In this document: positions 1-64,000 of the stretch, one piece after another | Numbering within the stretch: the first letter of the stretch is position 1 | How the letters are laid out: every line of letters begins with the position of its first letter | Assembly (NCBI GenBank): GCA_030390025.1 | Contig: CM059453.1 | Location: 6,758,001 to 6,822,000 of the forward strand | Origin: Squalus acanthias | Taxonomy: Eukaryota | DNA length: 64,000 nt | Direction: 5' to 3' | Made by a program: the position numbers and the translations under genes | Notes under the pieces: generated by a model | What the model saw: only the letters and a program-made list of their open reading frames with translations | Told to the model about the DNA's origin: nothing | Database searches by the model: none

Positions 1-200
1 TACATCCACCTGAGAGAGCAGGCAGGGCCTCGGTTTAAAGTCTCATCCAAAAGACGGCATCTCCGACAGTGCAGCACGCCTTCAACACTGCACTGGAGTT
101 TCAGCATCGCTGCAGGTGCTCAAGTCCCTGGAGTGAGACTTGAATCCACAACCTTCTAATTCAGAGACGAGTGGGCTACCAACTGAGCCACAGCTGACAC
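1..200 (-). mobile_element. Deu-domain tRNA-derived SINE (SacSINE1-like), cut by window start
   Basis: Minus strand reads a tRNA-like head (GTGGCTCAGTTGGTAGC...GGATTCAAGTC) followed by the Deu core GTGCTGCACTGTCGGAGATGCCGTCTTTTGGATGAGAC..AAACCGAGGCCC. Confidence 0.75.
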
Positions 201-1209
201 TGCAATTGCACCCTCCCGGAAGTTGAAGCACTGCAGTTCCACCAATCCCAGCAGGGTATAATTACAGGGATTCATCTTTCCATAAGGTATTTCCGGTATA
301 TAGATGGAGATAGGAATTAATCATTGACATATGGAAATACTTAACCTAACCAGCGCAATTTGAAGCGTATTCGGTTGCAATTTCCAGATTATGCCCAAAG
401 AGGAAATGTTGCACTTAAAATTGCGCTGCTTAGTTAGGCTTCAGGTTTCCGCTAACATTTATTTGCAGATCACAATCGTAAGATCATACATCAACCAGCA
501 CAATTGGGCATCGTACGAGAATGGAATTATTAGTTGTTTTGCCATCAAATAGAATTCCTTTTAAGAATGTCAACTGGTGCAGTTTTATGAATGCAGGTAA
601 ATATGGATTCATCAGTAAAAGTAAACATATTTCGTACGGGTGACCAGACTTCTACCTGTGAGTAACCTGATTTAAAATGACTGAAAATATGATACTGAAA
701 CATTTAATAGTTTACTGGTCTTGTCGTTTTCTTCAAAAGTAAATATTTTTGTTATGAGGAAACTTGTAAAAAATGCCGAGTACTGCCTGTACACCAAAGA
801 AGATGAACGCAATTTTAAGCTCATTCCAGAACCACCGCAATCTCGCGATTTCGCCCTGGGGGCAAAGCCAGTTTTCTGGGTGGAGCCTGATTGGGGCAAA
901 TTAAATCTTGAAACAGCGTAAAAGACGATGGAAAACATGAGCGTAAGTGGTCCAACATTTAGCTGACTTACGTTTAATTTTCCATGATATCTTTTACTGC
1001 TTTTGGCGAATCTCAAAATTTCACCCTGATGCACGGCCAGCTTTGCGGGCGGAGCCTGATTGGAGCCAATTAAATCTTCAATAAAAACTAGCAGAAATTC
1101 ACGTGTTGTCTGTCGGGAGTGAGTGGAAAACAGATTGACAGATCCTGTGATTTTTTTTTTGCCCAGCTGCAAAATGGGGGCTCAAATCAAAAATGTGCAA
1201 ATAAATGAT

Positions 1210-3490
1210 GGGCTGGAATTTGAGGTCAGAGGCGTACCTCCAGTGTTCGCCTCCGACCCGCGAAACAATTACGAAATTACCTGCTGGCGGCCAGGCTGCG
1301 AAAAGATGTGGTCTCAGGCCAAATGGCCCACGGATCCCAGGGACAAAGGCGATGCGGAAGCGTACCTGGGATCACATGGGCCTGGTCCTCCAATGACAAA
1401 GGAGAATTACATTGCAGTCATTTACGGCGGGAATCCCCTATTGACATGCAATGGAATCCCAAATGTAAAACTTACACAATTATCAGAATTTAAATTTTAT
1501 TCATAATTACCTTCATTCGACCAAACTCAATGAGACAGAATTTATGATGTATTTGACGGCATACGCACAGCCTATGCCATCCTAATCCTTCAGTTTGGAC
1601 CCCGCAAATTCCGGGACCACTAATGTGTTGCGCATGCGCGCAAACGGGGAACTTGCGATCTGTCAAGGTGCGCCTGGACAATTCTGAAGAACCGACAGAT
1701 ATATCACCTTCGCTGGCGCACAGTTTTACTATTTGCCCAACTACTGCACTGCAATTGACCACGAAACTCAGATGGCTGTAAAATGCAGGCATCGGGCCTG
1801 CTTTCACTAGCGCAGCTGATAATATAAATCATGATTCAAGAATAAAAAATATTAATGCACTAACACTTAAAATTATTTTATGCAAATATTCGTTCAACTT
1901 AAAAGGTTTAAAGTTATTTTTCAAAAAAATAAATTACCATTGCATTTGGCGTGATTCAGGAACTTTGAAATCAATTTATTAGAGTTGTCTGAATTGTATC
2001 ATTATTTATGGATTCCCTTGCATATCCTTAGTGGATTCCCTTTGTAAATGACTGCAATGGAATCCCCCATTTACATTGGAGGACCCGGCCTACGTAATCC
2101 CAGGGACGCTTCCGGGCCGTCTGCGTCCCTGGGATCCATGAGCCTTTAGCATGCGTACGCTGGGAGGCCCAGGATCCGAATTCGCCTTAGCTGTGGAGCC
2201 ATGGGGAAAGTTCGGAAATATTTCACAGGTGGGAGTTGTACTCCGGAAGTGCGCCTCCGACCGCAAATTAATGGGCAATAAAAAATATTTTTTGATACTA
2301 ATTTCATACATCTTTAAAACTGTAATCGGGCCTATATTTGCATAAACACATTTAATATAATGTATGTGCATAAAATTTGGATTTTTAAATGTTTTATTTA
2401 AGCCTTAGATATGTTCTTATGCTGATGTAAACAGACCCTTACCTACTTCCTTCAACTGTAAGACTTACGTGGGCAATTGCTGACCAGTCGCTCGGCAAAT
2501 AGCCCAACTCAGCGTCAGCGATTGCTGCATCACAGTCCCTGCGGATGGCCTGTCAATAGTTAGGTTAACAGGCCGCAAGTTCCAGAAATATGGAATTACA
2601 GCGCATCTCAAAGGGATTACGACGGCATACTCCGCCATCTCAGACACCGCAATTCCAGGGCTGACAATTTAAAATTATTTGGATCTCTCGCCAGAACTCG
2701 TCTAAGCCCATAATTATGGATCTTTTTAAATTAGTGTCCGATTTTTAGGCGCACCAGCAAGTAAAGTTTAGGGGCCGAATTTTGCGATCCCTACTGGGAC
2801 GCACCAGGTGTCCGCACCCGTAGGGGCCGCGCATGTGCCGAGTTTAGTCATGCGAAGCGCATGCGCTAATACCTGGCACTTGCGATCTGTCAAGAATACT
2901 CTGGACAGATCCTACGCAACCGCGGAAGATGGGCCTCTGTGGTGGAAAGTTGCGCTTTTTTGCACAACTTCCGCCCGCTGAAATTCCAAAGAATTCTTAC
3001 CAGCAGAAGATTTTAAAATAACATATTGTTTTTCCAATCATTTCAACATTAACTAACCTGTGCAAAATGTAAGGTTATTATTTGCCCCTTTAAAACATTT
3101 AAATTTATTTTTCCAAAAAATAAATTTTTGCTTAAAATATTTAATTAAATTGCTTTTTACTTTATGTTAGATATGTAATGTTTTTTCTTTATTTATTTCA
3201 GTGTGTTGGTGCATTTCTTTAGTCATCCCCATTCATCCTTTTGACAGTTCTGTGCGGACGGAACTGTCAAAAGTAAGAAGGGGGATTCCCTTCTTCCATT
3301 GGTTCGCCCGGCCCACGTGAACCCAGAGGCGCATCCGCCCATTGGGATACGTGGGCCTCTGTGCATTTCGCAGAGGAGAGACCCTGGATCGGAAGCCTCG
3401 GTATCTACGAAACCAGTAGGTAAGTTGTTCGATTTATTTCCGATCGGAGTCATCCGCCCGAAGGAAGCCTCCGAACGGAAATTCAGGGCC
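1210..3490. mobile_element. Cluster of old MITE-like DNA transposon copies (about 1210-1500, 1532-2276, 2329-2662, 2771-3490)
   Basis: Ends resemble GGGCCRGAATT...AATTYAGGGCC; GC-rich arms with GCGCATGCGC and GGATCCCAGG/CTGGGATCAC motifs surround AT-rich cores; orthologous cluster at about 43820-45850. Boundaries approximate. Confidence 0.65.
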
Positions 3491-3870
3491 ATTGTCTCTG
3501 GTGTGTTATTGCAAGCTTTTTTGGCAACCTGGTCCCCGGTTGCGCGGGTTCATACTGCGGGCCAATGGATTTCAATAGAGTAACAGACAGAGACGAACTC
3601 AGTAATGGTTCGCAGAATTGTTATTTTCAAAGAATATATAAAACAATTTGAAAAGTTACATTGAAGAAAAATTCACACTGTCAAAACTATTCCAATGAAC
3701 TCGACTTTGGGAACGTAAATCAAGACATGCGACCAATTTTCTGAACGACCACCATTCTCATAGTCCTTGTTGCAATGAAAAGGTGTGTGATTTACTTTAT
3801 GTCACTAGGTGTTTTAAAGTATTGTCAGTCTCAAGACCATCCGCGCTGACAGTATAACTCCTGTTAACTT

Positions 3871-4038
3871 TCAGTTCTGTTTAATTGCTGCATATTCGCA
3901 GGTCTCCTCATTTTGAATATATTGATGATGTTTGCGGAAGTTGGAGACATTGACTGTCGCGTACGCAATCTCCTCATTATGAGCTCGTTTATTCGATTGT
4001 GCGGCGCCACGACCAGCCTCTGTACACCGATGGTCCCT
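3871..4038 (-). CDS. A1 terminal cytoplasmic exon: RDHRCTEAGRGAAQSNKRAHNEEIAYATVNVSNFRKHHQYIQNEETCEYAAIKQN*
   Basis: Acceptor ccgttacag, phase 0. ITIM IAYATV plus a distal EYAAI motif like the CD33 TEYSEI and MAG AEYAEI motifs. Not in the ORF track. Confidence 0.85.
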   Translation of the reverse strand, partial: RDHRCTEAGRGAAQSNKRAHNEEIAYATVNVSNFRKHHQYIQNEETCEYAAIKQN

Positions 4039-7000
4039 CTGTAACGGAACGTATTTGTGTTAGATGTGGTGTTATTGCAGATATGGAGCAGTATGCGATG
4101 GGAGTGTGCTGTCTGCAACAGAAGAAATCTCACTATTTTATCCCTGGTAAGTTGTCCAAAGGCGTTGATCCATGACATGAGCGTTGTTCAGTCTTGATGC
4201 AAGAAATAAAAAACTTGCATTTGTATATCCGGACGAGTCGATAAGGCTGGGGTGTGGGACTAAATTGGTTACTTCTTTGAAACAGCCAGCACAGGTACAA
4301 CGGGCCGAAATGTCGCTTTCTGTGCTGTAAAATATATGATTCTAAGGCTTCTAAATAGCATACTTGATCCGTGTTTTTATACATTGAGGTACAGAATATG
4401 AAAACAAGGAAGATACGCTAACCTTTATACATCAGTGGTTATGCCTCGGCTGGAGTATTGTTTCCAATTCTTGCATAACACTGTCAATAGGCTGTCAATG
4501 CATTAGTGAGCGTACAGTGCAAATTTACGATAATTAGTGGAGAAATGAGGGACTGCACTTAAACGGACAATCATGGGGAAACTGGAGTTGTCCTCCTGAG
4601 TATAGAGAATGATAAAGGGACATTAGATATTGGTGATCAAAATTCTGCAGAATTTTGATACAGTAAATAAGGAGAGATTGTTTTCACTGGCAGGAGCTTC
4701 GCTAACCAGGTAACACAGATTGAAGATATTTGGGTCAAGAACAAAATGAGAGATGAGAAGGTTTTATTTTTAACTGAGCGAGTTATTGGCCTAGAAATTC
4801 GATTAGGAGGCTTGCAGCGGTGGTAAGGATCACGCGCCATATCACCCACCGCGCCGGCCATTGTGTTTTGGGCCCACAGGAACTTCGGGTCCTGGGCCTC
4901 TCTCAAGAGCCGGCGCGCAGTGCTTGCGTGTCCCAGGGGCGCAGTTAATGTGATGCGACCCCTGGAATCACGTGGGCCATGGAGAGCCAATGGAAGCAGA
5001 CTATCTTTCATTCATAGATTTGAAAGGAGACCTGTCAAATCTATGAATTGAAATCGGCCCCAAAAGAACAGCTAAACCACAAGTAAATTTTTAAAAAAAC
5101 ATCACATTAATAAAATAACTAGTTAAATAAATTAACCACTTTAAACATAAATTTTTTTTTTTTAAATTAAAATACTTTTTAAAAGTTGTAAAAATAAACT
5201 AACCTTTCTTTTAAGTCTCTAAAAAAGATAAACCTGTTGAAAAAAATGTTAAATTATACTTCATTAACTACTTACCTTGTTCAAAAGGGGTCTTACGCTT
5301 CCTTCATACTTGCGTAGAATCTTGCATACAAACCCTCGCGTTGAAACCTGAAAAAAAACCTAAGTGTGCTGCGTGCGCGCAGCCTCTAGTGCGCACGCGG
5401 TTCACCTTGGAACCGCCCCCCCTCCCCCCCCCCCCCGCCGCCATACCGGAAGTGCCGGTTTCCCGCGCATGCGCAGTGCATGCAGGAAACCGGCACTTCG
5501 GGAACGAATACGGGTGAGTACGCACTGAGTACTCACACGTTCTCGCCCGAATTTTTGGGCCATTGTGATCTGGAAAGAACTTCTGAAAGGGCGGTGGCAG
5601 CAGATTCAGTCGTGACTTTCAAAAGGGAATTGGATATATGCATGAACATGAAAAAACATCAAATCAGGTCAAAGGGTGAAAAGCAGTGCAGTGTGACTAA
5701 TTATTTAGCTGTTTCAAACAGCCAGCACAGGCACCGTGGGCTGAATGGCCTCCTTCTTGGCTGTATGATTCTGTTATTATTAAGACCGAAGCGCTGCTAT
5801 GCAAGTAATAACTTTTGGATTCCTGCCACTGTTGTAGGAAAAATGCGGCAACCAGTTAATTGGATGAATGACGAATTAATCAGTTGTAGCTGGTGTTCAT
5901 TGTTGGAGAAATGTTAGCAAGGGCACTGGGACACCCCTCATCCGTCCCCACAGTAGGACCATATGATCGTTACCCTCCATAGGAGGAAACAAACGGGGCC
6001 TCGTTTAACATATAATAGAAAGGACGGGTATTCCGGCAATGCTACACACCTTCAGTGCTGAAATGAAGTTTCAGCCCAGATCATACGTTCAAATGCTGGA
6101 GCGAAGCTTGAAGCCACAAACTTCTTACCCAAAGGTGGGGAACATGCGGCCCACATCGGCAGCAAGATGCAACTCGGAAGTTGCACATAAACCTCAGGAA
6201 TGGCAACGATTATCCCCTCTGTGGTCGCTGACACTTTGTGATCTTGTTGGGCATTTAACAGATGAGACCTAATTGGTAGGGGGTAAGATGGCATTGGAAA
6301 GGCCTTCTTATATTAAGAATGTGTTTTCTGAAGGAACGGCAAGGTGAGAAATACCCCCTAATTGGATTTAGTAGGTCACTACACGTAGAGTCTGTAGCTA
6401 TGTTGCACTCTAAGCGACGTGAGCCGGTTAATCCTCCCTTAATGGTCAACAAGTTTCTGATACTCCAGTTTATCTGTTGGGTATTGCCCGTTATGAGTCA
6501 TTGCTTGTTGAATGCACACCAAACATCCTTCAATTGTCAGCCCAGCTTGGCATCACTTACGTCAGCCTTTAGTGCGTACTGCACCCGACTGTAAATCACC
6601 AAATCATCGTGTGCTTCGGAGACACGTGCAGCTTCTCCGTGTTTCTTCCTGAATAATAACAAATGCAAACGAGGCACTTCTCTTAATTAACTGGTATTTT
6701 TAGTGAAAACACACTACGCCTGCGCGATGAAGGTCGTCAGTGGGTCAGGAAAGGATTAAGAACATAAGAAATAAGAAATAGGAGCAGGAGTCGGCCATAC
6801 GGCCTCTCGAGACTTTTCCGCCATTCAATGTGATCATGGCTGAACTTCGACCTCAACTTCACTTTCCCGCCGGACCTCCATATCCCTTGATTCCCCTAGA
6901 GTCCAAAATTCTATATATCTAAGCCAAGAACATACTCAAAGACTGAGGATCCACAGCCCTCTGGGGCAGAGAATTCCGAAGATGCACAACCCTGTGACTG

Positions 7001-10000
7001 AAGAATTTCCTCCTCATCTCGGTCTTAAATGGCCGACCCCTTATCCTGGGACTATTACCCTATTTCTAGATACTCCAGACAGGTGAAACAACCTGTCAGC
7101 GTCTAGCCTGTCAATCCCCTTCAGAATCATGAATGCTTCAAAGAGTTCAACTCTCATTCTTCTAAACTCCAGATAACCTCGTCCCATTCTTCACAATCTC
7201 TCATCATAGGACAGCACTCTCATCCCAGGAAACAACCTAGTGAACCTCCGTTGCACCGCCTCCATGGCAAGTATATTTTTCCTTAGAGAAGGAGAACAAA
7301 ACTGTGCACAGTACTCCAGGTGTGGTCTCACCAAGGCTGTGTACAATTTTAGCAAGACTTCCTTACTCTTATACTACAACACCCTTGCAATAAAGGCCAA
7401 TATATCATTGCTTTCCTTATTGCTTGCTGTATCTGTATGCTAGCTTTCTGTGTTTCTTGGACGAGGACAGCCAAATCTCTGAATACCAACATTTGAAAGT
7501 TTCTTACGTAGAAACATAGAAACATAAAAAATAGGTGCAGGAGTAGACCATTCGGTATTTCGAGCCTGCACCGCCATTTAATGCGTTCATGGCTGAACAT
7601 GCTACCTCAGTACACCATTCCTGCTTTCTCGCCATACTCCTTGATCCCCCTAGTTGTGAGTATTATATCTAACTCCCTTTTGAATATATTTAGCGAACTG
7701 GCCTCAACAACCTTCTGTGGTAGAGAATTCCTCAGATTCACCACGCTCTGGGTGAAGAAGTTCCTCCTCATCTCAGTCTTAAATGGATTCCCCTTTATCC
7801 TTAGATTGTGACCCCTGGTTTTAGTTTTCGCTAACATTGGAAACATTCTGCCCGCATCTAATTTGTCTAAACCAGTAAGGATTTTAAAAGTCTCTATAAG
7901 ATCCCCCCTCATTCTTCTGAACTCCAGAGTATACAAGTTCAGTTGATCCAGTCTTTCTTGCGATGTCAGTCTGGCCATCCCAGGAATCAATCTAGTGAAC
8001 CTTCGTTGCACTCCCTCAATAGCAAGAATGTCCTTCCTCAAGTTAAAAGAGACCAAAACTGCACACAATACTCCAGGTGTGGCCTCACCAAGGCCATGCA
8101 CAACTGTAGCATCACCTCCCTACTCCTGTAGTCAAATCCCCTTGCTATGAAGGCCATCATGCCATTTGCTTTCTTGACTGCCTGCTGCACTTGCCTTCCC
8201 ACCTTCAGTGACTGATGTACCATGACGCCCAGGTCTCGTTGCACCTCCCCTTTCCCTAATCTGCCACCATTCAGGTAATAGTCTGCCTCCCTATTTTTAC
8301 CACCAAAGTGGATAATCTCACATTTATCCACATTGTACTTCATCTGCCATACATTTGCCCATTCACCCAAAATGTCCAAGTCACTCTGTAGCCTCCTAGC
8401 ATCCTCCTCATTGTTCACACTGCCTCCCAATTTAGTGTCATCCACAAATTTGGAGATATTACAATTAATGCCTTCGTCCAAATCATTAATATATAATGTA
8501 AACAGCTGGGGCCCCAGCCCCGAACCCTGCGGTACCTCGCTGGTCACTGCCTGCCATTCTGAAAAGTAACCATTTACTCCTACTCTTTGTTTCTTGTGTG
8601 CCAACCAGTTCTCAATCCACGTCAATACATTACCCCCAATCCTATGTGCTTTAACTTTGCACACCAATCTCTTGTGTGCGACCATGTCGAAGGCCTTCTG
8701 AAAGTCCAAATACACCACATCTACTGGTTCCCCCGCCACCCCGTCCACCCTATTGGAAACATCCTGAAAAGATTCCAGAAGATTTGTCAAGCATGATTTC
8801 CCTTTCACAAATCCATGCTGACTTGGACCTCTCATGTCGCCACTTTCCAAATGGTCTGTTATGACATCTTTAAAAATTGATTCCATCATTTTACCCACCA
8901 CCGATGTCAGGCTGACCGGTATTTAATTCCCTGCTTTCTCCCTCACTCCTTTTTTAAAAAGAGGGTTTACATTAGCCACCCTCCACTCCTTCGGAACGGA
9001 TCCAGACTCTAAGGAATGTTGGAAACTGATCGTCAATGCATCCACTATTTGCAAGGCCACCTCCTTAAGTACTCTGGGATGCAGACCATCAGGCCCTGGG
9101 GATTTATCAGCCTTCAGTCCCATCAATTTCCCCAACACCTTTTCCCGACTGATATGGATTTCCCTTAGCTCCTCCCTCTTACCAGATCCTTTGATCTATT
9201 TTATTTCCGGAAGGTTGTTTGTGTCCTCCACAGTAAACACCGAACCAAAGTAAGTTGTTCAACTGATCTACTATTTCTTTGTTCCCCATTATGACTTCCC
9301 CTGTGTCTGAATGCAGGGGACCTAGGTTTGTTTTTACTAACCACTTTCTTTTTACATATTTATACAAGCTTTTGCAGTCCGTTTTAATGTTATCCGCAAG
9401 ATTCTTTTCATATTTTATTTTCCCTGCCCTAATCAAACCCTTTGACCTGCTCTGCTGAGTTTTAAAGTTCTCCCAGTCCCCGGGTTTGCAGCTATTTCTG
9501 GCCAATTTGTATGCCACTTTCTTGCTTTTAATACTGTCCCTGATTTCCCTAGTTAGCCATGTTTGAGCCACCTTCCCTTTTTTAGTTTTACGCCAGACAG
9601 GGAAGTACAATTGCTGTAGTTCATCCATGAGATCTCTAAATGTATGCCATTGCGCTTCCACTGATAACCCCTTAAATATCGCTTGCCAATCTAATCTCGC
9701 CAATTCACGCCTCATACACTCAAAGTTGCCCTTATTTAAGTTCTGGACCACGGTCTCTGAATTAACTGTTTCCTTCTCCATCCTAATGTAGAACTCCACC
9801 ATACTATCGTCACTCTTCCCCAAGGGGCCTCGCACCACAAGATTGCTGATTAGTCCTTCCTCATTACAAAACACCCAGTCCAGGATGTCTTCCCTTCTAG
9901 TTGGTTCCTCAACATATTGGTTTAGGAAACCATCCCTTAAACACGCCAGGAAATCCTCCTCCGCCGTATTGCTTCCAGTTTCAGTAGCCCAATCTATATG

Positions 10001-13000
10001 CATATTAAAGTCACCCATGATAACTGCTGCGCCTTTTTGCATGCACCTCTGATTTCCTGTTTCATACCCTCCCCCACCTCACTACTTCTGTTTGGAGGTC
10101 TGTACATAACCCCCACTAACGTTTTCTGCCATTTGGTATTCTGCAGCTCAACCCATATTGATTCCACATCCTCCAAGCTAATGTCCTTCCTAGCTATTGC
10201 ATTAATCTCCTTTCTAACCAGCAATGCTACCCCACCCCCTTTTCCTTTTATTCTATCCTTCCTGAATGTTGAATACCCCTGGATATTCAGTTCCCAGCCT
10301 TGATTGTTCTGGAGGCACGTCTCTGTAATCCCTATCACGTCATATCCGTTAACATCAATTTGCACAGTCAATTCATCCACCTTATTACGGATACTCCTTG
10401 CATTATGACACAGAGCCTTAAGGCTTGTTTTATTAACAAGCTTTGCCCTTTTAGATTTATGATTTAGTATGGATCTTTGTGTTTCTTGCCTTTGTTTACT
10501 CGGATTTCCCTTATTGTTTCTCACCCTTCTAACATTTGTTTCTGACTGCAAATTACTTCCCCCTGTTTCGCTACATAGGTTCCCATTCCCCTGCCATATT
10601 AGTTGAAATCCTCCCGAGCAGCCTTAGCAAATATTACCCCGATGACATCGGTTCCAGTCCTGCCCAAGTGCAGACCGTCCCTTTTGTACAGGTCCCACTT
10701 CGCCCAGAACTGGTTCCAATGCCTCAGGTATTTGAATCCCTCCCTCCTGCACCACTGCTCAAGCCACTTATTTAGTTTCTCTATCCTCTTCATGCTACTC
10801 TGATTAGCACGTGGCACTGGTAGCAGCCCAGAGATAACTACTTTTAAAAAATATTCCAATTTACTATTCATCCGACCAAAGTGAATAACCTCACATTTCC
10901 CTACATTATTCTCCATCTGCCACCTTACAGCCCAGTCAATGGGCCAGAAATTCGTGTCTCCACGGGTGATTACGCGCCGTGTACTCACCCGCAGACCCAA
11001 AAAAGTGCCGGCATTGCGCATTCACTGCGCATGCGCTGTAAACTGGAACTTCCGTTCCCTTGAAGGAAGGGGTTCAGAGGTCAAACGCGTCTGCCTGAGA
11101 GGCAGCGCGCAAGCAGCGAACTTCCATTGTTTTTACAGGTTTTGAAGTGTGGCTTGGTCCCTGGCAGCTGTGCGGGGAAAGTGCAGGCGCAAGGCCTGCT
11201 TTTAACAAGGTAAGTGGTGAATTAAGTGAAATTTAAACATTTTTTCCACAGGGTAATCTTTTATAAATACTTTAAAGAAAGGTAAGTTTATTGTTAGCCC
11301 CGTTAAAAATTGTAATTAACTTTTACAAAAATTTCAGTTTTTGTTTAAAATAGTTAATTTATGTAATTTTTAGTTATTTTAAAAATGTGATTAAAAAAAT
11401 GTATTTGAAGTTTCAGTTAGGTTTTGGGTGGTGTTCTCTATTCATAGATTTGACAGGTCTTCCTGTCAAATCTATGAATGCAGATTCCCTGCTCCGATTG
11501 ACTCCCATGGCCCACGTGAACCCAGGGGACGCTTCGAACTTACTGCGTATCTGGGATACGCAAGCACTGCACACCGGCAGCTGCAGGAAGAACAGCTTCG
11601 GAATTCCACGCGGGCCCACAGCACAACGGCAGGCGCGCTGGGTAAGTGAATGTCGGGGGCTTGCACCCGCGAGAAGCCTCCGACCCGAATTTCTGGCCCA
11701 TTTAGTCTATCTCTATCCCTTAGCAGACTCTTTGTGCTCTCCTCACAGCTGACTGTCCAATCTAGCTTTGTATCATCAACAAACTTGGATACATTACACT
11801 CGGTTCCCTCATCTAGATCATTAATATAGATTGTAAATAGCTGAGGACCCAACACTGATCATTGCGGCACCCCACTAGTTGCAGCCTGCCAACCTGGAAA
11901 AGATACGTTTATACCTACTCTCTGTTTTCAGTCTTTTAACCAATCCTCTATCCATGCAACTACATTACCCCGCAACCCATTGAGCACTAATCTTATGAAA
12001 TACCCGTTTATGTGGCACCTTGTGTCTTTTACTTCTCCCGATTAGTACAGACCAGATCCGGAGCCCAATTCTTTTCAATTTCCACCAGCCAACATTTCAA
12101 AAGGGAACATTTTACTTTAATTGCTCTAGGTGAAAGTTGATTGTGATAAATAACTGTCAATGGGAGGTTTATTAATGATTTCAAACTGGGTAAATAGCAG
12201 AGGCAAGTGTTTCAATGAGTCAACGCAGTCCTGTCTATTATTAGGTACATCCCTTCAACACATTGGAGTTAGAAATTAGGAATACATCAATATTCCTCAT
12301 CAATCTTTTTCCGATCATTGATTAGTTGATATGATTAAGCATAGAATTGCCTTCTTTAAATATATCATGGTACATGAAGGGGTAAAAGCTAGCACCACTC
12401 ACAAGAGTGTCCTGGCTCATGTTGTTGCGGTTGTTGGCGAAATATTGGCTGTTGAGGGGCGGCGCCTATCCGAGAAGCAAAGTCATAGATTTCAATTGTA
12501 AACATCCTGTTCAATTGGTTGATGGATAAGTTTGATTGGCAACAGATTGTAAACCGAACTGGGGGTTATTTGAATTCAATTGGAGCCGGTCACAATTTTA
12601 AGGTAATTATCAGCCTGTCTATTAAAAACAGCGAGTCTGTCGAGAGCTTTCAAAGAGAGCTAGTCAGTCCAAATAGCTTAAGTCACTGGTAAGAATAAGA
12701 TAACAAGTGCAACATAAATAACTGCTAATATCATATTTTAGCACATCAGTCAAGCCCAATTTTGAAATATAATGTGCTTTTCCTTGAGCCAAGCAAAATA
12801 ACGACCACTGTAAACGTATGTTTCACGTTAATTTTACTATTTGCTTGTTGTTTTGCTGTTTGCTGGACTAGCTTGATTGATAGAACTTCAGTGTCAATCT
12901 GGTGTAGTGTTATGCTGAGAGTCAGTCATGACAAGAAGGCTCGTGTGAGGGTGCCCCATAAAACCAGAAGCAGAAACAAACTGAAAGGGATTGTAAGCCC

Positions 13001-16000
13001 ATTCTTTTAGCATACTGAAAACTTTATCCTGATTACACGGGAAGTGTAAACATTCCCTGGCACAAAAAGCGCCAGCGATCAGAAGTCCAAAAATGTCCAC
13101 TTTAAACAGAAGGAAACAGATCCTAATAACATAACAGGAAGAATGTACAGACAGCCTGATTCAAGCAGCCACTAATATTACTCTGTATTTGATGCTTGGA
13201 GTTGCGAACTACTGGTCAGGGATGATTGACCTTCCTACTTTACGCACCAGTTTAGGCTGATGCCCACTGTACTCGCGGGATTTAATTTAAAGGAGATTTT
13301 GATACACGGACGTTCTGATGCAGGTTTCCTTTGAAACTTAATTCTGTATAATTAATAATCACACCTACCTTTTTATCTTCAGCGTGAGTACGGCTGCAAT
13401 TAGAATAACAAGCCCAATGGTTCCTCCGCCTATTATGAGGACGATTGTCCTGGAGAATATTCCTAAAATGTTGGATAACATTGCTCTATATTAGGAATTT
13501 GGTTTAAAACAACAATCTATCTTGGAAGCACATTTGTGAGTGTGAGGGAGCAAGTTTCCTTTATTTTCGGATCACAAAGCTAATGGTAAATGATGTACTC
13601 CACTTGATTCAACCTGATGATCCTTTTGTAAAGCCTTTTGTTCATGTGTTGCGGCCGGGCATAAATTGGAATTAATAAATTAAGATTAACTGAAGTAAAA
13701 ATCTCAATTGACAAATTAAGTTCACTCCACAACCCACCCTAGGAAAAACAGTGGGCTTAATCTGATTGGAATACAGGGCTTCCAAGGTCACCAGTTACAT
13801 CGGTAAGATTTAAAATCTATAGCGATAATTCAATTTTGCTTAGGCTATTGAATATCGGCTCTACATAACCAAATGTGTATGAACACGATTGAAATGAGCA
13901 TGTAGCTACAAAAGGGTAGATTGCAGTTTGCTATCATGTATTGAGATAATTTAGGATTTTCTAAAGAGTTTAACTTGATTCAGAAGCATTTGTTTTCCAA
14001 GATCACTGGCTATTTCTGGTGATCAAATAATTTCAACTTATCTTGAAAATATAAACCGAACAAGTTGCAGAAGAATGAAAGTTAAAATGGATAATGCCGA
14101 CCGCACCATTCAGTTGGTGATTGATCACTGATGAAAGTGGTCCTAACACTAATTCGACATAGATTCCGTATGGACTAACTAAGTGAAGCTGATATTTGCT
14201 GATACTAACACCATTCAGTTACTGACTGACCAGTGATGCACCAACTCCCTTATAGTATTAAATTACAGATAAATTAAACACGTACCCTTAGAGTGGAGCT
14301 GATAATTACTGACAGAATCACCGTGCTCGTTTGCTGCAACACATGAGATCAGGTTTCCGGTTCCGGTTGGGTGAGTCAATCTCAGAGAGCTCTCCATGAG
14401 GTGACTATTCACCGCCCAGGAGATGATTTCCACATCTGACCTGTTCCCAGTGAGGATTCTCCCATTGAGGCCCCACGTGATGTTTCCCGGGGGATTGGCT
14501 CTGATCCGGCAGCTACAGTTCGTCCAATTCTCAGAGCTGGTGCATGTCGGGCCTGCTAAAATTGTGGCTTTATCTAAAAAAAATGGAAACTTCAATAGTA
14601 AATGATCATGTAAATAGTTGCAGTTTCGAAGTACAATTAATTCATGAGTTGAACTTACCATAATAGTTCTGGTAGATATATTTTAAGATGAAGCAACCTA
14701 TGTTGCGCCAGTTGATGGCGTATTATATTTTCACTTATAATAGGTGAGCTCGTTAGGAACAATTTCATATTAAACCTAATTGGTGTTCACTCCAACCGGA
14801 CCTTTCCTGACAGATATTGTGGGGGGGTTCCTCAGAAATAGCAAGGTCTGTGTGTTAATTATCTATAATATACCCACAAACGTGATTCACCCGTCACTGT
14901 TTTAACAGGTGAATTAATTTCAATTTCTTCACTTTGTGTACTGTTTTCAACATTTGCGTTTGTGGTGGACAGAAGTGATTCTTCAATAAATGTCCAGCTA
15001 ACAAGCCGACACTTCAAAGGACCTTGTCTCGGAATATTAACCTGTCAACTCAACATTAGTACAAGTAACAGAAGTTGTATTCAAGCCATTATTTCAGATT
15101 TCATTTTGGAAAACTTCTGCTCATGAAATTGCTGTATGTCAGTTCTAAGGATTGGAATATTGTTTACTTCAGACGACGAGTATTATTTATTAACAATTAG
15201 TTGGTTGAGTAAAGTTCCCAGTAAATGTACTGCTGTCGTAACCTCATAAATGTAAGACCTGCTGCATTTATGGGACATTATTCCAGTTTCCACTCCTGTC
15301 ATACTGAGCGAGATGCAAGGTTAGTTTCCATAATTGGAGCCATCGAGGTAGTTTCCCGCTATTTCCGCGGGAAGGGGTGAACCTATCCCAAACTCATGTA
15401 CACGGGCACCTTCCAGCAAGCAGGCAAGAGAAAATTGGAATTTAATGCAGAATTCTTGAAGTGAAAGGCTACTATCTAATTGAAAATTCATACATACTAA
15501 CATTGGACTGAAATCTGTGTGGAGCGGTTTGTGGTGCCCACGGCATTTTCAGCGATGCACCAATATTCACCGGCGTCCTCAGAACGAATGTTGTGGAATA
15601 TTTGATTTAGTTCACCACTGGAAGATCTGCTGATCTCCTCACAATTTTTCACCCAACTTAATCTGACCTGGGGTTTTCCACAGGCTTTGCAGTATAATAA
15701 TAATGAACTTCCTTCCACAGCTACTATAGTTGAGTTGATGGCTGGGAGGTCCAGTCCATCTTAAACAGGCGTTAATGCAAAACGTGATTGTCGAATAAGC
15801 ATAATTGAGCTCCTAATTAATTCATTATATTGGGTATGGGGATCGGGCGGGAAATATGGAGTTAAGTTCGATGATCAGCCATGATTGCCGGAGTGGTGGA
15901 GCAGGCTCGAATGGGCCGTATGGCCTACTCCTGTTCCAAATTCTTAAGTTCTTATGAAGCTCAACCAGAGCTGAGATCTGGTGTCATAGCTTCAGCTCCT

Positions 16001-19000
16001 AACTCGGCATGGCTTTTGTTGCTTCCATTTATGACTGCCTAAACTCAGAACCTGACTGGAAGTTCATAGAATAAGTAGTAACAATCACATTAAAACATCT
16101 GTTGGAGGCACCATCATTGATTCATGGATATGAATGTTTCTAATGTAACATGACTGATGAGAATTACATGTGAGCCATTCCGAACCTTTTTAACCCCTAA
16201 TAAATTACTTGTGGTAAATGTGCAAATTTGGAGCTGGTTGGCCGACAGGATAAGTCTGTTTAGTTTAGACCGGACACTTACCTTTAATCTCCAAGCTAAC
16301 ATTTTGTGCTGAGGAAGTTGGTATACCATCAATTAGAATTGTGCATCCCAGAATTTTCCCGTCATGAGCAGATGATGGTGTAAAGTTGACGACGGATGAA
16401 ACTGTCCGAGAACCTGAAGTTTCATTGTTAATTTCTGCTCCAACTTGAGTATCCATTGCGGGTGGAAGGGACACATTATCAAGAATCCAATTCAGTTTCA
16501 GGTTGCCATCCGGGCAGTTGTGGGTGACGGAACAGGACAATCGTGCAGTTTGTCCAGCGATCAATTCCCCATAACCTGAAATCTCTGGCATTTCTATAAA
16601 AACGGGAGAAAACCAGTTTGTTAGGTACATTTCAGGGTTAAAACGGGGGATCGATGGCTTACAATTAAATCTGAGAAAGAAATAACAAGAAAATCACATT
16701 TTGTTCATTTTTCTCTGCCACGTGTTGCAAGTTTGTTGACCTTTCTAAATTACTCCTCGCAGTTGTACTGCACTTTTATGCCTCATCGGGTAACATATGG
16801 CACCACTTAATTAAACATTAGTCGTATATCTCCAAATTATTTGTAGCATGGATATTGTCCAGTGAACAAATTTTGCACGCTGGACTTAGAATTAACATTA
16901 ACTCCTCAAATGTCACGAATATTTCATCCTCTCGTATACCTCGTTCTGCACCAGCAATTGCCTATGTGGTGGTGATGAATGCAGACCCAGAGACAACTCG
17001 ATTCTGTCGTCAAGAAACGTCAATATAGAACGATAATGCTCAAGACATGGACAGACCAGACAAAGGACGGGTAACACCGCCTTGTGTGGGAGAACCAGAG
17101 CAGGTTCCTCGCTTGTAAATCTGAAGAAGGCTTCAGCAGAAATACTATTTGTATCCGTGGGATTTGAATGAACAAATATATTATAACTTGAACTGATTTT
17201 CACGTTACTGAAATATCTACTTTTTAATTAAGTTCTAATTAAAAGCGGGGTAAATGAGCGCTGGATAGGGAAAGGCACGAACAAAGACTGCATTAATTCA
17301 ACGCCTTTTAAGTACTTGTGACGTCAAAAGACGCTTCACCAAAAAGTAACTTGTATTGTAATCAAGCAGCCATTGCCGACGGTAAACACAGGAGATTATT
17401 GGAGAAGATATTAATTTGTTTGGAATTAAGGATTAGGTAGAAATTGCAATATAAACTGTTTTGAAGTGACGAAGCAGCGAGTCGCTGTTAAGCGCAGTTG
17501 CTCAGAATAGTTGGATCCCAGAACGGTGTCCCACAGGGTTGTCCTGTGGGATTGCTTCTATTCACTGTGTGCATCAATAATTTGGATAAAACGCTAAAGA
17601 GAATGATGTCAACATTTCCCGGCAGGAATTAATTGGATTGCAAAAAAATTAAAAATGGGTGGGGTGTACAATGAGAGGTGCATCCAATATCGTCAGTTTG
17701 ACACCCATGCATGCCAACCTTGCAAGTGCAACTCCCAGGAGATAATGAGAGAACTAAAGCGAGTTTCAAACGGATACTGCAGATATAGTAGAATGGGGAG
17801 ATAAGAGGCAGATATCATAAAAGTTCAGAAAATATGAGGTGTTAGATGTTCATTTGAATCGTAGTAAGCTGGGAGATCTGGAAGAGCAGAGTAATTTGGG
17901 GTCAGGTTCATGAGGCAGTAAAAGCAGCACCTCCAGTGGGAAATTGTAGGATGATGTTTCTGGAGCTCTGGTTTTAATGGCAAGAGATCAATAATATAAA
18001 ATCGAGAATAGTGGAGATTCTAACGAGAACAGTAGTTAGTTCACAGTTGTAGTAAGAATGTGGGTATTGGGCTCCAGTCTATAGGAAGGATTTAGGGCGG
18101 ATTCGCGTAGTTTCTGGCTGGTATGAGGAAGTTTAAATAACAAAAAAATATTTAAAACTTGAGGCAGATGTAATTAGTTTAGAACTGATTTTCTGATGAT
18201 TTGACAGAAGTGCTTAAACTTATTAAGCAACGGGACAGAGAAGATAGAAGGAGACTGAAGTAGAATTTGAAATGGCCGCCCTGGTCAAATCTCTCACTCC
18301 AGATAATTCACCCATTGGAGCAACCGCCTAGTTAAATTGCCTTTCATTTCATTGGAAATAATGAGCTGATGGTTTATGTATTGCAAGTAGGACCAAAAAT
18401 CGTCAGTTTTAGGTTCAGTCAACAAGTACTAATCTATCCTCATGTGAACATTTTCAGAATAGGCTCGACTGGTATTTGAAGGGAATTGCAAAAAAGGGAT
18501 ATGGGAACTGAGCAGACACATGCGATTCGGAGTTTTGCTCATGTGAAGGACAAACAGCCACACTGACTGTCTGGGCCGAAGGGCCTGTTTTACTGCTGCA
18601 ATTTCAATATACTTCTGTGTTTAGGATATCAGACATCTGCGACCCTTATCAGTATCCCTGCACCTTATGTTTGAACAACCCTTTGAGATCGGTCAGGGAT
18701 ATTTTAATATTTGCCCACTTTGCACATAGGTTGATTCATACTGAAGCACTGGAGTGAAAATGTACAAAAGGAACAAAGGGAATACTCACCTAAAACAGAA
18801 AGAAATACGTCAGTACACAGAGTGCGACGTCTATTAGTGGACCAGGCCGAAGCGATCTCGATGCTGAGTTCGTATGTACCCTCATCACCCTTCCTGATAT
18901 CCTTTAGCAGGAGGGTACACTGTTTCATTTCAATATTACACTTGAACTTAGCTCTTTCACCATAGTTATAATGCTGCCTGTATGGATCTTTAGAATCACA

Positions 19001-19818
19001 GATAATGGAGAAACCTTGGTTACCAGGAGCATGTTCCCTCTTTAACCACGTCATATCAGCGATTCTACGATCGACTGGATAATCAAACGTACACCAGATC
19101 TCTGCACATGAACCGGCCACCGCCGACACAGCTTTTGGCATCAGCACAGAGAATTCAGCACTAAAAACAACTGCGAAAAACAAATTAGACACCCTTTAAT
19201 TAGCCATTCAAAATGCATTTCAGCATCTTTATCATCCATTAAAGTATTTGTTAATTGACAAATAATCGCCCATCACAATAGCAATTAAAATATCAGTGAA
19301 GGCCTTTTCAAAATCAAGAAAAAATTCTAAATAAAATCCAAACACAACAACTATTGAAATGGTCATAGGAGTACCTATTTGATGGGAGATTTATGAAACG
19401 GTAATACACATATATAATACTCATCTAAAAATCGAATACATATCCAATAACAAGTAAGCGTACACCCAATAAAAATTCAAATTAAATATACATTAAAATA
19501 TTGATCAAAATAAATATTAAACATCTATTGAATCTCCTTTGAATCACTCAATCAATATGAAGTAAGCTTTATTAAATGTGCTTTACAATAAAATATTCTG
19601 AAAATTCCTATATTTAAATATTATTTGAATAGGCTGTATACGCTGTAACACAACAACAACGCACGCGTTTAGCAATCATGAAATTCCTATTTCACAAGTT
19701 CTGAAATCAATAACAAAAAAATCATTCATATTCTTTATTTTGCTCTTCCTTTCCCACAAGATATAAATCACTTGCAGAAATTGTAAAGAAGCATCAGAAA
19801 TGTACCTTCTGTCAACAT
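3871..19818 (-). CDS. Siglec/MAG-like type I Ig receptor gene A1 (8 coding exons, about 543 aa; V-C2-C2-C2-TM-ITIM tail)
   Basis: Exons 19776-19818, 18790-19170, 16282-16593, 15502-15759, 14286-14573, 13369-13462, 6561-6648 and 3871-4038 join in frame (1632 nt) with no stops; Ig exons are phase 1-1. Confidence 0.88.
4240..5770 (+). mobile_element. Degenerate CR1 LINE 3' fragment, interrupted by a MITE
   Basis: RT C-terminal remnants (cctcggctggagtattgt...) and a 3' UTR (gggctgaatggcctccttct..gtatgattct); uninterrupted in copy 2 at about 46620-47350. Confidence 0.65.
4788..5561. mobile_element. MITE (774 bp), PIF/Harbinger-like, specific to copy 1
   Basis: TIRs GGCCTAGAAATTCG / CGAATTTTTGGGCC with ATT on both sides; the empty site is visible in copy 2 (gagttgttgtaatc, about 47128-47141). 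Confidence 0.88.
5860..6150 (-). mobile_element. Degenerate Deu-domain SINE
   Basis: acggggcctcgtttaacat...aaaggacgg...ggcaatgct matches the SINE at 1-200; duplicated at about 47440-47710. Confidence 0.55.
6561..6648 (-). CDS. A1 cytoplasmic exon 1: (R)KKHGEAARVSEAHDDLVIYSRVQYALKAD
   Basis: Acceptor ttattattcag, donor GTAAGT; phase 2 in matches the TM exon and phase 0 out matches the last exon; ITIM VIYSRV; nearly identical in copy 2. Confidence 0.88.
6757..7505 (-). mobile_element. Older CR1 LINE 3' part (continues at 10843-10940 and 11700-12025)
   Basis: AAGAACATAAGAAAT tail repeats and RT C-terminal remnants; orthologous to about 48325-50030 in copy 2. Confidence 0.8.
7508..10842 (-). 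mobile_element. CR1 LINE, 5'-truncated: ORF1 esterase end plus frameshifted APE-RT ORF2; specific to copy 1
   Basis: ORF1 SGNH-like ...YKRDGLHL; APE motifs NARSIRNK, ITET, MGDFN; RT motifs PQGSGLGP, FVDD; (TATGTTTC)n tail; absent from copy 2. Confidence 0.93.
10941..11699. mobile_element. MITE (759 bp) inserted in the older CR1
   Basis: TIRs GGGCCAGAAATTCG / CGAATTTCTGGCCC with AAT/ATT flanks; an internally deleted orthologue lies at about 49145-49703. Confidence 0.88.
12403..12465 (-). other. Candidate 63-nt cassette exon of A1 with in-frame stop (RRRPSTANISPTTATT*)
   Basis: Acceptor ctttgcttctcggatag, donor GTGAGT, phase 2-2; conserved in copy 2. Confidence 0.4.
13369..13462 (-). CDS. A1 transmembrane exon: GIFSRTIVLIIGGGTIGLVILIAAVLTLKIKR
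   Basis: Acceptor acattttag, donor GTAGGT; uncharged hydrophobic stretch followed by basic residues. Confidence 0.9.
14286..14573 (-). CDS. A1 membrane-proximal Ig domain (MAG D5-like, C-x7-CxC...NP...W...C)
   Basis: 288 nt, phase 1-1; CTSSENWTNCSCRIRANPPGNITW...ISCVAANEHG. Confidence 0.92.
15502..15759 (-). CDS. A1 third Ig domain (C2/I-type)
   Basis: 258 nt; EGSSLLLYC..GKP...W...DAGEYWCIAEN; weaker splice sites (tttaag / GTTAGT). Confidence 0.85.
16282..16593 (-). CDS. A1 second Ig domain (Siglec C2 with extra Cys, CSVTHNCP)
   Basis: 312 nt, tttttatag / GTAAGT; resembles MAG CMVPDNCP; FTPS..HDGKILGC. Confidence 0.92.
17420..18605 (+). mobile_element. Highly degenerate CR1-like LINE remnant
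   Basis: RT-like remnants (ggtgtcccacaggg...tgcatcaataatttggat) and a 3' end (ctgggccgaagggcctg); shared with copy 2 (about 55520-56700). Confidence 0.5.
18790..19170 (-). CDS. A1 N-terminal V-set domain, Siglec-type
   Basis: 381 nt, ttttcgcag / GTGAGT; GSCAEIWCTFDYP...W...R...CTLLL...DEGTYELS. Siglec B-E disulfide pattern, no F-strand Cys. Confidence 0.93.
19776..19818 (-). CDS. A1 putative leader exon MLTEGTFLMLLYNF
   Basis: Hydrophobic 14 codons + 1 nt, the same 43-nt size as the leader of gene B, but it requires a GC donor (GCAAGT). Confidence 0.5.
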
Positions 19819-20714
19819 TAAGAGAGGCAGCAGCACGGAACTCCTCATGGCTGTAAAATGCTGCCGATTTCACTCGCAAAATGAAGAACCCAATTCACAA
19901 TTTACACCATTCAGATTTCAGCATTCTTCTTTCCAGTCACTTCTTGGATTTCTTTGCTAATCAGCATCAGACTATCGGGGAAGTCCGATTCGGTTCCTAC
20001 CGATCTGTAGGAACAGTGCTCACTCAATCAACTCCGTTGGTGAGGTAGGCAGCTAACACATCTTGTACATGGGCTGCGTGTGACCGACTGTTACAGAATA
20101 TGATGTTATAGTATGTTTAAACGTTGCAAAAGAATACTTAATACAGAAACAATATCTCTCTCTCTCGAACAAACACACACAAACACCAAATGTACTGTTA
20201 TTTATGATATTGATATGTTGGCGCCTTTGTCAGAATGGCACCGCCCACGCTTGCAGACGCCTCTGACTCACATTTCACACATATTCGCTTTCTGGCAGCT
20301 AATACGAGATGAATGTTGAACAGTTGTTGACTACAGTTAGTTAGCATGCTGCAGTCTATGGACGTGTGGTTTCGTCACCTTCTTGAAGGAGCGCTCCAAC
20401 ATGTATCTCTGACGTCCTAGATAGGAGCTGTTTGACAGTAGACCGTTTGACGCTGTGGTAAACAGCCTTTCTTCGAAATATTTAACTCTTTACATTCACA
20501 CTCAAGCTCAGTAATTTTGCAGAACTTAAGACAAATGCCAACCTATTTGTTGCAGTGCTTTTATTAAGATTTAGTTATGCGCTCTGGGACGTGTGAAATG
20601 GACTTAAGGTTCCTGTCGTAAATACAAATATTGCTGTACACAGACACAGATAAAATTGATTGAAGCAACATTTTCGGTCAAACAGATCAGTGTTGTCAAT
20701 ATCGGGAGACACTG

Positions 20715-20895
20715 TTTTTCTCATTGGCCACCCGGTGCGGAGGGAATGTCGGAGGACCTCCCAGTGGGTCTGCTTCTGGGCCTGGAAAAGGTGGCCATTC
20801 ACAGGTCCAGGCATCACCCGGTCCAGGGGATCATTTGGTCTGACTGCCTGCCTCCCACCACGTTCGTGTGTCCCTGGAGTGGGAGCATGCGGTGA
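20715..20895 (+). mobile_element. Tx1/L1-clade LINE 3' fragment
   Basis: GHPVRR / SEDLPVGLLLGLEKVAI...DCLP, homologous to 36604-36894; copy at about 58806-58986. Confidence 0.7.
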
Positions 20896-21256
20896 TTGCC
20901 TGTATGTTTTAATTCCAGATTTATTTAATTTACTGAATTAAAATACCCCCAGCTGACATGTTCTAGCGCGATCTGTTTAAAACTACCCCGAGCTCAGGGG
21001 AATTGCGCCGAAAAGTACCGCTTTCGAGCGGATACTCCAGGCCCTTGTATTTACATATTGCCATTCACAAACACAGTACATCCAAATACAGTGTTAAACC
21101 CAAACTGAGCCCCGATGTTGACCACACATCATTTCAACTTTCGGCCTCAAAGCAAACTGGATCTTGTGTGGAGCTTCATTGAGCAGGGTGCATTGCACCA
21201 ACCGCCACTCTGGGATTGACCAGACATTATGGGTTATTTTATTGTTAAAGCAAAGT

Positions 21257-21430
21257 GAGACCTGGGTCTGAACACACATCCCTGAACTAGTCAGTAAAGC
21301 CAAGCTGAGACCTGGGTCTGAACACACATCCCTAAACTAGTCAGTAAAGCCAAGCTGCGACCTGGGTCTGAACACATATCCCTAAACTAGTCAGTAAAGC
21401 CAAGCTGAGACCTGGGTCTGAAAACACATC
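21257..21430. repeat. 50-bp minisatellite, about 3.5 units
   Basis: Unit GAGACCTGGGTCTGAACACACATCCCTAAACTAGTCAGTAAAGCCAAGCT starts at 21257, 21307, 21357 and 21407. Confidence 0.95.
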
Positions 21431-23214
21431 GCAGGGATTTTTTCCCGAAGATATAAATAGCCACATTCTTTCCAGCAGCGCTGAGACTCGAATCTAAAAT
21501 CTCAAGTTATCACTTCACAGTTCTAGCACTAAATTCAGTAAATTCATAAACCTGTATTTGTAGCAACTCGGATCTCAATGAGTTAATTTCAGCAGATTTC
21601 AGCTCGCTGGACTGTTAATATAACCAGCTGAGGTCACTTATAAAAATGGCAGTTTACGCTCTTGAAACTGTTTTCTGAGAAACACTTGAACATTTGACAT
21701 TTCAGATACGTGTTGTGCCCCCGACCAACTGAAGGTGATCAACCCACACGTCTGCAGACAACGGCTACAGGACAAACCACGGCTTTACACTTCAAACACT
21801 CACAGTTCAAGGGCTGATAAATAGCTCAGTGTGTGGGAGTTGAGAGTCGAGGCGTCTAGAGTTGATGTAGAAGGCTATTTTATATATTGCAATATAAAGT
21901 GCCACTGCCTGTCCTATAACTGTGCAGATGATGAGGGGGCTGGTTGTATCGCCGATCAGGTTTCTTTTGCAGTAGGTGAGCCTCATATATCCTGCAACAG
22001 CGGGCCACACATTGATGTAAACTGTTATATTTGAGGAGTCCCAGATTCCCAGCAGTTTAGATCACCAACATTTGAGGAGTGGCGAAAGCTGTGTGAGCAA
22101 CCACGGTTCCCAATGATTGGTGGGTGGCGAACAGCTGACCTCCTAATACTGTGATTCGATTCATTACGAACTCCAATATATTACTGTCGAACCGAACACA
22201 GAAACTAAATTACTTATATCAGAAATAAAAACAATTTATGCCATTTTGATATCGTCCACCGCCTCTAGTCATGAAGAGTATTACATTTATTTCCATTCTG
22301 CTATTTAGCGCAGGTAAAATATTCATTTTTAATATTGTATGTCAGAAAGAATAACAATGTTTTAGACATAGCATACGGTTAGTCAATGATTTGTGCATTC
22401 ACACAGTGGGTATTTAATGTATATTTTATTCGGAACTTTATTATGTATTATATAGGATTGATTTGATAATTACGCTATGACTTATTGGCTTGCAATTGAA
22501 TATTTAATAGAATTTAATGAGTTTTAGAGAAAATTGCACGAATTTCATTAGATGTACGAATGAATATGTTAGTGGGTGTTTAAATGTTAAATTAATAGTA
22601 TTTAACTTGACGGTCAGGGTATGTTTATGTTGCTATATTATTGCGGATTTCAATGGGTGTATAATTTCTATTTTTTCACCATTTGTCCATAATTCACGAT
22701 GGTCTGTGAAGGTGCCGTGGAAGGTGTCGGCGGTGAACAGGTCATGTGCAGAGATCCCGTGCACATTTGATTATCCAGCCTATGGCCTCAGTCCACTGGG
22801 TATGTGGTTAAAGTGGGATCCTGATCCTGTAACCTCAGGGGTCTCGATTATCTATGATTCCCGGGATTCAGAAAACGTGCCCTTGAAATATAGCGGTCGA
22901 GCTGAGTTCACCGGCGAATTTATAAAGAAACAATGTTCCTTACGGTTAAAGGACATCAGCAAGCTCGATCAAGTTGCCTATTATTTCTTATTGAAGATCA
23001 TCACCGCCCAGAATAACATAGAAAGATATTCTTCCGGATCTAAGGTCACTCTTTCTATTTTATGTAAGTATTTGAATTGTTCCTTTATAGTTTATCTTCC
23101 ATCTCCTCAGTGTCATTTAATTTGAGCTTAAATGTAAAGATTTCTTAATACTCATGGCCCAAGTTACAGGCTACAGCGGCAGGGCTGGTACACTGCATGA
23201 TACCCATGATTTTG

Positions 23215-24685
23215 TTATAGAATAGAATCATAGAATCATAGAATCTTACAGCACAGAAGGAGGCCATTCGGCCCACCACGCCTGTGCCGGCTCTGTGAAA
23301 GAGCTATACAATTTAGTACCACACCCTATGTTTTTCCACAGAAATTGTAGATCAGCCTTGTTTTAGAACAGCTCTAATTGCTTTAAAAAAATTCCCATTG
23401 AATCGTATTCCACCAGCCTTTCAGGTGGTGCATTCTAAATCTTAGCAACCCTCTGGGTGAAGAAATTTCACCCCATTTCCACACAAGTTCTTATGTTCTT
23501 ATGTCTGCTATAAGGACAACAAGCACAGCTTCTCCAATCTCTCCACGAAACTGCACGTCCTCATCCCTGGTATTATCTTGGCAAAAGGCTTCAGTACCTC
23601 CTCCAGGGCCTTGACCTCCTTCCTCAAGTGTAATTCCGAGAATTGTACCCAAAACTCCAGCTGAGGCAAAACCAGAGATTTGAGAAACTTGAGCATGACT
23701 TCCTTGTTATTGTTTTCAATGCCCCTATGTAAAAAGAACCGAAGTGTCCTATGTGCTTTCTTTTTAAACGCCTGGTAAATTTAACCTGCCATCTTCAAAT
23801 AAATGTCAATATGTACCCCATGTCCCTCTGTTCTTGCAGCCTCCCTCAAAATGGGACTATTTAGAGTATGATGCCTCTCCATATATTTCTCCGAAACTGC
23901 ATTTGTGCTTCACACTTATCCGCAGTAAATTGCATCTGCCATGTGCCTGCCCATTTTAACAGTCTGTAGATGTACTCCCGAATTCTGCTACAATCATGCT
24001 CACTATTTAATACGTTGCCAAGTTTTGTATCACCCGCAAACTTCGAAACGTTACTCCCAATACGCAAGTCTAGGTCATTTATATAGAAAAAGAATAGCAA
24101 TGATCCTAATATCGACCCCCTGGGGGATCACACATCAGACTTCGCTCCTGTCAGAAATGCAGCCGTTCACCACGACTCTCTGCCTCCTATCCCTTAGCCA
24201 CTTTCCTAATCACGTTGCCACCATCCCTTAAATACACTGTTCTTCTATATTCCGAATAGTCTGTTATGAGTTACTTCATCCAATGCCTTTTGAACGTCCA
24301 CATATACAGCATCTACTGTACTAACTTCATCAACCCTCTCTATTACTTCATCAATAAATCAATCGGGATAGACAGTCACGATTTGCATTTAACAAAGCCC
24401 TGCTGGCTTCCCTAATAAACCCATGCGTCTCCAAGTGAGAATTAATCTCGTCCTTCACAGTGTACTTATTTAGCTTTCCCACCATTGTCGTTTGACTGAT
24501 TGAGCTGTAGTTCCCAGGATCCTCCGTCTCCACATTTTGAACAGCGGTGTAACAGTTGAAATCCTCTAGTCTTCTGGTACCACTCCAATATCCATGGAGG
24601 ATTGAGAGATTGTGGTCAGAGATTCTTCTATATCCATCCTCGCTTCTTCAGCAACCTCGGATGAATCCCATCTGGACCAGTTGAC
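23215..24685 (-). mobile_element. Degenerate CR1 LINE (RT and 3' end)
   Basis: (ATAGAATC)n tail; YINDLD...SKFAGDTKLG; copy at about 61255-62840. Confidence 0.85.
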
Positions 24686-24909
24686 TTGTTATGTTTTCAC
24701 CTGAACAGATATTCAGCACTGCCATTCTTACACACTTACATAAATTGGCTGTAATGTTCAGTTAGAAAGAGAAACACTTAAGGTTGTTTTCAGATGTACA
24801 GACTGTCGGGTCAAAATTCAATCCTTCGTGGATTCTGGACAAAAATTTCAAGGTTTGTACTTCTGAGGGGGAATAAGTGGACAAGACTTAAGGATAGGAG
24901 GGATATCTC

Positions 24910-25160
24910 AACAATGCAATAGTGACCAGATGATCTGTTTTAGGTGCTGGTTGATGCAAAATATGAATCAGGACACGGGACATTTGAAATAATACATTGG
25001 GATATTTTACATCCACCTGTGAGGGAAGACGGGTCATCGGTTTAACGTCTCATCCATCAGATGTCATCTCCAGCATTGTAGTATTGCATCAGTACTGCAA
25101 TGGAGTGTCAGGCTACAGCTTGTGATTTAGTCTCTGAAGTGGGGCTTGAACCCCAAACCG
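24910..25160 (-). mobile_element. Degenerate Deu-domain SINE
   Basis: tacatccacctgtgagg..gacggg..tcggtttaacgtctcatcc; copy at about 63065-63310. Confidence 0.65.
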
Positions 25161-27984
25161 GGTCTTGCTTTCTTCTGATATATTTGCACTTTCCCGCTGT
25201 TGTTAATGGGAACAAACGAGGATAGTTAACCTTTTCCTCTCCCTGAAGACCATCTGCAGCGCTCCTCTCACGACGTTAAATGAGGTCAAATTAATTATAA
25301 GCAAGAGTTGAATTCACCCCTGTCCCTCAAATGGTAAATTAAGCGTTTCACGTGACACTGAGCAATTATTCTAAGAGTATCCTGGATTCTATCCCAAATG
25401 CAGATATGGAACATAATCTTGGACCCAGTTTTCTATGTTATGTCAAACCTAATGTTGAGTTGAAGCACTTGTGTTCAATAGAGTGGTGACTGAACTATAA
25501 GAAACAGGACAGCAATGAATAATTCATGTGATATAGTGGGTGATAATTCGGTTCAGGAACACATATATCAATCGATTGATTCCGTAACCGTTAAGTAATA
25601 ACTGACAATAGGCTCCTTCCCCTGCACCATAGAGTCATAACGGCACAGAAGGAGGTCATTCGGCCCATCGAGTACTTGTCCGTCACCAGAGAACAATGGA
25701 AAAAAACAATAATTTTTATTCAAGATATTATCTGATACGTTGGGCTGAATCGCCTTGACTTTCACTCCATATTTTATTATTTTGAAAGCCACTGTAACGC
25801 GAATTTCTTTCTCTCCTTACAGATAAGTCCTGGATATCAGTCTCTGGGGAACTGATTGCTGGACAACCAGCACATTTGATCTGCTGAGTCACCACCAGTT
25901 GCCCGTCCGCCAAACCTGAACTGATGTGGATTCAGGACGAGGATAAACGTCCTTCACTGCAGGATAGTAAAACTTCAAGACACAGTGGAAACTTATCGAT
26001 GGTTCCTGGACGCTTTCATCAAGTTTCACCTTCACCCCATCACTGGACCATAAAAGGAAAAGGATGGGATATAAGCTTGCGGTTGATGGTGTCGTGGGTA
26101 CCGTTCAAGAAAACTTAGACTGGACTGTAAGTAACTGCTCTACCCTTCATTCTACCATCCTGTTGGTAAATAGGATCCAAACGTATCTTTATTCTCAGTG
26201 GAGTGATAGCTAGCCTGAAAAATTGAAAATGTCAAAACTGCGATGGATAGATTTTTTTTTAGGAAGGGTATTAAGGGTTACAATAAAGCAAAGGCGGGTA
26301 GACGGAGTTAAGATATGGATTAACTATGATCTAATTGATCAGTGGAACAGACTCGAAGTGCTGAATGGCCTATGTTTCTATAATCAATGAACCAAATTCA
26401 CAATCTGAGATTTATTGTAATTTATATTTTTTAACCTTGATACAGACCCGTGGAGTAATATTGGTCGCTCCGTGGTTGTCATTTACGTCAAATATTATTC
26501 CAAAGGCTCCTAATTCCTGATAAAGTTGCAGACAGAGAGTACCTGAAACAGAGGGTCTGTGTCGAGTTGGCTGGGGCGCTGGTCGGGTTACTACAATTGG
26601 CCTGAACAGCTCTGTTTAACGGATGTGAGAGCCCACTGTTCTTGCTCTGGGAGGAATGGCCGCTTGATTGACTTATCGGTGGAGCAGAACCACGTCCAGG
26701 CAGTCACTACAACTCTTTGAAGAGAAGAGGAGGAAAGGTTAATATAAAGCTTGGCTCAGATCTAAATAAGTTTGTCGGTGGAACATCAACAATCTCAAGC
26801 TGGCTTTTCAATTTACAGTTGACAATATAACCACCATATCTGCTTTGATATTCTTCTTTGGTTGTCAACCGGATTGTTATTTGAACCTCTGCTCCGACAT
26901 TTTCCTATAACACCAATGATCTTGCGTGTTTCAGATGCACTGTGGAAACCAAGCCTCAATTCCTCTATAGTAAAAGTGGAAGGAAGTTCATTATTATTAT
27001 ACTGAACGGCCCTGGGGAACCCGACGGTCAGTTTAACATTGCTCCGAGAAGGGACACAGATCAGCAGGTGAACTAAAGCAGATATTTCACAGCATTAGTT
27101 CTGTTGATGAGGGGGAGTATTGTTGCGTGGCTGAAAATAACCTGGGCACCGCAAACAGCTCCAATCAGATTTCGGTACAATGTAAGTGTTATGTGATCTT
27201 ATTTAATTTATAAAGGGACATTAATGGTCGGTCTCAAATGTTGTTTGGTACCGCTCCTCTGAACGTTCGCGGCGCTATCTAAATCGGTCGGCTTAGTGAT
27301 GACGAGTGGGCAATACTCTTGGCGCGCCGGTACTCGGGCCAGCGGAACCCCAAGGTTTCCTTTTCGAGGCAGAAGGAGCTGAATAGGACAATTAGAATGG
27401 TGGCAGTGATGGAATAAAGCGGGTTATTCTGGAATATTATGCGCAGTCTCACCCGGATCAGTAGCTCCACATCTAACGCACTACTTTCTGTTACAGAGAC
27501 AAGACAAGTATAGAAACACTGTTGTGAGAGGGGCTCCATCAAACCAGTCAGCTCAAAGTGAAGAGGTCCTGTATGCATCTGTCAGTGTTTCAAACGTTCG
27601 AAAGCAGGAGCGATATCTCCAACACGAAGATTCCAGTGAATAAGCCGCAATTAAAAGCAAATGAAAATCAGCGGCATTCACCCTATTGTGACAGATGGAA
27701 CTGGTCAATATCTTCACACAATTGTTTTTTATGATATCGAACAGAAACTCGCACTCAAGGAAGTGCTGTGATAATGGAGATCACTCAGAGAATAATAGCT
27801 AATATTTTAACATCTCTTTGTGAGACGATTTGATTTACAATCCCAAAGACTGTCCACTCCAAACATACTTCCGAAACTGTGCAGGAAGGGGGCGTGAATG
27901 TTCAATGTAATTTTAAACTTTTTTATCGCTTTAATAATAAAATAACTATTTCCCAGTTCGAACTTTTATTTCATTTCGGAACAA

Positions 27985-28485
27985 AAAGAACAGAAAGACT
28001 TGCATTTCTATAGCGCCATTTAGTACGTCACAAAGTACTTTACAGCCAATTAAGTACTTTTGAAGTGTGGTCACTACTGTAATTTAGGAAACGTGGCAGC
28101 GAATTTGCGCACAGCAAGCTCCCAAAAACAGCAATTTGATACTGACCAGATCATCTGTTTTTGTCATGTTGATTGAGGGATAAATATTGTTGCATGACAC
28201 CAGGGCTAATTCCCCTGGTCTCGGTCGAAATAGTGGCAATGGGATTTCTTACGTCCAACCTTTGAGGGCAGACGGGGCCTTGCTTTAACGTCTCATCCGA
28301 AAGACGGCACCTCCGATACTGCAGCACTCCCTCAGTACTGCCACGCCGACAGTGCGGCGCTCCCTCAGAACTGCCCCTCCCACGGTGCAGTGCTCCCTCA
28401 GTTCTGCCCCTCCGACAGTGCAGCGCTCCCTTAGTACTGCACTGGAGTAACCGCCTAGATTATTGTGATCAAGTTTCTGGAGGGG
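27985..28485 (-). mobile_element. Deu-domain SINE with an internal tandem expansion of about 33 bp
   Basis: 3' tail acttgcatttctatagcgcc plus Deu core; CCGACAGTGCAGCGCTCCCTCAGTACTGC repeated about 4 times at 28310-28442. Confidence 0.8.
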
Positions 28486-28999
28486 TCCCCTCCCTATTAT
28501 GTTGTTAAATAGCCCTGCCGGATACCGTTGACTCTCTCTGTCGGTTGTGTGGTTAGATTTACACACACTTTCCCAGCCTTGTGTAATAAACCTTCACCTT
28601 CCTGTCAAATTCCATCAGTTTCCTTCAGTACAGCAGCTAAACTTTCTGTTTATTTTGTTTCCATCGGTATTCTTCTGAAACGTTGGAATTATAAAGAGGC
28701 GTGTCTGCGACTAATTCAACTTGAGCTTCATGATTAGAATATTTTTCGACACGCTACCTAGACATACGATGGCAAAAAATGTATTTCATTCTCATCAATG
28801 GCCGCACTGAGTTTGATTCGATTGAGTGGCAATCACCAGCTACAAGCAAGTGCAGAGATTCCAGCTTTTTTATGTGCAGATTTGTAAAACGTGCATTCAC
28901 ATTCTCAAAATGGCATGTTTGGATTTGAACTCTTGTTCTCTGGATTACTCTCACTGCATTCCCTACCGGTTTGTACAGTAAGAAAAAAACTTTAATTCA

Positions 29000-29545
29000 G
29001 ATCCCCATTCCCACTCTGAACTCTCTGTCCTCCGCCTTCTATATTGTTCCAATGAAGCTCAATGGAAGCTCGAGGAACAGCACCTCATCTTTCGATTAGA
29101 CACTTTACAGCCTTCCGGACTCAACATTGAGTTCCACAATTTCAGTTCATAACCTCTGCTCCGCATTTTTTTCGGACGGAAGCTGATGCTGATGATTCTG
29201 CTATTCCCATTTACACCTCCATAAATCCATCTTTTGTTTATTTACTTGCTCCATTACCACCTCCTTTCGCCTCGCACATCATGCTTTTTGTCATAAAATC
29301 TCGACTGCCTTCTACCCTTTCAAAGACCTTTCCTTTTGTTTTTTCCTCCCCTCCCCCTTTCCCTGCATCTGCACTTGCTTCAAACCTGTTACATCACAAA
29401 AGTATTCCAGTACTGACGAAAGCTCAGCGAACTGAAACGTTAACTCTGTTTCTCTCTCCACGGATGCTGCCTGAACTGCTGAGTATTTCCAGCATTTTTT
29501 GTTGTAATTTCAGATTTCCAGCCTCTGCAATAATTTGCTTTTGTA
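29000..29545 (+). mobile_element. Penelope-like element 3' end (GIY-YIG C-terminus plus terminal repeat region)
   Basis: CSNEAQWKLEEQHLIFRLDTLQPSGLNIEFHNF followed by CTGACGA...GAAACGTTAACTCTG...GATGCTGCCTGA.CTGCTGAG. Confidence 0.75.
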
Positions 29546-30534
29546 TTTTTTTTACAATAATATATTTGCCGTCAAATTGTAACAGATTCCAATTTCCCAG
29601 TCACATTTAAAAAGCAGGTTGAGTGCCATAAAATGACTCTGTTTTCAAACGGCAAGCAGATAATATGCATGAAGTGAAGCAAAGAGTCAAATTTGTAAAA
29701 CGCCACCCTTTACTATAATTCAACCTAATACACACAGGATGAATTGCTAATATGAACAGGCATTCCAACAGGAACTTTACAAGCTTCACTACGTTTTCCG
29801 GTTAAGATTCCACTCAGCTAACTGAAGCTTCCTGAGCTTTCTCTGCAAAGTGGTTCAAATGGCCTTTGGCGCTGTTCCTTCCATCGTCAGGATGTGCGCA
29901 AAGCGAACAGATCCCAGCACACGCCATCTAACGGACAAAGGAAGCAAGTGCATCGCATCAAGCAGAGCACATTCTCCAGCCACACATGCTTCGGTCAAAC
30001 GCACCTGTACATACTTAAACAGTCTATGTTGGGTTGGGTGAGGTAAACTAGCAATTTGTCTGCGCAAGATGCGGGATTTCTGCCCCTGTTGGACTCAGAT
30101 GTGTCTGATGATACAGTAACAGATCGCCTATGTAATGCTGTCGGCCTGCCAATGTGTGACGCTGTTGGATTGCGAAGGCTTCATTCACACAGAACATGCA
30201 ACAAGCAAGAGCTCGGGCTGCAGGAGGAACCAGAGAAATTACAATAAACTGCAATTTAAATTGCGATTGTAGATTGTCCAACATTCTGAAAAACCAAGAA
30301 CCAATACAGCAATTAGTCTGTCCGCTGTCTACCTCAACTTGGCTAGGCACTTAAAGGTCAGTCAGGGCTCCCGCTCCTGTTAAAAATCCCGCCGACACTC
30401 GCTTTGAGGCTTGCAAGCTAAGATCTGATCATTTGAGAGCTGCCGGCGGGAATCACATTTCAACAAGAAACAAAATGTTCAGAAGGGGGCATAATTGGAA
30501 AATTGGCCGTGGAAAAATGCAGGGACATTTTTTA

Positions 30535-31030
30535 AATAGCTCTCGGCTGTGGGCGTCGCTGGCAAAGCCGGCATTTATTGCCCATCCCTAGTTTCCCTTG
30601 AGAAGGTGGTGCTGAGCCGCCTCCTTGAACACATGCAATATATTGTTTTTATTCATTCACGGGATGTGGGCGTCGCTGTCAAGGCCAGCATTTATTGCCT
30701 ATCCCTAATTGCCCAATCACTGAGTGGCTTGCTCCGCCATTTCAGAGTGCAGTTAAGAGTTAAACACATTGCTGTGGTTCTGGTGTCACATGTCGGCCAG
30801 ACCGGGTAAGGACGTCAGATTTCTTTCCGTAAAAATCATTAGTGAACCAGTTGGGTTTTTACGACAATCCTGTACTTTCCTGGTCAGCATTACTGATACT
30901 AACTTTTTATTCCAGTTTCATTTGTTTAACTCAATTTAAATTCCCCCAGCATCCGTGGTGGGAGTTGAAAACATGTATCTGGATCATTAATCCAGGCCTC
31001 TGGTTTACTACACCAGTAACATAACCATAA
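30535..31030 (-). mobile_element. SINE-like repeat with a duplicated 3' tail
   Basis: Two copies of GTGGGCGTCGCTG.CAA.GCC.GCATTTATTGCC.ATCCCTA (30549 and 30665); tRNA-like head near 30960-31030. Confidence 0.55.
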
Positions 31031-32149
31031 TGTGGCCCTGCAAATTGCCAAACAAATATTTACTAATCATCCTTACAGTGAAAGCGCTTTAATAATCCGG
31101 TTGGCTCTCCTGTTTAATAGTCTATTAATACATTGCATAATATGTTTGAAAGCAGCTGAGAGTGATTCAATAACAGGCAATAGTCAACACAAAGAAAGTA
31201 GCTTGAATTTTATTGTGTTCACAGGCCGCAACATGGGTCTGCACTGCACCGATTGGTCCAAGCCTTCAGTCAGTGTGCAGCTTGTTTAACATGTCTAATC
31301 AGATCAGAAGCGTTTGAAGTGTCCTTCAGATTTCCTATACACTCTATCTATCGGTGGGACAATCGGAAATGTAGCATTATGGAGATCAGAGTGCACGGTT
31401 TCCCGTTCCTCCCCATTCCTTCGTCCGCGGACGCTTCCTCCTTAGGTAATAAATCAGCATTAGGTTAACGGGGGGTTGGCAATGCGTTGCTTTTACCGAT
31501 GCACTTGTGCAATGCAGCTCCGAAAGTAATCAATTCGCCCATTGATCAATCTCGGCTGAGGGAATCCAAATGCACTCGGAGCCCCGGGTTGGAGAGGGGC
31601 AATTCATCCATAGTCTTTATCGCTGTTCGGTGAACCCTGATGCAAGTAGCCTTTTCGAAATCCAATGAGTACAGGAGCAGACACCGGGGTATTGGGCCTC
31701 GGGACAAACCTCATGGTGAAGGGAGGTATCTGCAAAAATAGCAGCTTAAGCGAGAGATTGGAGAAATCGAACTCCAGCAAGCGTTCAATTTGGAAGTGGA
31801 GAATATTGGGGCAAATACTGCAAGCAAGAACAACGAGTGTTTCCAAAGTCTTGATTGTAAAAACGTGTCGTATCTCTTCGTTGTTATAATTGGTCCATTT
31901 GGAAAAAGAAACATTTGAGATTCAGAGAAGCGTCCTCTCCAAGTTCTGGTCCTTTTCAGGCAAATTTAATAGCTGCATATTCGCTCATCTCCATCCTCTG
32001 TACATATCCGTGCCCTTGAGGAATACTTGAAAAGTGCACAGTGGCGTAAGTAATTTCTTCCTTCTGCTAAGTTGAGTTGGATATCACTTCCCTGCCGTCA
32101 CTGTCTGGATGATCCCTCTGCAACAGAAACAACACGTGCAGCGTATAAA

Positions 32150-32320
32150 AGAGGACACGTGGTACAGATACAGAAATAAAACGGGGTACAGGTAGACAAA
32201 GAAAACTTGGTACAGATACACCAAGAACACGTGGTACCGATCCAATAAGAACACGTTGTACAGATAGACAAAGAACACGTGGTACAGATACACAAAGAAC
32301 ACGTGGTACAGCGATACCAA
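32150..32320. repeat. 24-bp minisatellite, about 7 units
   Basis: AAGAACACGTGGTACAGATACACA-type units. Confidence 0.9.
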
Positions 32321-32437
32321 GAAGGTTTTCTGCTTCGATTTTAACAGAATCAATTTTGCAAACACAAAATAGGGGGATAGAGAGACTCACACTGGTCTCT
32401 CTTACCTTTACATTCTGTGTGTTAGCGACATGTAAAT

Positions 32438-33933
32438 AGTCCAGAAATTCGGCTCCCTGGCTTCCCGCGCTTGCAAGGAAAGCGCGCGCACCTACCTACA
32501 GTGCCTGCCGTTGACCTCTGGGCCCACAGGGACTTCGGCTCCTGGGCCTCCCCGAACTGCCGGCGCGCAGATCTTGTGTATCCCAGGGGCATAGTTAGTG
32601 CGATGCAGCCCCTGGGATCACGTGGGCCAGGGAGAGCCAATGGCAGCAGACCATCTTTCATTCAAATCTAGGAATACAGATCGGCCCCAAAACATCCCTA
32701 AAACTAGAACTATTTTTTTTTAAAAATCACATTTTTAAATTAACTATAAATTACATTAATTAACTATTTTAAATAAAAATTAAAATTTTTGAAAAAATTA
32801 ATTACGTTTTTTAACGATGCTAAAATTAAACTTACCTTTCTATAAAGTAATTAAAAAATATAATCTGTGAAAAAGATGTTTAAATTTTAATAAAATCAAC
32901 ACTTACCTTATTAAAAGAAGGCCTTGCACATCCTTTTGCAATGGCCCAAAAAATCGGCCGAACACGGGAGAGTACCAGCTGCGTGCTCACCCGTATTCGT
33001 TCCCGAAGTGCCGGTTTCCTGCATCCACTGCTCATGCACGGGAAACCTGCACTTCCGGTAGGGAGAAGGGGGCGGTTCCTAGCTGAACCGCGTGCGCACT
33101 AAAGGCTGCGCGCACGCAGCACACTTCGGTTTTTTTTCAGGTTTCAATGCGAGGGTAAGTATGGAAGATTCTACACAAGTAAAAAGGAGGCTTAAGACCC
33201 CTTTTGAACAAGGTAAGTAGTTAATTAAGTATAATTTTAAATTTTTTTCAACAGGTTTATCTTTTTTAGAGATTTTAAAGAAAGGTAAGTTTATTTTTAT
33301 AACGTTGAAAAAGAATTTAAATTTTTTCAATAATTTAAATTTTTGTTTAAAGTGGTTAATTTATTTAACTATAGTTATTTTATTAATATGATGGATTTTT
33401 TTTTAATTTATTTGAGGTTTAGCTGTTCTTTTGGGGCCGATTTCAATTCACAGATTTGACATCCTGTCAAATCTATGAATGAAAGATGGTCTGCTGCCAT
33501 TGGCTCGCCATGGCCCACGTGATCCCAGGGTTCGCATCGCACTAACTGCGCCCCTGGGTCAGGCAAGCACTGCGCGCCGGCACTAGGGAAAGGCCCAGGA
33601 CCCGAAGTTCCTGTGGGCCGGAAACACAACGGCAGGCGTGGTAGGTAAGAGCGCGCGCAATCCTTACCCCCGCGGCAAGCCGGCCACCCGAATTGGCCAA
33701 TGTGTATCTTCTCCGCGCTTACCTTCACGGAGGAACCTGCATAATATCCCGAAATGAGAGACGAACGCGCTGGCGCTCTGGCGTGGCCGTTCGACCTCTC
33801 AACCCCTTTCCTCAGGGGAACAGAAGTGCCGGTTTTCCGCGCATGCGCATTGCATTCAAGAAAACGGCACTTTCGTTCAGTCCACGGGCAAGTGCACAGT
33901 GCGGACTCACCCGACAACTGACGAATTTCTGCC
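32438..33933. mobile_element. MITE host copy
   Basis: Ends AGTCCAGAAATTCGG / CGAATTTCTGCC; interrupted at 32943-33698. Confidence 0.8.
32943..33698. mobile_element. Nested MITE in opposite orientation
   Basis: GGCCCAAAAAATCGG...CCGAATTGGCC with AAT at 32940-32942 and 33699-33701; close reverse complement of 4788-5561. Confidence 0.87.
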
Positions 33934-34285
33934 CACCAGTTATTATGGCGAATTCGGATGAATGTGCAGTTTCTGGCTATGGCCAGTAGGTGGCGCGGTG
34001 TAGCCACTGTATTTAATGCCATGACACACTGTCAGTACACGGGAGATCTAATGCTACTTCTAACTAACTGTCTGTTCTTGTCAGTTCCCAATGTATCCTT
34101 CCGTTTCTGAACACGTTGGAGTAGGATTTGTCTTGGACGGAAGCGCAAAACGGAACGGCCGACTGTTATATGCCCATTTTACTATTTAGTTCCCTGCGAT
34201 GCGATAACGCCAGTTTTAGGGTAGCGCCTGCGATTAATTTCTACTGTGGCTAGCGCACGGTTCAATTGTTCTCTTGGATCCAGTT

Positions 34286-34848
34286 GGCCCAAAAATTCGG
34301 CCGTTCCAGGGTGAGTACACAATCCGTACTCACCCGTATTCATTCCCGAAGTGCCGGTTTCCTGCATGCACTGCGCTTGGTGCGGGAAACCGGAACTTCC
34401 GGTCTGGTGAAGGGGGCGGTTCCTTGGTGAACCGTGAGCGCGCTAGAGCCTGTGAGCACGCAGCACACTTAGATTTTTTTTCAGGTTTCAACGCGAGGGT
34501 ATGTATTGAAGATTCTACGCTTGTAAAAAGGAGGGGTAAGACCCCTTTTGAACAAGGCAAGTAGTTAATTAAGCAACATTTTAATTTTTTTTCAACAGGT
34601 TTATCCTTTTTAGATACTTTAAAGGAAGGTAAGTTTATCTTTTTAACTTTTAAAAAGTATTTTAACTTTTTCAAAAAATAAAATTTTTGTTTAAAGTGTT
34701 TAATTTATTTAACTATAGTTCTTTTATAACTGTGATGATTTTTTTTTAATTTATTTGAAATTTAGCTGTTCTTCTGGGGCCGATTTCAATTCACAGATTT
34801 GACAGATCCTTACCCCCGCGCCAAGCCGGTCACGCGAATTTCTAGGCC
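34286..34848. mobile_element. MITE with internal deletion
   Basis: GGCCCAAAAATTCGG / CGAATTTCTAGGCC; same subfamily as 4788-5561 but missing about 200 bp after the hairpin arm. Confidence 0.85.
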
Positions 34849-35177
34849 ATTGTTAACTCAAGCGCACTGACTGCCAGTGGGCTCCGTGCACACAGTTGTG
34901 CCTGGCCCTGGGCTTACCCAGTTAAGATACGTGCCCAGTGACGCGTTGGGAAGGGGTCACTCAGTAGTGATCAGGAATTGGATCACTGGCTGTTTCATTC
35001 CATTTAGCGTCGATGTCATTCATAGTGTGGCAGCTGCCAGCCTTGCACAGATCTGCGATTGAAGCATGGGTTCAGCTTATACCTGGCGCAGACTTCACCC
35101 TCAGAAACGCATCTGTTAGCTCGGATATAAACCAGTGAGGCAATTACAACATAATTAATCAATTGGTTGCGCAGCAC

Positions 35178-35705
35178 TTTCTATATATAAACCGCCCGGA
35201 CCCCTCGATTAGATTCCTGCCTGTAACACACTACCCGAGTATCCGTTATTCTATATATAAACCACCCGAAACTCAAGATTCGTTTCCAGCCTGTAACTCA
35301 CTCCCGGGTTTCTGTTATTCTGTATATAAAACACCCGAAACCCTTGATTAGATTCCAATTTGTAACTCATTCCCCACTGTCGGTTATTCAATATATAAAC
35401 CCTCCCCCGAACCCTTCGTTTAGATTCCAGCCTGCAACTCAGTCCCAGTTATCTGTTATTCGTTGTATAACGCCGACCCACCCCCGAACCCCTCGATTCG
35501 ATTCCAGCCTGTAACTCACGCACGATTAGCTGTTATTCCATATACAAACCTCACTGAAACCCCTCGATTATATTCAGATCTGTAACTCACTCCCAGTTAT
35601 CTGTTATTCTTTATATAACCCCGCACTCACCCGAACTCCTCGATTCGATTACAGCCTGTAACTGACTCCCGGGTATCCGTTATTCTACATATAAACTACC
35701 CAAAA
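35178..35705. repeat. Tandem repeat, unit about 70-77 bp, about 7 units
   Basis: Recurring GATTAGATTCCAGCCTGTAACTCACTCCCGGGTATCTGTTATTCTATATATAAACC...CCCGAACCCCTC. Confidence 0.9.
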
Positions 35706-36563
35706 CAATATATCAAAATCCAATCGCGAAGTAATTGTTGGGTATGTGTTAATGTACACATGAGCCATTAGAACCTCTTCGTTATATTTCAGCCTGTGAC
35801 CTACATTTAACTGTCCATTTCCCTACTTATAAACAGTACAAACTGCTAGATTGTATCCATTAGTTACTATTTTGGCTGGTATGTGGCCTGCCTTCAACTC
35901 TTTACGATTTCACTGAGAATACAAATTGGAGATAATCATCAGGAACCATTGCTGGTGTCAAGGCACACATCACACGGTGCATCTCTTGTCTCAGTTCCGC
36001 TTTCAACAGTCGCAGTTCAACAGCTCTCCTGCACAGCTTTGACGTTTAAATAGTTTCATGCCTTTGTAGCCTCGATCTGAATTACTGTCCGTTTAACGAT
36101 GAATTAAAGATGACCAATTTTGATATTTGTACCATTCCCTATCCAAGGTACTGCTCAAACTCTCCATATCAAACTCTTATATCTAACAACAAAAAGCGAT
36201 CCTATCGCATTTCACTTAGTGAGTTTTCAATTGGTGAAGGTAGTTGATGTAGAAATTCGTTAACTCACTTTGCTCTCACAGTGCCCTTTAGACACAATAA
36301 TGAGGTAGAAATTCCGATCCCTACGGGTGTGTACGCGCTGTATACTCACCCGCAGAGACATCGGAAATGCCGGTTTCAGGCATGCACTGCGCATGCGCTG
36401 GAAACAGGTATTTCCGATCTGTCAAGAAAGCTCTTGACAGATCCTCCGGCTGCCCTGGAGCAGTGCCTGTGCGGGTGGACAGTTCCGTTTTTTGGAGACC
36501 CTCAGCCCGCAGAAAACACATACAATTCTAGCGCATGTGAAAGCAGGTGCAAGGCCTGCTTTT

Positions 36564-36985
36564 TTTTTGTAACTAAATAAAACTTTAAAGGAAACTTAAC
36601 AAATCAAATTAAAATTTGGTAGTCCGGGGTGACGATGCACTCCAGCCCCCGCGGCGCCCACCGGTCGCGGAAAAACTCAAGCGTGCCGGCGGACACCGCG
36701 TGCTCCATCTCCAGGGCCACCCGGGCGCGAACATGGCAATCGGGCCGAACGACCCCCTCGACCGCCCGCTGCCTGAACCAATTAATGGCTTTCTTAGCCA
36801 GGCCCAGGAGCAGTCCCACGAGGAGGTCCTCTGACCTGCCCGCTCCCCTCCGCACCGGGTGACCGTAGATCAGGAGCGTGGGGCTGAAGTGCAACTATAA
36901 CAATGCAAATAGCAGAGGATGGTTTCGATCAATCGATCTCTTGGTTACGGGCACAGCACGCTTCCGCTGCGCCACTCTGCATGTC
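36564..36985 (-). mobile_element. Chimeric retroposon: initiator tRNA-Met head plus Tx1-clade LINE 3' end plus oligo(A)
   Basis: Flanked by the 15-bp direct repeat GCAAGGCCTGCTTTT (36549-36563 and 36986-37000); LINE peptide FSPTLLIYGHPVRRG...RWAPRGLEC. Confidence 0.85.
36910..36981 (-). tRNA. Initiator tRNA-Met-derived pseudogene (anticodon now CGT)
   Basis: TGCAGAGTGGCGCAGCGGAAGCGTGCTGTGCCCGTAACCAAGAGATCGATTGATCGAAACCATCCTCTGCTA, about 6 changes from vertebrate tRNA-iMet and keeping its GATCGAAA T-loop. Confidence 0.9.
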
Positions 36986-37496
36986 GCAAGGCCTGCTTTT
37001 AACAGGCTAAGAGTTGAAAAACGTAAAAAAAAAAATTTCCACTGATTTATCATTTTAAAATACTTTAAAGAAAGATAAGTGAATTTTTAGCACTGTTAAA
37101 AACTTTAATAATTATTTTCAAAAATTTTAATTTGTGTTTAAAATAGCTAATTTATGTAATTTATAGTAATTTTAAAAATGTGATTTAAAAAAATGTATTT
37201 GAAGTTTTACTTATGTTTTGGAGGAGATCGATATTCATAGATTTGACAGGTCTTCCTGTCAAATCTATGAATGGAGATTCCCTGCTCTGATTGGCTACCA
37301 ATGGCGCACGTGATCCTAGGGACGCTTCGAACTGACTGCGCCCCTGGGATACGCGTGCCCTGCTTGAAGTTTGAAGAGGCCCAGCAACGGATATTTGCGA
37401 CACCCGGGAGCCCTCCGTTCGAGCCGGAGATTTTTCAAAATCGCAGCCCTCAGCCCGCGGTAGGGCTGTGAAAGGAATTTCTGGGCCAATCCTATG

Positions 37497-38212
37497 CTGG
37501 CCCGGATTTTGTTGTCGGTGTTGCGGGTTAGCGTACGGTTTAATTGCTCCTTTGAAATCCACCGCAAGTTCAGGATTTCTGCATGCGCTTTCTGGATCTT
37601 GCGGTCTGTCAGTTTACGTGTTGACAGGCCAGCCGCGAGGACCAAGAGAAAGCAATTGCTGGCCAGAAATTGCACACGGAAATTTTACGGTTGATGCGAA
37701 CAGGCGAAGGGTATGTTTGCATCTCTGTATAGGGATTTTTCAGGCATGATTGAAATATTTTAATATCGTAAATTATACACATACACTGCATAAAATGAAT
37801 TTTCGCAAATATTGGCCCAGATTAGAGTTTTAAAGATGTTGAAAATTATTATGAAAAAATTACATTTTTAGTGAGGTTGGTGGAATGATGCAAATTACGA
37901 TCTAAATTCCAATTCTGTGAATTGTAATTAGATTAGATTTCGGGATTCTATTACATCTCATTGCTAGATTCCCTTCGGAAATGATTAAAATCGAATTCTG
38001 CTTTGTGCTTGGAGGAACAGGCCCACGTGACCCCAGGTAAACTTCCGCAACGCCTGCGTCCCTGGGATCGTAAAGCCCTTTCACTGCCCTCCGCCTCGCA
38101 TCGTCAGACAGCAAGTTTTCGCAACCTCGCCGCCATCAGGTAGATGCATAATTATTTTACCGGTCGGAGGCGTACGCTGGAAGTACACCTCCAAGCGCGA
38201 TTTTTTTCCCAT
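37497..38212. mobile_element. Further degenerate MITE-family pieces
   Basis: GGCCCGGATTTTG...CAAATATTGGCCC (about 37499-37818) and a reverse match to the 1210-1510 segment (about 37880-38210). Confidence 0.55.
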
Positions 38213-38795
38213 TAGACCCAGTCTTTTCCTGGATTAAAACTATTAATAATAATCGACAACAGTCGCATTAGTTTATTGCTGTCTCTGCATTTCCAACATG
38301 CAGCAGTCCAGAGATTTATGAACAGTCAAAATGAAAATCGATGTGTTCAAAGTTTCATTCAAGGGACACAGACGGAATTCTTCTCTTTCGTTTATCGAGT
38401 TTTGTTTGCATGATAAGAAATGGAAAATTTGCAGCCTTTAAATTATATTGTTTGATCATGTACAAGTACAGGAGTGATTTTAAATGTCCCAGTGTGATAG
38501 TTGTGCATGAATAATTTACTAGGCTCAGATTAATACTGTGTGATAATAACTTACGAATGTTAAAAACATACACAACTTGAAATGGCACTCTGAGATTCGG
38601 TACAAGGGAGAAACTAGTGTTGAGATCTCACTGTGTCAGAATACCGTTGGAATTCTAAACAGCACATTAAAAAGACATCGGTGTAGATTATTAACATGAG
38701 CGCGGCTGTTGTAATTGGAATGTCCATTAGTATTAAACAAATTAACGCGGAATTCACAGCTCCAATTTTGTGCCGGGGTGTAATTAATGATTTAG

Positions 38796-39495
38796 NNNNN
38801 NNNNNNNNNNNNNNNNNNNNNNNNNNNNNNNNNNNNNNNNNNNNNNNNNNNNNNNNNNNNNNNNNNNNNNNNNNNNNNNNNNNNNNNNNNNNNNNNNNNN
38901 NNNNNNNNNNNNNNNNNNNNNNNNNNNNNNNNNNNNNNNNNNNNNNNNNNNNNNNNNNNNNNNNNNNNNNNNNNNNNNNNNNNNNNNNNNNNNNNNNNNN
39001 NNNNNNNNNNNNNNNNNNNNNNNNNNNNNNNNNNNNNNNNNNNNNNNNNNNNNNNNNNNNNNNNNNNNNNNNNNNNNNNNNNNNNNNNNNNNNNNNNNNN
39101 NNNNNNNNNNNNNNNNNNNNNNNNNNNNNNNNNNNNNNNNNNNNNNNNNNNNNNNNNNNNNNNNNNNNNNNNNNNNNNNNNNNNNNNNNNNNNNNNNNNN
39201 NNNNNNNNNNNNNNNNNNNNNNNNNNNNNNNNNNNNNNNNNNNNNNNNNNNNNNNNNNNNNNNNNNNNNNNNNNNNNNNNNNNNNNNNNNNNNNNNNNNN
39301 NNNNNNNNNNNNNNNNNNNNNNNNNNNNNNNNNNNNNNNNNNNNNNNNNNNNNNNNNNNNNNNNNNNNNNNNNNNNNNNNNNNNNNNNNNNNNNNNNNNN
39401 NNNNNNNNNNNNNNNNNNNNNNNNNNNNNNNNNNNNNNNNNNNNNNNNNNNNNNNNNNNNNNNNNNNNNNNNNNNNNNNNNNNNNNNNNNNNNNG
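38796..39495. other. Assembly gap (700 N)
   Basis: Run of N. Confidence 1.
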
Positions 39496-39500
39496 GAGAC

Positions 39501-39550
39501 TATCCTCGCCTGTTACGTGGGAGCCCGCGGTTCAATTCCCCGATGGACGG
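39501..39550 (+). pseudogene. tRNA-Asp-like 3' fragment abutting the gap
   Basis: TATCCTCGCCTGTTACGTGGGAGCCCGCGGTTCAATTCCCCGATGG compared with tRNA-Asp TATCCCCGCCTGTCACGCGGGAGACCGGGGTTCGATTCCCCGACGG. Confidence 0.7.
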
Positions 39551-39607
39551 CACGATTTTTCCGGCATGGAGTCGCTGGCCGAATGGTCTCCTTCTTTGCC
39601 GTTATGA

Positions 39608-39667
39608 CTATCTATCTTTCTATCTGTAAATCTAACTATCTATCTATCGATCTATTTATCTATTATC
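39608..39667. repeat. Imperfect (TATC)n microsatellite
   Basis: tatctatctttctatctg...tatctatctatc. Confidence 0.8.
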
Positions 39668-40207
39668 GGATGTCTTTCTGGTTTACTTCTGTATTGTAAA
39701 ATAATTTCCATTCCTCAAAAAAGTTTTATTTTGAAATCAAACAATGCATCATTTAGGGGAAGAAAAAGGAAAGGAGGATAGGAACGTGAGGGAAAGGAGC
39801 CAGGGGAAACAAGTTGCGAGAGAGGGAGCTCTGATTTCACCCATGTGAAAAACTATTCCAGTGAACGGACGGTTAAGAAAGGAGCAAGTGGAAGTTGACA
39901 GATTTATGGGTAATTCTAGTATTGTGGCGATGAGAGAAAAGTGAGGGAATAGTGGGAACGTGACGGGGTAGGCGATGTGATTGGAGTGAAGAGATTGGGG
40001 AAGCATAAATGATTGGGTAACAGATGGGAAGGGAATTGTTGTCGCCGCATTTTCCTTGAATTTGTCAGGACAAATTCAAAATACAGGCATTGGTGACTCC
40101 TTTCTGCAACCGGACCATGCAATACCAATGACACTGAAAGGACACAAGAAAGTTACAGAAATATAGAGAATCAGACGGGGGCGAGACAGAAGTGGAAAGA
40201 GTTAATA

Positions 40208-43200
40208 ATAAGAACATAAGAAACAGGAGCAGGGGTAGGCCAATCGGCCCCTCGAGCCTGCTCCGCCATTCAATAAGATCATGGCTGATCTGCTCCTAAC
40301 CTCAAATCAAAAGAACACAAGAAGTAGGAGCAGGACCGGGCCACTCAGCCCCTGGACCCGCTCCGCTACCCACAGGGCCTTGACCGATCCGAACTCAGCC
40401 TCATGTACAATTCCCTTCCCGCTCCCCGTAACCCCTAATTCCCTTTACTTCTAGGGAACTGTCTGTTTCTGTTTTAAATTTGTTTAATGATGTAGCTTCC
40501 ACAGCTTCCTGGGCAGCAAATTCCACAGACCTACTACCCTCTGAGTGAAGATATTTCTCCTCATCTCAGTTTTGAAAGAGCAGCCCCTTATTCTAAGATT
40601 ATGCTCCCTAGTTCTAGTTTCACCCATCCTTGGGAACATCCTTACCGCATCCAACCGATCAAGCCCCTTCACAATCTTATATGTTTCAATAAGATCGCCT
40701 CTCATTCTTCTGAACTCCAATGAGTAGAGTCCCAATCTACTCAACCTCTCCTCATATGTCCACCCCCTAATCCCTGGGATTAACCGAGTGAACCTTCTTT
40801 GTACTGCCTCGAGAGCAAGTATGTATTTTCTTAAATATGGACACCAAAACTGTATGCAGTGTTCCAGGTGCAGTCTCACCAATACCTTATATAACTGCAG
40901 CAATACCTCCCTGTTTTTATAATCTATCCCCCTAGCAATAAAAGCCAACATTCCGTTGGCCTTCTTGATCACCTGCTGCACCTGCATACTAACTTTTTGA
41001 TTTTCTTGCACTGGGAACCCCAGATCCCTTTGTACTGCAGTACTTTCCAGTTTCTCGCCATTAAGATAATAACTTGCTCTCTGATTTTTCCCGCCAAAGT
41101 GCATAAACTCACATTTTCCAATATTGTATTGCATCTGCCAAATCTCCGCCCGCTCACCCAGCCTGTCTATATCCCCTAGTAGGTTTTTTATGTCCTCCTC
41201 ACTTTCTACTTTCCCTCCCATCTTTGTATCATCTGCAAACTTTGATATATTACACTCGGTCCCCTCCTCCAAATCGTTAATATAGATTGTAATGAGCTGG
41301 GGACCCAGCACCGACCCCTGCGGAACACCACTGGCTACTGGTTGCCAGTCCAAGAATCAACCATTTATCCCAACTCTCTGCTTCCTGTTAGGTAACCAAT
41401 CCTCCACCCATGCCAGAATATTACCCCCAATCTAGTTATTTTTTATCTTGAGCAATAATCTTTAACGTGGCACTTTGTCGAATGCCTTCTGGAAGTCTAA
41501 ATACACTACGTCCACTGATTCCCCTTTATCCACCCTGTACGTTATGTCCTAAAATAACTCAAGCAAATTTGTCAGACATGACTTCCCCTTCATAAAGCCG
41601 TTCTGACTTTGTCCTATTAAATTGTTTTTATCTAAATGTTCCGTTACTGTCTCCTTAATAATAGTCTCCAAAACTTTACCCACCACAGATGTTAGGCTTA
41701 CTGGTCTATAATTTCCAGCCTTCTGCCTACTACACTTTTTAAATAAGGGTGTTGCATTAGCAGTTTTCCAATCTGCCAGGAACTTTGCTGAGTCCAGGGA
41801 ATTTTGGAAAATTAATACCAAAGCATCCACAATCCCTACTGCCACTTCCCTCAAGACCCTAGGATGTAAGCCATCAGGTCCAGGGGATGTATCCGCCTTG
41901 AGTCCCATTATTTTACTGATTACCAATTCTTTAGTGATTTTAATCGAATTTAGCTCCTCCCCCCTAGAGCCCCCTGTTTTTCCAGTGTAGGGATATTCTT
42001 AGTGTCCTCTACCGTAAAGACTGAAACAAAATATTTGTTTAGCATTTTTGCCATCTCCATGTTTCCCACCATTAATTTCCCGGTCTCATCCTCTAAGGGA
42101 CCGACGTGTGCGTTAGCCACCCTTTTTCGTTTTATATAATTATAGAAACTCTTGCTGTCTGTTTTTATATTTTTTGCTAATTTATTTTCATAATCTATCT
42201 TCCCTTTCTTAATCAGTCCTTTAGTTACTTTTTGCTGTCTTTTGAAGACTTCTCAATCCTCCATCCTCCCACTAAGTTTGGCTACCTTATATATCCTTGT
42301 TTTTAGTCGGATACTATCCTTAATTTCTTTACTTAGCCACGGATGGCTGTCATTTCTTTTACACCCTTTTTTCTTAAGTGGAATATATATATTTTGAAAG
42401 TTGTAAAGTAACTCCTTAAATGAACAACACTGCTCTTGTACCGTCTTAACCTTTAATCTATTTTCCCAGTCCACTTTAATCAATTCCGCTCTCATACCAT
42501 CATAGTCTCCTTTATTGAAGCTCAGTACGCTTGTTTGCGAACCAACCTTCTCACCCTCTAATTGTATATGGAAATCAACAATGTTATGGTCACTCATTCC
42601 AAGGGGATCCTTAACTAGGACATTATTAATTAATCCTGACTCATTACACAGGACCAGGTCCAAGGTTGATTGCCCCCTTGTAGGATCAGTTACATACCGC
42701 TCAAGAAATCCATCCCTAATGCACTCAATAAACTCTTCCTCCAAGCTGCACTGCCCAATTTGATTTGTCCAGTTAATATGATAGTTAAAATCCCCCATAA
42801 TTATAGCTGTTCCCTATTTACATGCCCCAACTATTTCCTGATTAATACTTCTTGCAGCAGAGTTGCAACTATTAGGAGGCCTATCTACTACTCCCACTAG
42901 TGTTTTTTTCCCCATATTATTACTTATCTCCACCCAAACAGTTTCATTATCCTGATCCTTTGACCCAATATCATTTCTCTGTATTACAGTGATTCCTTCC
43001 TTTATTAACATAGCCACCCCACCTCCCCTTCCTTCCGGCCTGTCCTTCCTGATTGTTAAATACCCTGGCATATTTAATTCCAAGTCGTTGTCACCCTGCA
43101 GCCATGTTTCTGTAATGACCACAAGATCATAACCATACGTAGTTATTTCTGGCGTTAACGCGTCCATTTTGTTACGAATGCTACGTGCATTCAGATAAAG

Positions 43201-43343
43201 AATGTTCAAATATGTTTTGTGACACTTAGTTCCTGCTTTTTCCTTTTTTAACACTTTACCTTTTACTCCATAAATTCTGTCCCTTACTGACATGCTTTCC
43301 TCCATCTCCCTGCTCAGGTGCCCAACCCCCTGCCACTTTAGTT
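40208..43343 (-). mobile_element. CR1 LINE with nearly complete but disrupted ORF2
   Basis: APE motifs NARSIRNK, ITETW, MGDFN; RT motifs PQGSVLGP, FADD; AAGAACATAAGAAAC tail; stops and frameshifts. Confidence 0.93.
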
Positions 43344-46229
43344 TACGGATGAGAAGCAAAAGTGATCAGAGAACGAGTGAACGAGAGAGTGAGAGTAGCG
43401 AAATAGGAGATAGAGGAAGCAAAATCGCAATGAGATGTCCTCAGAGAAACGTAATAGAGACCAGACTCTCTGACCTGCCACGCATCGAGTGACTGGGAAG
43501 ATCGAACAAGAAAATATTTCAAAAATGCATCTGATGCAATTACAGTCAACATTTCCCACCACAACTTCATGTGAGCTCATTTCTAATGGAACCTATCTGT
43601 GTGAACTGATCAAACTGTAGTTACACCCTCCCGAAATTTCACCTGGGTGCATGGCCAGCTATGCAGGCAGAGCCTGATTGGAGGCAATTAAATCGTCCAA
43701 AAAAGCAGAAAGTCACGTGTTGTCGTGATTGAGAGGAAAACAGATTAACAGGACCTGAGATTTTTTTTTTAGCCCTGATGCGCAATCAGGACTCAAATCA
43801 AATACGTCCGAATAAATGATGGGCTGGTAATACGCCTTCGGCCCGCCAACAAATTACGAAATTACCTGCAGAAGCCAGGTTGCCAAAAGTTGCGGTCTCA
43901 GGCCTCGTGGCGGAGGGCAGTAATGGCCCACGGATTCCCAGGAGCACAGGCGGTGCGGAAGCATACTTGGGATCACATGGTCCTGGTCCTCCAATGAAAA
44001 ACGGGAATTCCATTGCTGTCATTCACAAAGGGAATTCCATAATGACATGCAGTGGAATCTCAAAAATGAAACTTACACAATTAACAGAATTGGAATTTTA
44101 TTCATAATTAACTTCCTTCCACCAAATTCAATGGGCCAGAATTTATTGTGTATTTGATGGCATACGCTCAGCCTATGCCATCCTAATCCTTCAGTTTGGA
44201 TCTCGCAAATTCCGGGTCTACAAATGTATTGCGCATGCGCGCAAACACGGAACTTGCGCGTTCTCGAGGTACACCTGGACAGATCTAAACAACCGACAGA
44301 TAAATCACATTCGGTGGCGGACAGTTGAGCTTTTTGTTTTGTTAGTTGTGATTGAGGGACTTTTAATTAAATTTGAAAAAAATAACATTTATATTTATTA
44401 GAATTGTCTGAATTGTATAATTATTTGTGGATTCCGACGCATATCATTAGCGGATTCCCTTCGTAAATGACGGCAATGGAATCCGCCATTCTCGATCCCA
44501 TGGACGGTCCGCGTCTCTGGGATCCAGGAGCCTTTAGCAGGCGTACGCCGCGTAACCCAGGATCCGAATTCTCCGTAGCTGTGGAGCCAAAGGGTAATTT
44601 CAGAAATGTTTCGCAGGTGAGCGTTGTACTCTGGAACTACGCCTCCAACCGCAAATTCAGGGCCAATAAAAATATATTTATTTGATAATAATTTCATACA
44701 TCTTCAAAACTGGTATCGGGCCAGTATTTGCATAAACACATTTACTACAGTGTATGTGCATACAATTTGGATTTTCAAATGTTTTATTTGAGCCTTAGAT
44801 ATGTCCTTACGCTGAGGTAAACAGGCTCTTTGCTTGCATCAACCGTAAGACTTACATGAGCAATTCCTGGGATGTCGCTGGGCAAATAGCCGGAATCAGC
44901 GCCACCGATTGCTTCATCACAGCCCCTGCAAATGGCCAGTCAATACTTAGGTTGACATGTCGCAAGTTCCAGAAATCTGGAATTACAGCGCATCTCAAAG
45001 GGATTACGATGGCATACTCTGCCATCTCAGACACCACAATTCCAGTGCTGAAAGCTTAAATTTATTTGCATCTCTCGCCAGAACTCATCTATGCGCATAA
45101 TTATGGATCTCTTTAAATTAGCATCAGAATTTTAGGCGCCGAATTTTGCGACCCCTACTGGTGCGTACGAGATGTGTACGCACCCGTAGGGGCATGCAAA
45201 GCGAATGCACTATAATGGCACTTGCAATCTCTCAAGAAGCTTCTTGAAAGATCCTCCACATCACCGGGAGATGGGCCTCTGCGGGCGGAGAGTTGCAATT
45301 TTTGCACAACTTACGCCCGCTGAAAGGCCATAGAATTCTTACGCCCAGTATACGAGTTTAAAATAACGTTAAAAATATTTTTTAAATCATTTAAGCATTA
45401 AAAAACTTTTGCAGTAATGTAAGGTTATTTTAGCAGCTTAAAACATTTCAATTTATTTATCAAAAAATTAAATTTTTGTGTAAAATATTCAATAAAATGG
45501 CATTTTAATTAATTTTACATTTGGAATGGTTTTTCTCTATTTATTTCAGTGTGTTGGTGCATTTTTGTAGTCATCCCCATTCATACTTTTGACAATTCTG
45601 TGCTGACGGAATAGTCAAAAGGATGAAGGGGGCTTCCTTTCTTCCATTGGTTCGCCCGGCCCACGTGATCCCAGGGGCGCTTACGAAGCGCATGCGCCCA
45701 TTGGGATACGGGGGCCTCTGCGCATTTCGAAGAGGAGAGACCCAGGATCGCAAGCCTCGGTATGTACGGAACCAGCAGATAAGTTGGTCGATTTTTTTCC
45801 GGTCGGAGTCATCCGCCAGCAGGAAGTCTCCGAACGGAAATTCAAGGCCATTGTCTCTAGTGTTTCATTGCAAGCTTTTTTGGCAACCTGGTCCCCGGTT
45901 GTGAGGGTTCATACTGCGGGCCAATGGATTTCAATAGAGTAACAGACAGAGACGATCTTAGAAATGGTTTGTAAAATTGTTATTTGCCAAGAATATATAA
46001 AAAAAGTTGAAAAGTTACATTAACGAAAAATTCACACTGTCAAACATATTCCAATGATCTCGACATTGGGAACGTAAATCAAAACATGCAACCGATTTTC
46101 TGAATGACCACCATTCTCATAGTCCTTTTTGCAATGCAAAAGTTTTTGATTTTCTTCATGTCATCAGGTGTTTTAAAGTATTGTCAGTCTCATGACCATA
46201 CGCGCTGACAGTACAACTCCTGTTAACTT

Positions 46230-49200
46230 TCAGTTCTGTTTAATTCCTGCATATTCGCAGCTCTCCTTATTTTGAATAAAGTGATCATGTTTGCGGAAGT
46301 TGGAGACATTGACGGTCGCGTACGCAATCTCGTCATTCTGAGCTGGTTTATTCGATTGTGCGGCGCCCCGACCAGCCTTGGTACACTGATCGTCCCTCTG
46401 TAACGGAAGGTATTTGTGTTAGATGTGGAGTTATTGCAGATATGGAGCAGAATGCGATGGGAGATTGCTGTCTGCAACAGAAGAAATCTCACTATTTTAT
46501 CCCTGATAAGTTGTCTAAAGGTTCTGATTCATGAAATGAGCGTTGTTAAGTCTTGATGCAAGAAAGAAAGAACTTGCAATTGTCTATCCGGATGAGTTCG
46601 ATAAGGCTGGGGTGTGCGACTAATTTGCAAACCTCTTTCAAACAGCCAGCACAGTTACTACGGGGCGAAATGTCTCTTTCTGTGCTGTAAAAATCTATGA
46701 TTCTAAGGCTTCTAAATCCGGGTTTTAATAAATTGAGGTACAGATTATGAAAACAAGTTAGATACGGTGAACCATTACACATCAGTGGCTATGTCTCGGC
46801 TGGAGTATTGTGTCCAACTCTTGCATAACACTGTCAAAAGGATGTCAATGCATTAGAGAGCATACAGTGCAAATTTACTAGAATTATAGGAGAAATGAAA
46901 GACTGCACTTAAACGGACAGTTTAGGGAAACTGGAGTTGTTCTCCTTAGTTTAGAGAATGATAAAGGGAGATTTGATATTAGTGATCAAAATTCTGTGGA
47001 ATTTTGATACAGTAAATAAGGAGAGATTATTTCCACTGGCAGGAGCTTTGATAACCAGATAACACAGATTGAAGATATTTGGGTCAAGAACAAAATGCGA
47101 GGTGAGAAGGATTTGTTTTAACTCAGCGAGTTGTTGTAATCTGGAATGCACTTCTGAAAGGGCGGTGGGAGCAGATTCAATCGTGACTATCAAAAGGAAA
47201 TTGGATATATGCGTGAAGATGAAAAAACATCAAATCAGAGCTTAGGGTAAAAAGCAGTGTAGTGTGACTAATTATTTCGCTCTTTCAAACAGCCAGCACA
47301 GGCACCGTGGGCTGAATGGCCTCCTTCCAGGATGTATGATTCTGTGATTATTAAGACCGAAGCGCTGCTATGCAATAATAACTTTTGAATTCCTGCCGCT
47401 ATTGTAGGAAAAATGCAGCAACCAGTTAATTGGATGAATGGCGAATTAATCAGTATTAGCTGGTGTTCATTGAGGGAGAAATGGTAGAAAGGGCACTGGG
47501 AAAACTCTCATCCATCCCCACAGTCGGACCATATGATCGTTTCCCTCCATAGGAGGAAACAAACGGGGCCTCGATTAACATCTAATCGAAAGGACTGGTC
47601 TTCCGGCAATGCTGCACACCTTCAGTGTAGAAGTGAAGTATCAGCCCAGATTATAGGTTCAAATGCTGGGGCGAAGCCTGAAGCCACAACCTTCTTACCC
47701 AAAGGTGGGGAACATGGGGCCCACATCGGCAGCAAGATGCAATTCGGAAGTTGCACATAAACCTGAGGAATGGCAACGATTATTCCCTCTGGGGTCGCTA
47801 ACACTTTGTGATCTCGTTGGGCATTTAACAGATGAGACCTAATTGGTAGGGGGCAAGATGACATTGGAAACGCATTCTTAGATTAATAATTTGTTTTTTG
47901 CAGGAACGCCAAGGTGAGAAAGACTCCCTAATTTGATTTAGTCGGTCACTACACGCAGAGTCTGCAGCTTTGTTGCACTCTCAGCGACGTGAGGCGGTTA
48001 ATCCTCCCTTAATGGTCAACGAGTTTCTGATACTCCAGTTTATCCATTGGGTATTGCCCTTTATGAGTCATTGCTGGTTGAAAGCACACCAAACATCCTT
48101 CAATTGTCAGCCCAGCTTGGCATCACTTACGTCAGCCTTTAGTGCGTACTGCACCCGACTGTAAATCACCAAATCATCGCGTGCTTCGGAGACACGTGCA
48201 GCTTCTCCGTGTTTCTTCCTGAATAATAACAAATGCAAACGAGGCACTTCTCTTAATTAACTGGAATGTTTAATGAAAGCACACTGCGCCTGCGCGATGA
48301 AGGACGTCAGTAGGTCAGGAAAGACTTAAGAACACAAGAAACAAGAAATAGGAGCAGGAGTAGGCCATGCGGCCCCTCGAGACTTTTCCGCCATTCAATA
48401 AGGTCATGGCTGAACTTCGACAGCAACTTCACTTTCCCGTCGGACCTCCATATCCCTTGATTCCCCTTGAGTTCAAAAATCTATCTATCTCAGCCATGAA
48501 TATACTCAAAGACTCAGCATTCACAGCCCTCTGGGGCAGAGAATTCCAAAGATTCACAACCCTCTGAGCGAAGAATTTCCTCCTCATCTCGTTCTTAAAT
48601 GGCTTACCCCTTATCCTGGGATTATGCCCCCTATTTCTAGACACACCAGACAGGAGAAACAACCTGTCAGCGTCTAGCCTGTCAATCCCCTTCAGAATCT
48701 TGTATGTTTCAAAGCGATCACCTCTGATTCTTCTAAACTCCAGAGGGTATAGGCCCATTCTTCACAAGCTCTCATCATAGGACAGCCCTCTCATCCCACG
48801 AATCAACCTAATGAACATTCGTTGCAACGCCTCCATGGCAAGTATATTCTTCCTTAGATAAGGAGAACAAAACAGTGCACAGTACTCCAGGTATGGTCTC
48901 GCCAAGGCCCTTTACAATTTTAGCAAGACTTCCTTACTCTTATACTCCAACCCCCTTGCAATAAAGGCCAACATACCATTGCCTTCCTTATTGCTTGCTG
49001 TACCTGTATGCTAGCTTTCTGTGTTTCTTGAACGAGGACAGCCATCATTTAAAAAATATTATCTTTGCTATTCACCATACGAAAGTGAATAACCTCACAT
49101 TTCCCGACATTATTCTACATCTGCCACCTTAGAGCACACTCACTGGCCAGAAATTCGGTCTCCATTGTGAGTACGCGCTGTGTACTCACCCGTTGACCCA

Positions 49201-52200
49201 ACGAAAGTGCCGGTTTCGCGCATGCACTGCACATGCGCTGGAAACCGGAACTTCCTTCCCTTGAAGGAAGGGGTTCGGAGGTCAAATGCGTGCGCCGGAG
49301 AGGCAGCGCGCACTGCAATTACTTTTTTCAAAAATTTAAATTTTTGTTTAAAATAGTTAATTTATGCAACTTATAGTTATTTTTAAAATGTTACTGTTTT
49401 CTTAAGTTATTTGAAGTTTTAGTTCGGATTTGGGGGGTGATCTCTGTTTATAGATTTGACAGGTCTTCCAGTCAAATCTATGAATGGACATTCCCTGCTC
49501 CGATTGCCTTCCATGGCCCACGTGATCCCAGGGGACGGCTCGAACTTACTGCGCCCCTGGGATACGCAAGCACTGCACACCGCCACTGCAGGAGGCTCAG
49601 GACAGGAATCTCACGCGGGCCCACAGCACAACGGCAGGCGCGCAAGGTAAGTGAAGGTCGGGGGCTTGCACCCGCGGGAAGACTCCGCCCGAATTTATTT
49701 TCCATTTAGTCTATCTGTATCCCTTAGCAGACTCTTTGTGTTCTCCTCACAGTTTACTGTCCCACCTAGCTTTCTATCATTAACACAATTGGATACATTA
49801 CACTCGATCCCTTCATCTAGATCAAAATATTGATTGTAAATAGCTGAGGCCCCAATACTGATCATTGCGGCACCCTACTAATTGCAGCCTGACAACCTGA
49901 AAAAGATCCGTTAATACCTACGATCTGTTTTCTGTCTGTTAACCTATCCTATATCCATGCTACTATATTACCCCCAAACCCATGAGCCCTTATCTTATGT
50001 AATAACCTTTTATGTGGCACCTTATGTCTTTTCCTTCTCCCGATTAGCACAGACCAGATCTGCAACCCAATTCTTTTCAATTTCCACCAGCCAACATTTC
50101 AAAAGGGAACATTTTACTTTATCTATGATAGGCATTAATATACGTTAATGATACGGTGCTGATTGCTCTAGGTGAAAGTTGAGTGTGACAAATAACGGTC
50201 AGTGCGAGGTTTATTGATGATTTCAACCTGGGTAAATAGCAGATGCAAGTGTTTCAATGTGTAAACGCAGACCTTTCTATTATTAGGTAGATCGCTTCAA
50301 CACATTGGAGTTAGAAATTAGGAATACATAAATATTCATCATCAATCTTTTTGCGATCATTGAATAGTTGATATTATTAAGCATGGAATTGCCTTCTTTA
50401 AATATATCATGGTACATGAAGGGTTAAAAGCTAGCACCACTCACAAGAGTCTTCTGGCTCATGTTGCTGCGGTTGTTGCCGAAACATTGGCTGTTGAGGG
50501 GCGGCGCCTATCCGAGAAGCAACGTCATAGATTTGAATTGTATACATCCTGTCCGATTGGTTGAAGGATAAATTTGATTGGCAGCAGATTGTAAACCTAA
50601 CTGGGTGTTATTTGAATTCACTTGGAGCCGGTCACAATTCTGAAGGTAATTATCAGCCTGTCTATTAAAAGCAGCGAGTCTGTCTGGAGCTTTCAAAGAG
50701 AGTTGTCAGACAAAATAGCTGAACTCACTGCTAAGAATAAGATAACACGTGCAATATAAATAACTGCTTATATCAAATTTTAGCAAATCAGTCACACCCA
50801 ATTATGAAATATAATATTCGACACCTTGAGCCAAACAAACTTAAGAACTACTGTAAACGTATGTGTCACGTTACTTTTACTATTTGCTTGTTGTTTTATT
50901 GTTTCCTGGACTAGCTTGATTGATAGAACTTCAGTGTCAATCTGGTGTAGTGTTATGCTGAGAGCCTGACATGGCAAGTAGGCTCGTGTGAGGCTGCCCC
51001 ATAAAAGCAGCAACAGAAACAAACTGAAAGGGATTGTATGCCCATTCTTTGAGCATGATGAAAACTTTATCCAGATTGCACGGGAAGCGTAAACACTCCC
51101 TGGCACACAGAGCGCCAGCGATCAGAAGTCCAAAAATGTCCACTTTAAACAGAAGGAAACAGACCCCAATAACATAACAGGAAGAATGTACAGACAGTCT
51201 GATTCAAACAGCCACTAATATTACTGTATATTTGATGCCGGGAGATGCGAACGACTGGGCAGGGATGATTGACCTTCCTACTTTAAGCACCAGTTCAGGC
51301 TGATGCCCACTGCACTCATGGGAGTTTAATTTAAAGGAGATTTTGATATACGGACGTTCTGATGCGGGTTTCCTTTGAAACTTAATTCTATATAATTAAT
51401 AATCACACCTACCTTTTTATCTTCAGCGTGAGGACGACTGCAATTAGAGTAATAAGCCCGATGGTTCCACCTCCTATTATGAGGACGATTGTCCTGGACA
51501 ATATTCCTAAAATGTTGGATAACATTGCTCTATATTAGGAATTTGGGATTAAACAACAATCTATCTTGGAAGCACATTTATGAGTGTGAGGAAGCAAGTT
51601 TCCTTTATGTTCGGATCACAAAGCTATTGGTAAATTATATTCTCCACTTGATTCAACCTGCTGATCCTTGCGTAAAAGCCTTTTGTTCCTGTGTTGCGGA
51701 CTGGCGTCAATTTGAATTAATAAATTAAGATTCACTGATGTAAAAATCTCAATTTACAAATTGAGTTCACTCCACAACCCACCCTAGGAAAAACAGTGGG
51801 CTTAATCTGATCGGAATACAGGGCCGCCAAGGTCAGCAGTTACATCGGTAAGATTTAAAATCTATAGCGATAATTCAATTTTGCTTAGGCTATTGAATAT
51901 CGGCTCTACATACCCAAATGTGTCTGAACACGATAGAAATGAGCATTTAGCTACAAAAGGGTAGATTGCAGTTTGCTATCATGTATTGAGATAATTTTGG
52001 ATTTTCTAAAGAGTTTAACTTAATTCAGAATAATTTGCTTTCCAAGATCACTGGCTATTTCTGGTGATGAAATCATTTCAAATTTGCTTGAAAATATAAA
52101 CCGAACAAGTTGCAGAAGAATGAAAGTTAAAATGGATAATGCCGACCGCACCTTTCAGTTGGTGATTGACAACTGATGAAAGTGGTCCTAACACTAATTC

Positions 52201-55200
52201 GAGATAGATTCCGTACGGACCTGCTGAGTGAAGCTGATATTTGCTGACACTTCGACCGTTCAGTTACTGACTTACCAGTGATGCACCAACTCCCTTATAG
52301 TATTAAATTACAGATAAATTAAACACGTACCCTTAGAGTGGAGCTGATATTTACTGACAGAATCACCGTGCTCGTTTGCTGCAACACATGAGATCAGGTT
52401 TCCGGTTCCGGTTGGGTGAGTCAATCTCAGAGAGCTCTCCATTAGCTGACTATTCACCGCCCAGGAGATGATTTCCACATCTGCGTTATTCCCAGTGAGG
52501 ATTCTCCCATTGAGGCCCCACGTGATGTTTCCCGGGGGATTGGCTCTGATCCGGCAGCTACAGTTCGTCCAATTCTCAGAGCTGGTGCATGTCGGGCCTG
52601 CAAAAATTGTGGCTTTATCTAAAAGAAATAGAAACTTCAATAGTAAATGATCATGTAAATAGTTGCAGTACCGAAGTACAATTAATGCATGAGTTGAACT
52701 TACCATAATAGTTCTGGTAGATATATTTTAAGATGAAGCAACCTATGTTGCACCAGTTGATGGCGTATTATATGTTCACTTATAATAGGTGAGCTCGTCA
52801 GGAACAATTTCATATTAAACCTAATTGGTGTTCAGTCCAACCAGACCTGTCCTGACAGATATTGTGGGGGGTTCCTCAGACGGAGCAAGGTCAGAGTGTT
52901 ATTTATCTATAATATACCCACAAACGTGATTCAACCGTCTCTGTTTTAACAGGTCAATTAATGTCAATTTCTTCACTTTGTGTACTGTTTTCAATATCTT
53001 CGTTTGTGGTGGACTGAAGTGATTCTTCAATAAATGTCCGGCTAACAAGGCGACAGTTCAAAGGACATTGTCTCTGAATATTACACTGTTAACACAACAT
53101 TAATACAAATAACAGAAGTTGGCTTAACACCATTTTATCAGAATTTTTTGCAGAACATCTGCTCATCAAATTTCTGCATGTCAGTTCTAAGGATTGGAAA
53201 ATTGTTTACTTCAGACGACGAGTATAATTTATTAACAATTAGATGTTGAGTAAAGTTTCCAGAAAATGTGGCCCTGTCGTCACCTCATAAATATAAGACC
53301 TGCTGCATTTATGAGACATTGTGCCAGTTTCCACTCCTGTCATACTGAGGGGGATGCCAGGGTAGTTTCCATTATTGGATCCATCGAGGTAGTGTGCCGC
53401 TATTTCCTCGGGAAGTGGTGAAACTTACCCAAACTCATGCACACGGTCGCCTTCCAGCAAGCAGGCAATTGAAAATTGGAATTTAATGCAGAATTCTTGA
53501 AATGAAAGGCTACTATCTAATTGAAGATTCATGCATACTTACATTGTACAGAAATCTGTGTGGAGCGGTTTGTGGTGCCCACAGCATTTTCAGCTATGCA
53601 CCAATATTCACCGTCGTCCTCAGAACGAATGCTGGGGAATATCTGCTTTAGTTCACCAGTGGATGATTTGCTCATCTCTTCACCATTTTTCACAAATCTT
53701 AAACTGACCAGGGGTTTCCCACAGGCCGTGCAGTATAATAATAATGAACTTCCTTCCACAGCTACTATAGAGGAGTTGACGGTTGGGATTTCCAGTCCAT
53801 CTGAAACAGGCGTTAATGCAAAATGTGATTGTCGAATAAGCATAATTGAGTTCTTAATTAATTCATTATATTGGGTATGGGGATCGGGCAGGAAATTGGA
53901 GTTGTGTTCGATGATCAGACATGTTTGCCGGAGTGGCGGAGCAGGCTCGAATGGGCCGTATGGCGTACTCCTATTCCTAATTCTTAAGTTTTTATTAAGC
54001 CCAACCAGAGCTGAGATCTGGTGTCATAGCTTAAGATCCTAACTCGGCATGGCCTTTGTTGCTTCCATTTATGACAGACTAAACTCAGAAGCTGACTGGA
54101 AATTCATAGAATAAAGATTAACAATCACATTAAAATATCTGTTGGAGGCACCATCATTGATTCATGGATATGAATGTTTCTAATGTAATCTGACTGATGA
54201 GCATTAGATGAGAGCCATTCCGAACATTTGATTATCGAAGTGAGCTCTCCTCGTACAGAGGCTGAGCTTTTCATGATTCATCCTTTGATGCAGTTCTAAT
54301 CCCTAATAAATGATTGTGGTAAAAGTGCAAATTTGGAGCCGGTTGGCCGACAGGATAAATCTGTTTACTTTAGACCGGACACTTACCTTCAATCTCCAAG
54401 GTAAGATTTTGTGCTGAAGGAGTTGGGATACCATCAATTAGAATTGTGCAACTCAGAATTTTCCCGTCATGAGCAGATGATGGTGTAAAGGTAATCACGG
54501 ATGAAACTGTCCGAGAATCTGAACTTTCTTTGCTAATTTCTGCTCCATCTTGTTGATCCATTGGCGGAGGAAGGGACACATTGTAATTAATCCACTTCAG
54601 TGTCAGGTTGCCATCCGGGCAATTGTGGGTGACGGAACAGTTCAATCGTGCAGTTTGTCCAGCGATCAATTCCCCATAACCTGAAATATCTGGCATTTCT
54701 ATAAAAACGGGAGAAAACCAGCTTGTTAGGTACATTTCAATGTTAAAACGGGCGATCGATGGCTTACTACTAAATCTGAGGAAGAATATCACATTTTGTT
54801 CATTTTTCTCTGCCACGTGTTGCAAGTGTGTTCACCATTCTTAATTAATCCTCGCAATTGTAATGCAGTTTTATGCCTCATCGGGTAACATATGGCCCCA
54901 CTTAATTAAAAAATCAGTCGTTATATCTCCAAATTATTTGTATCATGGATATTGTCCAGTGAACAAATTTTGCACGCTGGAATTAGAATTAACGTTAACT
55001 CCTCAAATGTCACGAATATTTTATCCTCTCGTATAACTCGTTCTGCACCAGCAATTGCCTATGTGGTGGTGATTAATGCAGACCCAGAGCGATCTCGATT
55101 CTGTTGTCAAGAAACGTCAATATAGAACGACAATGCTCAAGAAATGTACATACCAGACAAAGGACGGGTAACACCACCTTGTGTGGGAGAAGCAGAGCAG

Positions 55201-57910
55201 GTTCCTCGCAGTAAATCTGAAGAAGGCTTCAGCAGAAATAGTATTTGTTGCCGTGGGATTTGAATGAACAAATAAATTATAACTTGAACTGATTTTCACG
55301 TTACTGAAATATCTAATTTTTAAATAAGATCTAATTAAAAGCGGGGTAAATGAGCGCTGGATCGGGAAAGGCACGAACAAAGACTGCATTAATTCATCGC
55401 TTTTGAAGTACTCGCGACGTCAAAAGACGCTTCAACAAAAAGTAACTTGAAATGTAATCATGCAGCCATTGCCGACGGTAAACACAGGAGATTATTGGAG
55501 AAGATATGAAGATGTTTGGATTTAAGGATAAGGTAGAAATTGCAATACAAACTGTTTAGAAGGGACGATGTAGCGAGTCGCCATTTAGCGCAGTTGCTCA
55601 GAATAGTTCGATCCCAGTACGGTGTCCCACAGTGTTGTGCTGTGGAATTGCTTCGACTCACTGTGTGCATCAATAATTTGGAGAAAGCGCTAAAGAGAGT
55701 GATGTCAAAATTTCCCGGCCGGAATTAATTGGATTCCATCAAAATGAAAAATGGGCGGGGTGTACAATGAGAGGCGCATCCAATATCGCCAGTTTGACAC
55801 ACATGACAACCTTGCAAGTAAAACTCCCAGGTGATAACTGGAGAACTAAAGCGAGTTACAAACGGATACTGGAGATATAGTAGAATGGGGACATAAGAGG
55901 CAGATATAATTAAAGTTCTGAAAATAGGAGGTGGTAGATGATCATTTGAACCGTAGGAAGCTGGGAGATGTGGAAGAGCAGAGGAATTTGGGGTCAGGTT
56001 CATAAGAGAGTGAAAGCAGCACCTCCAGTGGGAAAGTGTATGAAGTTGTTTCTGGAGCTCTGGGTTTAATGGCAAGAGATCAATAATATAAATTCGAGAA
56101 TAGTGGAGATTCTAACGAGAACAGTAGTTAATTCACAGTTGGAGTAAAAATGTGGGTATTGGGCTCCAGTCTGTAGGAAGGATTTAGGGTGGATTAGCGT
56201 AGTTTCTGGCTGGTATGAGGAAGTTTAAATAACAAGAAAATATTTAAAAATTGGGCCAGATCTAATTAGTATAAAATTGATTTTGTGATGATTTGACAGA
56301 AGTGCTTAAACTTATTAAGCAACGGGACAGAGGAGATAGAAGGAGACTGAAGTAGAATTTGAAATGGCCGCCCTGGTCAAATCTCTCACTCCAGATAAGT
56401 CACCCATTCTAGCAGCCGCCCTAGTTTAATTGCCTTTCATTTCATTGGAAATAATGAGCTGCTGGTTTATGTATTGTAAGTAGGACCAAACATCGTCAAT
56501 TTTAGGTTCAGTCAACAAGTACTAATCTATCCTCATGTGAACATTTTCAGAATAGGCTCGACTGGTATTTGAAGGGAATTGCAATAAAGGGATATGGCAA
56601 CTGAGCAGACACATGCGATTCGGAGTTTTGCTCATGTGAAGGACAAACAGCCACACTGACAGTCTGTTCCGAACGGCCTGTTTTACTGCTCTAATTTCAA
56701 TATACTTCTGTGTTTAGGATATCAGACGTCTGCGACCCTTATCAGTATCCCTGCACCCATTGTTTCAACTGCCCTTTGAGATCGGTCAGGTATATTTTAA
56801 TATTTGCCAACTTTGCACATAGGTTGATTCATACTGAAGCACTGGAGTGAAAATGTACAAAAGGAACAAAGGGAATACTCACCTAAAACAGAAAGAAATA
56901 CGTCAGTACACAGAGTGCGACGTCTATTAGTGGACCAGGCCGAAGCGATCTCGATGCTGAGTTCGTATGTACCCTCATCACCCTTCCTGATATCCTTTAG
57001 CAGGAGGGTACACTGTTTCATTTCAATGTTACACTTGAACTCAGCTCTTCCACCATAGTTATAATGCTGCCTGTATGGATCTTTAGAATCATAGATAATG
57101 GAGAAACCTTGGTTACCAGGAGCATGTTCCCTCTTTAACCACGTCATACCAGCGATTCTCCGATGGACTGGATAATCAAACGTACACCAGATCTCTGCAC
57201 ATGAACCGGCCACCGCCGACACAACTTTTGGCATCAGCACAGAGAATTCAGCACTAAAAACAACTGCGAAAAATTAATTAGACACCCTTTAATTAGCCAT
57301 TCAAAATGCATTTCAGCAACTTTATCATCCATTAAAGTATTTGTTAATTGACAAATAATCGCCCATCACAATAGCAATTAAAATATCAGTGAAGGACTTT
57401 TCAAAATCAAGAAAAAATTCTAAATAAAATCCAAACACAACAACTATTGAAATGGTCATAGGAGTACCTATTTGATGGGAGATTTATGAACCGGTAATAT
57501 ACATATATAATACTCAACTAAAAATCGAATACATATCCAATAACAAGTAAGCGAACACCCAATAAAAATTCAAATTAAATATACATTAAAATATTGATCA
57601 AAATAAATATTAAACATCTATTGAATCTCCTTTGAATCACTCAATCAATATGAAGTAAGCTTTATTAAATGTGCTTTACAATAAAATATTCTGAAAATTC
57701 CTATATTTAAATATTATTTGAATAGGCTGTATACGCTGTAACACAACAACAAGCACGCGTTTAGCAATCATGAAATTCCTATTTCACAAGTTCTGAAATC
57801 AATAACAAAAAAATCATTCATATTCTTTATTTTACTCTTCCTTTCCCACAAGATATACATCACTTGCAGAAATTGTAAAAAAGCATCAGAAATGTACCTT
57901 CTGTCAACAT
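46230..57910 (-). CDS. Siglec/MAG-like receptor gene A2 (8 coding exons, about 543 aa)
   Basis: Exons 57868-57910 (putative leader), 56883-57263, 54387-54698, 53543-53800, 52331-52618, 51413-51506, 48131-48218 and 46230-46397; same sizes and phases as A1, no stops; motifs VIYSRV, IAYATV, CEYAGI. Confidence 0.88.
48325..50030 (-). mobile_element. Older CR1 fragment containing a MITE (about 49145-49703)
   Basis: Orthologue of 6757-12025 without the younger 3.3-kb LINE. Confidence 0.8.
50445..50507 (-). other. Candidate stop-containing cassette exon of A2 (RRRPSTANVSATTAAT*)
   Basis: Same acceptor, TGA and GTGAGT donor as in A1. Confidence 0.4.
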
Positions 57911-59347
57911 TATGAGAGGCAGCAGTACGGAACTCATCATGGCTGTAAAATGCTGTCGATTTCACTCGCAAAATGAAGAACCCAATTCACAATTTACACC
58001 ATTCAGATTTCAGCATTCTTCTTTCCAGTCACTTCTTGGATTTCTTTGCTAATCAGCATCAGACTATCGGGGAAGTCCGATTCGGTTCCTACCGATCTGT
58101 AGAAACAGTGCTCACTCAATCAACTCCGTTGGTGAGGTAGGCAGCTAACACATCTTGTACATGGGCTGCGTGTGACCGACTGTTACAGAATATGATGTTA
58201 TAGTATGTTTAACCGTTGCAAAAGAATACTTAATACAGAAACAATATCTCTCTCTCTCGAACAAACACACACAAACACCAAATGTACTGTTATTTATGAT
58301 ATTGCTATGTTGGCGTCTGTGTCAGAATGGCACCGCCCAAGCTTGCAGACGCCTCTGACTCACATTTCACACATATTCGCTTTCTGGCATCTAATACGAG
58401 ATGAACGTTGAACAGTTGTTGACTACAGTTAGTTAGCTTGCTGCAGTCTATGGACGTGTGGTTTCATCACCTTCTTTAAGGAGCGCTCCAACATGTATCT
58501 CTGACGTCTTAGATAGGAGCTGTTTGACAGTAGACCGTTTGACGCTGTGGTAAACAGCCTTTCTTCGAAATATTTAACTCTTTACATTCACACTCAAGCT
58601 CAGTAATTTTGCAGAACTTAAGACAAATGCCAACCTATTTGTTGCAGTGCTTTTATTAAGATTTAGTTATGAGGTCTGGGACGTGTGAAATGGACTTAAG
58701 GTTCCTGTCGTAAATACAAATATTGCTGTAACAGACACAGATAAAATTGATTGAAGCAACATTTTCGGTCAAACAGATCAGTGTTGTCAATATCGGGAGA
58801 CACTGTTTTTCTCATTGGCCACCCGGTGCGGAGGGAATGTCGGAGGACCTCCCAGTTGGTCTGCTTCTGGGCCTGGATAAGGTGGCCATTCACAGGTCCA
58901 GGCATCACCCGGTCCAGGGGATCATTTGGTCTGACTGCCTGCCTCCCACCACGTTCGTGTGTCCCTGGAGTGGGAGCATGCGGTGATTGCCTGTAATTTT
59001 TAATTCCAGATTTATTTAATTTACTGAATTAAAATACCCCCAGCTGACATGTTCTAGCGCGATCTTTTTAAAACTACCCCGATCTCAGGGGAATTGCGCC
59101 GAAAAGTACCGCATTCGAGCGGATAATTCAGGCCCTTGTATTTACATATCGCCATTCACAAACACAGTACATCCAAATACAGTGTTAAACCCAAACTGAG
59201 CCCCGATGTTGACCACACATCATTTCCACTTTCGGCCTCAAAGCAAACTGGATCTTGTGTGGAGCTTCATTGAGCAGGGTGCATTGCACCAACCGCCACT
59301 CTGGGATTGACCAGACATTATGGGTTATTTTATTGTTAAAGCAAAGT

Positions 59348-59470
59348 GAGACCTGGGTCTGAACACACATCCCTGAACTAGTCAGTAAAGCCAAGCTGAG
59401 ACCTGGGTCTGAACACACATCCCTAAACTAGTCAGTAAAGCCAAGCTGAGACCTGGGTCTGAAAACACAT
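59348..59470. repeat. 50-bp minisatellite, about 2.5 units
   Basis: One unit fewer than 21257-21430. Confidence 0.93.
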
Positions 59471-60310
59471 CGCAGGGATTTGTTCCCGAAGATAAAAATA
59501 GCCACATTCTTTCCAGCAGCGCTGAGACTCGAATCTAAAATCTTAAGTTATCACTTCACAGTTCTAGCACTAAATTCAGTAAATTCATAAACCTGTATTT
59601 GTAGCAACTCGGATCTCAATGAGTTAATTTCAGCAGATTTCAGCTCGCTGGACTGTTAATATAACCAGCTGAGGTCACTTATAAAAATGGCAGTTTACGC
59701 TCTTGAAACTGTTTTCTGAGAAACATTAAACATTTGACATTTCAGATACGTGTTGTGCCCCCGAACAACTGAAGGTGATCAACCCACACGTCTGCAGACA
59801 ACGGCTAAAGGACAAACCACGGCTTTACACTTCAAACACTCACAGTTCAAGGGCTGATAAATAGCTCAGTGTGTGGGAGTTGAGAGTCGAGGCGTCTAGA
59901 GTTGATGTAGAAGGCTATTTTATATATTGCAATATAAAGTGCCACTGCCTGTCCTATAACTGTGCAGATGATGAGAGGGCTGGTTGTATCGCCGATCAGG
60001 TTTCTTTTGCAGTAGGTGAGCCTCATATATCCTGCAACAGCGGGCCACACACTGATGTAAACTGTTATATTTGAGGAGTCCCAGATTTCCAGCAGTTTAG
60101 ATCACCAACATTTGAGGAGTGGCGAAAGCTGTGTGAGCAACCACGGTTCCCAATGATTGGCGGGTGGCGAACAGCTGACCTCCTAATATTGTGATTCGAT
60201 TCATTACGAACTCCAATATATTACTGTCGAACCGAACACAGAAACTAAATCACTTATATCAGAGATAAAAACAATTTATGCCATTTTGATATCGTCCACC
60301 GCCTCTCGTC

Positions 60311-63300
60311 ATGAAGAGTATTACATTTATTTCCATTCTGCTATTTAGCGCAGGTAAAATATTCATTTTTAATAATGTATGTCAGAAAGAATAACAATGT
60401 TTTAGACATAGCATACGGTTAGTCAATGATTTGTGCATTCACACAGTGGGTATTTAATGTATATTTTATTCGGAACTTTATTATGTATTATATAGGATTG
60501 ATTTGATAATTACGCTATGACTTATTGGCTTGCAATGGAATATTTAATAGAATTTAATGAGTTTTAGAGAAAATTGCACGAATTTCATTAGATGTACGAA
60601 TGAATATGTTAGTGGGTGTTTAAAGGTTAAATTAATAGTATTTAACTTGACGGTCAGGGTATGTTTATATTGCTATATTATTGCGGATTTCAATGGGTGT
60701 ATAATTTCTATTTTTTCACCATTTGTCCATAATTCACGATGGTCTGTGAAGGTGCCGTGGAAGGTGTCGGCGGTGAACAGGTCATGTGCAGAGATCCCGT
60801 GCACATTTGATGATCCCCCCTATGGCCTCAGTCCACTGGGTATGTGGTTAAAGTGGGATCCTGATCCTGTAACCTCAGGGGTCTCGATTATCTATGATTC
60901 CCGGGATTCAGAAAACGTGCCCTTGAAATATAGCGGTCGAGCTGAGTTCACCGGCGAATTTATAAAGAAACAATGTTCCTTACGGTTAAAGGACATCAGC
61001 AAGCTCGATCAAGTTGCCTATTATTTCTTATTGAAGATCATCACCGCCCAGAATAACATAGAAAGATATTCTTCCGGATCTAAGGTCACTCTTTCTATTT
61101 TATGTAAGTATTTGAATTGTTCCTTTATAGTTTATCTTCCATCTCCTCAGTGTCATTTAATTTGAGCTTAAATGTAAAGATTTCTTAATACTCATGGCCC
61201 AAGTTACAGGCTACAGCGGCAGGGCTGGTACACTGCATGATACCCATGATTTTGTTATAGAATAGAATCATAGAATCATAGAATCTTACAGCACAGAAGG
61301 AGGCCATTCGGCCCACCACGCCTGTGCCGGCTCTGTGAAAGAGCTATACAATTTAGTACCACACCCTATGTTTTTCCACAGAAATTGTAAATCAGCCTTG
61401 TTTAGAACAGCTCTAATTGCTTTAAAAAATTCCCATTGAATCGTATTCCACCAGCCTTTCAGGTGGTGCATTCTAAATCTTAGCAACCCTCTGGGTGAAG
61501 AAATTTCACCCCATTTCCCCACAAGTTCTTATGTCAATTGGTTTAAATGTGAGACCTTTGGTTACCAACCCAAATGCCAGAGGAAATTGTTTCTCCTTAA
61601 TTATTCTATCAAAACCCCTCAATTTTGAATAGCACTGTTAGGTCTCCCGTTATCCTTCTCTGCTATAAGGAGAACAAGCCCAGCTTCTCCAATCTCTCCA
61701 CGTAACTGAACGTCCTCATCCCTGGTATTATCCTGGCAAACTGCTTCAGTACCTCCTCCAGGGCCTTGACCTCCTTCCTCAAGTGTAATTCCGAGAATTG
61801 TACACAAAACTCCAGCTGATGCAAAACCAGAGATTTGAGAAACTTGAGCATGACTTCCTTGTTATTGTTTTCAACGCCCCTATGTAAAAAGAACCGAAGT
61901 GTCCTATGTGCTTTCTTTTTAAACGCCTGGTCAATTTACCCTGCCATCTTCAAAGAAATGTCAATATGTACCCCATGTCCCTCTGTTCTTGCAGCCTCCC
62001 TCAAAATGGGACTATTTAGAGTATGATGCCTCTCCATATATTTCTCCCAAAGTGCATTTGTGCTTCACACTTATCCGCAGTAAATTGCATCTGCCATGTG
62101 CCTGCCCATTTTAACAGTCTGTAGATGTACTCCCGAAGTCTGCTACAATCATGCTCACTATTTAATACGTTGCCAAGTTTTGTATCACCCGCAAACTTCG
62201 AACGTTACTCCCAATACGCAAGTCCAGGTCATTTATATAGAAAAAGAATAGCAATGATCCTAATATCGACCTCCTGGGGGATCCCACATCATACTTCGCT
62301 CCTGTCAGAAAAGCAGCCGTTCACCACGACTCTCTGCCTCCTATCCCTTAGCCAATTTCCTAATCACGTTGCCACCATCCCTTAAATACACTGTTCTTCT
62401 ATATTCCGAATAGTCTGTTATGAGTTACTTCATCCAATGCCTTTTGAACGTCCACATATACAACATCTACTGTACTACCTTCATCAACCCTCTCTATTAC
62501 TTCATCAAAGAACTCAATCGGGATAGTCAGTCACGATTTGCCTTTAACAAAGCCCTGCTGGCTTCCCTAATAAACCCATGCGTCTCCAAGTGAGAATTAA
62601 TCTCGTCCTTCACAGTGGACTTATTTAGCTTTCCCACCATTGACGTTAGACTGATTAAGCTGTAGTTCCCAGGATCATCCGTCTCCACTTTTTTGAACAG
62701 CGGTGTAACAGTTGAAATCCTCTAGTCTTCTGGTACCACTGCAATATCCATGAAGGATTGAGAGATTGTGGTCAGAGCTTCTTCTATATCCATCCTAGCT
62801 TCTTCAGCAACCTCGGATGCATCCCATCTGGACCAGTTGACTTGTTATGTTTTGACCTGAACAGATATTCAGCACTGCCATTCTTACACACTTACAGAAA
62901 CTGGCTGTAATGTTCAGTTAGAAAGAGAAACACTAAATGTTGTTTTCAGATGTACAGACTGGCGGGTCAAAATTCAATCCTTCGTGGATTCTGGACAAAA
63001 ATGTCAAGGTTTGTACTTCTGAAGGGGAATAAGTGGACAAGATTTAAGGATAAGAGGGATATCTCAGCAATGCAATAGTGACCAGATGATCTGTTTTCGG
63101 TGCTGGTTTATGCAATATATGAACCAGGACACGGGTATTTGAAATAATATATTGGGATACTTTACATCCACCTGTGAGGGAAGACGGGTCATCGGTTTAA
63201 CGTCTCTTCCATCAGATGTCATCTCCAGCATTGTAGCATTGCATCAGTACTGCAATGAAGTGTCAGGCTACAGCTTGTGATTTAGTCTCTGAATTGGGGC

Positions 63301-64000
63301 TTGAAACCCTAACCGGGTCTTGCTTTCTTCTGATATCTTTGCACTTTCCGCTGTTGTTAATGGGAACAAACGAGGATAGTTAACCTTTTCCTCTCCCTGA
63401 AGACCATCTGCAGCGCTCCTATCACGACGTTAAATGAGGTCAAATTAATTATAAGCAAGAGTTAAATTCACCCCTGTGCCTCATAGTGTAAATTAAGCGT
63501 TTCACGTGACACTGAGCCATTAGTCTAAGAGTATCCTAGATTCTATCCCAAATGCAGATATGGAACGTAAACTTGGACCCAGTTTTCTATGTTTTGTCAG
63601 ACCTAATGTTGAGTTGAAGCACTTGTGTTCAATAGAGTGGTGACTGAACTATAAGAAACAGGCCAGCAATGAATAATTCATGTGATATAGTGGGTGATAA
63701 TTAGGTTCAGGAACACATATATCAACCGATTGATTCCGTAACCGTTAAGTAATAACTGAAAATAGGCTCCTTCCCCTGCACCATAGAGTCATAACGGCAC
63801 AGAAGGAGGTCATTCGGCCCATCGAGTCCGTGTCCGTCACCAGAGAACAATGGAAAAAACAATAATTTTATTCAAGATATTATCTGAGACGTTGGGCTGA
63901 ATCGCCTTGACTTTCACTCCATATTTTATTATTTTGAAAGCCACTGTAACGCGAATTTCTTTCTCTCCTTACAGATAAGTCCTGGATATCAGTCTCTGGG
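60311..64000 (+). pseudogene. Siglec-like paralog B2 (leader 60311-60353, V 60723-61103, next exon starts at 63975; truncated by window)
   Basis: Near-identical to B1, including the CAT acceptor; downstream lesions lie outside the window. Confidence 0.75.
61255..62840 (-). mobile_element. Degenerate CR1 LINE (copy of 23215-24685)
   Basis: Same element; keeps about 125 bp that is deleted in copy 1. Confidence 0.85.

Follow-up and report, generated by a model that had tools for sequence, protein, structure and literature searches.

A Siglec-like ITIM receptor subfamily lacking the sialic-acid arginine in sharks and rays

We find that the window (the whole 64,000-nt stretch of Squalus acanthias DNA analysed here) contains an intact eight-exon gene, copy A (minus strand, 19848-3871, 543 aa), with the fold and cysteines of a Siglec, and that a serine, Ser117, occupies the site of the Siglec sialic-acid F-strand arginine in copy A and in its tandem duplicate, copy C. 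The arginine is missing from every sampled member of the shark and ray subgroup to which these copies belong. Copy A probably encodes a Siglec-derived, arginine-less, single-pass four-Ig ITIM receptor, likely of leukocytes and with a likely non-sialic ligand, that would dampen activation.

Gene structure and cytoplasmic tail

The exons of copy A are all flanked by AG acceptors and GT donors and join in phase into an open frame that ends in a TGA stop (3873-3871), which bears out the complete V/C2/TM/tail gene proposed by the initial annotation. The start had been placed at 19818, which is only the second methionine; the frame extends 30 nt upstream to an ATG at 19848 that adds a complete signal peptide. 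All eight exons lie on the minus strand: exon 1 (19806..19848) holds this start codon and the signal peptide, with a similar leader opening two relatives, P0003 and P0004; exon 2 (18790..19170; splice model, PDB match, Pfam, AlphaFold/Foldseek) encodes the Siglec-type V-set domain with Ser117 (codon 18865-18863); exon 3 (16282..16593; Pfam, alignment) encodes the first C2-set domain with an extra cysteine, Cys168, equivalent to the Siglec V-C2 interdomain cysteine; and exon 4 (15502..15759; Pfam, PDB sequence match) encodes a third Ig domain that resembles MAG d3/d4. The splice model places the membrane-proximal CxC Ig domain in exon 5 (14286..14573), an uncharged transmembrane helix in exon 6 (13369..13462), a tail segment with the ITIM VIYSRV in exon 7 (6561..6648), and the ITIM IAYATV, the terminal ITIM-like CEYAAI and the stop in exon 8 (3871..4038). 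An alternative transmembrane acceptor at 13485 results in a frameshift, and 13462 was used instead. The protein thus runs from signal peptide through a V and three C2-type domains (V-set, C2-set, I/C2 and CxC Ig in Pfam terms) to the transmembrane helix, two ITIMs and the ITIM-like motif.

Shuffling the 85-aa tail 20,000 times yields two ITIM-consensus motifs in 0.47% of cases. Copy A joins an uncharged transmembrane helix to tail motifs of the form (I/V/L/S)xYxx(L/V/I), as expected of an ITIM receptor, and most full-length relatives keep tail tyrosine motifs. By established ITIM biology, Src-family kinases would phosphorylate these tyrosines, in copy A Y478, Y514 and Y537, and the phosphatases SHP-1/SHP-2, recruited by the receptor, would dampen activation.

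V domain and elasmobranch relatives

By sequence, the V exon matches sialoadhesin (E 1e-11), MAG and Siglec-7 best among PDB entries, and its AlphaFold model (pLDDT 85) returns sialoadhesin as top Foldseek match. C36, C41, C99, C162 and C168 of copy A align with the corresponding cysteines of MAG, and the pairs C41/C99 (B-E intrasheet) and C36/C168 (V-C2 interdomain) match MAG and sialoadhesin, with the bonds predicted from alignment. A sialoadhesin-type N-terminal V-set domain is followed by C2-set domains, as in Siglecs. The essential arginine, by contrast, is absent from copies A to D: serine stands opposite the sialoadhesin arginine in copy A (YELSIE vs YNFRFE) and in copy C, and leucine in copies B and D. 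An excerpt of PMC13358205 calls this arginine essential and attributes it to virtually all Siglecs; because it is absent here, the Siglec name assigned by the initial annotation, which overlooked the site, fails its defining test.

When V domains are placed in a tree (82 rows), copies A and C fall in a Siglec-like clade made up of elasmobranchs only (33 rows, support 100/99), and the arginine is present in 43 of the 49 rows outside it. All 19 rows of the subgroup with A and C, from 10 shark and 2 ray species, lack it, carrying 12 Ile, 4 Ser, 2 Thr and 1 Leu at the site. Support for this subgroup is moderate in V-only trees (99/72) and the rows still group when the arginine column is removed (92/87); a V+C2 tree recovers a 14-row, all-arginine-less group, two rays included, at 100/99. 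In the sister subgroup, 6 of 13 rows likewise have no arginine, with 5 changes over the tree, so that the site is labile family-wide. Most simply, the sequences suggest a single loss before sharks and rays split, in a subgroup that went on duplicating afterwards.

The relatives, all predicted gene models, represent 13 species of sharks and rays, and those in RefSeq belong to the same family (V identity 31-52%, CxC domain up to 77%) under such automatic names as 'sialic acid-binding Ig-like lectin 5/8/12/13/14', 'MAG-like' and 'Schwann cell myelin protein-like'. These best-match labels are misleading, implying an orthology and a sialic-acid binding for which the sequences give no support. Copy A resembles subgroup members least in V (mean identity 42%) and progressively more in the first C2 domain (52%), domain 3 (60%) and the CxC domain (66%). 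Matches in the ESM Atlas fall in MAG, CD22 and Siglec clusters only. The analysis upholds a Siglec/MAG-related ITIM receptor family that evolves by duplication and pseudogenisation. As for its being lineage-specific, it is elasmobranch-only among the sampled rows, the named ones including neither shark MAG nor chimaera sequence, but the expansion is not peculiar to this species. We found no description of shark Siglec-like families in the literature; Bornhofft 2018, Lehmann 2004 and Cao 2009 may mention cartilaginous-fish genes, and neither 'siglec' nor 'CD22' occurs in the main text of a shark single-cell paper.

A lost arginine does not prove that glycan binding is lost, since Siglec-6 binds glycolipids outside the canonical pocket (excerpt of PMC10122656), and some bacterial Siglec-like adhesins offer a further precedent (excerpt of PMC13358205). 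With the Siglec fold and cysteines intact, copies A and C could still bind sialic acid or another anionic glycan through a site other than the canonical one, such as the three arginines at 129-131 (RRR) beside the G strand, near the usual binding strand. We regard this as unlikely: a search of the V domains found no substitute basic patch conserved across the subgroup, the place of RRR is taken by acidic or polar residues in several members, and the commonest replacement of the arginine is isoleucine (12/19). Because the arginine is absent throughout the sampled shark-and-ray subfamily, another, non-sialic ligand is the likelier reading.

Relation to MAG and to CD33-related Siglecs

MAG (Siglec-4) shares with copy A its V and C2 domains, domains matching d3/d4 and d5, the CxC feature and the cysteine pattern, and among PDB entries it matches the four-domain relative P0004 best, both by sequence (E 5e-52, vs 6e-17 for Siglec-8) and by fold. 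A clade uniting A and C with turtle MAG, the one MAG sequence in the tree, is rejected by the AU test (p=0.005), and with it 1:1 orthology to MAG; a tree that joins MAG to the elasmobranch clade as a whole is not rejected (p=0.28), and MAG may be the sister of that clade. Copy A also has four Ig exons rather than the five Ig domains of a MAG orthologue, and lacks the arginine that MAG keeps. MAG is single-copy and conserved, unlike the multi-copy, fast-evolving shark family with its rapid duplication, pseudogenes, domain shuffling and variable V domain. It is accordingly improbable that the family are MAG co-orthologues for nerve or epithelial cell adhesion that merely inherited an ITIM tail, even though fish MAG carries an ITIM (excerpt of PMC7226832).

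The gene had been read as a chimera of a shortened MAG ectodomain and a CD33 tail. This is unneeded because of the ITIM of fish MAG and the wide occurrence of the CxC membrane-proximal domain, which Siglec-like proteins from teleosts, a frog or turtle source also contain. The four-Ig layout is one among several in a modular family that spans 2 to 6 Ig domains.

CD33-related Siglecs resemble the shark family in their clusters, birth-and-death evolution, ITIM plus terminal ITIM-like motif, a V domain that is the most variable part, and conversion-like 5' homogenisation (compare SIGLEC11/16, excerpt of PMC5701461). They differ in forming a separate clade, whereas the shark genes have three tyrosine motifs and lack the arginine subgroup-wide. 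In both trees, which hold no named mammalian CD33-related rows, turtle CD33-like rows fall outside the elasmobranch clade, this label coming from a motif and the sources naming the rows otherwise. Human Siglec-XII and great-ape Siglec-V likewise combine a Siglec scaffold and an inhibitory tail with loss of the essential arginine (excerpt of PMC6288428), but those losses are recent and single-gene, Siglec-XII being in the course of pseudogenisation, whereas the shark and ray loss is subgroup-wide and expansion continued.

Duplicate copies and proposed function

Copy C (minus strand, 46230..57940; splice model) is an intact eight-exon duplicate of 543 aa, also with Ser117, that differs from copy A at 68/543 residues; its exons lie at 57940-57898, 57263-56883, 54698-54387, 53800-53543, 52618-52331, 51506-51413, 48218-48131 and 46397-46230. 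Copy B (plus strand, 22683..27664, ends approximate) is by V-domain tree and exon inspection a pseudogene of the sister subgroup: its V exon is open with a dead acceptor (CAT for CAG), two C2 exons near 25823-26126 and 26935-27181 carry stops and frameshifts, the last exon carries a stop, and its CxC, transmembrane and first tail exons were not found. Copy D (plus strand, 60723..61103) is the V exon of the duplicate of B, with the same dead acceptor, the rest lying beyond the window end. Copy E (minus strand, 31956..32117) is a last tail exon on its own, interrupted by an in-frame TAG, and no other exon of it was found. Downstream of exon E lies an ORF (31604-31921) with no Pfam match. No further protein-coding genes were recognised within the window.

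The pairs A+B and C+D represent a single head-to-head unit that is present twice, with 84-96% identity between the two. The count of two intact and three disabled copies given in the initial annotation holds, but D and E are partial, and because the two pairs duplicate one unit, one segmental duplication plus older paralogues accounts for them, not five independent births. A conversion-like tract (18500..23496, no strand) differs between the units by 1.7% against 8.6% in adjoining sequence, and spans the V and leader exons, the shared head-to-head upstream region and the V exon of B. This 5-kb tract and an N gap between the units (38796-39494) could indicate that the assembly left a second haplotype uncollapsed as C and D, so that the local expansion would be partly an artefact. 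Most of the unit, however, differs by 8-12%, far above usual allelic levels, with different LINE insertions, and we consider this explanation very improbable; it would leave the family-level result unaffected.

The 105 differences among 1632 coding nt between A and C include no stop, which under neutrality has a P of about 0.01. Coding indels are likewise absent, where the intron rate predicts 5.2 (P about 0.005). Constraint is nevertheless weak, since dN/dS is 0.70 and exons are barely less diverged than introns (6.4% vs 8.3%). Together with the three disabled relatives and the Siglec-XII precedent (excerpt of PMC6288428) this might suggest 'retired' genes drifting to loss, the least credible alternative given the intact A/C frames and a subgroup that persists with open frames in 12 sampled shark and ray species, many with intact tails.

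Contigs from three runs labelled Squalus acanthias (one study; RNA nature guessed) were aligned to 13300-19900 at 85% likeness; they cover parts of exon 3 and the V exon only and contain no splice joints. Two exon 3 contigs (170 nt, 18 differences; 192 nt, 15 differences) equal copy C at 8/9 and 9/10 of the listed differences from A, and a V-exon contig (151 of 187 nt, 13 differences) does so at 2/9 listed, ending at 19172, the point beyond which a spliced transcript would no longer match. These contigs hint only weakly that a paralogue is transcribed and are no evidence for A or C.

The best reading of these sequences is an old, expanded inhibitory immune receptor subfamily whose ligand is likely non-sialic. 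The receptor likely sits on shark leukocytes, and pathogens perhaps drive turnover of its ligand-binding domain, as the pattern of divergence and the analogous clusters of CD33-related Siglecs, LILRs and KIRs suggest. Its variable V domain likely contacts a non-sialic, probably protein ligand. A doubtful but conceivable extension is an ancient shark and ray paired-receptor system derived from Siglecs, in which the arginine-less branch would be a protein-binding inhibitory counterpart of LILR/KIR, possibly for MHC class I or microbial proteins, and ITIM-less relatives with an arginine in the transmembrane segment would be activating.

Relatives were already present in RefSeq under mammalian Siglec names. 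Arginine loss has been treated as a step towards Siglec retirement (in part of PMC6288428), and fish genomes are stated, on teleost data, to be without inhibitory CD33-related Siglecs (in part of PMC7226832). If our reading is true, an old, expanded, ITIM-bearing arginine-less branch of sharks and rays repurposed the Siglec scaffold early for another ligand. Arginine-bearing and arginine-less paralogues share a cluster, making the ligand question directly testable, and the family supplies specific candidates in a little-explored field, the inhibitory receptors of leukocytes in cartilaginous fish.

Gene model of copy A

We find that copy A is encoded on the minus strand by eight exons with canonical AG/GT ends; joined in phase, they give one open frame of 543 aa that starts with an ATG at 19848 and ends with a TGA at 3871. 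This bears out the complete gene proposed in the initial annotation, the start of which (19818) is a second Met within the signal peptide. Pfam assigns the four Ig exons as V-set/Ig_CD22, C2-set, I-set and a weak Ig; the TM contains zero charged residues, and the 85-aa tail carries ITIMs at Y478 and Y514 and an ITIM-like terminal motif at Y537, with two ITIMs arising by chance in 0.47% of 20,000 shuffles of the tail. The Siglec cysteine pattern is present, and extra cysteines at residues 72, 92, 133, 272 and 285 (92, 133 and 272 are shared with copy C, the intact duplicate) could be unpaired or mediate dimerization. Three sequence runs, presumed to be RNA, give a weak hint of a transcribed paralogue rather than of copy A or C; an intronic repeat (15835-15958) that reaches very high depth (thousands) in these runs is probably a transcribed SINE.

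The V domain and loss of the arginine

Sialoadhesin, MAG and Siglec-7 are the top PDB matches of the V exon (nine hits in total), and sialoadhesin is the top structural match of its predicted structure (pLDDT 85). Where sialoadhesin reads YNFRFE, copy A reads YELSIE, placing Ser117 at the arginine site in A and C; the V exons of copies B and D have Leu. Since this arginine is essential to sialic-acid binding according to the available text of PMC13358205, and comparison across subgroup members reveals no conserved substitute basic patch in the V domain, the ligand of copy A is likely not sialic acid, with a protein as our best guess. Non-canonical glycan binding is unlikely, given the lack of such a conserved patch.

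Relatives of copy A come from sharks and rays and are already in RefSeq, under automatic names such as 'Siglec-13', 'Siglec-8' and 'MAG-like'; the closest row is a sawshark protein (V identity 52%). These relatives point to a shark as the source of the window. From ~185 retrieved proteins, 82 rows with one V domain each were picked for a V-domain tree, comprising those named elasmobranch relatives that contain a V domain, minus most isoform-like duplicates, and other, hand-picked Siglec-like rows, many unnamed. This sample, with few columns and predicted gene models only, holds one MAG and no shark MAG, named chimaera or mammalian CD33-related row. An elasmobranch clade of 33 of the 82 rows (100/99) unites three from the window with 30 from 10 shark and three ray species, and leaves outside turtle MAG, fox sialoadhesin, shark CD22-like, turtle CD33-like, and teleost and frog rows. 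Copies A and C fall within a 19-row subgroup (12 named species plus the window) in which no row retains Arg (12 Ile, 4 Ser, 2 Thr, 1 Leu), which survives deletion of the Arg column (92/87) and has an Arg-bearing sister, P0016. Arg is present in 43/49 rows beyond the clade and in 8/33 within it, where the tree requires five changes at the site. A V+C2 tree (52 rows) recovers the clade (99/99) and a 14-row, all-arginine-less group that includes rays (100/99). V is the most divergent domain across species (mean identity 42% vs 66% for the membrane-proximal domain), and domain number in the family ranges from 2 to 6 through exon gain and loss.

Two relatives, P0044 (Cetorhinus) and P0076 (Mustelus), have a V domain with Arg, an arginine within the TM segment and a tail without an ITIM, and are candidate activating partners; by analogy, they may couple to FcR-gamma. 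A second elasmobranch Siglec-like family (P0026, P0030, P0039, P0015, P0110, P0137, P0131) is mostly Arg-bearing with tandem V domains, and equal-sized contigs for both families in Scyliorhinus canicula and Mustelus suggest one large cluster.

ITIM-bearing Siglec-like clusters are of an already known kind, and the available text of PMC6288428 reports arginine loss from single primate genes. Searches of an open-access collection of papers yielded no published account of this elasmobranch family or of the branch in it that lacks the arginine; subscription reviews may cover both.

Relation to MAG

The initial annotation viewed copy A as a MAG-like ectodomain joined to a CD33-like tail. Such a chimera is not required, because fish MAG carries an ITIM, described as ancestral in the available text of PMC7226832, and CxC proximal domains also occur in teleosts, frog, turtle and the second elasmobranch family. 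The same text, on teleost data, describes fish genomes as being without inhibitory CD33-related Siglecs. P0130 is at odds with this statement: this Siglec-like protein of a teleost (Coregonus) has Arg, and its tail carries three tyrosine motifs. With turtle MAG as the one MAG in the tree, a constraint grouping A and C with MAG is rejected (p-AU 0.005), and one grouping the whole elasmobranch clade with MAG is not (p-AU 0.28). P0004, a four-domain relative, matches MAG with E 5e-52 (Siglec-8, 6e-17; CD33, 1e-14) and has MAG as its best fold match, its domains 3-4 aligning to MAG d4-d5. Common ancestry with MAG is plausible; MAG-like adhesion as the role of copy A is quite improbable.

Duplication in the window and proposed function

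Copy C (minus strand, 57940-46230) is intact, with exon lengths identical to those of copy A and 68 of 543 residues different. Copy B (plus strand, 22683-27664) is a pseudogene, D (plus strand, 60723-61103) is the V exon of its duplicate, and A+B and C+D represent one head-to-head unit in two copies; E (minus strand, 31956-32117) is an orphan last exon disabled by an in-frame stop. A 699-N assembly gap (38796-39494) lies between the units, and we judge an artefactual local duplication very unlikely. Non-exon divergence falls from 8.6% at 11.3-18.5 kb to 1.7% at 18.5-23.5 kb, and this ~5 kb tract (18500-23496 vs 56600-61534), which contains the V exon, the leader exon and the shared upstream region, looks like gene conversion in units that otherwise differ by 8-12%; it may instead be an assembly mosaic. 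It resembles SIGLEC11/16, where conversion spans the ligand-binding exon (PMC5701461, available text). A LINE remnant with reverse transcriptase (7500-10620) in intron 6 of copy A is mostly missing in copy C, and a second (40480-43370) has reverse transcriptase and endonuclease. Minisatellites lie at 21246-21430, 59337-59471, 28310-28440, 32155-32311 and 35179-35696; the array with the 50-bp unit is 3.7 units long in the first duplicate, against 2.7 in the second.

Between A and C, 105 of 1632 coding bases differ with no stop among them (P about 0.01 if neutral), there are no indels vs 5.2 expected (P about 0.005), and dN/dS is 0.70, which argues that both frames are maintained with residues loosely constrained; decay is the least probable reading.

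On balance, the most probable explanation, which we hold with fair confidence, is an ITIM-bearing inhibitory Siglec-like receptor with a likely non-sialic, probably protein ligand. As is established for ITIM receptors, binding of the ligand would be followed by phosphorylation of the tail, which would recruit SHP-1/2 and so dampen activation. The way the cluster behaves and the variability of the V domain suggest that this may take place on leukocytes, within host-pathogen conflict.

Follow-up and report, generated by a model that had tools for sequence, protein, structure and literature searches.

Siglec-type receptor genes without the essential sialic-acid-binding arginine at a Squalus acanthias locus and in an elasmobranch clade

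The window, a 64,000-nucleotide stretch of Squalus acanthias contig CM059453.1, holds two intact receptor genes, A1 and A2, two genes of a second type, B1 and B2, and a remnant of a third Siglec-like gene (Table 1). A1 and A2 each have eight exons and encode 543 amino acids with two ITIMs and one ITIM-like motif. The predicted product is a single-pass type I membrane protein of V-C2-Ig-Ig-TM architecture, in which an N-terminal Siglec-type V-set domain precedes C2-set domains and three tyrosine motifs lie in the cytoplasmic tail. In Pfam searches of A1, exon 3 matched C2-set_2 slightly below the cut-off (20.6 against 21 bits) and exon 5 gave no match. An open reading frame resembling an exon at ~12470 was rejected as a cytoplasmic exon, because comparison with P0003 locates the first such exon at 6648-6561. 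Three sequencing runs with the same species label, whose RNA status was guessed, yielded low-depth contigs over gene A. One covered the V exon (187 nt, 13 differences), matched A2 at two of nine listed differences and perhaps comes from a further paralogue, and those over exon 3 matched A2 at 10 of 12 listed differences. The contigs of these runs that were compared with 13300-19900 were short and of low depth, and no exon joints were found in them.

Table 1. Genes, exons and key codons in the window
Feature	Position	Strand	Remarks
A1 exon 1, signal peptide	19806..19848	-	leaders of shark homologues P0004 and P0014 similar
A1 exon 2, V-set domain	18790..19170	-	Pfam V-set and Ig_CD22 over cut-off
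A1 Ser codon AGC, essential-Arg position	18863..18865	-	
A1 NRRR, F-G loop / start of strand G	18824..18835	-	
A1 exon 3, C2-type Ig domain	16282..16593	-	HNCP Cys
A1 exon 4, Ig domain	15502..15759	-	
A1 exon 5, membrane-proximal Ig-like domain	14286..14573	-	76% identity with P0003 247-345
A1 exon 6, transmembrane helix	13369..13462	-	no charged residue (no Lys/Arg)
A1 exon 7, cytoplasmic	6561..6648	-	ITIM VIYSRV
A1 exon 8	3871..4038	-	ITIM IAYATV, ITIM-like CEYAAI, stop
A2, intact paralogue	46230..57940	-	identical 8-exon set, 543 aa
A2 V exon	57263-56883	-	Ser codon 56958-56956
B1 pseudogene	22271..27670	+	leader at 22271
B1 V exon	about 22683-23063	+	Leu codon TTA 22988-22990; acceptor CAT
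B1 second Ig exon	about 25823-26120	+	one in-frame stop, one frameshift
B1 third Ig exon	about 26935-27180	+	one in-frame stop, one frameshift
B1 last exon	27494-27670	+	stop at second Tyr motif
B2, 5' part only, running past window edge	60311..64000	+	leader; V exon at about 60723-61103
Remnant last exon, third Siglec-like gene	31962..32129	-	ITIM and ITIM-like motif, one in-frame stop
Head-to-head A/B 5' region	19000..23499		duplicate at about 57100-61600

The B genes are decayed copies and say nothing about function. B1 is broken, and a search of the locus for its membrane-proximal, transmembrane and first cytoplasmic exons found none. As the V exon of B2 has the same dead CAT splice acceptor as that of B1, B2 is probably broken as well. 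By eye, the third-gene remnant resembles the tail of P0168.

Several features mark gene A as Siglec-type. Its V domain has the B-E intra-sheet cysteine pattern of the family, with Cys in GSC, IWC and QCT and none at the F-strand core position. The Ig1-Ig2 cysteine pair is also present at the sequence level, where the HNCP Cys of exon 3 would be the inter-domain disulfide partner by homology to C165 of MAG, which forms the C37-C165 bond (PMC5150538). At the strand A aromatic position (sialoadhesin W2) A has Phe and B has Trp. The AlphaFold2 (AF2) model of the A1 V domain (pLDDT 89.6) gave sialoadhesin as the best fold (Z 17.2, rmsd 1.8 over 112 residues). An ITIM plus an ITIM-like motif and an uncharged transmembrane helix, as in CD33-related inhibitory Siglecs, are found in A; a DAP12-type activating receptor was rejected for gene A because this helix is uncharged. 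Four Ig domains, three tyrosine motifs and the uncharged helix do not fit orthology with MAG, sialoadhesin, CD22 or Siglec-15, and in trees the A genes fall outside the sialoadhesin-like clade. A sequence-only reading of this DNA had described an ITIM-bearing Siglec scaffold: this holds for gene A, given its cysteine pattern, best fold, motifs (VIYSRV, IAYATV, CEYAAI) and intact frame.

That reading had also stated that the F-strand Arg by which Siglecs bind sialic acid is missing from all four V domains, with two different replacements. All the A1 motifs it quoted were found in the V exon, on the minus strand (DEGTYELS at 18886, FKCN at 18946, IICD at 19006, NRRR at 18835 and RTLCT at 18826). 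A2 has DEGTYELS at 56979 and reads IIYD in place of the A1-only IICD, B1 and B2 have DQVAYYFL on the plus strand at 22967 and 61007, and the motif DNGSYFFR was quoted correctly for CD33. When searched against the PDB with phmmer, the Ser of A (codon AGC) and the Leu of B (TTA) each aligned without gaps to R97 of mouse sialoadhesin in DSGTYNFR, confirming both the absence and the two replacements. Nonetheless, "all four" overstates the case, as the pairs are not independent and represent one functional lineage and one pseudogene. Loss of this Arg in Siglec-like V domains is also not rare, since it is absent from 34 of 143 such domains outside the elasmobranch set, two of them by an alignment gap.

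Phylogenetic analysis placed A1 and A2 in an elasmobranch clade in which every sampled member lacks the Arg. In one tree the clade comprised 13 rows (support 96/81, starred), with Ile in seven, Ser in four and Leu and Thr in one each at the Arg site. In a 173-row tree, from which near-duplicate isoforms had been removed, it comprised 15 rows (support 0.94; Ile 7, Ser 4, Thr 2, Leu 1, Phe 1). Without P0009, the clade was starred in one tree (96/81) and unstarred in another (96/75). Its named members come from six shark and two ray species. The Arg is kept by P0009, sister to the clade, and by 8 of the 12 elasmobranch domains outside both the A clade and the window. As none of the 15 V domains of this shark-and-ray clade has the Arg, its loss in the A lineage is probably old, and we infer that it occurred once, ahead of the shark-ray split (roughly 250-300 million years ago). 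Ile, the commonest residue in the clade, is one base away from an Arg codon and from the Ser codon AGC; together, residue counts and codon distance suggest that Arg changed to Ile first. A single loss common to A and B was rejected: an AU test excluded a joint clade of window A and window B (p-AU 1.8e-5), which indicates that B lost its Arg separately. A single clade of all 20 Arg-less rows was likewise rejected (p-AU 0.001), with at least five changes. One to three cytoplasmic tyrosine motifs were present in seven inspected A-clade relatives (P0003, P0004, P0005/P0024, P0014, P0048, P0162 and P0165), and none was seen in the tail of P0166. The V-domain trees set the elasmobranch genes apart from the mammalian CD33-related cluster with weak deep support. 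CD22 and Siglec-15 were left out of the trees, and the AU-test tree omitted P0114 and P0039 (near copies of P0162 and P0040) and had its outgroup cut to nine rows. Word-index homologue searches yielded 1, 6 and 3 proteins. As the homologues came from a small number of annotated genomes and each 50% or 90% cluster was represented by a single member, Arg-bearing A-type genes may have been missed.

If a neighbouring Arg had taken over the carboxylate, gene A could still bind sialosides, or another anionic glycan, at a shifted, non-canonical site. The candidate is a strand G Arg, the third of NRRR, which follows Tyr in relatives. The proposal that the RRR patch compensates finds poor support, as RRR occurs in none of 11 clade relatives and its first Arg is private; what is shared is the third Arg, which is Arg in five and Lys in one of the 11 relatives and in none of 23 other rows of the 36-row alignment. 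In the 36- and 48-row alignments this Arg falls in the sialoadhesin W106 column, beside the lost Arg, and Siglec-6 sets a precedent for sialoside binding independent of the essential Arg (PMC10122656). The AF2 secondary structure (strand F 94-104, strand G 111-123) leaves the hairpin register ambiguous. However, the 173-row alignment and CD33/Siglec-7 spacing (aromatic, Gln at +6, core residue at +9) both make the relatives' Tyr the aromatic and put the shared Arg one place further on, at a position that serves through its backbone in Siglecs (MAG T128; PMC5150538). Moreover, a basic residue is missing at that position in 5 of the 11 relatives, among them the Ile-bearing genes of both Stegostoma and Chiloscyllium. 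The A1 V domain carries almost no net charge (17 K+R, 16 D+E), and one clade amounts to one event, which leaves the correlation without statistical weight. We thus regard a relocated Arg as unlikely. The second Arg of NRRR stands where five of the 11 relatives have Tyr, and this Tyr is likely the match of the glycerol-binding aromatic. Under both registers, window A has Arg at this site (sialoadhesin W106, MAG Y127), where B keeps Tyr. The F-G hairpin of A is four residues longer than that of sialoadhesin. The extra cysteines of A were rejected as a family disulfide or feature, as they are nearly private to window A (FKCN in 0/32, IICD in 0/32 and TLCT in 1/32 other rows).

The A and B copies arose by one tandem duplication. 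Because the head-to-head region and its duplicate differ by 1.0-2.4% with both V exons inside (8 of 378 nt between the A V domains, 3 of 372 between those of B), whereas 11300-19000 differs by 4-19%, the V-exon region was likely homogenised recently. The low divergence there and a gap of 699 N between the copies would also be expected if the assembler had set two haplotypes of one A and one B gene in tandem. This is quite improbable given the distinct repeat insertions and 4-19% divergence elsewhere, and it would leave the main conclusion unaffected. Both A copies have kept open frames and GT-AG junctions over eight exons at pS 0.081. With pN/pS at 0.060/0.081 (74 and 31 differences), their comparison does not demonstrate purifying selection, and the ratio near 0.75 would suit a receptor without ligand or in decay, like human Siglec-XII, in which Ser, RRR and free Cys are noise of relaxed selection and tonic signalling or drift prevails. 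The A1-only cysteines in the V and third Ig domains, the weaker splice sites of A1 exon 4 (AAG / GTTAGT, against CAG / GTAAGT in A2), the cysteines private to this species, its lost G-strand Tyr, and the dead B and third genes alongside point the same way. Against this, eight species, sharks and rays alike, have A-type genes that lack the Arg, carry an ITIM tail and are annotated as complete proteins, whereas the Siglec-XII case is recent and polymorphically null. Decay is therefore a fairly unlikely account of the lineage, and may hold for the A copies of this species alone.

Overall, we favour a model in which A1 and A2 are Siglec-type receptors that lack the sialic-acid-binding Arg, are probably inhibitory and recognize something other than sialic acid, with a protein the likeliest ligand. 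The earlier suggestion that the scaffold was repurposed for another ligand remains the best inference from sequence, and is strengthened by the absence of the Arg from the whole clade. After a single loss of the Arg before sharks and rays parted, the GFC face, apolar at the former Arg spot and changing fast in its F-G hairpin, would bind protein or a non-sialic glycan. Ligand engagement would lead to ITIM phosphorylation by Src-family kinases and recruitment of SHP-1/SHP-2, as in CD33-related Siglecs. More tentatively, the A genes could belong to an ancient, expanded shark and ray class of Siglec-derived inhibitory receptors that abandoned sialic acid before the split, use the remodelled F-G hairpin to recognize a conserved non-sialic ligand, self or pathogen-derived, and lie head-to-head beside Arg-bearing sister Siglecs.

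ITIM-bearing Siglecs that lack the Arg are already known from primates. The literature searched yielded neither an Arg-less lineage spanning the elasmobranchs nor any paper on Arg loss in shark Siglecs; older comparative papers in subscription journals fell mostly outside the scope of this search. The previously known cases are recent primate accidents. If sharks and rays alike did keep the ITIMs while lacking the Arg, the Siglec scaffold would have been put to lasting use for another ligand early in the history of jawed vertebrates. The clade also bears on the statement, made about bony fish, that CD33-related Siglecs with ITIMs are absent from fish genomes (PMC7226832). The locus and its relatives form a natural test set, with Ser versions in the window, Ile versions such as Heterodontus XP_067883557.1 and Arg versions such as Mustelus XP_078093182.1.

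The closest proteins in RefSeq/UniRef, from Pristiophorus japonicus (UPI00398EA648), Heterodontus francisci (XP_067883557.1), Heptranchias perlo (XP_067831324.1) and Narcine bancroftii (XP_069758101.1), share with A the missing Arg and a similar tyrosine-motif tail (shark V domains 37-54% identical), but have Leu or Ile rather than Ser, mostly keep the G-strand Tyr, and lack RRR and the FKCN Cys. Their automatic names ('sialic acid-binding Ig-like lectin 8/12/13') disregard the missing Arg and are likely wrong on function. Sialoadhesin (Siglec-1) and MAG (Siglec-4), to which the A V domain comes closest in both sequence and fold, share its B-E and Ig1-Ig2 cysteines but keep both the Arg and the G-strand aromatic. 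In MAG, R118A and Y127A each abolish ganglioside binding (PMC5150538), and whichever register is used, both residue types are missing from window A at these sites. The D-strand Arg of Siglec-6, which binds sialylated glycolipids without the essential Arg, has an equivalent in A, but this is common to at least 33 of 36 aligned rows and such use is confined to Siglec-6. Human Siglec-XII and great-ape Siglec-5/-14 resemble A in having replaced the essential Arg while retaining ITIM and ITIM-like motifs, and sialic acid binding by these Arg mutants is not reported in the available text of PMC6288428 and PMC11343606. Siglec-XII still recruits SHP (PMC11343606), and Siglec-5/14 bind a bacterial protein without needing sialic acid (PMC6288428). 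Orthology is not implied: these losses are recent and confined to particular species, whereas in A a whole clade of sharks and rays lacks the Arg.

The F-strand Arg with which Siglecs grip the sialic acid carboxylate (R97 in sialoadhesin, R118 in MAG) was replaced in both gene A copies (A1, A2; minus strand) and both gene B copies (B1, B2; plus strand). All V-domain motifs quoted in the sequence-only reading were found in the sequence. Searched against the PDB with phmmer, A and B both matched mouse sialoadhesin best (E about 7e-11), and the ungapped alignments set Ser (A) or Leu (B) opposite R97, bearing out the two replacements that had been claimed. Structure prediction, which that reading had proposed as a check, pointed to the same best match: an AlphaFold2 model of the A V domain, built on a 48-row alignment (mean pLDDT 89.6), gave sialoadhesin as all top five Foldseek matches and as the top three in VIA (Z 17.2, rmsd 1.8), where CRIg ties with it to within 1 Z unit. 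At the sequence level, gene A retains the three canonical Siglec cysteines. The extra cysteines ascribed to A are present, but their significance shrinks, as the FKCN and IICD residues occur in none of 32 other rows and that of TLCT in one.

The nearest proteins to the window genes are Siglec-likes of sharks and rays, which points to an elasmobranch origin of the window. In a 36-row tree, the A1 and A2 V domains fell inside a 13-row clade (support 96/81) in which the Arg site reads Ile in seven rows, Ser in four, Leu in one, Thr in one and Arg in none. A 173-row FastTree recovered this A clade as 15 rows (support 0.94), with Arg in 0/15. Its members come from sharks (Heterodontus, Heptranchias, Pristiophorus, Scyliorhinus, Stegostoma, Chiloscyllium) and rays (Narcine, Hypanus). 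Uniting the A and B domains of the window was rejected (p-AU 1.8e-5), as was a single clade of all 20 Arg-less rows (p-AU 0.001). The sister of the A clade is a Heptranchias domain with Arg (joint support 98/95; 14-row A clade by itself, 96/75). Arg is kept in eight of 12 other elasmobranch domains, window rows left out, and in 109 of 143 further Siglec-like domains of mostly unchecked taxonomy; another nine of the 143 have Lys. Ser at the site is shared with two Heptranchias genes, and a 37-row tree requires at least five changes there. The simplest history would be one loss on the A-clade stem, with later sporadic losses elsewhere.

The basic NRRR patch of gene A, at the F-G loop or the start of strand G, finds little support as the compensation that had been suggested. 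Among 11 clade relatives, none has Arg at its first or second Arg position and five have it at the third; at the middle one, five have Tyr. Strand G can be read in two registers. If the spacing is that of sialoadhesin, where W106 precedes the core Val by eight residues, the third Arg falls at W106. In CD33 and Siglec-7 the aromatic is followed by Gln at +6 and the core residue at +9, a spacing that the Pristiophorus sequence fits, Gln included; on this reading the relatives' Tyr would be the aromatic that binds the glycerol chain, replaced by Arg in this species. We favour the latter register. Under both, window A lacks the F-strand Arg, as claimed, and also the strand-G glycerol-binding aromatic. 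In MAG, R118A and Y127A alike abolish ganglioside binding, according to the available text of PMC5150538.

The locus is a tandem duplication of ~38 kb, its copies separated by an assembly gap, each unit carrying gene A head-to-head with gene B. A1 and A2 have eight exons apiece, with GT-AG ends and agreeing phases, and each reads open through 543 residues. The leader and V domain are followed by three more Ig domains and a TM helix lacking charged residues; the tail bears VIYSRV, IAYATV and CEYAAI (CEYAGI in A2). Exon 4 of A1 may be skipped, since its Ig domain is missing from the relatives P0003 and P0004. Over 19000-23499 (duplicate about 57100-61600), divergence between the copies is 1.0-2.4% per 500 bases, against 4-19% over 11300-19000; the low-divergence tract takes in the leader and V exon of each gene and the upstream region that the two genes share. 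Most simply, it would reflect recent gene conversion, which is known for Siglec-5/14 and -11/16. Run X1 contains a 187-nt contig that aligns with the V exon (19022-19172) at ~91%, differs from both A1 and A2, and is possibly a further A-type paralogue.

Features of the duplicated locus
Feature	Position	Strand	Remark
V exon of A1	19170-18790	minus	same interval as in the sequence-only reading
Exon 4 of A1	15759-15502	minus	weaker-looking splice sites; one additional Cys
Short remnant	14215 and 52260	minus	duplicated end of membrane-proximal exon, inside next intron
Orphan last exon, third Siglec-like gene	32129-31962	minus	in-frame stop
Assembly gap between duplicated units	38796-39494		699 bases
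Tandem repeat	21250-21430		~57 bases
Tandem repeat	35179-35696		~69 bases
Broken retroelements	7500-11900 and 40470-43400		LINE-type, judged by eye to resemble endonuclease / reverse transcriptase; positions differ between copies

Several lesions mark B1 as a pseudogene. At its V exon the expected acceptor reads CAT, with no in-frame AG in the 100 bases upstream, its second and third Ig exons each carry one stop and one frameshift, and a stop replaces its second Tyr motif; the third Ig exon lies only ~300 bases from the last one, so three exons are missing. B2, which extends beyond the window end, has the same CAT. Thus, all four V domains lack Arg as had been stated, but tandem duplication and the decay of B reduce them to two cases, one of them dead. 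In Heptranchias P0168, whose tail the orphan last exon resembles, the second V domain is likewise without Arg (Thr at the site); no further exons of this third gene were found within 27200-46000.

Family knowledge makes it fairly probable that gene A encodes a leukocyte receptor of the inhibitory type, with a V domain that would bind a protein or non-sialic glycan and ITIMs that, once phosphorylated, would recruit SHP-1/2. That A is instead a drifting receptor without ligand seems unlikely to us; the divergence of A1 from A2 (pN/pS 0.060/0.081) is compatible with drift, and Siglec-XII offers a precedent in what is accessible of PMC11343606. Slightly less likely still, a sialoside might be bound through a relocated Arg or a non-canonical site such as that described for Siglec-6 in the consulted part of PMC10122656.

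The clade-wide loss of Arg is the part worth keeping; the count of four domains, the RRR patch and the cysteines lose weight beside it. The literature searched, which left most subscription journals out of reach, yielded nothing that describes a clade of elasmobranch Siglec-likes without the Arg, and the accessible portions of 10.64898/2026.08.25.746757 and PMC8455134 contain nothing on the Arg of sharks. Teleost CD22, MAG and Siglec-15 are reported to conserve Arg, and fish to lack inhibitory CD33-related Siglecs (PMC7226832, in excerpt). In primates, ITIM-bearing Siglecs without Arg are already established (PMC6288428, likewise in excerpt). Gene A would work like an Arg-less member of the CD33-related Siglecs; it differs from Siglecs proper in two defining binding-site features, the Arg and the strand-G aromatic, and is therefore best named Siglec-like.
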